From: Eledone cirrhosa
Taxonomy: Eukaryota
Assembly (NCBI GenBank): GCA_964016885.1
Contig: OZ024741.1
Span: 54,684,001-54,748,000 of the forward strand
Length of the DNA: 64,000 nucleotides
Direction: 5' to 3'
Shown: piece by piece, positions 1-64,000 of the stretch
Layout: the number at the start of each line of letters is the position of its first letter
Position numbering within the stretch: the first letter of the stretch is position 1
The notes under the pieces: model-generated
The model's database searches: none
The model's input: only the letters and a program-made list of their open reading frames with translations
What the model was told of the DNA's origin: nothing
Program-made: the position numbers and the translations under genes

Positions 1-591
1 TGTCCACTGCGGTTTGCCCAGGTCCAGGTTGGCGCAGTTGGACAATCTAGTCGAAATCTATCGACCAGGTCGAATCGATCGAGTAACCCTTGAGGCTGCT
101 ACACCCCCTCTATCGGGACATGCCCCTGCATAGTCCCAACGCGCATCTAGGATTCCATTCCAGTCCCCCACTAAAAGCAGGGAACGCGACGTTCCTAGAA
201 AAGTCTCCAGACGCTGGAAGAAGTCGGCTCTTTCAGCCCCGAAGGGGGCATAAAGACCGACCAGTCTGAAAGCCCCGCCTTCACCGCCTCCGACGTCCAG
301 CACCAGTAATCGACCCCCCGGGTCCGAGTGAACAATCTGTACGTCGAGAGCCAGACGTTTATCCAGCAGTACGGCAACTCCCCCCCCCCCCCCGCCTCCG
401 GGTTGACAGAGAGATGCGTGCATCTCAAAGTCATCGAAGGCGGGAGCCAGCTGTCGCACGCTGCTGATCCGACTCTCGCAAACAACCATCACATCTATAC
501 TTCGTGACCTGAGGTCACTTAGTAGCTTTGCTTGCTTCCAAGCTGAACCCAGGCCACGCGCGTTCAAACAGCCAACTCTCAATTGATCTAT
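1..591 (-). pseudogene. Copy A ORF2 N-terminus (APE endonuclease), frameshifted
   Basis: CLNARG, VVCES and GDWN motifs match copy D. Two C-runs near 88-108 are each 1 nt shorter than in D, which could be homopolymer sequencing errors. Confidence 0.85.
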
Positions 592-2425
592 TTTGGTGTT
601 GAAAGTGAAGAAAGAAAAGCACCTACTTCTCCGGGTTGTGTAATTTCCATGGCGTCAGGTGTGTTGGGTGGAGGGATGTTTTGTGGTGGTGTGGGGGTAC
701 CCGAGTGTGGTGGGGTTGGGGTGTTTGGAGTTGTGTCAGAAGAGGGGAGGTTATGGGGAAATCTTTCAAGAGGACGCGATTTAACGGTTTTAAACAGGGG
801 GTGCTCACGTCCTGTCTAAATTGTTCTTTTAAGGAACGATAAAGGTCCAGAGGGACCTTTATCATTTTTAAATGGGTGAAGTTCTCTGTTGAGATAAAGT
901 TTGGCCCTTCGGTCTGCACCAAAGGGCTATTGTTTATTAATTTAAACAGTTTTTTGTTTTCTTTATTTATATATGTGTATTGCAATGTCTTTTTTTGTGA
1001 TGCTGTCAATGTTTCGGAGAGGGGAGGCGCAGATTTATTTTTGTTTGTTGAGGGTGGGGTGTTTTTGATTGGAGTTGGTGTTTGTGTGTGGGTTATTTGT
1101 GGTGTGCTGGGTGTGTGCTTTCTTTTTTTTCTTTTGACTTGTCTGAAGGCTTCTCCTTCTTCTTCAGAAGTTGGGGGAAACACTTCAGCGCTAGGTGGGA
1201 GGGACGTCGTGTCTGGTTGTTTTTTTTTTGCGGGAGAGGTAGATTTGTTGCTGTTTTTTTTATTATTTGTTTGGAATGCGTTTTGTGGTGGTGGTGGTGA
1301 TGTTTGTGTCGTGCTTGTGGTTGGTAATGGTGGTGGTGATGTTTGTGTTTTGGTTGGTGATGGTGGTGGTGATTTTTGTGTCGTGCTTGTGTTTGGTGCT
1401 GGTGGTGGTGATGTTTGTGTTGTGCTTGTGGTTGGTGGTGTCTGTATTTTGTTTGCTGTGTGTGATATTAGTGTATTTTTGGAGGTGGGTGGTGTTGGTG
1501 TACTGTTTGTGGTGGGTGTGGGCAATAGTCCTTTTTGGGGGATACGTTTCGGGCAATTAGCCTTAATGTTTCCCCTTTCCGTGCATAAATAGCATGCTGG
1601 TCTTCTCCCCTCTACAATTATATCTATTGGGGTGAGGTCATCCAGCCAGATGCGATCCGGGATTTGTGCTATTCTTTCGGGCCTCATTTGGACTAGTAGG
1701 TCGAGGCCCATTCCCAGGAACGCATCTCCGGATGCCTTCCCCATTGACAGCACTGTTTCCTCGCCCATGTCTATGAAGCCAGCAATAGCCCACCAGAAGT
1801 CCATTGTGGGCAGCATTGTTTGTATTTTTACTCTCTGTGTTCTTCTACCCATGTAGGAGGGATAGAAGCTGTATGTTGTCGATGAGAGTGGGCTTAGGGA
1901 AAGCTTCTGCGCCGTTTCCTTGTCTTTTGTTAAGACCGAAATGCTGCCATAGAGTCGGTCCTTTCGTATGAAGAGAATATTCTTCATATAGTCTTTTAGG
2001 ACCAACTCTATCTCCATTTGGCTGGGTTGTGCTGGCTTTCTTGTTTGGTTTGATTTTGTTCTGAAGAGAACTGTGTTCTCTGTTCTCGCTTTCTTGAATT
2101 CTGGGGGGGAGTTAATGGAAAAAATTCCGTTCTCCCCCAAAACAATGTGTTTCTTTGCTTCGGCCAGTTTTTCTCTGGCGGCAGTTAGGTCTATTGGTGT
2201 ATATGTTATGAACTGTTTTGTTTTCTGGGCGAAAGTTGCCTTGTTGTTATTTGTATTATTATTTTCTGTTTGTTTGTCTTCCGTTTGCTCATTTTCCGTA
2301 ATATTTGTTTTTTCATTTTCCTTGTTTGTTTCGTTGTCTACTTTTGTTGTATTTATTTTTTGTTCTTCAGACTTGGGGGGCGTGGCAGAGCTAATGGCAG
2401 ACATGTCTGCCATCTTTTCCGCCAT
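588..2425 (-). CDS. Copy A ORF1 (nucleic-acid-binding protein, about 600 aa)
   Basis: ORF 623..2425 has the knuckle CYLCTERGNIKANC (His replaced by Asn relative to D) and a Pro/Thr-rich linker. A 1-nt deletion near 741-750 shifts the C-terminus out of the conserved MEITQPGE frame. Confidence 0.85.
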
Positions 2426-2626
2426 GCTGCCAAGAAAGAAATTTTACAGCAAAATAGATATTTATTTTACCCCCTAAAAAGGGGGTAAATGTAAAAATGT
2501 TTCCCTAAATAACAGGGGTTAGTGTTCCAAATGTGTTGCACTGAAAAATGTATCTGGTACTTACTATAGTAAGGGTTAATTCCGATGGAATAGCGGAGCC
2601 GATGTGAAGCGTGTCTTACTCTATCA

Positions 2627-2646
2627 AGATAGATAGATAGATAGAT
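2627..2646. repeat. (AGAT)5 junction between copies A and B
   Basis: Read directly. Confidence 0.97.
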
Positions 2647-2860
2647 ATGTTTCTTTATTAGCCACAGGGGCACAAAAGAAGGGGACAAATACAAAGGGGG
2701 AAGTTTACATACAATAAAAACGTGTGAAATATTATCACAAATGCAATAGGGGGAGACAGTTTATATGGGTAACACATACCCCTGAAAAAAATGTGCAACC
2801 CTCATCTCCAGGAGTACGAAGAGTTTGTACTCCTTTCCTCTCCTCCTCCTTTTCCTCAAC

Positions 2861-5800
2861 CTACAGGCTGATATAGAGAGAAGGAACATTCACTCGGGCC
2901 ATTCTCGCCACTTTCACCCACCTTTCATAAAACTTGCTGGGGTACAGCACCTCTCTCTCCATCCTGATTCTTCTTCCAAAGTGGTATTTGAGAAAAAGAA
3001 TCAGTTGTTGGCCGGAGAGAAAGGTGTCTGACCTCAGCCCTTTCAACCTTGTCCACCATAAACCTCTTTCGCCATAGCTATCACACAAAGGAAAACCGCC
3101 TCTCCTTCGTTTTTGATGGAGGGCGGCGGTTTGATCATGACAATGGACTCGGTGGTCAACCGCATTGGTCCCACCCGCGACAATAGTCGTTCTACATAGC
3201 CCCACAGGTCAGTGACGCCCGGGCAGTGTATGAATGCGTGCGTGACGGTTTCTTCGTTTCGCACGCACCTCGGACAGATCTTTTTTGCAGGGTCCCTTCC
3301 CGGGCGCCCATGTCTGTAGAGCTTGTCTCGAACTGGTAGAGCTCCTCGGCCAGGGACTTTTGGAAGTTGTCCATCGGTCCCGGGCGGAAGGTCCTACCGA
3401 ACAGACTGGCCAGTTCATCTTCCTCTACGCCTAGAGTTTCACCGAGCGCGTCGTCGCACTTGCTGCGGATCAACCCTCTATAGAATGACGAAGTGGAGTC
3501 TCCACTGATCGCCGGGTCCGCCTGCCAGAGGGCTGTGAGCGCCTGAGCGCATTCGATGTGCCAGTCGCCCATTTTCCTCGGTCTTTGCTTGACCCAGGAC
3601 TGCAGCTCGGTCAGCGAGACGAGTCGTGGGAAGGCTCGCCTCACGAACGGGGCCCACACCGGTTGTCCGGTGAGGAATACGTAGAGATGCCGCAGCCTGA
3701 GCGCGTGTTTGCGCATCGTCAACCACGGCATCCACAGCCCTCCGTTAGAAGGGTGTTGGCAGCAGATGGATCTTCTCACCAAAGGAGCCCGCCTCTTCAA
3801 AAGGAATCGAAAGAGCGCGTGCTCCATTTTGGCGAGCGTTATGGCTGGACAAGGTACGACGGTCAAGCGGTAGTAGATAGCGGACGCTATAAAAGTGTTC
3901 GCCACCTCCGCTCGACCTTTCAAGGATAGTTTGCACTCGGCCCTCTTCTGGGTGAGTGCAAACACCTTGGCCGTCACTTCGTTCCAGTTCTTCTCCACCT
4001 GGAGGTCCGGACCAAACCAGACCCCGAGCAGCTTTACCGGTTCTTGCGTCCAGCGTCCGACGACGCCATCGGAAGGCATCGGTTTGCTCTCCACGATCCG
4101 AGTTGCAAACCGATGGACTTGTCTCGGTTCAGCTTCGCTCCTGTGAAACTTTCGTATTCCTTCAGTAAGGTGCCGACTTCCTCGATTTGCGAGGCGCTCG
4201 ATACCATTACTGTCAATCCAGCCCCTGAACACGGGTCCGAAGCCTGCCGCCTCGAGCACCGCATCCAGGTAACGATGGTCAAACCTATCGAAAGCCTTAG
4301 ACTGATCCAAGTTGATCAGGGCCCCACCGAAGCCGGGTTTACACCCTACCCTCTCTATGATGTATCGCATGAGGTGGAGGTTGTCGTGTATGGACCTGGT
4401 CGGGATTGCGCATGTCTGCGCTTCTCCCACCAGGTTCTCGACGACAAGCCCAGCCTCTTTGCCAACACCTTGGCCAAAATCTGTAACTCTGTGTTTAGCA
4501 GAGTTATGGGCCCGACGTTGCCTATGTCATCGCCCTTACTCTCGTCCTTCCTGATTAGTGTGACCACGCCCCCGGTTACAGAACTGGGAATTCTCCCGTT
4601 ATGTTGCCAGTTGCAGTAGACCGCTTCCAGGAGACCGGAGAATAAGTCCGGCATTGCTACGTAAAATTCGTAGGGTAGACCGTCGAGACCTGGAGATTTG
4701 CGTTTGCCGCATTGGCTCAGCGCGTCCCCTATCTCAGCGGCTGAAATCGACTTTTCGCAGAACTTTGCCTCGCTGTCCGAGAGTCGCGGTAGGCCGTCGA
4801 GGTATGGACCGAAATCCATAGCCCCTCCCGGCGCGCTGTCCCTCCCGAACAGTTGAGCAAAGTGCCGCTGAAAGGCCGCACACATCTGCTTCGGCTCATA
4901 TATCACGCGTCCGTTTTGGTCCTTCAAAGACTGAATCGTGGACTTGTTGCCACTTTTTGCCTCCGTCACTCGGGCCCAGCTAACAGCTTTGGCTCCCTCG
5001 TTTCCCAGAGCACGTATTTTGCTTCTGACAACGCAGCCCTCGTGCTTTGCGTCGAAGACTGGTCCAAGGCCGTTCTAGTTGCTAGCACGCTGGCTACTTT
5101 GCCACTTCTGATTGCCTCTTGTACTTTATCTACCAGTTCCTTCTCGGTTCTATTTCTATCAAACGCTAATTATTTAGTAAAAACTATCGAGTCTAATTTA
5201 ACTGCCCTCTTGAGAGTGTACCACCATCTGTTGTTTATAATGGCCCCTGTCAAGTGCTGTTTAACTAAAGTGCTAATCCGTCTACTGTAGGCTTTGCTTG
5301 TCGGTAACGACAAGTTCAGCTTCCAGTAGCCGCGTCCTTGTCTATGGGTTCTATCAAGGTTGGCCATGCAGGTCACTAGTTTGTGATCTGAATAGGCAAC
5401 CATGAACATTTGTGGACAGCTTAACATGTCCCTATCCTTATTTCTAACTATAACCCTATCTAGGTACGATCTAGATGTTCCGCTACGATTGCTCCACGTC
5501 CACAGTGGCGCAGTCGGAAAATCTAGTCGATATCTATCGGCCAGGTCAAATCGGTCGATTAACTGTTTGAGGCTGTTACACCCCCCTTTATCGGGACATG
5601 CTCCCACATAGTCCCAACGTGCATCTAGGATTCCATTCCAGTCCCCCACTAAAAGCAAGGAGCGGGACGTTCCCAGAAAAGTCTCTAGACGTTTGAAGAA
5701 GTCTGGCCGCGGTGTCCCGGATGGGGCATATGCGGCCACCAGCCTGAAGGCTCCCCCTTCACTACCGTCAACGTCTAGGACCACCAGTCGACCCTCCGGG

Positions 5801-6068
5801 TCCAGATGTACCGTCTGTGTTTACGAGGCCCAGGTGTTTCCGCAGCAAAACGGCAACTCTGTCCTCCCCCCCCCCCGGGTTGACAGAGAGATGCGTAGAT
5901 CTCAAAGTCATCGAAGATGGGGGCCAACTGTCGCTTGCTGTGGATCCTGGACTTGCAAATGGCTACCACATCCATACTGTGCGACCTGAAGTCGTTTAAG
6001 AGTTTGCCCTGTTTCCAGGGCATCCCCAGGCCGCGTATGTTCACACATTCAACTCTTATATTGGCCAT
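2861..6068 (-). pseudogene. Copy B ORF2 (APE-RT-CCHC), multiple frameshifts and internal deletion
   Basis: Starts MANIRVECVNIRG and retains GDWN, SDHK, PGLDG and LDQSKAFDR. The QGCPLS/YADD block is missing. Ends RVNVPSLYISL*. Confidence 0.9.
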
Positions 6069-6101
6069 GTTGGTGCTGAAAAGTTAAAAGAGGAAAAGAG
6101 A

Positions 6102-8034
6102 TCACTCACCCTTCGTCTCCTGGGGACCAGGCCGCACGATTTCCATGGGGGTGTTGGAGGGGTTGTCTGGATGGGTGGTGGTTTCCGGCGGGGTGGGGAC
6201 GGAGATGTTTGGTGGGGTGGGGTCTGGTGGGATGGGGTGTCTGGGGTGGGGAGACATTTGAGAAGGATGCGGTTAAGTGGTTTCACGCAGGAATTCCCCA
6301 CATCCTTCTCAAATGTTTCTTTTAGGGACCTATAAGTTTGTATAGGGACCCTAATTAGTTTTAAGTTCAGTTTTTTGCTATTTTTAATAGAGTGGGCGAA
6401 AGTTTTCCCTTCGGTTTTCACCGAAGGGTCGTTCGTAATGGTCTCCATTAGTGTTTTGTTTTCAGTGTTTATGTAAGTGTAAGTGTAATTTTCTTGTGTT
6501 GTGTTTGTTTTTGTCTGTAGTTCTTGTGTGTGCTTTCGTTTTGTTGTAGGTGTTTTGTTTTCAGGAGGTGGGGGTTTTGTTTGTGATATTTTTGTTGTTT
6601 GTGTTAGTGGTTGTATGTTTGTGGTAGTGTTTGCTGGTTTTTTGCTTTTGTGATGTCTTTTCTTTCTTTTCGAGCGATGGGGTTCTCCCTCGTCTTCACT
6701 GGGTGATGGCGAGATAGCCTCATCTGTTGTATCGTCTGTGTGATTGGGGAGGGGTATGTCTTGGGGAGCTGTTGTGTCTGTATGTGATTTTGCAGTGGTT
6801 TTAGGTGGAGTGGGGTTGGGTGGGACTGTGTTTGTTGTGGTTATTTTTGTGCGTTGGTGGTGTTTTTGTTGTTGTGGTGGTGTTGGTGGTTGTGTTGTTT
6901 TGATGGGTGTCGGCAGAAGAGCTTTTTTTTATTCATTAATTTAGGACAGGAAGCCCTCAGGTGACGCCTGCTAAAGCAATGGTAACATGAAGGCCGCCTA
7001 CCCTCAACCTAAAAGTTTATGTAGGTGAGTCCGTCCAGGAGTACACGTTGTGGGATCATAGCTATTCGCTCTGGGCTCATTTGCACCAGAACTTCAATGC
7101 TAGTCCCATTGAATTAATCTCTGGGGGACTTTACTACTGACAGTATTCTGTCTTCATCAAAATTGATGAAGCCGCACAGTATCCACCATATGTTCACCTT
7201 TGGTGTGACACTCGTGATTTTGATCTTTTGTGTCCTTTTTCCCATGTATGTAGGGAAAAAGGTGTACAGGTTGGATACAATTGGCGACACAGAGTAATTT
7301 TGGGCCGTCAATTGATCCGTCATGAGTACCGAAATACTCCCAAAAAGTTTGCTTCGTTGAATGAATGCAATATCATTTATTGAATTTTTGAAAACCAGTT
7401 CAATTTCTTTCTGTGACAATTGGACTAGTTTTCGGGTAGACTTGGAAACTGTCCTAAAAACTATCGTTTTGAGAGCAGTTTCCTTGCGAATTTCTACCGG
7501 AGAATTGATGCTGAAAGCACCATTTTTTTCGAAAGTGACATATCTCCTAGCGTCCTTTAAAAGTTGTTCAGCATTTGTTATGTCGAGATATATCAGTTCC
7601 TCCTTTTTTTGAACTGTCTGTGCAAAGGAGATTTTGGGTTTCTTTGTGGAATTATCCGTGTTGGTGGTGTTGTCATTATTGTTGTTATTGTTGTGGTTAT
7701 TCTTGTTGTCACCGATGTTGATATTATTCCTATTTTCCTTGGTGTTGTTGTTGTCTTTGATGCTGGTGTTATTGGTGTTGTCTTTATTTTTTTCTTTGTT
7801 GTTGTTATCATTGTTGTTTTTATCATCATTATTGGTGTTGCTGTTATTTTTGTTGTCATTGAACTGTTTGGTGTCATTTGTGTTGTTTGGATATGAATTT
7901 GTTTTTGCATTTTCATTTCGTCTTTCCATCTCTATAGTGTCTATTGAGAAGGAAGGGGAAGAAGACGATGTTGACTGCGAGCTTTGTAGTCATACCGCCT
8001 CTCCACCACCATTATCGTTGGACGCAGCGTTCAT
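6102..8034 (-). pseudogene. Copy B ORF1, disrupted
   Basis: ATG at 8034 is followed by an early TGA. Asn-rich N-terminus, knuckle CYHCFSRRHLRASC near 6945-6990, C-terminus MEIVRPGPQETKGE*. Confidence 0.85.
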
Positions 8035-8234
8035 AACGTAATCAAACTTTTACAATATTTTTTCCAAGAATCGATGGAGAAACATTTTTTCAAACGGATA
8101 TAAATGAGTTGACCCACCACCTGAAGGTCCAGACGGGGGGTTCAAGTTACACAATAATATAAAATTTAACTAAAAATTCACGTTTTTTTCTTAAATAAAT
8201 TAACGGAAACTTCTCCGCGAAGTTACACACGTCT

Positions 8235-8355
<121 letters not shown>

Positions 8356-8592
8356 CTTTCTATTTATTTGGCACCAGGTCCTCAAAGATTGGGACAAATA
8401 CAAGAGGGGGAGTTTACATACATTTCAAGGGACGTGCAAAAATATATAACAAATCAAATTCAACAATCGAAGTCCTCGATAGGGAAGGGGCGTTGACGTG
8501 GGTCGCAAACACCCCCTAAAAAATGTGCAACCCTCCTCGGGAGCACAAAGAGCGGGTCCACCCTTCGTCCACTCCTTCCTCTCCTCTCTCAC

Positions 8593-11500
8593 CTACAGGC
8601 CTATATAGAGGCAAGGCCCATTCACTCGGGCCATTCTCGCCACTTTCACCCATCTTTCATAAAACTTGCTGGGGTAGAACACCTCTCTCTCCATTCTGAT
8701 CCTTCTTCTAAAATGGTACTTGAAAAAAAGAACCAGTTGTTGGCCGGAGAGAAAAGTGCCTGACCTCACCCCTTTCAATCTTGTCCACCATACAACCTCT
8801 TTCGCCATAGCTATCACACAGAGGAAAACCACCTCTCCTTCGTTTTGGAAGGGGGAGGCGGTTTGATCGTGACAATGTACTCGGTGGTCAACCGGATTGG
8901 TCCCACCCGTGACAGTAGTCGTTCCATATTAGCCCCACAGGTCAGCAACGCCCGGGCAGTGTACGAATGCGTGCACGACGGTTTCCTCGTCACGCACGCA
9001 TCTCGGACAGATCTTCTTCGAGGGGTCCCTACCCGGGGGCCCGTGACTGTAGAGCTTGTCCCGAACGGGTAGAACTCCTCGGTAGCACTGCCAAGCCAGG
9101 GACTTTTGGAAGTTGTCCATCGGTCCCGGGCCAAACGACCTTCCGAACAGACTGGCTAGCTCGTCTTCCTCCATGCCCAGAGCCTCCCCGAGAGCGTCGT
9201 CGCACTTGCTGCGCACCAACCCTCTATAGAATGTTGAAGTTGAGTCTCCACTGATTGCCGGATTCGCTTGCCAGAGAGTCCTGAGCGTCTGGACACATTC
9301 AATGTGCCAGTCGCCGACTTTTCTCAGTCTTTGCTCGGTGAGTGAGACGAGTCTCGGAAAGGCTCACCTCACAAAAGGAGCCCACACCGGCTGACCGGTG
9401 AGGAATACCTGGATGTGCCGTAGCCTTAGTGCGTGTTTGCGCATCGTCAGCCACGGCAATCCCAGCCCTCCGTTCAAAGGGTGTTGACAGCAAATGGATC
9501 TTCTCACCAAAGGGGCCCGCATCTTCCAAAGGAATCGGAAGAGCGCACGCTCCATTTTGGCGAGAGTTTTCGCTGGGCAAGGCACGACGGTCAAGCGGTA
9601 GTAGATGACGGACGCTATATAAGTGTTCGCCACCTCCGCTCGACCTTTCAGGGATAGTTTTCACTCGGCCCACTTTTGGGCGAGTGCACACACCCTGCCC
9701 GTTACCTCGTTCCAATTTGTCTCCACCTGGAGGTCTGGTCCGAACCAGACCCCGAGCAGCTTCACCGGTCCCTCCGTCCAGCGTCCGACGACGCCGTCGG
9801 AGGACATCGGTGTGCCTCTCAACGTTCCGAGTTGCAAACCGACGGACTTATCCCGGTTCAGCTTGGCTCCTGTTAACCTTTTGTATTCCTCCAGTAAGGT
9901 GCCGATCTGCCCGATTTCCGAGGCGCACGACCCCATTACTGTCACGTCATCGACGTATGCCGACACCGTTTTCCGCAATGCCGGTTCCAAGGTGATTCCC
10001 TGCAACAGCTCCAACTTCCGCAGTAGTGGCTCCAGAGCCAGCACATACAGAAGGGAGAAGAGAGGGCATCCCTGTCGGATGGATCGCGTGATTCGGAACG
10101 GTTAGGTAGCCGTTCATCTCTTCCCTCGAACAGGTGTTTCTGCTGTCCATTGCAGCAATTCGGCCCCTGAAAACGGTTCCGAAGCCTGCCGCCGCTAGCA
10201 CCGCATCCAGGTACCGATGGTCTACCCTATCAAACGCCTTAGATTGATCCAGGTTGATCAGGGCCCCACCAAAGCCGGATTCGTTCCCAACCCTCTCTAC
10301 GATGTATCGCATGAGGTGGAGGTTGTCGTGTATGGACCTAGACGCGATTGAGCATGTCTGCGCTTGTCCCACCAGGTTCCCGACGACAAGCGCCAACCTC
10401 TTCGCTAACACCTACGCCAAAATCTTTAACTCTGTGTTTAGCAGAGTTATGGGCCTGAAGTTATTTATGTTCTCGTCCTTCCTCACCAGCGTGACTACGC
10501 CCTTGGTCACAGAACTGGGAATTCTCCCGTTCTGTTGCCAGTTGCAGTAGACCGCCTCGATGAGATCGGAGAACAAGTCCAGCATCGCTACATAAAGTTC
10601 GTATGGTAGACCATCGAGACCGGGAGATTTGAGTTTGCCTCATAGGCTCAGCGCTTCCCATATTTCAGCGGTTGAAATCGGCCCTTCGCAGGACTTCTCC
10701 TCCCCGGCCGATAGCTGCGGCAGACCGTCGAGGTATGGACCGAAATCCATGGCCTAACCCGGCCTACCGCCCCTCCCGAACAATCGGGCAAAGCGCCGTT
10801 GGAAGGCCGCGCACATCCGCTCAGGTTCAAGGATCACGCGTCCATCCTGGTCCTTCAAAGACCGAATCGTGGACTTGTTTCTCCTTTTTGCCTCTGTCAC
10901 TCGGGCCCAGCTAACAGCTTTGGCTCCCTCGTTACCCAGAGCACGTATTTTACTTCTGACAACACAGCCCTCTTCTTCGCGTCAAAGAACTGGTCTAGGG
11001 CCGTTCTTGACGCCAGCACGCCGGCCACGTTTCCCCTCCTAATCGCCTCTTCTACTCTATCTATCAATTCCCTTTCAGTTCTATTCCTATCTGATGCTAA
11101 TTTCTGACTAAAACCTATCGATTCTATTCTAATTTCTTCTAATTTCTCTTGAGAGAGCCCCACCACCTGCTGTTGACTATTTCCCCCGTCAACCGCTGCT
11201 TAACTAGAGTGCTAATCTGCTTACTGTAAGCTTTGTCTGTCGGTAAGGACAAGTTTAGCTTCCAGTAACCGGGTCCTTGTCTATGGGTTCTATCAAGGTT
11301 GACCACTCCGGTCACCAACTTGTGATCCGAATAGTCAACCATGAACATTTGTGGACTGCTTAATATGTCCCTATCCTTATTTCTAAATAGGAACCTATCT
11401 AGGTACGACCTAGATGTTCCACTGCCATTAGTCCACGCCACAGTGGCACAGTCGGAAAATCTAGTCGATATCTATCGGCCAGATCAAATCGGTCGATTAA

Positions 11501-12032
11501 CCGTTTGAGGCTGTTGCACCCCTCTCTATCGGGACATGCCCCACATAGTCACAACGTGCATCCAGGATACCATTCCCGTCCCGCACTAAAAGCAATGAGC
11601 GAGACGTTCCCAGAAAAGTCTCTAGGCGTTTGAAGAAGTCTGGTCGCGGTGTCCCAGATGGGGCATACGCTGCCACCAGCCTGAATGCTCCACCTTCACT
11701 ACTGCCTACGTCTAGAACCACCAGTCGACCCTCCGGGTCCAGGTGTACCTTCCGTGTTGCGAGGCCCATGTGTTTTCGTAGCAGAACGACCACTCCGCCC
11801 CCACCCCCCGGCTGACAGAGAGATGCATAGATCTCAAAGTCGTCGAAGATGGGGGCCATTTGATGATCGCTGCTAATCCTGGTCGCTGCTGATCCTGATC
11901 GCTGCTGATCCTGGACTCGCAAATAGCTATCACATCCATTCTGTGCGACCTGAGGTCATTTAAGAGTTTGCCCTGCTTCCAGGACATCCCCAGACCGCGC
12001 ACATTTAAACATCCAACTCTTATAACAGCCAT
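8593..12032 (-). pseudogene. Copy C ORF2 (APE-RT-CCHC), frameshifted
   Basis: Starts MAVIRVGCLNVRG and retains LDQSKAFDRVDH, YVDD and CPRC..H..HC. A 16-17 bp unit is triplicated at about 11865-11913. Confidence 0.9.
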
Positions 12033-12075
12033 GTTGGTGGTGAAGAGTTTAGAGTGGAGGAAAAGGAAAAGACAC

Positions 12076-13802
12076 CTACCTGTCCTTCTCCTGGGGACCA
12101 GGCTGCACAATTTCCATGGGGGAGTCGGCGGGGTTGTTTGATGGGGTGGGGGTGTTTTGTGGAGGACGGATGTCTGGGGTGGTGGTGGGGAAACATTTCA
12201 AGAAGACGCGGTTGCTAGGTCTAGTACAGAGATTCCCCACGTCCTCGGGAAGGTTCTGTTTGAGCATTGTGTAGGTGACCCCTGGGACCCTAATCATTTT
12301 TAAATGCGGTTTAGTCGCCGCGTTGGTTAACATTTTCCCTTCGGTTTCCACCGAAGGGTCTTTGTCTATTGTTTGCACAAGTGTTTTGTTGTTTGTGATG
12401 TTTGTTCTGTTTGTGCTGGTGGTTGTGTGTTTGTTACATTTTTGTTAATGTGGTGCCTTCTTTTCTTTCTTTTTACCGGTTGAAAGGGTTCTCCCTCGTC
12501 GTCACTGGGTGACGTTGATAAAGGGTCCTCGTCCGTGTTTTGGGGGAGGGGTATACTTTGGGGTTTTGTTGAGGTTGCTTTTGTATTTGTTTTAGCTGGG
12601 GAGGGGCTGGGTGGGACAGTGTCTTGTGTTGTTATTTTTTCCTGTTGTTGTGGTTGTTGTGGTGGTTGTTGTGGTGGTGGTTGTGTTGTTGGGTGTGGGG
12701 TGAGCAGAAGCATGTTTTTTTTTGGGGGGGGGGGCATTTAAAAGGGGACAGGAAGCCCTCAGGTGACGACTTCTTGAACAGTGTTAGCATGAAGGCCGCC
12801 TGCCCTCAACATAAATGTTTAATAAGGCGACTCCATCCAGGGACACACGCTGCGGTATTCTTGCTATCCGTTCTGGTCTCATTTGGACCAGAACTTCAAG
12901 GCTATTGCCGCCGAATACGCCCCCGGCGGATTCGCCTATCTAAAGGATTGTGTCCTCATCTTCTAAGAATCCCGTTAGCACCCACCAAATGGTCACATTT
13001 GGCCTGATGCCCGAGATTCTTATTTTTGAGTTGTTTTCCCCAAATATGTGGGGAAAAAGGTGTATGCTTTGGATACAATTGGCGACACAGAATATTTCAG
13101 TGCCGCCAATTCATCTTGCATTAAAACAGATATGCTTCCATACAGTTTCCCTTTCTGTATGAAAGCAATATCCTTCCAGGCACTACTTAGGACCAGCTCA
13201 ATTTCGATTTGGGACAATTGAGCCGGTTTCCTAGTCGTGTTCGAAACTGTCCTAAAGATTACAGTCCCGAGGACTGTATCCCTTCTAATTTCTTCGGGGG
13301 AGGTAATTGTGAATTCCACACCTTTCTCGAAATTTACACAATTCCTTGCTTCTTTCAGTAATTTCTAGGCATTCGAGATGTCCAGTGCCTTGTATGTCTA
13401 CGTTTCTCGGACCGCTTGTGCGAAGGAGACTGCAGCTGTGGGTCCGTTTTCTTTCGTGTTGTTATCATTGTTGTTGTTGTTATTCGTGTTGGCTTGCTTT
13501 TTTCCTTTGTTGGTGTTGTCATTATTGCTGTTGTTGGTTGTGTTGTTATTGTCATTGTTGCTGTTGTTGGTTGTGTTGTTATTGTCATTATTGCTGTTGT
13601 TGGTTGTGTTGTTATTGTCATTGTTGTTCTTGTTTGTGTAATTGTTACTTTTGGGGTTTTCACCCATTTCCACAATTTTTTCTTTTGACTCCGTGGTGTC
13701 TTTTGCGGGAGTGAGGTGGGAAGGCTTAAAGCGTTGTGCTGCTACCTTCTCTCTATCACTTTCCTTGGGGGGCGTGGCATGCGTCGTATTAATGGCGTCC
13801 AT
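12076..13802 (-). pseudogene. Copy C ORF1, disrupted
   Basis: MDAINTT start, Asn-rich repeats, knuckle remnant near 12750-12790, C-terminus MEIVQPGPQEKDR*. Confidence 0.85.
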
Positions 13803-14001
13803 TGTCACTAAACGACTTTTTATCGACAACTTATAACTATTAAATTTCGCCCCAAAAAGGGGCGAAATTTATTTTACCCAACGTCTGCAGGCCCAGGCGA
13901 GGGACACAACAAATAACAAGTTACTTAAACAGACCTACCGCTTCTAGTAATACATTCCGACAAAATGCAGGAGCGAAACAAAAACACGTCTATGTTCTCC
14001 G

Positions 14002-14062
<61 letters not shown>

Positions 14063-14105
14063 TATAGATAGATAGATAGATAGATAGATATAGAGAGATA
14101 TATTT

Positions 14106-14160
<55 letters not shown>
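14002..14160. repeat. Imperfect (GATA)n junction between copies C and D
   Basis: Read directly; a few interruptions. Confidence 0.97.
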
Positions 14161-14161
<1 letters not shown>

Positions 14162-14391
14162 ATTTCTATTTATTTGCCACGAGGGCACAAAAGAAGGGGA
14201 CATTTACACAGTGGGGGAGTTTACATAAATCGAGTAAAGAAAAAAGGAATAACAATAATAATATAACAATAAAAGTCCTCAAAAGGGAGGGGGCGTGTTG
14301 GGGATTGCACATACCCCCGAAAAGTGTGCAACTCTTTTCGCGGGGGAAGCCCAGAGAGGAGGCGCTCCCCCTTTCCTCTTCACTTCTTCAC

Positions 14392-17300
14392 CTACAGAAC
14401 AATGTAGAGAGAAGGCCCATTTACACGGGCCATTCTCGCTTCTTTCACCCACCTTTCATAAAACTGTCTGGGACCAAGCACTTCTCTCTCCATCCTGATT
14501 CTTCTTCCGAAGTGGTATCGGAAGAAGTAAACCAGGTGATGGCCGGAGAGAAAGTCACCCGACCTCAGACCTTTCAGGCGCGTCCACCACACAACCTCTT
14601 TCATCATGGCTATTACGCACAGAAAGACCGCCTCTGCTTCATTTCTGAAGGGAGGAGGCGGCTTGATGTTCACCACAGACTCGGCGGTTAATCGAATCGG
14701 CGCCACACGCGACAGCAGTCGTTCGACGTAGCCCCACAGATCGGCAACGCCCGGGCAGTGTACCAGTGCATGCGCAACGGTTTCCTCGTCGCGCACGCAT
14801 CTGGGACAGATCTTTTTCGCGGGATCCCTGCCCGGGCGCCCGTGTCTGTAGAGCTTTTCTCGAACGGGCAGAGCCCCCCGGTAACACTGCCAGGCTAGGG
14901 ACCTCTGGAAGTTGTCCATAGGTCCCGGGCCGAAAGTTCTACCGAACAGGCTGGCCAGTTCGTCCTCCTCCATGCCTAGCGACTCTCCAAGGGTGTCGTC
15001 GCCCCTGCTAGCCACCAACCCTCTATAGAATGTCGAGGTGGATTCTCCACTGACAGTCGGGTCCGCTTGCCAGATAGCCGTGAGCGCCTGGGCACACTCA
15101 GTGTGCCAGTTGCCCAGTTTTCTCGGTCTTTGCTTCACCCAGGATTGCAGTTCGGTGAGCGAGACGAGCTGTGGGAAGGCTCGCCTCACAAACGGGGCCC
15201 ACACCGGCTGACCGTTGAGGAATACCTGTAGATGCCGTAGCCTCAATGCGTGCCTACGCATCAACAGCCACGGCATACCCAGCCCTCCTTTCGAAGGGTG
15301 CTGGCAGCAGATGGATCTCCTCACCATGGGAGGCCGCTTCTTCCAGAGGAACTGGAAGAGCATGCGTTCCATGATGGTGAGCTTTTCCTTGGGGCAAGGC
15401 ACGACGGTCAGGCGGTAGTAGATGACGGACGCTATGTAAGCGTTCGTCACCTCCGCCCGACCTTTCAGTGATAGTTTGCACTTGGCCCACTTCTGGGTCA
15501 GCGCAAACACCCTGCTCGTCACCTCGCCCCAATTCTTCTCCACCTGGAGGTCCGGTCCGAACCAGACCCCGAGCAGCTTCACCGGGCCCTCCGTCCACCG
15601 CCCGACGACACCGTCTAACGGCATCGGTTTGCCCCTCCACGTTCCGAGTTGCAAACCGACTGACTTGTCCTGGTTCAGCTTAGCCCCCGTCAGCCTTTCG
15701 TATTCCTCCAGTAGGGTGGCGATCGCCCCGATTTCCGAGGCGTCCGCCACCATTACTGTTACGTCGTCGGCATAGGCCGAGACCGCTTTGTGCAATCCCG
15801 GTTCCAGGGGTATGCCCCGCAGCAACTCCAACTTCCGCAGCAGTGGCTCGAGAGTCAATACGTACAGAAGGGAGGAGAGGGGGCACCCCTGTCTGATGGA
15901 TCGGGTGATTTGAAACGGCTCCGAGAGGTAGCCGTTTACTTTAATCCTAGAGTAGATGTTGCCACTGTGCATGGCAGAAATCCAGCCCCTGAAAACGGGT
16001 CCGAAGCCCGCCGCCGCTAGCACCGCATCCAGGTAACCATGGTCGACCCTATCGAACGCCTTAGATTGATCCAAGTTGATCAGGGCCCCACCAAAGCCGG
16101 GTTCGTAGCCAACCCTCTCTATGATGTATCGCATGAGGTGGAGGTTGTCGTGAATGGACCTGGACGGGATAGCGCATGTCTGCGCGTCTCCCACCAAACC
16201 ACCCACCACAAGCGCCAACCTCTTCGCCAACACCTTGGCCAAAATCTGTAACTCTGCATTCAGCAGAATTATGGGCCTAAAGTTACTTAAGTCGTCCCCC
16301 TTGCTCTCGTCCTTCCTCACTAGCGTGACCACGCCCTTGGTCACAGAACAGGGAATTCTCCCGTTCTGTTGCCAGTTGCAATAGACAGCCTCGAGGAGTT
16401 CGGAGAACAAGACCGGCATAGCTAAATAAAGTTCGTATGGTAGACCATCGAGACCCGGGGATTTGCGTCTGCTGCATTGGCTGAGCGCTTCCCCGATTTC
16501 AGTGGCTGTGATTGGCCCTTCGCAGCACTCCGCTTCGCCGCTCGAAAGACGCGGTAGACCGTCGAGGTATGGACCGAAGTCCACATCCCCGTCCGGCCCC
16601 CCGCCACCTCCGAACAGTCGAGCAAAGTGCCTTTGAAAGGTCTCGCACATTCGCTCAGGTTCAAGGATCACCCGTCCATCCTGGTCTCGCAAAGACCGAA
16701 TGGTGGATTTAATCCCACTCTTGGCTTCTGTCACGCGGGCCCAGCTAACAGCTTTGGTCCCCTCGTTTCCTAAAGCACGTATTTTACTTCGGACAAAGCA
16801 GCCTTCGTGCTTCGCGTCAAAGAACTGGCTCAATGCCGTTCTCGTCGCTAACACTCTGGCTACGTCTCCGCTCCTAATCGCCTCTTCTAGTTTATCTGTT
16901 AACTCCCTTTCCCTCCTATTTCTATTCGCCGCTAGTTCCTTACTGTAACCTATCGAACTTACTCTAATCTCTCTCTTTAGAGATATCCACCACCTACTGT
17001 TGACGATCGCTCCCGTCAACCGCATCTTAACTAAGCTACTAATCCGGTTTCTGTAATCTTTCTTTGTCGGTAAGGACAAGTTCATCTTCCAGTAACCGGG
17101 ACCCTGTCTATGCGTTCTATCAAGGTTGACCACGCAGGTCACTAATTTGTGATCTGAATAGCCAACCATGATCAGTTCTGGACAACTAAATACGTCCCTA
17201 TCCTTACTCCTAACCAAAAACCTATCTAGGTACGATCTAGATTGTCCACTGCGGTTTGCCCAGGTCCAGGTTGGCGCAGTTGGACAATCTAGTCGAAATC

Positions 17301-17829
17301 TATCGACCAGGTCGAATCGATCGAGTAACCCCTTGAGGCTGCTACACCCCCCTCTATCGGGACATGCCCCTGCATAGTCCCAACGCGCATCTAGGATTCC
17401 ATTCCAGTCCCCCACTAAAAGCAGGGAACGCGACGTTCCTAGAAAAGTCTCCAGACGTTGGAAGAAGTCGGCTCTCTCCGCCCCGAAGGGAGCATAAAGA
17501 CCGACCAGTCTGAAAGCCCCGCCTTCACCACCTCCGACGTCCAGCACCAGTAATCGACCCCCCGGGTCCGAGTGAACAATCTGTACGTCGAGAGTCAGAC
17601 GTTTATCCAGCAGTACGGCAACTCCCCCCCCGCCTCCGGGTTGACAGAGAGATGCGTGCATCTCAAAGTCATCGAAGGCGGGCGCCAGCTGTCTCACGCT
17701 GCTGATCCGACTCTCGCAAACAACCATCACATCTATACTTTGTGACCTGAGGTCACTTAGAAGCTTTGCTTGCTTCCAAGCTGAGCTCAGGCCACGCGCG
17801 TTCAAACAGCCAACTCTCAATTGATCTAT
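14392..17829 (-). CDS. Copy D ORF2: APE endonuclease, reverse transcriptase and C-terminal CCHC finger
   Basis: Uninterrupted 1142-aa ORF from TTG at 17820. APE motifs CLNARG, CES, GDWN, YLDR, SDH; RT motifs PGLDG, LDQSKAFDRVDH, RQGCPLS, YADD, KLLGV; finger CPRCVRDEETVAHALVHC. The codon aligned with the B/C start ATG is ATA (17829-17827). Confidence 0.96.
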   Translation of the reverse strand: MDQLRVGCLNARGLSSAWKQAKLLSDLRSQSIDVMVVCESRISSVRQLAPAFDDFEMHASLCQPGGGGGVAVLLDKRLTLDVQIVHSDPGGRLLVLDVGGGEGGAFRLVGLYAPFGAERADFFQRLETFLGTSRSLLLVGDWNGILDARWDYAGACPDRGGCSSLKGLLDRFDLVDRFRLDCPTAPTWTWANRSGQSRSYLDRFLVRSKDRDVFSCPELIMVGYSDHKLVTCVVNLDRTHRQGPGYWKMNLSLPTKKDYRNRISSLVKMRLTGAIVNSRWWISLKREIRVSSIGYSKELAANRNRRERELTDKLEEAIRSGDVARVLATRTALSQFFDAKHEGCFVRSKIRALGNEGTKAVSWARVTEAKSGIKSTIRSLRDQDGRVILEPERMCETFQRHFARLFGGGGGPDGDVDFGPYLDGLPRLSSGEAECCEGPITATEIGEALSQCSRRKSPGLDGLPYELYLAMPVLFSELLEAVYCNWQQNGRIPCSVTKGVVTLVRKDESKGDDLSNFRPIILLNAELQILAKVLAKRLALVVGGLVGDAQTCAIPSRSIHDNLHLMRYIIERVGYEPGFGGALINLDQSKAFDRVDHGYLDAVLAAAGFGPVFRGWISAMHSGNIYSRIKVNGYLSEPFQITRSIRQGCPLSSLLYVLTLEPLLRKLELLRGIPLEPGLHKAVSAYADDVTVMVADASEIGAIATLLEEYERLTGAKLNQDKSVGLQLGTWRGKPMPLDGVVGRWTEGPVKLLGVWFGPDLQVEKNWGEVTSRVFALTQKWAKCKLSLKGRAEVTNAYIASVIYYRLTVVPCPKEKLTIMERMLFQFLWKKRPPMVRRSICCQHPSKGGLGMPWLLMRRHALRLRHLQVFLNGQPVWAPFVRRAFPQLVSLTELQSWVKQRPRKLGNWHTECAQALTAIWQADPTVSGESTSTFYRGLVASRGDDTLGESLGMEEDELASLFGRTFGPGPMDNFQRSLAWQCYRGALPVREKLYRHGRPGRDPAKKICPRCVRDEETVAHALVHCPGVADLWGYVERLLSRVAPIRLTAESVVNIKPPPPFRNEAEAVFLCVIAMMKEVVWWTRLKGLRSGDFLSGHHLVYFFRYHFGRRIRMEREVLGPRQFYERWVKEARMARVNGPSLYIVL

Positions 17830-19671
17830 TTTGGTGTTGAAAGTGAAGAAAGAAAAGCACTTACCTCTCCGGGTTGCGTAATTTCCATGGCATCAGGTGT
17901 GTTGGGTGGAGGGATGTTTTGTGGTGGTGTGGGGGTACACGTGTGTGGTGGGGTTGGGGTATTTGGAGTTGTGTCAGGGAGAGGGGCGGTTATGGGGAAA
18001 TCTTTCAAGAGGACGCGATTCAACGGTTTTAAACAGGGGGGGCTCACGTCCCGTCTAAATTGTTCTTTTAAGGAACGATAAAGGTCCAGAGGGACCTTTA
18101 TCATTTTTAAATGGGTGAAGTTCTCTGTTGAGATAAAGTTTGGCCCTTCGGTCTGCACCATAGGGTTATTGTTTATTAATTTAACCAGTTTTTTGTTTTC
18201 TTTATTTATATATGTGTATTGCAACGTCTTTTTTTGTGATGCTGTCAATGTTTCGGAGAGGGGAGGCGCAGATTTATTTTTGTTTGTTGAGGGTGGGGTG
18301 TTTTTGATTGGAGTTGGTGTTTTTGATTGGAGTTGTGTGGGTTATTTGTGGTGTGCTGGGTGTGTGTTTTCTTTTTTTTCTTTTAACTTGTCTGAAGGCT
18401 TCTCCTCCTTCTTCTTCAGAAGTTGGGGGAAACTCTTCAGCGCTAGGTGGGAGGGACGTGTTGTGTGGTTGTTTTTTTTTTGCGGGAGGGGTAGATTTGT
18501 TACTGTTTTTTTTATTATTTGTTTGGAATGGGTTTTGTGGTGGTGGTGGTGGTAATGTTTGTGTCGTGCTTGTGGTTGGTAATGGTGGTGGTGATGTTTG
18601 TGTTGTGGTTGGTGGTGGTGATTTTTGTGTCGTGCTTGTGTTTGGTGCTGGTGGTGGTGATGTTTGTGTTGTGTTTGTGGTTGGTGGTGTCTGTATTTTG
18701 TTTGCTGTGTGTGGTATTAGTGTATTTTTGGAGGTGGGTGGTGCTGGTGTACTGTTTGTGGTGGGTGTGGGCAATAGTCCTTTTTGGGGGATACGTTTCG
18801 GGCAGTTAGCCTTAACGTGTCCCCTTTCCATGCATAAATAGCATGCTGGTCTTCTCCCCTCTACAATTATGTCTATTGGGGTAAGGTCATCCAGCCAGAT
18901 GCGATCCGGGATTTGTGCTATTCTTTCGGGCCTCATTTGGACTAGTATGTCGAGGCCCATTCCCAGGAACGCATCTCCAGTTGCCTTCCCCATTGACAGC
19001 ATAGTGTCTTCGCCCATATCAATGAAGCCAGCAATAGCCCACCAGAAGTCCATTGTGGGCAGCATTGTTTTTACTTTTACCCTCTGTGTTCTTCTACCCA
19101 TGTAGGAGGGATAGAAGCTATATGTTGTCGACGAGAGTGGGCTTAGGGAAAGCTGAACCGCCGTTTCTTTGTCTCTTGTTAGGACCGAAATGCTGCCATA
19201 GAGTCGGTCCTTTCGTATGAAGAGAATATTCTTCATATAGTCTTTTAGGACTAACTCTATTTCCACTTGGCTGGGCTGTGCTGGCTTTCTTGACTGGTTT
19301 AGTATAGTTCTGTATATAACTGTGTTTTCTGCTCTGGCTTTCTTGAATTCTGGGGGGGAGTTAATGGAAAACATTCCGTTCTCCCCCAAAACAATATGTT
19401 TCTTTGCTTCGGCCAGTTTTTCTCTGGCGGCAGTTAGGTCAATTGGTGTGTATGTAATGGATTGCTTTGTTTTCTGGGCGAAAGTTGCCCTGTCGTTATT
19501 TGTATTATTTTCTGTTTGTTTGTTTTCTGTTTGCTCATTTTCCTTAACATTTGTTTTTTCATTTTGTTTGTTTGTTTCAATGTCTAATTTTGTTGTAATT
19601 ATTTTTTGTTCTTCAGACTTGGGGGGCGTGGCAGAGCTAATGGCAGACATGTCTGCCATCTTTTCCGCCAT
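17826..19671 (-). pseudogene. Copy D ORF1 with a single frameshift
   Basis: CX2CX4HX4C knuckle CYLCMERGHVKANC. Split into 18274..19698 and 17826..18248 by a 19-bp tandem duplication at 18297-18334. Confidence 0.9.
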
Positions 19672-19871
19672 GCTGCCAAGAAAGAAATTTTTCGGCAAAA
19701 ATAGATATTTATTTTACCCCCTAAAAAGGGGGTAAATGCAAAAATGTTTCCCTAAATAACAGGGGTTAGTGTTCCAAATGTGTTGCACTAAAAATTTATC
19801 CGGTACTTACAATAGTAAGGGTAAATCCCGATGGAATAGCGGAGCCGATACGAAGCGTGTCTTACTCTATC

Positions 19872-19872
<1 letters not shown>

Positions 19873-19922
<50 letters not shown>
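19873..19922. repeat. (AGAT)12 at the outer 5' flank of the array
   Basis: Read directly. Confidence 0.97.
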
Positions 19923-20218
19923 GGGCAGAGAAAGAGAGAGTATTTGTCACAGCAATAATAAACAAGTTTGATTTAAAAATTAAGCGGCTGTGGTTACAAA
20001 AATAACATCATCAAAACTCACGTGAGACAAATACAGAAAACTCGGAAGAAACAAACACATCGACAATTCCTATTCATCGGCAGCCTTCTAGGGATCATAT
20101 ACAAAGTTGAAAACGAAAAGAAAAAACCAGATACGTGGGACGAATAAACGAAGTCACCCCCTTTCTCTTCAGCAACGCTCTAGTCATTGCAATTTCGTTC
20201 ATGACAGTGATATTGCAT

Positions 20219-20395
20219 AATAATTGTTTCTACTTTTGGCACAAGGCCACCAATTACCCCAGTGCATTACTGTAGCTTTATTTTTTCGACCCCGTGAGGA
20301 TGAAAGGCAAAGTTAATCTTGGCGGGATTTGAACTCAAAACGTAAATGGCCATAACTCTATGCTGCAAAGTATGGTGTCTGACACTCTATTGACT
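20219..20395 (-). mobile_element. tRNA-derived SINE family 1 (Deu/Nin-like core)
   Basis: Reverse complement of the GAGTTCAAATCCCGCC..TTTGCCTTTCATCCT..GGGGTCGA..GGCCTTGTGCC..AGTAGAAACAATTA unit seen at 23693 and 40547. Confidence 0.8.
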
Positions 20396-20814
20396 TACAT
20401 TTTTAACACGATAACTTACTTTCTTCTTGCTTTTTTACTTACTTGCTTTTTTTCCCTTTTTTTCTTGTTTTTATTTGTTTCACTCATGTTTCACGTGCAC
20501 TGAGAGGCACTACACATTTTCCCTAACGTCACGTAAAATTGCATGTTGTTGTTTTGTAACTTAACGGTTATAAATAAATGTTTTGTCTCTCGTCTCTTAT
20601 TCCTTTGGATAGCGTTTGGCTTATGTCAGAACTGTGTATGTGTGTGTATATGTGTGTGTGTGTGTATGTGTGTGTGTGTGTGTGGGTGTGTGTGTGTGTG
20701 TGGGTGTGACAGCTCACACCAATGCAGGTTTAGCTGGCCTCCTCCAAGATATATCTCGTTGGAGGTGCCTTGGGTGATTTAATGATAGGGACCCTAGTCC
20801 TACCATCTCCTTTC

Positions 20815-20950
20815 TACAGCTGAGTAAACTGGAGCAGCGTGAAATAAAGTGCCTTGCTCAAGGAAACAACACATCACCTGGTCCGAGAATTGAACTCACA
20901 ACCTTTCGATTGCAAGCCCAATGCTCTAACCACTAAGCCATGCGCCTTCA
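20815..20950 (-). mobile_element. tRNA-derived SINE family 2 (CORE/V-like CCTTGAGCAAGGCACTT core)
   Basis: Minus strand has A-box TGGCTTAGTGGTT, B-box GAGTTCAATTC, then GTTTCCTTGAGCAAGGCACTTTATTTCAC. Confidence 0.8.
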
Positions 20951-21158
20951 CTGCGACCAGACACTGTGACCCCGGATGGACCAGCAGTACCGTTGGAAGG
21001 TCTCGAAACTGCCGAAGTTCATCTCAACAACCGATGACCATGGAGTTCTGTGTCCTTCATTTGAATATATATTCTTTTAAGGTTTCCTCTTAAGAAATTA
21101 TTTTTCGTTTTGTTTTGTTTCCGATCATTGTCTTGTCCTTTCTTTGTTAATTTTCTTA

Positions 21159-21232
<74 letters not shown>

Positions 21233-21239
<7 letters not shown>

Positions 21240-21649
21240 AAAAAGAGATGAAATCGAAAATGCAGCTGAAGTCTTATTTTTTAAAAAAATATATATATTT
21301 ATTTGGTTCCTTTACCGGTTTCGCAGTTCTTCTGCTTTTCAAAAGGTGAGTTGAGATGGAGGGTCTGTGGTTTTTCTCACATGTGAGATGGAGGGTCTGT
21401 GGATTTTCTCACATATGAGATGGAGGGTCTGTGGTTTTTCTCACATGTGAGAAAAACTACAGACCCTCCATCTCAACTCACGTTTTGAAAAGCAGAAGAA
21501 CTGCGAAACCGGTAAAGGAACCAAATAAATATATATATTTTTTTTTTAAATAAGACTTCAGTTGCATTTTCGATTTCATCTCTTTTTCTTTATACTTTCA
21601 CTCGTGTAGGACACCTCGGTTATTTTTCATTTTGTAAAAAAAACCTCAC

Positions 21650-21656
<7 letters not shown>
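21233..21656. mobile_element. Fold-back element in (TA)n, probable Penelope-like inverted pLTR remnant
   Basis: About 150-bp inverted arms spanning 21233-21594, a central 32-bp unit in three copies, a unique extension at 21595-21656, and a hammerhead fold in each arm. Confidence 0.75.
21309..21346 (-). ncRNA. Minimal type I hammerhead ribozyme, U3-A8 core variant (mirror copy 21481-21518, + strand)
   Basis: CCTT-TTGAAAA-GCAG(aagaa)CTGC-GAAA-CCGG-TA-AAGG: stems I and II pair, stem III is palindromic, cleavage triplet is GUA. Confidence 0.8.
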
Positions 21657-21743
<87 letters not shown>

Positions 21744-22003
21744 TTATTTATATATGGTTTTTATTGTTGTTTAACCACAGGTCACTGACTGTGTAGTAGA
21801 GCTATGATCAAAAGCCTTTCAGCAGTGGCTACCACCCATTTCTCTTTACTAACGTACTGTCATAGAATTCACTTCCGCAATGCAAACATTCGTTTCCTTT
21901 TAGCACGCAATAACCATTGGTTTGAAAAGATTTGCGAGCATTGACTCAATAATAATGGGTTGATTCTGAAGGGGAACTCTTCTGTAATAGATTATATAGA
22001 AGG

Positions 22004-22071
<68 letters not shown>

Positions 22072-22085
22072 ATGATGTATGTGTA

Positions 22086-22144
<59 letters not shown>

Positions 22145-22725
22145 ATGATGTATGTGTATATATATATTATATATATATATATATATACGTATACGATAAG
22201 TAAGGCTGCTGGGGGAGTGTTTTGGCATTTTGACAAATTGACGTTTTAACATTTTGGCATTTTGACGTATTCCTCGTTCTTGATGCTGTTATTATTGTGG
22301 TTGTTGTTGTTGTTGTTTTTGTTGTTTTTGAACTTTTTCTTAATGTTGATGACGATGATGTTGATATGTCGTTGATGGTGATGGTGATGCTGTCGTTGTT
22401 GTTTCTGCTGCCGTTGTCGTTAATGCTGCTGCTGATGTTGGTTTATGATTGTGTTGTTGCTGTTGGTGTTGTTGTTGTCGTTGTTGCTGCTACAGTTGTT
22501 ACTATTGATGGTGATGATGATGATGATGATGATGAGAGGGTAGTTGTTTGTTTTGATTTGTTGTTTTTACTCCCCTTTGTTGCTGTCATTGTTGATATGG
22601 TTTCTATTGTTGTTGCTATTTATCGCAAAAACATCCCTCACTGGTCAGACCTGAAATTAAAAGCATTCCACCCATGACTCTCCCATCTGTTTCTGTTATC
22701 TGTTGCAGCCATAATACGTGTAGGA

Positions 22726-22817
22726 CTTCATCTTTCATCCTTACGGGGTCGATAAAATAAAGTACCAGTAATGCACTGGGTAATTGCTGGCCTTGTGCCT
22801 AAAGTAGAAACAATTAT
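22726..22817 (+). mobile_element. SINE family 1, 3' part
   Basis: CTTTCATCCTTACGGGGTCGATAAAATAAAGTACCAG..AGTAGAAACAATTAT. Confidence 0.8.
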
Positions 22818-22892
22818 ACAATATCCTTTTACACTTGTTTTCTGGTTGTAATCTGTGTGTTTTGAGTTAGACTTGGCTGCTACTCGTGACAC

Positions 22893-23053
22893 CAGAACTG
22901 CCAACCTCTAAAACGCAGTGCCCCAAAACGGGGAGAAATGTGTCAAAAATGGGCAGATTTTACATAATGACAGCTATACCTATTTTCAGAAGAGAAGACA
23001 TCTCAAACTGGGTGGGAGATCTCCCCGTCGGACGGGGAGAGTTGACAGGTCTA
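22893..23053. mobile_element. Possible hAT-like MITE
   Basis: Imperfect terminal inverted repeats AGAACTGCCAAC and GTTGACAGGTCT; no clear target-site duplication. Confidence 0.35.
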
Positions 23054-23275
23054 TAAGACGTCAAACGCTAGTGTAGGTAATCTATCATTGGATTAACGTT
23101 GGTGTTGTTGTTTGGCTCCGAGGCAATCCTGATCCACCTCACCTACCTTCAAAGGTCTTTCAGTCGTGACCATTTACATTTTTGTTGAGTAATAAGGACT
23201 ATATTTACTTCTATTTTTTTAAAGTGATTTCAATGAAAACACACCTAGCGACATTTGTAGATTTTAACGTTAAGC

Positions 23276-23276
<1 letters not shown>

Positions 23277-23341
<65 letters not shown>

Positions 23342-23473
23342 CAGCTGTAGTAGTAGTAGTAGTAGTAGTAGAAGTAGCAGCAGCAGTAGTGGTAGTAGCA
23401 GCAGCAGCAGTAGTTATAGTAGTAGTAGTAGCAGAAGCAGCAGTAGTAGGAGTAGTAGTAGTAGTAGTAGTAG
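23277..23473. repeat. (GTA)n/(GCA)n microsatellite
   Basis: Read directly. Confidence 0.95.
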
Positions 23474-23692
23474 TTGCTCTTAGTGCCGTCATTGGCGTTA
23501 CTTTTGTGCTTATTTAAATATCATGATTTTTGCTGTTGTTGTAGATGGTAGCTTTGTTGTTATTCTTGCTGCAGTACTATTTACTGGGTACTACTGCTAT
23601 TGTTGACTTATTTGTGTTGTAGGTGTTTCAAGACACTAATAGGAAGTGTGGCGATAAGGTAGAGGCTATCTTTACTGTATTATCGCTGTCTG

Positions 23693-23878
23693 AAGGCGGT
23701 GAATGGGCAGTATCGGTAGAGGGTCGGACGCCATGCTTTCCAGCATAGTTACGTCCCTTTACAATCTGAGTTGAAACACCGTCGAGGTCAACTTTGCCTT
23801 TCATCCTTACGGGGTCGATAAAATAAAGTACCTCTAATGCACTGGGTAATTGCTGGCCTTGTGCCTAAAGTAGAAACA
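23693..23878 (+). mobile_element. SINE family 1, full length with target-site duplication
   Basis: tRNA-like head plus core, flanked by ATTATCGCTGTCTG (23679-23692) and ATTATCGCTATATG (23879-23892). Confidence 0.85.
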
Positions 23879-24163
23879 ATTATCGCTATATGTTAGTCCA
23901 ACAACCTCAGGACACTTGATCTTAGTGGCGACGTTTGATGGACATCTGGTATGGTCGTATTTGCGTGTGGCACGAAGAGAAGAACTTCTAGCGAAGGGAA
24001 AATACGACTACACTCACAATTATACATGTGAAATCATCGTGCCCGGAAGGAAATTGAAAGGAAACCCTGAAAAGATATTGTTGAAGCATACGCTCAGAAT
24101 TTAAGGCTCTATCAAATAAAATGCTCCGAAAACAATAATATTAACGTACGTATTGTGTCTGTG

Positions 24164-24238
<75 letters not shown>

Positions 24239-24573
24239 TCACCATCACCACCATTTTGATCATTATTATCATAATCATCATCATCAACATCAACAACATT
24301 ATCCTCATCGTCACCGTAATCAACATAACTGCCATCATCGTCGTGGTCGTCGTCGTCATGATAACATCATTATCATCATCACCCACTGTGTGTATGTGTG
24401 TTTCTATGATCGTAATTGTGTGGATGCGCGTATGTATATCAGGTGACAAGACATAGATTTGTAGCAAATTAAATCAAACATTTATTTATCCTTTGCTAAA
24501 ATAAATTAAACGAAGAGCAGAAAATCCTTATAATATACATACACTCATATATGTATATATATATATATACATG

Positions 24574-25228
<655 letters not shown>

Positions 25229-25454
25229 TAATAATATTAAATGTGCAGACTAAAATCCGAAGAGGGCTTGATAAGGATAATATATATATATATAAGATAT
25301 ATAAAACCGTAGAGCAAATATTTATTTAACAGATTAAAGTTTAAGCAAAGAATCGCTTCTTTCACCCTTAACGGGATCTTCTGAAACAAAAAAAAATCAA
25401 TTTGTGTCAATTTGCTTAAAAATCGATTTGCTTAAACCTAAATCTGTTATTTTA

Positions 25455-25486
<32 letters not shown>

Positions 25487-25505
25487 ATGTGTGTGTGTGT
25501 TTGTT

Positions 25506-25554
<49 letters not shown>

Positions 25555-25599
25555 ATATATATATGTTTGTGTGTCTGTGGCTGTATGTAGGATATCCGT

Positions 25600-26550
25600 A
25601 GATAAAAGTTCAAGGAAAACAATGCCCAATCTATTGAAAGAGAGCTTATTTAGTATAAATAAAGTTGCATATACTCAACATGTATGTGCGACCATTGGTT
25701 TCGGGTCCAGTTATGGCCACCTCTAAATAGCTGAGGAGGGTCTTCCAAACAGGCCTCTCGTCGATCACTCAGACAAAAATACGAAAAGGGAAACTTCTTT
25801 AGTTGTCTATATATGGTTTTAAACAGTGGAGAGTTTTATATCGGAAACAAGGAAGGTAATTCCTGAGTGTTTTCATTGCACTGTCAGCCTAAATTTATTT
25901 GCGTGTAGTATGCGAGAGGTTTGAGTTGCATGCTAATTATCTAAAAGCTTTAACCCCCTTGAGTGAGATCGCTACCAATGGAGGTGGCAGAGTGTTTATT
26001 TTGGGGGAATCAAGGAAGGCAAATTTTGGAGTTGTAAATGGCTCTTTCCAACCTGGCTGATCAGCCCTATTGCAAACACTTAAAATAATTAAGATAAAAT
26101 ATTTAAAATATTTATGTCTCCTCTAATAAATCCTCAATATTTAAACTCTGAATATGTAAAAAATTTATTGTATATGTGATTGTTTGGCTGCAATACAATA
26201 TTGTAATACTAAACCCTCTTTCAACAGACTATTTAGTGTAGGTAGGTGTACTGTGTTCGTTGAAAGGTAACAGAGGGGAATAGTGTTATGGAAGATTTAG
26301 AAGGTCTGCTGAAGGGACATCTTTTAATGAGCTTTCACATGGCTAAAACGTGAGCCTTCTGATGCAAACAACGTCTAAAGAACTCTGTTTGGGTGTTTAG
26401 GTATGTTTCAGGTGAGTATAAACTCTGCAAAATCCTAAATTTCTCGCTGAAGCAGAGCGGGCATATCATCCTTCCTTGTCTGTATGGCGTAGACTTTGGA
26501 GCACTTTCCATGTAATGTCATGTGGTAATCCAAGGGTATTTTTAAATAAT
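25600..26550 (-). mobile_element. Penelope-like element 3' remnant (endonuclease C-terminus plus 3' region)
   Basis: 26335-26550 on the minus strand reads ITWKVL / PYRQGRMICPLCFSEKFRIL..LNTQTEFFRRCLH, the W..PY..CxxC..EK..LN..E..C.H tail typical of Penelope-like GIY-YIG domains. A decayed hammerhead lies downstream at 25686-25768. Confidence 0.7.
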
Positions 26551-26633
26551 TATTATCGACAGATATATCAATAGAGATAGCAGTAACTTAAATACGAAAA
26601 TATAATTTCATTAAATAATAGTAATGCTTTACA

Positions 26634-27128
26634 TGATGAAGATGACGATGATAATGATGTTGTTGTTGTTGGTGGTGTTGTTGTTTTGTGGTGGTGGTGG
26701 TGGTTGTGGTGTTGGTGTTGGTGATGTTGATGGTGTTGGTGGTGGTGGTGTTGGTATTGGTGATGTTGGTGGTATTGGTGGTGGTGGTGGTGGTGGTGGT
26801 GGTGTTGGTGGTGGTGGTGGTGGTGGTGTTGGTGGTGGTGGTGTTGGTGGTGGTGTTGGTGGTGTTGGTGGTGGTGGTGGTGGTGGTGGTGGTGTTGGTG
26901 GTGGTGGTGTTGGTGGTGGTGGTGTTGGTGGTGGTGTTGGTGGTGGTGTTGGTGGTGGTGTTGGTGGAGGTGTTGGTGGTGGTGTTGCTGGTCTGATTGC
27001 TGGAAGTGGTGGTGATTATGATCGTGATGATGAAGATTATGTTGATGTTGAGAAGTGGGAGCGAGATGACAATGATGCTGATCTTGATGTTGATAATGAT
27101 GATGATGACGATTATGATGGTGTTGATG

Positions 27129-27160
<32 letters not shown>

Positions 27161-27492
27161 GATGGTGTTGATGACCATGATGACGATGATCATGATGATG
27201 ATGATCATGAGGAGGAGGAGGAGGATACTGGTGATGATGATCTGGATCATAATCTGGATAAGAATGCGGAAAAATCATAATGATGAGGATGATAAAGAAA
27301 AGAAGGATGAGATGGATGAGGAGAAGGAGGAAGGAGAAGAAAGGTAGTAGGAAGGGGAGAATAAGGAGAGAAGGAGGAGGAGGAGAGGGAAAAATGGTGG
27401 ATGGTGAAGGAGAGGAAGTAGGTGGAGGAAATGAGGATGAACAGGATATTGATCATGAAGATCATGATGATTATGATGATTATGATGAAGAT
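26634..27492. repeat. Compound trinucleotide tract (GGT/GAT/GGA)
   Basis: Read directly. Confidence 0.95.
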
Positions 27493-27689
27493 TAAATAAG
27501 ATAATTAATAATAAGACAACGACTGGTAACCATGTTATCCTTATTCCTCTTATAGTTCTATCTGACAGTTGAATTTGTTGTTGCTTTTGTTGTTGTATTT
27601 GTTGTTGTATTTGTTGTTGATGTTTTTACTTTGTTCAAGTATTCATTCCAGAATGTTATTTTGCATTCCCGAATTTGAAAATATACTTA

Positions 27690-30370
<2,681 letters not shown>

Positions 30371-30629
30371 TACATGCATTCTTCTATATTTACATAGGTA
30401 CTATGGCTGATCTTATACCGATGTATAAAATAATATTTATACTTCGATGCACGCATGTATGCACATGTTTCACATATATGCTTTATACGCACACTCACAT
30501 ACAGACATACACGCACGCGCGAGCGCACACACACAAACAAACACGCATATACACATAAACACACACGCATATATATATAGAGAGAGAAAGGCATAGATAG
30601 ATACATACATACATATATACATACATACA

Positions 30630-31240
30630 TAGTGGCTGCCAACTCGTTTTCGAGTACGGCCACTACTTTATATCCATGTAGGAGAACCCCTACCGATGGG
30701 CTGAACGAGTGTGACTTTTTAGTCCCGCCAGCGACTTGAAAACTCTGGTACAAACACTACACTTGTGACAATTATTGACACATAGTGCTGGGCCCATGGT
30801 ACCATGTGACGACAAGTGCAGAGAGATCTCCAGATATAAAGCAATGCCTGTGCCGTGAAGCTTTTATAGTGAGCAAAGGCACTGCACAAAGCCAGTCCCA
30901 CTCTCTTAACCAAGATGATATTTACCAAAAAGAAGAACAAGTCAACATCATTGGATACCATCAGGGTTGCAGGTGTTATATCAGAGTTTTCCTTCTCCTA
31001 GAACTCTGCCTTGACAAAGGCTAAGGGGTCATCTCTCCCAGTGATTTTGGATGGCCATTGACTCTTAAGAGCTCCTTTGCCCTTTGACAGGTTTTGTTTT
31101 TAGTCCTGCAGGATGTCTAAAGTCACCCTCCTCACCAAGAAACCTTGGTGGGGTTGCCAGTTTAGTCGCCAACGACCCGACCATGAAACAGGTTGTACTG
31201 GGATACATGTTACCAGTAGCACCAAGTGGTGATCTGACAT
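30630..31240 (-). mobile_element. Internally deleted (bipartite) RTE-derived non-autonomous retroelement
   Basis: RTE-type 5' UTR motif CTAGGAGAAGGAAAACTCTGA joined to a terminal C2H2 finger CSVCTRVFKSLAGLKSHTRSAHR* (30690-30773), a 3' hairpin and a (TATG)n tail. Confidence 0.7.
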
Positions 31241-31242
31241 AA

Positions 31243-31431
31243 CATACATACATACATACATACATACATACATACATACATACATACATACATACATACA
31301 TACGTACGTACGTGCGTACATACATATATACATACATACATACATACATACGTACATACATACGTATATACATACGTACATACATATATACATACATACT
31401 TACATACATACATACATACGTACATACATAT
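31243..31431. repeat. (TACA)n microsatellite
   Basis: Read directly. Confidence 0.95.
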
Positions 31432-31432
31432 A

Positions 31433-31805
31433 TGTGGACATCAGCTGCCCACTTGATGTAAACGTTGTCAGAAAAATACAGGAGAAGTAGGACATCTACG
31501 GACCATTGATGAGGAGTTTACAAATTCAGTATCCAAGATACACCTTTAGCTTCATACCCATCATTATTGGAGCTACGGGTTATATACCAACCCACTTGGA
31601 CCAAAGTATGACTGAACTTGGATTTGCGGACAAAAAGCGCAGCTCCCTATTTCATAGTCTACAAATGGCTGCGATAGCTGGCACCTTCAAAATTTGCAAA
31701 ACATTCTTGCGATTCAAGGGATGACAACTTCTTTTCTTTTACAACCTTGCCACCAGGAAGGTGGCCGGTCAAAAAAATATACTCGAAATTAAGAGAAAGA
31801 GAAAA
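31433..31805 (+). mobile_element. R4/Dong-type RLE element, TACA family 2, 3' fragment
   Basis: Highly similar to 48028-48398; ISCPLD..PIIIGATG; TACA on both sides. Confidence 0.85.
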
Positions 31806-32177
31806 CATATACGTACGTACATACATAGATAGAAACACACATATACATTCATATACATACATAGATGCCACATACATATATACATACATTATCTTCCCAC
31901 TGTGGGTCTTATATACACCTTAACGCCTGTTTATTATATACCTACAATATTAATATTGGCACCATTGGATATATACACACGTACATGTATTTACGCGGGT
32001 CTGTGTGTGTGTGTGTGTGAGCATGTGTGGGCATGTATATGCATGGGTGTGTTTATGTCTGTGTGTATGCTCACTCTCGCACTCACACACACACACACAT
32101 AGACACAAATACCTATATACGTATAGATTTGTCTGTGTGAGTGGATTAGGGTGATTTCTAAATGTATATATATATAT

Positions 32178-32219
<42 letters not shown>

Positions 32220-32228
32220 ATATATATA

Positions 32229-32305
<77 letters not shown>

Positions 32306-32412
32306 TGTTTGTATATATATATATATATATATGTATTTATATGTATACGCACATACACACATGCACACTCATAACATTTATTTATGCGTGTATATATACC
32401 TATCTCATTCTC

Positions 32413-32501
<89 letters not shown>

Positions 32502-32556
32502 TTATACATAGGTTATATACGTGTGCTTTCAGGCATATATAATATATATATAATAT

Positions 32557-32641
<85 letters not shown>

Positions 32642-32671
32642 CTTATACATAGTTATATACGTGTGCTTTCA

Positions 32672-32719
<48 letters not shown>

Positions 32720-33109
32720 ATATATAGTTACATATGCACGTATATATACACATATATATACACCTATATATACACATATATATACACATATATAAACACA
32801 TATATATATGTGTGTGTGTGTGCGTGTGTTTGTTTATGTGTGTATATGTGTTAAAACATTAAAAAACTTGAGGAATTCGAATCGTGTAACGTATAACTGT
32901 ACGGTGGAGATGGCAACGTCGCGACGTTGGCAGCGGTAGCGACGTTTTCATTAAATTAGGAGATGAAGCCTGGCTCAGGATTTGCCAAAAACGCCTAATT
33001 GGATTAAAGCAGGTTTCCGCTGAGGTACCGTCTCGCTGAATAATAATATAACAATAACAACAGTAATAACAACAACAATAACAATCCTGCTGTTACTATT
33101 GTCGCTGTT

Positions 33110-33325
<216 letters not shown>

Positions 33326-33415
33326 ATGATTTCTGCTGCTGTACCTACTGCTGTTGCTGCTACTTCTGTTCCTACTGTTGCCATACTGCAAATACTAATA
33401 AGCATAGTAATATTA

Positions 33416-33493
<78 letters not shown>

Positions 33494-33975
33494 CAGAGGC
33501 GGTGATGGAGAACAATCAGGTGAAGGTGCTGTGGGATTTTAAGATACAGACGGACAAAAAACTGGAACACAATAGACCTGACCTGGTGGTTGTGGACAAA
33601 GAAAAAAGATCGTGTCTGATTGTGGATGTGGCCTGCCCGTTCGACACGAGAGTGCAAGAGAAGGAGAGGGAGAAAATTAACCGATACCAGGACCTAAAGT
33701 GGGAGGTGAAAAGGATTTGGAACTGCCATGAAGTCAAAGTGATCCCGATTGTCATAGGCGCACTGGGGACTATCTCCAAAAGTTTCCAGGGATGGTTAAA
33801 GAAAATCCGCCCCTTCACGCTTTTTGGAACGCTTCAAAAGGCATGCTTGCTTGGAACAGCAAGAACCCTCCGATACGTCCTGAATATCTGAGGCTGCAGG
33901 TAGTTGCTTGATATTCAATCCAACGGACTTTCCAGTTAACCAACATCAATGACTGAGATTCAAGGAATAACAACG
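33494..33975 (+). mobile_element. Dong/R4-clade RLE element 3' fragment inserted in (TAA)n
   Basis: ORF 33502..33891 LWDFKIQTDKKLEHNRPDLVVVD..IVDVACP..K..RYQDL (PD-(D/E)xK restriction-like endonuclease). (TAA)n at 33416-33493 and 33978-33995. Confidence 0.9.
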
Positions 33976-34024
33976 GTAATAATAATAATAATAATCAACA
34001 TCATCATCATCATCCTCATTGCGA

Positions 34025-34374
34025 CCACAGTAGATTCTTAACAATGTCTCTCTGCATTTCACGATCTTCCATAACTCCACAGGTCAGCAATACTCGGACA
34101 CTTGATGTCTGCGTGCAGAACGTTTTTGTCATCCTGCCCATATCTCGGACAGGCCGGGCTAATGGCCCTTCCTTGCCTGTAGAATTTATCTCGAACTGGA
34201 AAGCTCATCTGCAGCATTGCCATGGAAGTTGTCTATGGGCCCTGGACCGAAAGTCCGCCGGAAAAGAGTGGCTAGTTGATTTTCTTTGACTCCTAGATTC
34301 TCCCCAAAATGCTGTCGTTTTTACCTGCCACTAAATCTCTATAGAAAGTTAAGGTAGAGTCTCCACCGATTGCT
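34025..34374 (-). mobile_element. Old fragment of the same Tx1-like ORF2 C-terminal region
   Basis: Translates as DSTLTFYRDLV..LATLFRRTFGPGPIDNF..PVRDKFYR..CPR..ADLWSY, homologous to copy D at about 14700-15060. Confidence 0.75.
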
Positions 34375-34493
34375 ATGCCCGAAGATGAAGATGATGATGA
34401 TGATGACTACGACGACGGTGGAGAAAAAGAAGAGGTGGTGTTGGAAGAGTGGGAGAAGAAGAAGAAGAAGAAGAAGAAGAGATGCTATTATAA

Positions 34494-34605
34494 CAAATCC
34501 CGCCGAGGTTAACTTTGCCTTTCATCCTTACGGGGTCGATAAAATAAAGTACCAGTAATACACTGGATTAATTGCTGGCCTTGTGCCAAAAGTAGACACA
34601 ATTAT
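34494..34605 (+). mobile_element. SINE family 1, partial
   Basis: Same core and 3' end as 23693. Confidence 0.8.
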
Positions 34606-35078
34606 AACGGTTATAGCAATAATAACCATCGAAATCATACGTTATAATGAAATCATTGTTGAAGGTTATGATAATTGTGAATATATCATTGATGGTTAGT
34701 GGAGTCGAAGATGTTACTGATGACGGCAACAACGCCGAAGTAGAAGACGATAAAAGTGAATGAAGAGGATATTGATAATAAGGGTACTGATATCGATGAT
34801 GATGATTATATTGTTCAAAATAATGTTCATAATAATGAGTCTGCAAGAGAAAGGATTATATTTGCACCGCAACCCCATCTACCACGCCACATCCACTGTT
34901 CCATAACAGCTGATTATGGGAGAATTCACAGCGAACATACAATTAATTCTTTCTGAACATAGATTTAATAACAGTAAAAAAAATACATGCAGAAACAAGA
35001 AATGATTGCATAAGTCAGTTTATATGTATGTACACTCACCCTCACCCACCTACACACACACATACACCCACATACACG

Positions 35079-35201
<123 letters not shown>

Positions 35202-35216
35202 GCATATGTATATATG

Positions 35217-35248
<32 letters not shown>

Positions 35249-35283
35249 GCATATGTATATATATATATATGTATATATATATG

Positions 35284-35314
<31 letters not shown>

Positions 35315-35317
35315 GTA

Positions 35318-35351
<34 letters not shown>

Positions 35352-35422
35352 CATATATATATATATACATATACATATATATATATACATATATATACAT
35401 ATACATATATATATATATATAC

Positions 35423-35488
<66 letters not shown>

Positions 35489-35544
35489 TTGTATAAAGTG
35501 AAACAGAGTGGGGCGATACACACATATTTACAGAGATATACAGT

Positions 35545-35577
<33 letters not shown>

Positions 35578-35579
35578 AT

Positions 35580-35620
<41 letters not shown>

Positions 35621-35772
35621 TATATATATATATATATATAATTATTTATATATATATATGTATACGCACACATATACATATGTATATATTTATACATATA
35701 TATATACATATATGCATATACATATACATATACACACACACATATACATATATACATATATGCATATACATC

Positions 35773-35827
<55 letters not shown>

Positions 35828-35865
35828 CGAGCTGAGGATCCGCTAAGGTAAAACAATTGTTCTCG
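35828..35865 (+). ncRNA. Hammerhead-like remnant with G12 replaced by A, in a (TA)n island
   Basis: CGAG-CTGAGGA-TCC(gctaa)GGT-AAAA-CAATTG-TT-CTCG. Confidence 0.6.
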
Positions 35866-35900
35866 GTATGGTGAACTAACTGTTGTTTAACCACTTATAT

Positions 35901-35944
<44 letters not shown>

Positions 35945-36085
35945 CACACGTGTATATATATATGTTTGTGTATGTGTAGGTGTATATCTATATAGATATG
36001 TGTATATATCTCCGCCTCTCATTCTCTTTATATATATATATATATGAGAGAGAAAGAGAGAGAGTGAGTGAGAGAGAGAGAGAGT

Positions 36086-36126
<41 letters not shown>

Positions 36127-37253
36127 TGAGAGAGAGTGAGAGAGAGAGAGAGAGAGAGAGGGGGGGGTCGGGGAGATATATAGATAGTTTTAAAGTAAAT
36201 ATAGGTACCATTGTATAAATTCACAAATACCATTTAACTATCTATTCCTTCTGAGAATTAACAGAAAGTATATAGAATTGCATCTATAAAGCAAGGCTTA
36301 TATATTTATAACGAGTTGATGGATAGTGGGAAAGGGATTATTCATTGTGTACGTAAGTGAGGGAGAGGGTAAGATATCGAGAAGATGATATTTTATATAA
36401 AGTGTTGGAATGAAGTGTAAGAAATAGAAGGTTTAGAATATTTACTCGTTTAACAGATAAGATGACCAGGTTAATCTTTTCAAAATAATGAAATATGTAC
36501 AGAGTGTAGGTATTTTAAATAATAATATGTAGTGGTCGTTTGATTTTTTTTATTGTTTTATCGGTAAGGGGAGATTAGACGCCGTTAACTCTTTCAGTTA
36601 TTCCATGGTTAGTCGGGAAAGAAAATGTTACCCAAAATAGAGAAAGCTAGTTCGAATGCTAGAAACTGAATTACTTGTAAGTTACCCATAGGCCAGGTGC
36701 TCGTGGTAAATCTGTCCCCTTTATTAAGAACTGCCACTCAAATGGACCAGAGAGGGATTTTAATTAAGCCTACAGTGTATTACCAAATACACTATATATA
36801 CATTCATATATACATCGCTATTTCAGACCAATTCTAAGTTTCAATTTTTGCTGGACCGGCAACCGCTCTGTATAATCAGTTCCTGATTATTACTGGAATT
36901 CTATAAGAATCCAACATTCATAATTTTCAACAAACAAAGGGAGTGCTAAGCTATGAGGAATACCAACAATATGAAAGCTTATCTCCCTTTGTTTGTTGAA
37001 AAAAGAAGTAACTGACATAGTCACTACTTTAAAACAATAGCGTAAGGTCTTCAAAATGCTTTTAATTAAGCATACAGTGTATTGCCAAATACACTGTATA
37101 TATACATTCATATATACATCGCTATTTCAGAGCACCAATTCTAAATATATATGTATATATATTTATGCAGCACAAGATCAGTATATATATATATATTTTT
37201 TTTTTATACATACATATATATAATAATATAATGTGTGTGTGTATAAATATATG

Positions 37254-37301
<48 letters not shown>

Positions 37302-37518
37302 ATAATACATAAGTGTGAGTGCACATGTGTGTATAATTATATATTTACACACACATAATAACACACATATATATGAGGTTATAGTGTATAACATTAATAT
37401 TTTCATTGGTAAGATCAGATAAGCTCAATACACTATACTGTCCTCAGTTCTTCATAAGCAAAAACCTGTTAAAGGGCAAATTTTAAGAAAGTTAAAGATA
37501 GGAAATTATTATTTATTC

Positions 37519-37648
37519 ATACATCTCTACGAACGTTTCAACACGGCTAGAATATCACACCCATTTGCAAAGAGACTAGAGATTACCTGTTAACAGTTAT
37601 CTCAATTATCGGTTCTTTATCCTATCCGTGTCTCTTCAGGAAATATAT
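37519..37648 (-). ncRNA. Hammerhead ribozyme with an about 70-nt insert in stem II
   Basis: ATATATTTC-CTGAAGA-GACACGGATAG..CTAGCCGTGTT-GAAA-CGTTCG-TA-GAGATGTAT; intact core, GUA triplet. Confidence 0.72.
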
Positions 37649-37925
37649 AAAACAAAATAACAATAATTAATACCATAAGAGAAATATCAATAAAATGAGA
37701 GAATTCAAAGTATGGAGCAGTTAAGCAGGAGGTAAAAATGTTGAAGTGCAAATTAAGCATAAGCTTATACAAGTTTCTTTCCAGCATGCAAGTTTATAAA
37801 TTTATCTGTGTTTTATTTTTATTCATGAAATTTATAACGCTTCTAATACAAATTTAACTTGAGAACCTGCTTACAAAAATAATATACATATACTATATAT
37901 ATGTAAGAATATTCTTAGCTCCATA

Positions 37926-38714
37926 TACGAGGTGTGTCAGAAAAGAGGAAGGACTGGGGTCACAAAACAAAATACTCCCAATATAAACTACAAACTACGT
38001 TTTCCCCTTCGAAATAATTCCCCTTGCTTCTAATGTACTTGCCTATCCTTCTCCGTCTCATGGAAGGATTCTCGCGGGATTCTCCGCAGCGCCGCCGTCA
38101 CGGCCCATTTGATGGCTTTCATGTCCGGGAAACGGGTTTCCTTGGTGACCCTATAACATTTAAGGAAAAGGAAACAATCGCACGGAGCTAGGTCGGGTTA
38201 GTATGGAGGTTGGTCCAACACGGTAATGTTCTTCTCAGCCATGAACTGCCGGATGCTCAGTCATTGTGAGCCAGCGCGCTGTCGTAGTCAAGCACCCACG
38301 GGTTGTCCTGACACAAAGCTGTCGCGGTTCGTGCTCAGCTAACTTACGAACAGTTGAATAGTCATCTGATGATTGCCACTCACCACATGCCTCACACGCT
38401 CAACGTTCTGCTCGTTGAAGGCCTTCCGCTCTTCGGTTCGTATTCCCCGTTTTCGCGTCCCTGTTTGAATCTTTTGTGCCACTTGAAATCGCAGGGCATC
38501 TGACGGAGTTTTGCCCAGCCGGACAAGAGATTTCAGGTTGGTTCGTTGCGCTGTGCCCATAGCTCGACGGCCTAAAATTAGCAAGTTCTTAACATAACGC
38601 GTGAAATAACATACAATGATTGCAGAGAGCTGAAATCGGTTATTACATCATATGGTGACGCAACCTGCTAATCTGTCACACAGCACACTTAGTCCTGCTA
38701 ATTTTCTGACGCAA

Positions 38715-38720
<6 letters not shown>
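37926..38720 (-). mobile_element. Internally deleted mariner transposon
   Basis: TA-flanked imperfect TIRs (TACGAGGTGTGTCAGAAAA..AGGACT and AGTCCT..TTTTCTGACGCAATGCATA). Transposase remnants QRTNLK..LGKTP, YDSALAH and PPY*PDLAPCD. Confidence 0.85.
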
Positions 38721-38786
<66 letters not shown>

Positions 38787-38992
38787 CATTTATATATTTA
38801 CACATACGTACATACACACATGCACACACATAAACATTCATATATTCATGCACACACATATGCAAATCATCATGCGACAGTGCGGAGGGGGAAATTTCAG
38901 AGGGTCAACGCCCACCACTTCGTCATAATGCAAATGAACATATATATGAGAGAGAGTGTGTGTGTGTGTGTGTGTGTTAGTGTGTGTGTGTA

Positions 38993-39024
<32 letters not shown>

Positions 39025-39221
39025 TGTGTGTACGTGTGTGAGTGTGTGTGAGAGAAGGAGAGAAAGTGTGTGTTTGTGTGTGTGTGTATATATGTGTGTG
39101 TACGTGTGTGAGTGTGTGTGAGAGAAGGAGAGAATGTGTGCGTGTGTATATATGTGTATGTGTGTGTATGTGTGTGTGTGTGTGTGTGAGTGCGTGTAAG
39201 AGAGGGAGGGAGAGAGCGAGA

Positions 39222-39253
<32 letters not shown>

Positions 39254-39401
39254 GTGTGTGTATGTGTGTGTGTATATATGTGTGTGTATGTGTATGTGTG
39301 AGAGAGACAGTGGGTGTGTGTTAGTGTGTGTGTATATGTGTGTGTATGTGTGAGTGCGTGTAAGAGAAGGAGGGAGAGAGAGAGTGTGTGTATGTGTGTG
39401 A

Positions 39402-39456
<55 letters not shown>

Positions 39457-39786
39457 CTAAATAATGAAAACAAAAGGCGAAATTACATGCATAATTAGTT
39501 CATTGTCTTACGCTCGTTTCTGAAGGCTGATTGATCGTAATAAACTGACAGTAGTCAACTCCACACTATTAGTCTTAATACCGCCTTCGTCTTTCTTTTC
39601 ATTATTCAACAATATATAAAGCTGTAGCGCCTTTGAATTCTTTACGAAATCCAATATGAAGAAAACCTACAAAAGAAACAATTAGATCTTTTGATCTAGT
39701 TGGAATTTTTACTTTAATACAACATGGTTTTCTAGCAACGTTATTGGCCCTACCATAGACAAGTAGATAACAGTGTGTATACATGG

Positions 39787-39882
<96 letters not shown>

Positions 39883-40464
39883 TTGAGTGTGTATGTGAGT
39901 GTATGTGTCTGTGTGAGATTGGGTGTGTGTATGTGTGTGTGTTTGTGTGTGTATATGTGTGTGTGTGTTTGTGTGTGTTTGTGTGTGTGTATGTGAGTGT
40001 GTGTGTGTGTATGTTTATGTGTGCATATGTGTGTGTGTATGTCTGGGTGTGTATGTGTGTGTGTGTAGGTGAGTGTATGTTTGTGTGTGTGTGTATGTGT
40101 GTGTGAATATCGCCGAAAATACTTATTTGCGTGCATAAACATGTAAAATCGCTGATTTAAAAGTAATAAATTAATTTTTTTTAAAAATACTTTACTATAA
40201 AGAAATTGTATGAAAACCAATTTAAAGGCGTAAAGTAAATGAATTGATCACATTTTGTTGTTTGACTTGCATCAGCCAAAAAAATCAAACGTATCGTTTT
40301 TTTATGCCATAGAAGTGCTCTTTGTTTCTATTTTCTCTCAGTGTTTTTGCATGTCCAGTTAGTAGCAGGCAAATGGTGTTTCAACTTGTCTTCTGGTATG
40401 CATCAGTCACTCTTTACGTTTTTTCGTTGCTACCCTAGCTTCTCCCTCTACAGTAAAAATGTCA

Positions 40465-40966
40465 ATTACAGGGGTAGATAAATTCGATATTCCAATGTTT
40501 GTAAATTGCTGACCTTGTGCCAATGCTAGAAAGAATTATTAATGTTGAGGTGGTGGGTTGGCAATATCGGTAGAGCACCGGACAACATGTTTCGCAGCAT
40601 AGAGTTACGTCCCTTTACGATCTGAGTTCAAATCCCGCCGAGGTTAAGCTTTGTCTTTCATCCTTACGGGGATCGATAAAATAAGGCACCAGTAACACAC
40701 TGGAGTTGATTTAATCAACTTTCCCCTCCCTCAAAATGGCTCGCTTTGTGCATAAAGTAGAAACAATTATTATTATTGGATTGGCAGTATCGGTAGAGGG
40801 TCAGACGCCATGCTTTACAGCATAGAGTTACGACCCTTTACTGTCTCAGTTCAAAACCCGCCGAAGTTAACTTTGCCTTCCATCCTTAAGAGGTCGATAA
40901 AATAAAGTACCAGTAATTCACTGGGATAATTCCTGGTCTTGTGCTAAAAGTAGAAACAATTATTAT
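40465..40966 (+). mobile_element. Three tandem SINE family 1 copies (3' remnant, 40547-40777, 40778-40966)
   Basis: Repeated head TGGCA(A/G)TATCGGTAGAG, B-box GAGTTCAAATCC, core and ATT tails. Confidence 0.85.
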
Positions 40967-41358
40967 AAATGTCATTGTTGTTATTATTGTTATTGCTTTT
41001 GTTGTTGTTATCGTTATATTGTTGTTGTTCTTGTTATTCAACATCTTTGTTTTCGCTTCAGATGCCTTCAGTTGTCTACCTTTAGCTTTATCTCTCTCTG
41101 TCTTGTCTTACAAATAAATTGTAAATAACTGTGTATGTACACACATGAACACACATACACAGACGCACACAACCACACACACGCGCGCGCACGCAATAGA
41201 CATATATACATGTACATATAGACACATACATATATGTATATAAATAAATAATAATATACATATACATATATATATATATATGCATTTATACATATGTGTG
41301 TGTATATATACACATATATACACACATATGTGTATACATATACATACATATATATACA

Positions 41359-41398
<40 letters not shown>

Positions 41399-41765
41399 TA
41401 CATATATACATATATATTACTTACTCTCTCATATATACATACAAACTCACACATGTGCGTGTGAGTTTATCATCTCAGTAAAGATAAAACTATCTACCAA
41501 TATTATTAGATCCATAAAAGGGAAAGAGCGTGTCAAAAAGCTTAATAACGCTCAGCTCACTCGATATATAAAAACAGTAAAGAGCTTCAAAGATTGAAGA
41601 ATTGATTCTACTGTTGAACGTAAGAAGCTCTCAGAAATGGCGTTGAAAGCAATTGCAATGATTAAAACGAGAAAGAGCCAGCAATCCATCAAAAATACAA
41701 TGCTTTTTCGGGGTCTATAATCATTTATGAAGCTAGTCCGTATATATATATATATATATATATGT

Positions 41766-41933
<168 letters not shown>

Positions 41934-42027
41934 ATATATATATATACGTACTTACATATACACATAAATATATACACATAAAAACAAACATACATACTTA
42001 AATACATGAAAACCTAAATCAATCATC

Positions 42028-42345
42028 GGCACTCCGTCTGTTACGAAGAAGAGTGTTGCAGTTGCTACGACTAACGGAATAGAAACAGGCATCTCTTAAC
42101 AACACGCATGAGTTTTCACAGATGCACCGTTATGTAGTACCAATATATATATATATGCACACACATACACACCACAGATAAGCGCGACACAGTATGTGAC
42201 AATCCTGGCCCTTCGAAATACAGGAATAACTCATTTTTGTCAGCTGAGTAGACTGGAGTAATGTGAAACAATGACACAACGCGATACCGGGAATAGAACT
42301 CACGCCCTTACGAAGTCGAATATCTTTAACTACTAAGCTAACGTA
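42028..42345 (-). mobile_element. SINE family 2, degenerate
   Basis: CAGCTGAGTAGACTGGAG..GTGAAA and GAACTCAC..TAACTACTAAGC match 20815-20950. Confidence 0.7.
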
Positions 42346-42371
42346 CGTAAATACATACATACATACATTCA

Positions 42372-42422
<51 letters not shown>

Positions 42423-43009
42423 GTGTATGTGTGTGTGTATGTATGTATATACATATTTATGTATATATATATGTATATGCATATGTATATACATATACAT
42501 ATAGATTATATCATATAATATTATTCAAGTATTCAAGTAAGTCAAGTTGGTCAATTAATCGACCTTTCGTAGTGTAAACAGACGTAAATCGCTCCACGAC
42601 ATGGGTTACTTAAAGTATTATCAATAAAGTATCAAGTTGTAATGTGTTTGTTTTAGATATGCCACCATAGTTAGGAACTCGATGTTAACAGCCACAGACT
42701 GTTCCCCATCAACATTTTGTAATTGTATTTATTTACCACGGTTGTAATTGAGAGTGCCTATTCTTTATTCTCAATCCTGCTAGAAATGGCAGCTAAACTT
42801 TTCTTCAATCCAAAAATACCGTTTGAAAAGTAGATGATCACTTTGTTCATTTTAATTCTAAAAGTGGAGATGCTCCGTAATATAAAGCCCTTTGCCATAG
42901 TCCTGCTTAATCGAAGTAACTTGAGTCAGGATGTGTGTACGTTGGATCTCCGTCGGTTCCATTTCTAGAAGTTAGCTTGCATGCGGCTGAGAATTTTACA
43001 GACACGTTT

Positions 43010-43216
43010 AATGTTAACGTATTTCTCAGTGTGAACCATGTATGGCACAGTTTGTGGAAAAGCTGGTCCTTTGAAGCCGAGGTACCACATATGTTTTCCA
43101 ACTGAGTGACAGAAGCAAAGTGAAATAGGATCTTACTCAAGGGCACAACAGACCACTACAAATCGTACTCATGACTTTAAGATCTTGAAACCCTAACTAC
43201 TAAGTCCAAACGCCTT
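43010..43216 (-). mobile_element. SINE family 2, old copy
   Basis: ACTGAGTGAC..GTGAAATA..TCTTACTCAAGGGCACAAC..CTAACTACTAAG. Confidence 0.6.
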
Positions 43217-43289
43217 TACGGTGTGGGCACGATGCAAAAACACTATACAATTTAATCTCTAAAATGTAAAGTTCTGAAAATTAAAATAT

Positions 43290-43415
43290 ATTGAATTTGC
43301 AGTGATGAAGAAGTCATACTTCCCCATATGAAAAAATACCGGTAGACTGTACCTGCCGAATCCTTTGTAAAATGGTTCTATAACAGGCCAGACATAATGA
43401 TCTGTGACAAAACAT
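43290..43415 (+). mobile_element. Short RLE-domain fragment of an R4/Dong-type element
   Basis: Reads KYR*TVPAESFVKWFYNRPDIMICDK, compared with KEYWWNVPVKTPIKCTYNIPDIMIWD at about 49530-49610. Confidence 0.6.
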
Positions 43416-43614
43416 TTTCCTTTTAATTTACTCACTCCATGAAAAGTAATAAAACCACGAAAATAGATTATTAGAAAGGAAAATGATCGAGAGAGAACAT
43501 AATTCAAGGAGAGATATGACGATTGGTGTTCCTTTTTAATATATTGGTCAGGAAAGCATGAAGCCGAAAGAGAATTCCTTGGGTGAGATAGTAATTAGGA
43601 AGGCAAATGGCCGG

Positions 43615-46057
43615 AGGAGAATTCCATAGAAGAAGTAGTGGTCAAGAAAGCAAGAAACTGGGAGAGAGTTCCATAAAAGAAGTAGTGGTCAAGAAAACAA
43701 GAAACCGGGAGAGAATTCCATAGAAGTAGTGGTCAAGAAAGCAAGAAACCGGGACAGAATTCCATAGAGGAAGTAGTGGTCAAGAAAGCAAGAAACCGGG
43801 ACAGAATTCCATAGAGGAAGTAGTGGTCAAGAAAGCAAGAGACCGGGAGAGAATTCCATAGAGGAAGTAGTGGTCAAGAAAGCAAGAAACCGGGACAGAA
43901 TTCCATAGAAGAAGTAGTGGTCAAGAAAACAAGAAACCGGGAGAGAATTCCATAGAAGAAGTAGTGGTCAAGAAAGCAAGAAACCGGGACAGAATTCCAT
44001 AGAGGAAGTAGTGGTCAAGAAAGCAAGAAACCGGGACAGAATTACATAGAGGAAGTAGTGGTCAAGAAAGCAAGAAACCGGGACAGAATTCCATAGAGGA
44101 AGTAGTGGTCAAGATAGCAAGAGACCGGGAGAGAATTCCATAGAGGAAGTAGTGGTCAAGAAAGCAAGAGACCGGGAGAGAATTCCATAGAGGAAGTAGT
44201 GGTCAAGAAAGCAAGAAACTGGGAGAGAGTTCCATAAAAGAAGTAGTGGTCAAGAAAGCAAGAAACCGGGAGAGAATTCCATAGAGGAAGTAGTGGTCAA
44301 GAAAGCAAGAAACTGGGAGAGAATTCCATAAAAGAAGTAGTGGTCAAGAAAGCAAGAAACCGGGAGAGAATTCCATAGAGGAAGTAGTGGTCAAGAAAGC
44401 AAGAAACTGGGAGAGAGTTCCATAAAAGAAGTAGTGGTCAAGAAAGCAAGAGACCGGGAGAGAATTCCATAGAGGAAGTAGTGGTCAAGAAAGCAAGAAA
44501 CCGGGAGAGAATTCCATAGAGGAAGTAGTGGTCAAGAAAGCAAGAGACCGGGAGAGAATTCCATAGAGGAAGTAGTGGTCAAGAAAGCAAGAAACTGGGA
44601 GAGAATTCCATAAAAGAAGTAGTGGTCAAGATAGCAAGAAACTGGGAGAGAATTCCATAGAGGAAGTAGTGGTCAAGAAAGCAAGAAACCGGGAGAGAGT
44701 TCCATAGAAGAAGTAGTGGTCAAGAAAGCAAGAAACTGGGAGAGAGTTCCATAGAAGAAGTAGTGGTCAAGAAAGCAAGAAACTGGGAGAGAATTACATA
44801 GAGGAAGTAGTGGTCAAGAAAGCAAGAAACCGGGAGAGAATTCCATAGAGGAAGTAGTGGTCAAGATAGCAAGAAACTGGGAGAGAGTTCCATAGAAGAA
44901 GTAGTGGTCAAGAAAGCAAGAAACTGGGAGAGAATTACATAGAGGAAGTAGTGGTCAAGAAAGCAAGAAACCGGGAGAGAATTCCATAGAGGAAGTAGTG
45001 GTCAAGAAAGCAAGAAACTGGGAGAGAATTACATAGAGGAAGTAGTGGTCAAGAAAGCAAGAAACTGGGAGAGAATTCCATAGAGGAAGTAGTGGTCAAG
45101 AAAGCAAGAAACTGGGAGAGAGTTCCATAAAAGAAGTAGTGGTCAAGATAGCAAGAAACTGGGAGAGAATTCCATAGAGGAAGTAGTGGTCAAGAAAGCA
45201 AGAAACTGGGAGAGAGTTCCATAAAAGAAGTAGTGGTCAAGATAGCAAGAAACTGGGAGAGAATTCCATAGAGGAAGTAGTGGTCAAGAAAGCAAGAAAC
45301 CGGGAGAGAGTTCCATAGAAGTAGTGGTCAAGAAAGCAAGAAACTGGGAGAGAGTTCCATAGAAGAAGTAGTGGTCAAGAAAGCAAGAAACTGGGAGAGA
45401 ATTACATAGAGGAAGTAGTGGTCAAGAAAGCAAGAAACCGGGAGAGAATTCCATAGAGGAAGTAGTGGTCAAGAAAGCAAGAAACTGGGAGAGAGTTCCA
45501 TAGAAGAAGTAGTGGTCAAGAAAGCAAGAAACTGGGAGAGAATTACATAGAGGAAGTAGTGGTCAAGAAAGCAAGAAACCGGGAGAGAATTCCATAGAGG
45601 AAGTAGTGGTCAAGAAAGCAAGAAACTGGGAGAGAATTACATAGAGGAAGTAGTGGTCAAGAAAGCAAGAAACCGGGAGAGAATTCCATAGAGGAAGTAG
45701 TGGTCAAGAAAGCAAGAGACCGGGAGAGAATTCCATAGAGGAAGTAGTGGTCAAGATAGCAAGAAACTGGGAGAGAGTTCCATAGAGGAAGTAGTGGTCA
45801 AGAAAGCAAGAAACTGGGAGAGAATTCCATAGAAGTAATGGTCAAGAAAGCAAGAAACTGGGAGAGAATTCCATAGAGGAAGTAGTGGTCAAGAAAGCAA
45901 GAAACTGGGAGAGAATTCCATAGAAGTAATGGTCAAGAAAGCAAGAAACTGGGAGAGAATTCCATAGAGGAAGTAGTGGTCAAGATAGCAAGAAACTGGG
46001 AGAGAATTCCATAGAAGTAATGGTCAAGAAAGCAAGAAACTGGGAGAGAATTCCATA
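43615..46057. repeat. 47-bp tandem satellite, about 52 copies
   Basis: Unit GGGAGAGAATTCCATAGAGGAAGTAGTGGTCAAGAAAGCAAGAAAC(C/T), with decayed units at both edges. Confidence 0.98.
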
Positions 46058-46746
46058 CGCGAGACAGAGGTCAGAAAAGAAAGAAGCCAAAAGGGAATTC
46101 CATAGACAAAATACTGGTAAAAAGAAGCGAGAAGATGAGTATGTGCGCAGCAGTAGAAATCAGTTGTTTAGCAGACGTTAACATAATGTTAAAGATAAAA
46201 TAAAAAAGAAAGCAACGTTACCAAACAAATGATAAAACTATACATACTATAGCTGGTCTCTGAATTTAGATTTATATATGTATCTATAGGGGCTTGTTGC
46301 TGTAATGTAAGTAATCTTAAGATTGTCGTCTGTAAAAAAGCAGACTAACACGCTTAATTAGGATAGTAAAATACCAAACCATTAATGGATGAAATGTGAA
46401 AGTATGTATGACATTCATTCCAGACGTTTAGCCTGCAGTAGGTACATATACACACTGGTGGGTATACAACTGTATATATGCATAAATCCAAACGTAACAC
46501 ACCTGTATTCATACATATATGATTATCTGTTTAATGTTGTCTATGTTCAAATGGAACGAATATGTTATCTGTCAGAAATTGAGATAATCTTTCTTTTATT
46601 GGTAATTAAAGAAATATAACCAGTACATACATAAATACACACACACGCACAAACACGTGTATATATTATGTTTTGTATAGAAATGGCTTCTACAGGACTA
46701 GAACTGTCTCATTCAAAAGAAATCAAATATATATGTGTGTGTATGT

Positions 46747-46850
<104 letters not shown>

Positions 46851-46884
46851 ATACACACACACAAATATATGTATGCATACATAC

Positions 46885-47240
46885 ACAGAGGACACAGTCG
46901 CACATATGGCAGTTAAGATTATTCATTAAATTCAAGAGGAATAACATCTCCACCAGTAATTCCACAACTACAAGTCTTGTTAGATAACGGGATATTCTTC
47001 TGAAGATATTCAATGAAGACACATTGTATTCGAAATCGTAGGGATAAATGTCTAAAATCGAATTTACCTTAAAAGGACTTGCTAAAAAAACACCAACATC
47101 AACAACATTAGTGAAGAATCGAAGAAAAACATCAACCACAAAGGAAAACAGAATATTTAAATTGTAGTTGCAGAAGGAACCGAAATTATATATCGTTTTC
47201 TTTTTACTTGGTGTTACGAACTCAATAACGACCTGTTTAA
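46885..47240 (+). mobile_element. 5'-end fragment of an R4/Dong-type TACA element
   Basis: Aligns with about 55035-55390 (5' UTR and ORF start); preceded by CATACATACA. Confidence 0.75.
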
Positions 47241-47366
47241 TACATACATACATACATACATAAATACATACATACATACATACATACATACATACATACA
47301 TACATACATACATACATACATACATACATACATACATACATACATACATACATACATACATACATA
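47241..47366. repeat. (TACA)n microsatellite
   Basis: Read directly. Confidence 0.97.
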
Positions 47367-48398
47367 GTAACACTGAAGCAACATTTTTGACAGAGGAAAA
47401 AGGTTGGCAACAATCTTGCCCAGGTTTATGAGCATGAAGAAAAAAATATCATTAGGATAGCCACTGATCTGGAGGAGAGATATGGAATAAAGCCTGATAT
47501 AAATCTCTCACCCAGAGAAATCGGAAGATCCTATTCAATGTTCAAACAAGATGAAAAAATTGAACAATTTACAGAAAAAGTTGTGCATGGTTACTTGAGA
47601 CGCAAAACACAGACCATAGAGGGGATAAAAAAGCATGGCATGGAGTTCCAACAAGTTTATGACATCACACCTTGAGGGATATCTCTATGCAAGAACTCCC
47701 TACCAAATATCTGCTGCACAAAAGAGGAGGGCCATCAGCTGACAATAAATGTAGGCTATGTAAAACAAAGATCGAAGATGTAAGCCACATTGCCAGCTGC
47801 GAAAGAATGTTATCTCGCTACTACCTCCCCATGAGACACGATGTGATAGCTAGAACCATCTGGAAAGCACTTCGGAAAACAAAATTGAAAACAAACGAGG
47901 ACGAATATATTGAGACAGATGGCACTAAGGAATACTGGTGGAACCTGAAAATAAAAACTGCCACTAAATTAAAGCACAACCGGCCTGATATTATTGTTTG
48001 GGATCACACATTGAAAACGTGTTCTGTTGTGGAGATCAGCTGCCCACTTGATGTAAACGTAGTCAGAAAAATACAGGAGAAGTAGGACATCTACGGACCA
48101 TTGATGAGGAGTTTACAAATCCAGTATCCAAGATACACCTTTAGCTTCATACCCATCATTATTGGAGCTACGGGTTATATACCAACCCGCTTGGACCAAT
48201 GTATAACTGAACTTGGATTTGCGGACAAAGAGCGCAACTCCCTAATTCATAGTCTACAAATGGCTGCGACAGCTGGCACCTTCAAAATTTGCAAAACATT
48301 CTTGCGATTCAAGGGATGATAATTTCTTTTCTTTTACAACCTAGCCACTAGGAAGGTGGCCGGTCAAAAATATACTCGAAATTAAGAGAAAAAGATAA
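47367..48398 (+). mobile_element. R4/Dong-type RLE element, TACA family 2, 3' fragment
   Basis: CRLCKTKIEDVSHIASC, RHD and HNRPDIIVWD..VEISCP; ends in CATACATACATA. Confidence 0.9.
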
Positions 48399-48413
48399 CA
48401 TACATACATACAC

Positions 48414-50152
48414 AAATGGGATGAAGAAAAATCTTGACCTGATTACAATATTCTCAAAGGATATAGGAATGGAGATAAATGTTCATATATGATTGTAAAG
48501 CGGGAAAAAAACTACAACCCAATCTAACAACATTTTTATCAATGGCCTAAATGTTTCGCTAATATCTGACGAGAACTGCTACAGATACCTGGGGATAGAT
48601 TAGAATATATACTATAATGGCATTTGCAATAAGGAACGTGTAACCAGGGAATATTACACATGATTAAGAAAAATATGGTCATCGGAACTTTCTGCACACA
48701 ATAAAACAGTGGCTCACAATGTGTTTGATGTGCCTGTCCTAACACCAACGTTTGGAATACTCAATTGGACGATAGACGAAATCCGAGCCATTGACGTTAA
48801 AACTCGAAAAATCCTAAATAACACCGGTAAATTGCACATCAATAGTGACATAGACTTCCTCTACTTGAAACGAAAGCAGGAGGCAGATGCCTAACATCAG
48901 TCTAGACAGCATTTGAGTGTCGCATCATAACCCTCAGACAATATTTACGAACCTCCAAGCGTAGGAGCCCATCTATTGGATAAGTCTGTCTGCATGAGAC
49001 AGATAAAATCATGAGAGTCAGGAAGGAACTCCTTGAAAGATATTCCCTGCATGATAATCAAAACTCACACCCAGGGAAATTGCCCAACAGTACCGCAGTG
49101 AATCCATTGATGAAAAACTGCATGCGTATCAGCAAAAAATCGTCCATGGATATGTTGCCAGGAAGCTCCAGAGTGAGAGTAATATAGATAAGCAAAGTAC
49201 CAACAACCGCTATATTGGCTCCCACTTTGAAGGATATGCTTTTGCCATGCAAGAACAGGAAATCAACACAAAATACCTGATTCACAAAAGAGATGGGGAT
49301 GTAGGCAAAACACCTAGATGTGACAAGTGCAGACTCTGCAGAATTAACACCAAAGATGTCACCCATGTCATAAGAAGCTGTCCAAAGATGCTATCGTGGT
49401 ACTATCTACCTATGAGGCATGATGTAGTGGCTGAAACACTGTACAATGCAATTCGTAGAAAAGTTAGCCCCGACAATAAATACATTAAATGCTACAGGAA
49501 TGTGGAAAACATACATATACATAATATGAAAGAGTACTGGTGGAATGTTCCAGTAAAAACCCCAATAAAATGCACATATAACATACCAGATATAATGATA
49601 TGGGACAGGACAAAGAAGGCATGCACAGTAGTGGAAGTTAGCTGCCCAACAGATGCCAATATAATATTAAAGATTAGCGGAAAGAAGAATATCTATGTAG
49701 AACTAAGGAGAAATAGCAGACACTCCACCCTGATTACACCTTCATATTTATGCTTGTCATTATTGGGGCACTGGGTATGTTAGTAACTGCCTCAATACAA
49801 ATCTTGAGAAGCTAGGCTTCACAGAAACAGAAAGAACACAACTAGTTAGGAAATTGCAAGTACAATCCATTAATGGAACAGTAAAAATATGCAAAACACT
49901 CCAAAGATTCTGCATCTAATAACTGCATATACACATGTACAGATACAAAGCATATACACATGCACACATACAACTCCAAACATACACATCCACACATACA
50001 TTAACATCCATACCTACACATGCATGCCTGCAGACAAGCATACATATCTACCTAGTTGATGTTGTGTAACTTCCAATGAGAGAGTCTTGTGTCTATGTTA
50101 GAAACCAACTCTCTCTCTATTGGCAAAAATTTGTGAAATTATAAAACCAGAA
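48414..50152 (+). mobile_element. R4/Dong-type RLE element, TACA family 1, 3' fragment
   Basis: Collinear with about 57245-58989; CRLC..H..C and PDIMIWD..VEVSCP; ends in CATACATACAT. Confidence 0.92.
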
Positions 50153-50163
50153 CATACATACAT

Positions 50164-50590
50164 TCGTATTGGCCTGGATTTGTTGTTTGGGATCACATAT
50201 TTAATACATTTTTTGTTTAGCTTGCCCACTCGATCAATGTGGTAAGAAAAATACAAGAGAAGGAGAGTACCTACATTTATGAGGAATTTACATATCCAAT
50301 ATCCAAAATACACGTTCAGCCTCATGCCTCATATTATTGGAGCAACAGGTTATATTCCTAACTGCCCGGACGAAAGTATCACTGAACTTGGATTTGTGGA
50401 GAAACCATATAGCTATTCAATTCATAAGCTACAAATTGCTGCGATATATAATTTGTAAAACATTCTTACAATTCGAAGGATGAACGATTGCACAAGGGAC
50501 GACGTAATTTCCTTTTTTTTTACAATCTCGCCTCCGGAAAGTCGGCATTCAAAAATAAACTCAAAATTAAGCGAATGAGAAGACAAATAA
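50164..50590 (+). mobile_element. Older TACA family 2 3' fragment
   Basis: Degenerate match to about 47980-48398. Confidence 0.75.
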
Positions 50591-50849
50591 ACATTCGATA
50601 TAGTTTTTGCAGTTTCCGTCTACCAAATTTTACTTACATGACATTGGTCATCTCAAAGCTATTCCAGAAAATGCATATTTTAGACGTGCATCGGATCGAA
50701 CCCGGAATTGCGTGATTGCGTAACGAAATTCTTAATTATACAGTCTTGCACTCACCTCCATATATATGGTTGTTTTCTGCAGTTGATAGGTAGCTGAGCA
50801 AACAGTTTTTTTATATCGTCTTTGACAAATATTTTTGTACGATTAGCGT

Positions 50850-51100
50850 TAATCTCGCTATCTCTGCCATGTACCACAGTCCGTTTGATTTGATATTTTC
50901 AGATACCTCTCTGGTGTGTGTTTGACACATTGGCCATGTAGAGACTTTTCTGGCCATCGTCTTAGCATATTTTCTAATTCCATTCCATATTCAATTTGTT
51001 CGTTTATTATTTTTGTTAACTTGATTTTTATTGCTGTTGTTGCTGTTTCATCATTCTTCTCATAACTGTCAGTTACTTCATCCACTTTTATTTTCCCGAT
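50850..51100 (-). mobile_element. Old R4/Dong-type fragment
   Basis: RRWPEKSLHGQ matches the W..K.LHG motif between the RT and CCHC finger. Confidence 0.5.
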
Positions 51101-51393
51101 ATCAGTGTGTGTGTGTGTTAGTGTGTGTCTGTCTGTGTGTCTGCGTGTGTATGTATTTGCGAAACTTAAATGGAAAACAACACAGCAAACGATACAGTAC
51201 AATGAAGATGTATATTACTTTAACCCTTGTTATAATTGCAAAATAGTCATAAAGTTTCAGACGGTAGTCGTTCATCAAGAGATAGAATGAGAAATAAAAA
51301 AAGAAATAGAAAGATTGAGGAGAGTGAGAAGAGGAAGAAACGAAGGAGACAATTATTTGATAAAAAGCAAGTGTGCGTTCAGTCAGCCACACA

Positions 51394-51465
<72 letters not shown>

Positions 51466-52467
51466 TATATACATACATAGATACATACATACATACATAT
51501 ATGTTGTTGTTTCGATCGTGTTTTGTAGCTATTTGTAATTATTATTTGTCTTTAGTTGTTAGAGTTTGTGTGTTTTTTTATCCAATCCTATTTATTTTGT
51601 AGTAGAAATCCTCTCCTTCCTTGTATTCTTGGCAAATTTAATCTTTGTGTCGGATTTTTAGTAGTTATTCAAAATGTAGTCATTATTTTTCTTGTTTTCC
51701 TGTCCAGTCTTGTTAATTCACCTTAGCTTCCAGTTCAGAATATTATAACTATAACATATTACTGAAATAGCGAAAGTTTTCACAATTATTTCCTTTTTTC
51801 TGTGTGTCGTGGTGGTAATTATATATATATTTTTTCAAGCAGTAATTTAATGCGCCTTTAATATTTCTTCCAAACGATGTGTATTATTTGTGTGTGTTAC
51901 ACAACATCGGGTTCATTAAATGGTAAGTATTTGTATGATTGTGTTTGGTCTTATTCTCTTCTCTCCGTTTTTTTTTTTTTTATCTAAAATAATATTATTT
52001 TGTTATTGCATTGGTGCACTTTCATTTATATGAACCCAGCTTCAGGTTCATTTCTCTACAGCATCCATTCAGCCATATGTAACATGGTTATTTCCAATTG
52101 TTTGCATCTAAAATATACACGAGCTCATCCAAATACAAGAGATTGTCGCTTGCCTACATTTCCCATTTAAATCCGAATACAGACTTGTTCAGCATGTTAT
52201 TAAAAAAAGTTAGATTGAGAGAGAAAATCGTGTGAAAAGAGAAAACCTCTTTGGTATAATTCGCAGAGTTTTATGGTTCAGTTGACTTGGAATCTAACAA
52301 ATGCCTTCATATAATCCATCCATGCATTACCAACCTTTTTTGTCATTTGCTGTCATTGTGTTGGTTTCCATGATTTTCACTGGTGTTTACACCCACGTCA
52401 GCCTTTGCAAGACATTTCGTTTCGGGGGTGGCGGTGGGGTATTGTTGTTTTTTGTTCTGAAAGTGTG

Positions 52468-53110
52468 TTTGCTGATCTCCTAGATCCTGTGTCAACAATA
52501 TCTTCTTATGTGCATGAGATGCACCTGGAAGCGATGACTAACCTCTCTGAGGCTGAGGTCACAAGAGCAATTAAAGAGCTCAAATGTGACAAGGCCTCAG
52601 GAGAGGATGAAATTCAACCGATATATTAAAAGCCTTAAATAGAGAAGGTATTCTTTGGCTGACTCGTTTGTGTAGGTTGGCCTTGATATATGGAAAGGCG
52701 CCTAAACAATGGCAATCGAGCAAGATAATCCCAATGTTCAAATAGGGAGACAAGAGAGATTGTTCCAATTATAGAGAGGTCTTTCTGTAAAGACTTCCCG
52801 ATAACGTCTGTACTAAATGTCTGGTAAAGAGTCCAGTCTAGCTGATAAAATGTGTATTTCACCCCGGAAGCAGCACAGTCGTCCGAAACATTCACACTGC
52901 GGCAGGTCCTTGAGAAATCGTGGGAGTACTGCCAAAAGGTGTATTCTTACTTTGTAGACCTCGAAAAGGCACATGACTGCGTTCCACCAGACCTGTTGTA
53001 GAAGGTTCTGCAAGAGTTTGGAATCGATTGAAGGGATGTTGCTGCCTTGATGATTCTATACACTTAATATTTGTGTTTGGATAAATGGTGCTAAGTCGGA
53101 AACAGTCAAT
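52468..53110 (+). mobile_element. RTE-clade LINE fragment (RT N-terminal half)
   Basis: EVTRAIKELKCDKASGEDEI, IIPMFK*GDKRDCSNYR and FVDLEKAHDCVP, read across frameshifts. Confidence 0.85.
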
Positions 53111-53172
53111 CAATTATTATAAATTGCAGTGAAAACCGACAGGTCAGTGTGTTCTTTATTGGCAGCATGGCC

Positions 53173-53296
<124 letters not shown>

Positions 53297-53394
53297 GAGA
53301 GGGTTGAGGACATTTCCATAAATTTAGTAGGAGACGCATAAGTCATGAAGACAAAGCTATAATTGTGAAGAAAATTGGCATGAATAGTCTTGAG

Positions 53395-54070
53395 ACACCT
53401 CTTGATGCATCTACCCTTAGCATCGATGACTGTTTCGATACAATCTCTGAACCATGGTCATGTTTGAATCAGGTCATCTCTACCTATTTTGGACATTGTG
53501 TTAGTTAGAACGGACTTCAGAGATTTTATAGTGATATAGAAGTGTTAATTGACACTCTCCTCGACTACGCTTCATACGTAGTAGTCGACCGTATTCAGGC
53601 GCCATATGTTTGAGGTGCCGTTAGCGTGTAGATTGTTACTCATCCACTCTCATGTCGTCTTTGGCTTATGTGACGGTGCAAGTTTTGTTGATCCAAAGGC
53701 TCATAACCCTCTCCAATGCATTCCGAACATCAGCAACATTGACTCTTAAAACAATGCCTCCTCACAAATGAGGAGGCATTACATCACGTTTGTTGTTCGA
53801 AACTCTGCGTGTCGGAAACTCTGCGTGTCGAAAGCTTGCGTGCATGACCACAGGAAAAACTTTAGTGTCTCTGCATTACAATCTGTTAATCTTTCAGTTA
53901 ACCTTTGGGTCCTGATCAAAGTTTTTCTCATCCGAGAAAAACCAAAGCTTTCCAGACTCATGATGTTTCAATTACTCCACAAGGGGTTTGCGCGGATCAG
54001 AAGGTTATCTTTTGACTTTGCAGACATGAAATGGTCCCTCCATTCCGCATCATATATGACTTATCGATAA
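53395..54070 (-). mobile_element. Degenerate Tc1/mariner transposase, maT/DD37D-like
   Basis: WFFSDEKNFDQD, DVMPPH, APSH..TT*EW, LNTVDYYV*SVVE and FRDCIETVIDAKG. Confidence 0.75.
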
Positions 54071-54565
54071 TTTTGCGCTCCTCTCGTACACGTCTGGGTG
54101 TTCTGGCGGTATTAGGACCATTAGTAGGTTACTTACATTTAGCTACGGTTGTGGAAACCTAGTCAGCGGCTTCTAGCTCATTGTAAAATTCGAAAACCAG
54201 CCAGGGAAGAATGGAAGTGAACAATCTCTAAATAACTATGCTCTGTATTTAACGTAACGATTACAACATACCTTTTCATTTTCTGAGTTAGTTTGATGTT
54301 TGTTAACATATATCTGGAAAGATACGATGCTCAGAACAAATGAGAAAAGGTGCATGTGTGGGTGAGTCTATATATGCATTTTATTTTCATTTTCTTGTAA
54401 GTGTGACAACAGTCCTTCTCTGATCTAACATAGTTCAATGTCATCTCGCTTTGCTGAAACTGTATAGACATTGTATAGACTGTATAGACGTTGTAACATA
54501 ATAAACAATCAAACATTAAAATATCTTTGTGAACTGTGAAGATCATTAGATTATACACACACAAA

Positions 54566-54712
<147 letters not shown>

Positions 54713-54938
54713 TATATATCAAGATAAGCAGAACAAGTAAAATTCAACCAATTCTTCAAAATAAATCAAAATTAATTTACAATTAAAATTAATCAAAATT
54801 AAAAAATATAATATAAATATTTACCTATTCGAGTGGCTCTTACTGTACAGTTTCACTTTGCAAAACATTAGATATCACATGGATATTAATGGAAAAGCAA
54901 AGATCATCAGAGAAGCATTTTCCTTTCCTAGGGATATA

Positions 54939-54986
54939 TACATACATACATACATACATACATACATACATACATACATACATACA

Positions 54987-55014
<28 letters not shown>
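54939..55014. repeat. (TACA)n target array upstream of the RLE element
   Basis: Read directly. Confidence 0.97.
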
Positions 55015-55016
<2 letters not shown>

Positions 55017-55018
<2 letters not shown>

Positions 55019-58000
55019 ATAACAGTCAACGCGATCAGTCGCATATTTTGGCGTGGGAGACTATTTATTAAATTTAAGATGAATACTATCTCCGACAGTA
55101 ATGCCACAACTACAGCCAGGTTGAATAACTGGTTATTCTTCTAACTATCCCTTCTGAAGACACCTTTTATTCGAATTCGTAGAGATATCCGACTAAATAC
55201 ATAATTCATTTTACAAGGATTTGCTACAAACAGCATGGCTGAACACAACATCAACAACAAAATTAAGGAAGTATCCAAGACAAATAACAAGGAAGGTAAT
55301 CAAACTTTATTCAGTTGTAGCTACAGAAGAAACCGAAATTATAAATCGCATATCTCTTGGAGTTGCGAACTTAATAATGATTTATTTAATTGTTATAAAA
55401 TGGCAAAAAACAATCCCTCCATTCGCTATATGAATAGAATGAAGCTACACTGGGACGAAATGCACCCAGAGCTAAATTATTTCACAGCGAAACAATTACG
55501 CCAACAAGCGACGTTTGTTGAACGTAAAAATAAGATAAATATTATTAATTGTAAGTCCCCCACAACAAACATGGAATCAACACGTGCTACAGGTCGCCAT
55601 GCTACTAGGCTTCCTAGCAGCCAGGTCGAACAGCGCCTTGAAACAACTATGCCTGTAAGAAACTTGAGACCAGCTGTACCATCTAAGTCTACCTCGAATG
55701 CTGGGGAAAACACTGTCGATAATAATAATAATCGAAGAAATAATAATAATAATCGAATAAATGTGACACCACGTATACCATCCGAGTCTACCTCGACTGT
55801 TGTGGAAATACTATCGATAATGATAATCAAAAGTATAAACAATTGAAAATTTCCCTCAACGAAATCTTGCAGAGAGAAATCAACTCATGTATCATATCTC
55901 TTGCTGAACGTGTTAAAATGACAATGGTGAATAAAAAACCAAATAATGAAATACTACGTGTTATTGACGAAATAGGGGATGAATATTTACGACAGATAAA
56001 ACCCCAACATTTTGGTAAATCAACGCCTGTTTATATGCCTTAGCAATGACAGTGAAGCATTATCTTGGTGATAGCAGAGATATTAAGTAGAACAAAACAC
56101 CACCAAAAATACCATCATATATAACTAAAATAGAAAAAAAGAGTGCTGACCTACGAAAAAACATAGGACATGTGACAATGCTCCTTACATGCAAACAAAC
56201 ACAAAAAAACTCACTCCTCACCAACAAAGAGTGAACAATAAAATAGAGACGATGTTTGGTAACAGTAGACCCAGAACTCTCCAATATAAGCTGATCACCC
56301 TCAAGCAAGGATTGAGAGCTGTTAGCGAAAACCGCCGATACCTGAAGAAGGTAGATGAGAGAAAAATGCTTAATAAAAGATTCAGAAGAAACCAAACATC
56401 AGTCTATAGAGATATGAAGGGCAAAATAATAAGTGTCACTGAGGCCCCATCCCAGAAAGACATAGATTCCTTTTGGAGAAAAATATGGGGTGAAAAGAAG
56501 AATTTCAACCAAGATGCAGTGTGGCTAAGAGAAATCCGAAAGAACTATTGCAACTACAACAAAAACATACGAAATAAGTGAGGGTACCCTTGAGACTGTG
56601 ATAGAAAAACTCCAAGATAAGAAAACACCAGGAAGAGAAATGATTGTCGGCTACTGGTACAAAAAACTAATATTCTATCGGAGGTATCTTACTGACCTCT
56701 ACCAACAAGTTCTTAAGGGAGATACACTTATACCAGAATGGTCCCCAAGAACAAAGACACCCACTTGGCAAAAAACTACCGACCCATCATCACTGATGAA
56801 CAAGCAACTGGAAAGAAAAGGTTTTGGGGATGTGCTGAACAACTCCTAATCAACAAAACTGTGATGTCGGAGGTGCGACAACTTAGGAGGAATATGACTA
56901 CAGTCTGGCTGGACTACAGGAAAGCTTTCGATTCTGTTCCCCACTCTTGGATGATAGAGGCCCTCCAACTTGCTAAAGTCCCAGTCATTATTGTCAGAGC
57001 CATAGAAAGGCTGTCTTCTTCTTGGGCTACTATCCTAAGGTTAAAGACAGAGAGGGAGGACTCTATTTTCACTGATAAAATAAAATATTGCAGGGGTATA
57101 TTTCAGGGGGACAGTCTCTCTGTGATATTATTCATCTTGTCATTAAACACATTGTCCTTTCTGATCATTGGCTCACAGGAGGATAGAAATACGAACCTAA
57201 CCCATAACTTCTTTGTGGACGATCTGAAACTCTATGCCAAGAACATGGATGGGATGAAGAAAAATCTTGACCTGGTTACAACGTTTTCAAAGGATAAAGG
57301 AATGGAGTTTGGCCAAGATAAATGTTCATACATGACTGTAAAGCGGGGAAAAACAACAACCCAATCTAGCAACATTGTCATAAATGGTCTAACTGCTTCA
57401 CCGATATCTGATGAGGACTGCTACAGATACCTGGGGATAGATGAGAACATATCCTATAATGGTATCTGTAATAAAGATCGCGTAACCAGGGAATACTACA
57501 CCCGATTAAGAAAGATATGGTCATCGGAACTCTCTGCGCAAAACAAAACAGTGGTTCACAATGTATTTGATGTGCTTGTCCTAACACCAACGTTTGGAAT
57601 ACTCAATTGGACGATAGACGAAATCCGAGCAGTTGATGTTGGAACTCGAAAAATACTGAACAACACCGGAAACTTCCACATCAACAGTAACATAGACCGC
57701 CTTTACTTGAAACGTAAGCAGGGGGGCAGAGGCCTAACATCAGTCCAGACATTTGAATGTCGCATCATATCTCTCCGACAACATCTACGAACCTCGATGC
57801 GTAGGAGCCCGCTTCTCGATCAAGTCTATCTGCATGAAACAGATAAGATCATGAGAGTTGGGAAGGAACTCCTTGAGAGATATTCCGTGTGATAATCAAA
57901 AACTCACCCCCAGTATCGCAGTGAATCCATGGATGAAAAACTGCATGCCTATCTGCAAAAAATCATGCATGGATATGTTGCCAGGAAGCTCCAGAGTGAG

Positions 58001-58989
58001 AGTAATATAGATAAGGAAAGTAGTCTATCTTGACCAACAAACGCTATATTGGCTCCCACTTTGAAGGATACGCTTTTGCAATCTAAGAATAGGAGATTAG
58101 CACGAAATACCTGATTCACAAAAGAGATAGGGATGCAGGCAAAACACCTAGATGTGATAACAAGTGCAGACTCTGCAGAACTAACATCGAGTATATCACC
58201 CATGTCATCAGCAGCTGTCCAAAGATGTCATCGCGGAACTATCTACCTATGAGGCATGATGTAGTGGCCAAAACACTGTACAATACAGTTCGTAAAAAAG
58301 ATAGCCCCGATAATAAACACATTAAAACTACAACAATGTGGAAGACATCCATGTACATAATATGAAAGAGTACTGGTGAAATGTTCCAGTAAAAACCCGA
58401 ATAAAATGCAGGCATAACAGACCAGATATTATGATATGGGACAGGGAGAAGAAAACATGCACAGTAGTGGAAATTAACTGCCCAGCAGATGCCAATATAA
58501 TATCAAAGATTAGCGAAAAGGAGAATATTTATGCAGAACTGATGAGAAATCTGCAGATACTCCACCCTGATTACACCTTCAGATTTATGCCTGTGATTAT
58601 TGGGGCACTGGAATATGTTAGTAACTGCCTCAATACAAATCTTGAGAAGCTAGGCTTCACAGGAACAGAAGGAACACAACTAGTTAGGAAACTACAAGTA
58701 CAATCCATTAATGGAACATTAAAAATATGTAAAACATTCGAAAAATGTTGCATCTAATAACTGCATATACACATGTACAGATACAAAGCATATACACATG
58801 CACACATACAACTCCAAACATACACATCCACACATACAATAACATCCATATCTACACATGCATGCAGACATACATACATATCTACCTAGTTGATGTTGTC
58901 TAAATTCCAATGAGAGAGGCTTGTGTCTATGTTAGAAACCGACTCTCTCTCTATTGGTAAAACTTTGTGAAATTATAAAACCAGAAGAA
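55017..58989 (+). mobile_element. Near full-length degenerate R4/Dong-clade retrotransposon (RT-CCHC-RLE), TACA family 1
   Basis: N-terminal YMNRMKLHWDEMHP..KQLRQQA. RT ORF 56738..57892 has LDYRKAFDSVPH, RGIFQGDSLS and FVDDLKLY. CRLC finger and RPDIMIWD..VEINCP. TACA on both sides. Confidence 0.93.
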
Positions 58990-59114
58990 CATACATACAT
59001 GTATATAAAGCTTCTAGCAACCAGGTCACATTGAAATAGGTTTGACTTTAGTATTTCATTAGGATTATACGGAATTGTTATCGAAATTAGAAGACTATGC
59101 TAGCTGCATACTGT

Positions 59115-59236
59115 TTGGTATTCAAATCCAGCCGAGGTTGACTTTGCCTTTCATCCTTACGGGGTCGATAAAATAAAGTACCAGTAATGCACTGGGTAAT
59201 TTCTGGCATTGTGCCTAAAGTAGAAAAAATTATTAT
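59115..59236 (+). mobile_element. SINE family 1, partial
   Basis: TTCAAATCCAGCCGAGGTTGACTTTGCCTTTCATCCTTACGGGGTCGATAAA. Confidence 0.82.
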
Positions 59237-59721
59237 CAATTAAATGGCTACTGCTTGCAGTATATTGTCCACTTAGACGGGGCTTTACGAATTATTGATG
59301 AGTCTCACAACAAATGTAAATGTCTGTAGATAGACACATACAAACACAGAAACAGACAATAGATCTTATATATACTTACGTGACTGTGTCTATATATGTT
59401 CGTATGTGTAATGCATACGTATAATGCACCTTTATATGTGTAAATATATATATGCACATATCTACTTACAGCCTATCATATACACGCAAACTCAGTTACA
59501 TGCATATATATATGTATATGCGTGTGTGTGTGCGTGTGTGTGTAAAGAGACATGGAGAGAGAGAGAGAGAGAGAGAGATTTAGTTCCACAGCAAATTAAC
59601 AACCCATATTCGAGGACGCGCGTCTCACCCAACAGATACTCAACCCGGTTGAGAATTTGCTGATAATAAATATATGTATGTATGCATGTGTGTATGTGTG
59701 CGTGTGTGTGTATAAATATCA

Positions 59722-60286
<565 letters not shown>

Positions 60287-60313
60287 GTACAAAGCTTCCA
60301 ACAACCTAGGTCA

Positions 60314-61235
60314 CGTTCAAACCATTCAATATGGGAGTCGGACTCCACCATAGGTGCGTACTGTCACTTCTCCTGTTCATTATTATCATAAACAGGATTG
60401 ACATGCGCAGCCAGATGTGGTATCACGAATGGCAGGTGTTGGCTAAGTCGTCTGGTATTTACAGATGATAATCTATTTCTTAACTCATCTTGAGGTGATC
60501 TCCGACATGCACTTGATAGGTTTGATGCCGAATGCCACATGGCGGTAATGAAAATCAGTGGTGCGATGACTGAGACACAGGTCCTCTCAAGAAAGCCTGC
60601 GCAGTGTACTGAACATGTGAATGAAATTCTGCTGAAGCAGATGTAGAAGTTCAAGTATATCAGGTCCGAGTTCACAAGTCATGGAATCCAGGAGGCTGAA
60701 TTAAATACAAGAATTGCAGGAGCTGGTGCAGTAATGTGCCAGATTCAGCATTCGGTCGTCATCAGAAGAATTGTGGTAGGTTTACAAAGCAAACTCACTA
60801 TCCTCAATCCAGTCTTCTTGCCAACCTTTACATGTGGTCGTGAATCTGGGTTAATGACCGAAAGACTACAAGCGAAAGAAATAGGGTCCCTCCAAAGGTA
60901 ATTTAGAGTAACTTTAATCTATAGATTGCGTAGCTCAGAGATCAGAGAGTCGCTCCAGGTAGAACCACTACTTCTCCGGTTTGAAAGATCACAGCTCTGG
61001 TATTACGGGCATGTGCTTAGAATGTCTCTGGAAAAATAGCAGGACAGATTTTACGGGCAAATCAAACCGGTCGAAAACCCAAGGTTAGACCCCGAGCAAA
61101 ATGGTTCGATTACATCCATGAACTCGGCCGGTCTCGCTTGGTGATCCATCCGCATCAATTGGAGTTGGTTGCTTCTGACATGACTCGCTGGAAGTAGTGT
61201 TTGAGGACTCTTACACCAGGGTCCTGTCAGGAATA
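60314..61235 (+). mobile_element. RTE-clade LINE 3' fragment
   Basis: [39 protein letters not shown] and GRKPKVRPRAKW. Confidence 0.85.
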
Positions 61236-61481
61236 AATAAGTGTGCGAAAAAAACAAAAATACTCTCCTCCTCTATATCTCCTTTCTTTCTCTCCCTCCC
61301 GAGTGCTTCTTCCCAGTCAATGTTCTAGCTTTTTCACTCTCTCACTCCGAACTTTCCATTTCCTGAAAAAACTGAAGAAAGACCTATGTCGGAATCACCG
61401 AACCTTCATCTGCTTCCTCCTAAGCAAGATACTATGACTTTGTGTTTGTGCATCTCTGCGTTTGTATTGTCCTTTCTTTAA

Positions 61482-61579
<98 letters not shown>

Positions 61580-61613
61580 CCTAATAAAGTAGTAGCTTTG
61601 TATGCATTCATTT

Positions 61614-61806
61614 GAGGAGAGTGTGTGTCTCGTGTGGTTAGGATTGTTGAGCACAACACTATAGTTAACGTTACTTCAATCCACTCAGCTGGCAAAAACG
61701 AGATGTGCCTCTAAATAACGTGAAAATCCTTGTCACACATTGCGTTACGCTGAATCTCCCTGAGAACTACGTTAAGGATGTTCGTAACTTAATCGACTGG
61801 AGCACT
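61614..61806 (+). mobile_element. SINE family 2, degenerate
   Basis: CCACTCAGCTGGCAAAAA..TTGTCACA..GCTGAATCTCCCTGAGAACTACGTTAAGG, reverse-complementary to 42180-42260. Confidence 0.65.
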
Positions 61807-62965
61807 CATCTTCAGAAATGTTGGAGCTCCAGCATAAAAGATAGCAAAACAGGTTGTACAGAAAGCGATAATATATACAGATTACATTGCAAATGTATTC
61901 TAAATAAAAATCATTTTGTAAAAATATATTCTGTGAAGGGTAGAAAAATATTCAGAAAAAAATCAATGGATAAACTATTAAATTTTAATCCTCTATCGTC
62001 TTAACCAGATTCATCATCTTAAGAAACACATCAGTCACTAAACAACACAAATAATATACAATTTCATTGACTGAGGACGAGGTAATTTTCTTTTACATTC
62101 TATTTTATCACGAATAAGTCGTATTCAATCACCTCAATATTCTGATGGTGTCTATCTATAAACTTTATAGCATTATACGTTTCAATGTTTAAAAGAAATA
62201 CAGAATTATCTGATTGAGAGGAAGATAAAATATTAAAGTATCTTTTCAAAAGATTACCAATGTTGAAGATACAATTCATTTTCAAGGATCTACCAGCTAT
62301 TAATAACATCTTTCATTTCATAGAAGCAACCAATAGATTTAACAGCAAAAACATTTAAATATGTATCGTATATTTCTTTATTTTATAGCATTTTATTAGA
62401 CATTATTAGTGTGGTAACAGATATCATTATTTTAGTCGGTTATGGCTTTCTTGCTTTATAAAGACGTTTAAATTCATTATAAAAATTTAATAGATGAATA
62501 AAGTTGACTACTTGTCCTTATAGATGTGTGTCGAGGGAGATACTGTGTGAATCAGTGTGTTGGTGTGAGTGTGTATGCGTCTGTGGGTGTGTATCTGTGT
62601 GTTTGCTTGTGTATTTATGCTTTTGTGTGGTTCTATATATGTTTGTGTGCGTCATTGTGTATGTGTTTGCGAGTGTGTTTATGTGTGTATGCATGTGTGT
62701 CTGTGCGTGAGTGTTTTGTGTTTATGCCAGCGTGTGTGTGTGCGTGTATGTGTGTGTTTATGTGTCTGTGATTGTGTATCGAATCCTCTTAAGAAACGCT
62801 CTCTCCATATTCCGAAACTTTGTGAGCATATATCATATATATATATATATGTGGAGGGTTTTATTTTCTGTTTCAATAATTAATTTATTCATTTTCATCA
62901 AACAATAAACCTCGTCACCGTACAGAAGTGAGTGTATATGTGATAGTCAATGTGTGTGGAGAGTT

Positions 62966-63051
<86 letters not shown>

Positions 63052-63363
63052 AACTCTCCATTTATATATGTGTTTGTATGTGTGTGTGTGCGTGTAGTTT
63101 TATGTGCGTTTGGATCTAATCTCATAAAAATATGTAGAAATGCTTAACTAATTAAAACAAATTCCATAAAAAGTCTGCCTGTGGAATGAAATCGATAAGA
63201 CAATATTATATACTAATATAGAAACATAGGCTATCTCCAGATCCCTCTGCAACTACAGAGTTCGGGGTTCTGTCCCTCTGTACAGCACTTTAGGCAAATA
63301 TAATCATTTGCGAGAGCCTCACCATGTAATTAATTTGGTAGACGAAAACTGCAGTAGCTCGTT

Positions 63364-63426
<63 letters not shown>

Positions 63427-63465
63427 CACATACACAGACGCACACACACATACACAGACGCACAC

Positions 63466-63530
<65 letters not shown>

Positions 63531-64000
63531 ACAAATAAACAAATAAACAAACACGCACGTATTTTAATAATTTGGCTGGTGATAACAGTACTTAAACTCG
63601 AATGTCAAAGCAGCACCGCGTTTAGCGATTTTTAAACACACCGGGCCAATTAAACATTTGTTAATATTTGGAATAAACCCTACTGTATAACCTATCCATG
63701 TTATTCTTCACTCCTTCATTTTATATATATATATATATAACAAAGGAAATGTGGTAAGGAACCAGGTGGACCATAACGCACCAAAGTAATCAATACTTAG
63801 GGTAGTAGAGTGGGTAATAGGAACGAGTAGGACCCCGACGGCTGAGCTCAGGCCGTTTCGACGGCTAATTCTGGACGCATATATATATATATATGCCAAT
63901 TTCTGTCTGTCTGTGTATCTGTGTATAACCAGTTGGCGCCTACACCAGTGATGAAACTTTAGACACTTGTTAAGCTAATATTCAGAAACAGGTTTGGTTA

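What the first reader, a model, noticed from the sequence alone, without database searches (positions are those of the whole stretch)
14382..17864. The whole of ORF2 of the Tx1-like elements looks like a spliceosomal intron
Seen on the minus strand: a 5' splice-donor motif at the end of ORF1 in all four copies, D GAG|GTAAGT (17864), A GAA|GTAGGT (626), B AGG|GTGAGT (6109) and C CAG|GTAGGT (12079). The ORF2 stop codon is an acceptor-like polypyrimidine-CTGTAG|G in all three visible 3' ends (D 14392, B 2861, C 8593), followed by GAA/GAG-rich sequence resembling a splicing enhancer. In the conserved MEI(T/V)(Q/R)PG frame the donor phase differs (D 0, B 1, C 2), yet each downstream exon supplies TGA in the matching frame: D GAG|GTG AAG AAG TGA, B G|GT TGA, C AG|G TGA. 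Inference: a spliced ORF1-only mRNA and an intron-retained genomic RNA set the ORF1:ORF2 ratio, analogous to copia gag splicing. I do not know of this layout being described for Tx1 elements. Caveats: no clear branch point, and B and C have another AG 8 nt upstream of the stop.
Basis: partly seen in the sequence, partly recalled or inferred. Interest (0 to 1): 0.88.

Follow-up and report, generated by a model that had tools for sequence, protein, structure and literature searches.

The report
LINE whose ORF2 looks intronic
A large family of jumping genes (LINE retrotransposons) keeps a splice-start signal exactly where its first gene ends and a weaker splice-end signal where its enzyme gene ends, which likely lets the cell cut out the whole enzyme gene to make a message for the first protein alone, under the control of a predicted RNA clamp between the two ends; no spliced RNA has been seen.

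Summary
Observation confirmed; interpretation plausible, unproven. In 17 subfamilies of this genome the donor GT-RR-GT sits at the ORF1 end in all three reading phases, although fourfold sites agree only about 50-77% between main lineages. ORF2 ends in TAG in 16 of 17; one abundant subfamily has TAA and no acceptor there. A stop follows within 3 codons of the predicted join in 11 of 17 (5.7 expected; families not independent). The 'enhancer-like' purine run is complementary to the pyrimidine run behind the donor: a predicted helix closes ORF2 as one loop (best partner in 13 of 14; in only 1 of 4 full-length folds). No spliced genomic copy was found against 4096 and 773 unspliced matches. No RNA run was listed. 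Best reading (0.55): helix-damped splicing gives an ORF1-only mRNA, working like copia gag splicing. The scan reported this idea, and the helix, before on other DNA of this genome.

The parts
14160..19873 (-). Element D, full-length LINE (L1/Tx1-like) between (TATC)n runs; member of a very young subfamily
   Evidence: sequence; 40 of 40 scored matches 100% identical over 401 nt
19752..19810 (-). 59-nt intron-like segment in the 5' UTR (GTAAGT ... ACTAAC ... TAG), retained in DNA
   Evidence: no exon-exon join in 333 loci
17826..19671 (-). ORF1 with one CX2CX4HX4C knuckle; this copy is frameshifted near 18320; 21 of 30 D-type loci are open for at least 1830 nt
   Evidence: no Pfam family
17859..17867 (-). 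5' splice-donor motif GAG|GTAAGT, phase 0
17830..17858 (-). Pyrimidine-rich spacer, 5' strand of the predicted long-range helix
14392..17829 (-). ORF2 (endonuclease, reverse transcriptase, zf-RVT), 1145 codons, starting with ATA instead of ATG
14414..14431 (-). Conserved small hairpin GGCCC-loop-GGGCC in the last ORF2 codons, at branch-point distance from the AG
14391..14412 (-). Acceptor-like site, pyrimidines + CTGTAG|G; the AG is the ORF2 stop; best-scoring AG of 261 in a D copy
14342..14391 (-). Purine-rich start of the 3' UTR (3' strand of the helix) running into a local hairpin whose 5' arm and loop are complementary to the donor region
14169..14174 (-). AATAAA poly(A) signal before the (TATC)n run
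8593..12079 (-). Copy C: donor CAG|GTAGGT (phase 2) to acceptor-like ORF2 stop; degenerate ORF2
2861..6109 (-). Copy B: donor AGG|GTGAGT (phase 1) to acceptor-like ORF2 stop; degenerate ORF2
621..629 (-). Copy A donor GAA|GTAGGT (phase 0); its 3' end lies outside the window and is D-type
   Evidence: L149

Best explanation
These LINEs carry a splice donor at the end of ORF1 and an acceptor-like AG at the ORF2 stop, and likely splice out all of ORF2 from part of their transcripts to give an ORF1-only mRNA, while a predicted helix between the spacer and the 3' UTR would mask both sites and keep the rest unspliced. Shown: the motifs, their conservation, the complementarity, the absence of spliced DNA copies. 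Inferred: U1 binds the donor; the stop-codon AG (or the AG 7 nt before it, where present) is the acceptor; the product encodes almost the same ORF1p with a short 3' UTR; it makes no ORF2p and lacks the ORF2-terminal hairpin, so it is not copied back into DNA; only the clamped, unspliced RNA makes ORF2p and serves as template.
For: Donor at the ORF1 end in 17 of 17 subfamilies, in phases 0, 1 and 2, 27-47 nt before the ORF2 start in the representatives; 27 of 28 junctions reached by a protein search that did not select for the motif have GTAAGT. G+1, T+2, G+5, T+6 invariant in 15 of 15 while the partner of T+2 is C5/G4/A3/T3; in B, D/A, J, J2, J3 and O the motif is not the ORF1 stop. TAG stop in 16 of 17 although the next two letters vary (GT 12, GC 2, GG 1, TT 1). 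That AG ranks 1-4 of 234-275 AGs in 10 of 14 subfamilies by a crude score of my own, ties allowed. Stop within 3 codons of the join: 11 of 17 (5.67 expected, P 0.003), 6 of 6 non-phase-2 (P 0.006), 8 of 14 without B, C, D (P 0.02); 14 of 17 with the first AG. J3 (phase 1) and J2 (phase 0) differ by one letter before the donor and one after the acceptor, and each keeps the stop in its own phase. Helix: 3' UTR start is the best partner of the junction among about 400-560 windows in 13 of 14; own pairs beat foreign pairs by 6.2 kcal/mol (p 5e-5, kinship not controlled). Precedent in LTR elements (PMC5580714 passages; PMC3735527 abstract).
Against: No spliced genomic copy: 0 for D, 0 against 4096 unspliced, 0 of 21 other continuations, 0 for J, J2, J3 against 773 unspliced J/J3, 0 of 233 3' UTR hits, 0 in 333 loci; human L1 does leave spliced copies (PMC5860796 abstract). 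Subfamily I (17 of the parsed copies, 16 with TAA) has a perfect donor but no AG at the stop; its next AG ranks 67 of 263 and would add 84 codons. With the stop AG the phase match fails in F1, F2, G2, G3, B', I (28-84 added codons). With a penalty for a nearby upstream AG only D and E rank first. No consensus branch point. The P values treat related subfamilies as independent and the 3-codon threshold was taken from copy D. In phase-2 families +2..+4 are the stop codon and +1, +5, +6 pair in the helix, so much of the motif has other causes. The helix forms in 8 of 8 trimmed folds but not in a longer D fold nor in 3 of 4 full-length folds; forcing it in D costs 31 kcal/mol.
Confidence: 0.55

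Rival explanations
1. The donor is a U1 landing site that is rarely or never spliced: bound U1 protects the long RNA from early cleavage and polyadenylation or aids its processing, and the helix serves another purpose.
For: Donor kept where the acceptor is lost (family I). A second retained intron-like segment in the 5' UTR of many subfamilies, never found joined. U1 has this second role in EVD (PMC5580714 passages). AATAAA/ATTAAA at 16713 and 15945 inside ORF2 and four in the 3' half of ORF1 of D.
Against: Does not explain TAG in 16 of 17, the high rank of that AG, or the phase-matched stops. ORF2 has few poly(A) signals to suppress.
Confidence: 0.2
2. The helix is the function: it clamps the ORF1 stop, the ORF2 start and the ORF2 stop together to control re-initiation on ORF2 or to mark intact template RNA; the splice-like look arises from a stop codon plus pairing.
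For: Complementarity in all lineages including I. The letters after TAG follow the spacer (GT with AC; GCT with AGC in J2, J3). Donor +1, +5, +6 pair in 15 of 15. Purine arms with a T give a stop in some frame by themselves.
Against: Pairing allows any covarying sequence, yet the donor strand is fixed while its partner varies; T+2 is invariant where it is neither paired nor part of a stop.
Confidence: 0.15
3. The donor is real but splices to other acceptors (inside ORF2, in the next element of the array, or host exons).
For: Some internal AGs score as well as the stop AG in several subfamilies; family I has no good acceptor at the stop.
Against: No internal AG is top-ranked across lineages; none of 21 alternative continuations was a splice product.
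Confidence: 0.07
4. A very short intron from the donor to an AG just before the ORF2 start fuses ORF1 to ORF2.
For: B, B' and M have ...TTCAG 7 nt before the ORF2 ATG; in phase-2 B' and M this would be in frame (sequence).
Against: No such AG in C, E, F, G, I, J, K; in B and D the join is out of frame; length 34-39 nt is below usual metazoan introns (recalled).
Confidence: 0.03

Closest known systems
Ty1/copia subgenomic gag splicing (Arabidopsis EVD, PMC5580714 passages; barley BARE1, PMC3735527 abstract; Drosophila copia recalled)
   Same: Conserved U1-type donor, partial splicing to a structural-protein-only RNA with a stop right after the join, unspliced RNA as genome.
   Different: Those are LTR elements with one gag-pol frame; EVD's intron is short and coupled to early polyadenylation. 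Here a two-ORF LINE would lose the whole 3.5-kb ORF2 and keep its own 3' UTR, and a long-range helix overlaps both sites. Splicing is proven there, untested here.
Tx1-group LINEs that target microsatellites (Kibi (TC)n, Koshi (TTC)n, crocodilian (TTCC)n/(TTTC)n; PMC4494074 passages)
   Same: Two ORFs, APE endonuclease + RT, insertion in simple repeats: here (TATC)n/(TA)n and, for I and J, (ATT)n.
   Different: Other repeat units; no splicing or long-range helix in the passages seen; tree placement with named Tx1 families not tested.
Human L1 splicing and SpIREs (PMC5860796 abstract)
   Same: Splice sites inside a LINE, including the 5' UTR.
   Different: L1 splicing is described as inhibitory and leaves spliced genomic copies; here sites are conserved at ORF boundaries and no spliced copy was found.
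ORF1-only telomeric LINEs of Drosophila (PMC13534243 passages)
   Same: ORF1-only products of two-ORF LINEs.
   Different: Those are DNA-level families that lost ORF2; the paper's main text has no 'splic' or 'intron'.

Membership tests
L1/Tx1 clade LINE | ORF2 with APE endonuclease, RT and C-terminal zinc motif | tested here: met
   Exo_endo_phos 41-248, RVT_1 533-777, zf-RVT 998-1053 (below its cut-off)
L1/Tx1 clade LINE | ORF1 with CCHC knuckle and/or RRM (PMC5203782 passages) | tested here: inconclusive
   One CX2CX4HX4C motif in the sequence; no Pfam family
Tx1 target-specific group | Insertion in a repeated target | tested here: met
   3' flanks are (TATC)n/(TA)n-type or (ATT)n by subfamily
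Tx1 target-specific group | RT tree position among named Tx1 families | not testable with these tools
   No named Tx1 reference among 53 homologues
U2-type spliceosomal intron | 5' splice site AG|GTRAGT-like | tested here: met
   17 of 17 subfamilies
U2-type spliceosomal intron | 3' YAG | tested here: met
   TAG in 16 of 17; absent at the stop in family I
U2-type spliceosomal intron | Polypyrimidine tract and branch point | tested here: inconclusive
   9-13 pyrimidines of 16; upstream AG in 9 of 17; no consensus branch point, a hairpin lies there
U2-type spliceosomal intron | Removal from RNA | not testable with these tools
   No RNA holder listed
copia-type subgenomic gag RNA | LTR element with single gag-pol frame | tested here: not met
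   Two-ORF non-LTR element; analogy only
copia-type subgenomic gag RNA | Stop shortly after the join | tested here: inconclusive
   11 of 17 with the stop AG, 14 of 17 with the first AG, 15 of 17 with either
SpIRE (spliced retrotransposed copy) | Genomic copies with the exact exon-exon join | tested here: not met
   0

The most novel reading that the evidence does not exclude
A LINE lineage encodes its entire reverse-transcriptase gene inside a spliceosomal intron bounded by the two stop codons, and tunes splicing with a covarying helix that loops ORF2 out and masks donor and downstream exon, so that translation RNA (spliced, ORF1 only) and template RNA (clamped, unspliced) form two pools.
Probability: 0.45. 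Interest if true: 0.8.

Novelty: new variant of a known kind. Interest (0 to 1): 0.62.

Why it matters
LINEs need far more ORF1p than ORF2p and are thought to set this ratio by weak re-initiation on one bicistronic RNA (recalled), with splicing seen as harmful to them (PMC5860796 abstract). A lineage that has kept splice signals on both ORF boundaries through deep divergence would be a LINE counterpart of copia gag splicing, reached independently, with an RNA switch. It is testable at once in any RNA data of the host, and thousands of copies with a strong donor could also splice into host transcripts.

Tried and rejected
No RNA holder listed; this says nothing on expression. Contigs of four coded runs of unrecorded kind were laid on 14150-19400: single contigs of run X4 bridge the donor (17644-17990) and the acceptor (14152-14760) unspliced, none of the 15 joints shown (of 99) is the predicted one; contigs cannot show absence or level, so not used as evidence. 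Viral contigs gave no relative. Of 40 distant metagenome loci (21-52% identity), 7 had a recognisable endonuclease start and 0 of 7 had the strict donor within 200 nt: the layout is not general for L1/Tx1. Closer homologues (38-68%) came without DNA or names. Whole-RNA folding gave mixed answers. A paper search for the U2AF35 UAG/GU preference found nothing; that point is recalled only and not used. Rejected: the 3' motif as a donor CT|GTAGGT (G1 and J2 have CTATAG); chance; a fusion mini-intron as the general rule.
Full report
Setting. Window 1-19.9 kb holds four head-to-tail LINE copies on the minus strand, separated by (TATC)n. Copy D has an open ORF2 of 1145 codons with endonuclease, RT and zf-RVT domains. 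The genome G000 has 3.0 Gb; no call of mine names the host (earlier notes call it octopus-like; not tested). D belongs to a very young subfamily: 40 of 40 scored matches are identical over 401 nt and 21 of 30 loci have ORF1 open to the locus edge.

Observation. All donors, acceptors, phases and stops are as written. The strict motif occurs only once or twice per element.

Sampling. I fetched 120 stretches of 10 kb and 20 of 4 kb. A tblastn pipeline paired ORF2 starts with their own ends in 106 elements; 100 could be parsed and fell into 14 subfamilies (6 dropped because start or stop did not parse; their rows still show the donor). J2, J3 and O were added, giving 17. Forty of the 10-kb stretches were chosen from hits of a pattern that requires the donor; the subfamilies E, F, G, I, J were first met as unselected neighbours, and J2, O and I2 in a protein search, where 27 of 28 junctions have GTAAGT, one has a 1-nt deletion, and 2 of 30 loci had no junction; J3 came from the same search list.

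Donor. G+1, T+2, G+5, T+6 are invariant in 15 of 15 representatives, G-1 and A-2 in 14 of 15, while fourfold sites of ORF2 agree about 50-77% between main lineages and more within close groups. In 11 subfamilies (phase 2) the ORF1 stop is inside the donor; in B, J, J3, O (phase 1) and D, J2 (phase 0) it is not, and the motif stays. I take the donor as very likely functional (about 0.85). It is lineage-specific: 0 of 7 distant L1/Tx1-like elements show it.

Acceptor. ORF2 ends in TAG in 16 of 17. By a crude score of my own this AG ranks 1-4 of 234-275 AGs in 10 of 14, first and alone in D and E; with a penalty for a nearby AG only D and E stay first (my note said 9, the output gives 10). Nine of 17 have an AG 7 nt upstream; from a phase-2 donor it gives one more codon and ORF2's own stop. 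Family I has TAA and a poor next AG. No consensus branch point; a conserved hairpin lies there.

Phase. Stop within 3 codons: 11 of 17 (5.67 expected) with the stop AG, 14 of 17 (8.33) with the first AG, 15 of 17 (9.33) with either; 6 of 6 non-phase-2 with the stop AG. Subfamilies are related and the threshold comes from D, so the P values (0.0007-0.09) overstate. In C, E, G1, M the spliced ORF1p would end exactly as the unspliced one.

Helix. The junction's best partner within its element is the start of the 3' UTR in 13 of 14 (F2, probably a recombinant copy, fails); 11 of 14 are reached by at most 4 of 300 shuffles; own pairs beat foreign ones by 6.2 kcal/mol; z is -1.7 to -5.4 in J2, I2, O, J3. 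The helix puts the ORF2 start beside the ORF2 stop, covers the donor and the first 45-55 nt of the would-be exon, and competes with a local 3' UTR hairpin. One strand is in the intron, the other in the exon, so it would hinder rather than help splicing (inference). It forms in 8 of 8 trimmed folds, where ends pair easily, but not in a longer D fold and in only 1 of 4 full-length folds. It explains the purine run and the GT after TAG, but not the fixed T+2.

Spliced copies. None: against 4096; 0 of 21; one hit, an unspliced variant; against 773 J+J3; 0 of 233; 0 in 333 loci, 1.98 Mb. This counts against frequent splicing only if an ORF1-only RNA can be copied in trans. An intron-like 51-68-nt segment in the 5' UTR of many subfamilies is likewise always retained in the loci held, which fits either two RNA pools, as in BARE (PMC3735527 abstract), or U1 sites that are not spliced.

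Literature. Nine searches listed no paper on whole-ORF2 splicing or such a helix in a LINE; the library lacks most subscription papers, and Repbase notes were not seen. Read: PMC5580714 passages, PMC3735527 and PMC5860796 abstracts, PMC4494074, PMC13282606, PMC13534243, PMC5203782 passages; PMC1636488 (TART splice sites) and PMC5135761 (3' stem-loops of stringent LINEs) search listings only. No supplements were opened. Cis preference, re-initiation on ORF2 and AUG-independent ORF2 starts are recalled.

Verdict. Real, conserved architecture; works like copia gag splicing if spliced, but is not a member of that system. Helix-damped whole-ORF2 splicing 0.55; U1 site only 0.2; helix only 0.15; other acceptors 0.07; fusion 0.03. 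Interest 0.62, held down by the lack of any RNA evidence.

Noticed in passing
window 17826-17835 (D) and copy A; L001-L030: The young D subfamily has no ATG at the ORF2 start: ATA overlaps the ORF1 stop (A-TAG) in 30 of 30 loci. ORF2 would need an AUA re-start or a -1 slip on the run of four A.
   Followed up: partly
window 19752-19810 and copy A near 2565: Textbook-looking 59-nt intron in the 5' UTR, with similar segments in B (14 of 18), E (6 of 7), F, G, K; always retained in the loci held.
   Followed up: partly
L370, L371 (G000 C1:423.39 Mb, C1:324.50 Mb): Subfamily J3: many copies with intact 1139-codon ORF2, some in runs spaced about 5.84 kb apart; a second young lineage.
   Followed up: partly
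L241-L260, L259: Subfamilies I and J sit in (ATT)n, the others in (TATC)n/(TA)n: a target switch within one clade.
   Followed up: partly
L218, L225, L137: M and some F copies combine the junction of one subfamily with the 3' UTR of another, suggesting recombination between subfamilies.
   Followed up: no
L284, L285 (metagenome): A distant L1/Tx1-like element has TG|GTAAGA just before an overlapping ORF1-stop/ORF2-start (ATGA); may be chance.
   Followed up: no
window 26000-36000: Very AT-rich simple-repeat region (GC down to 0.15) with long open frames on both strands.
   Followed up: no
window 46723-49783 and 56717-57892: Two 241-codon frames of equal length on the minus strand and a 391-codon frame on the plus strand, not examined.
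   Followed up: no
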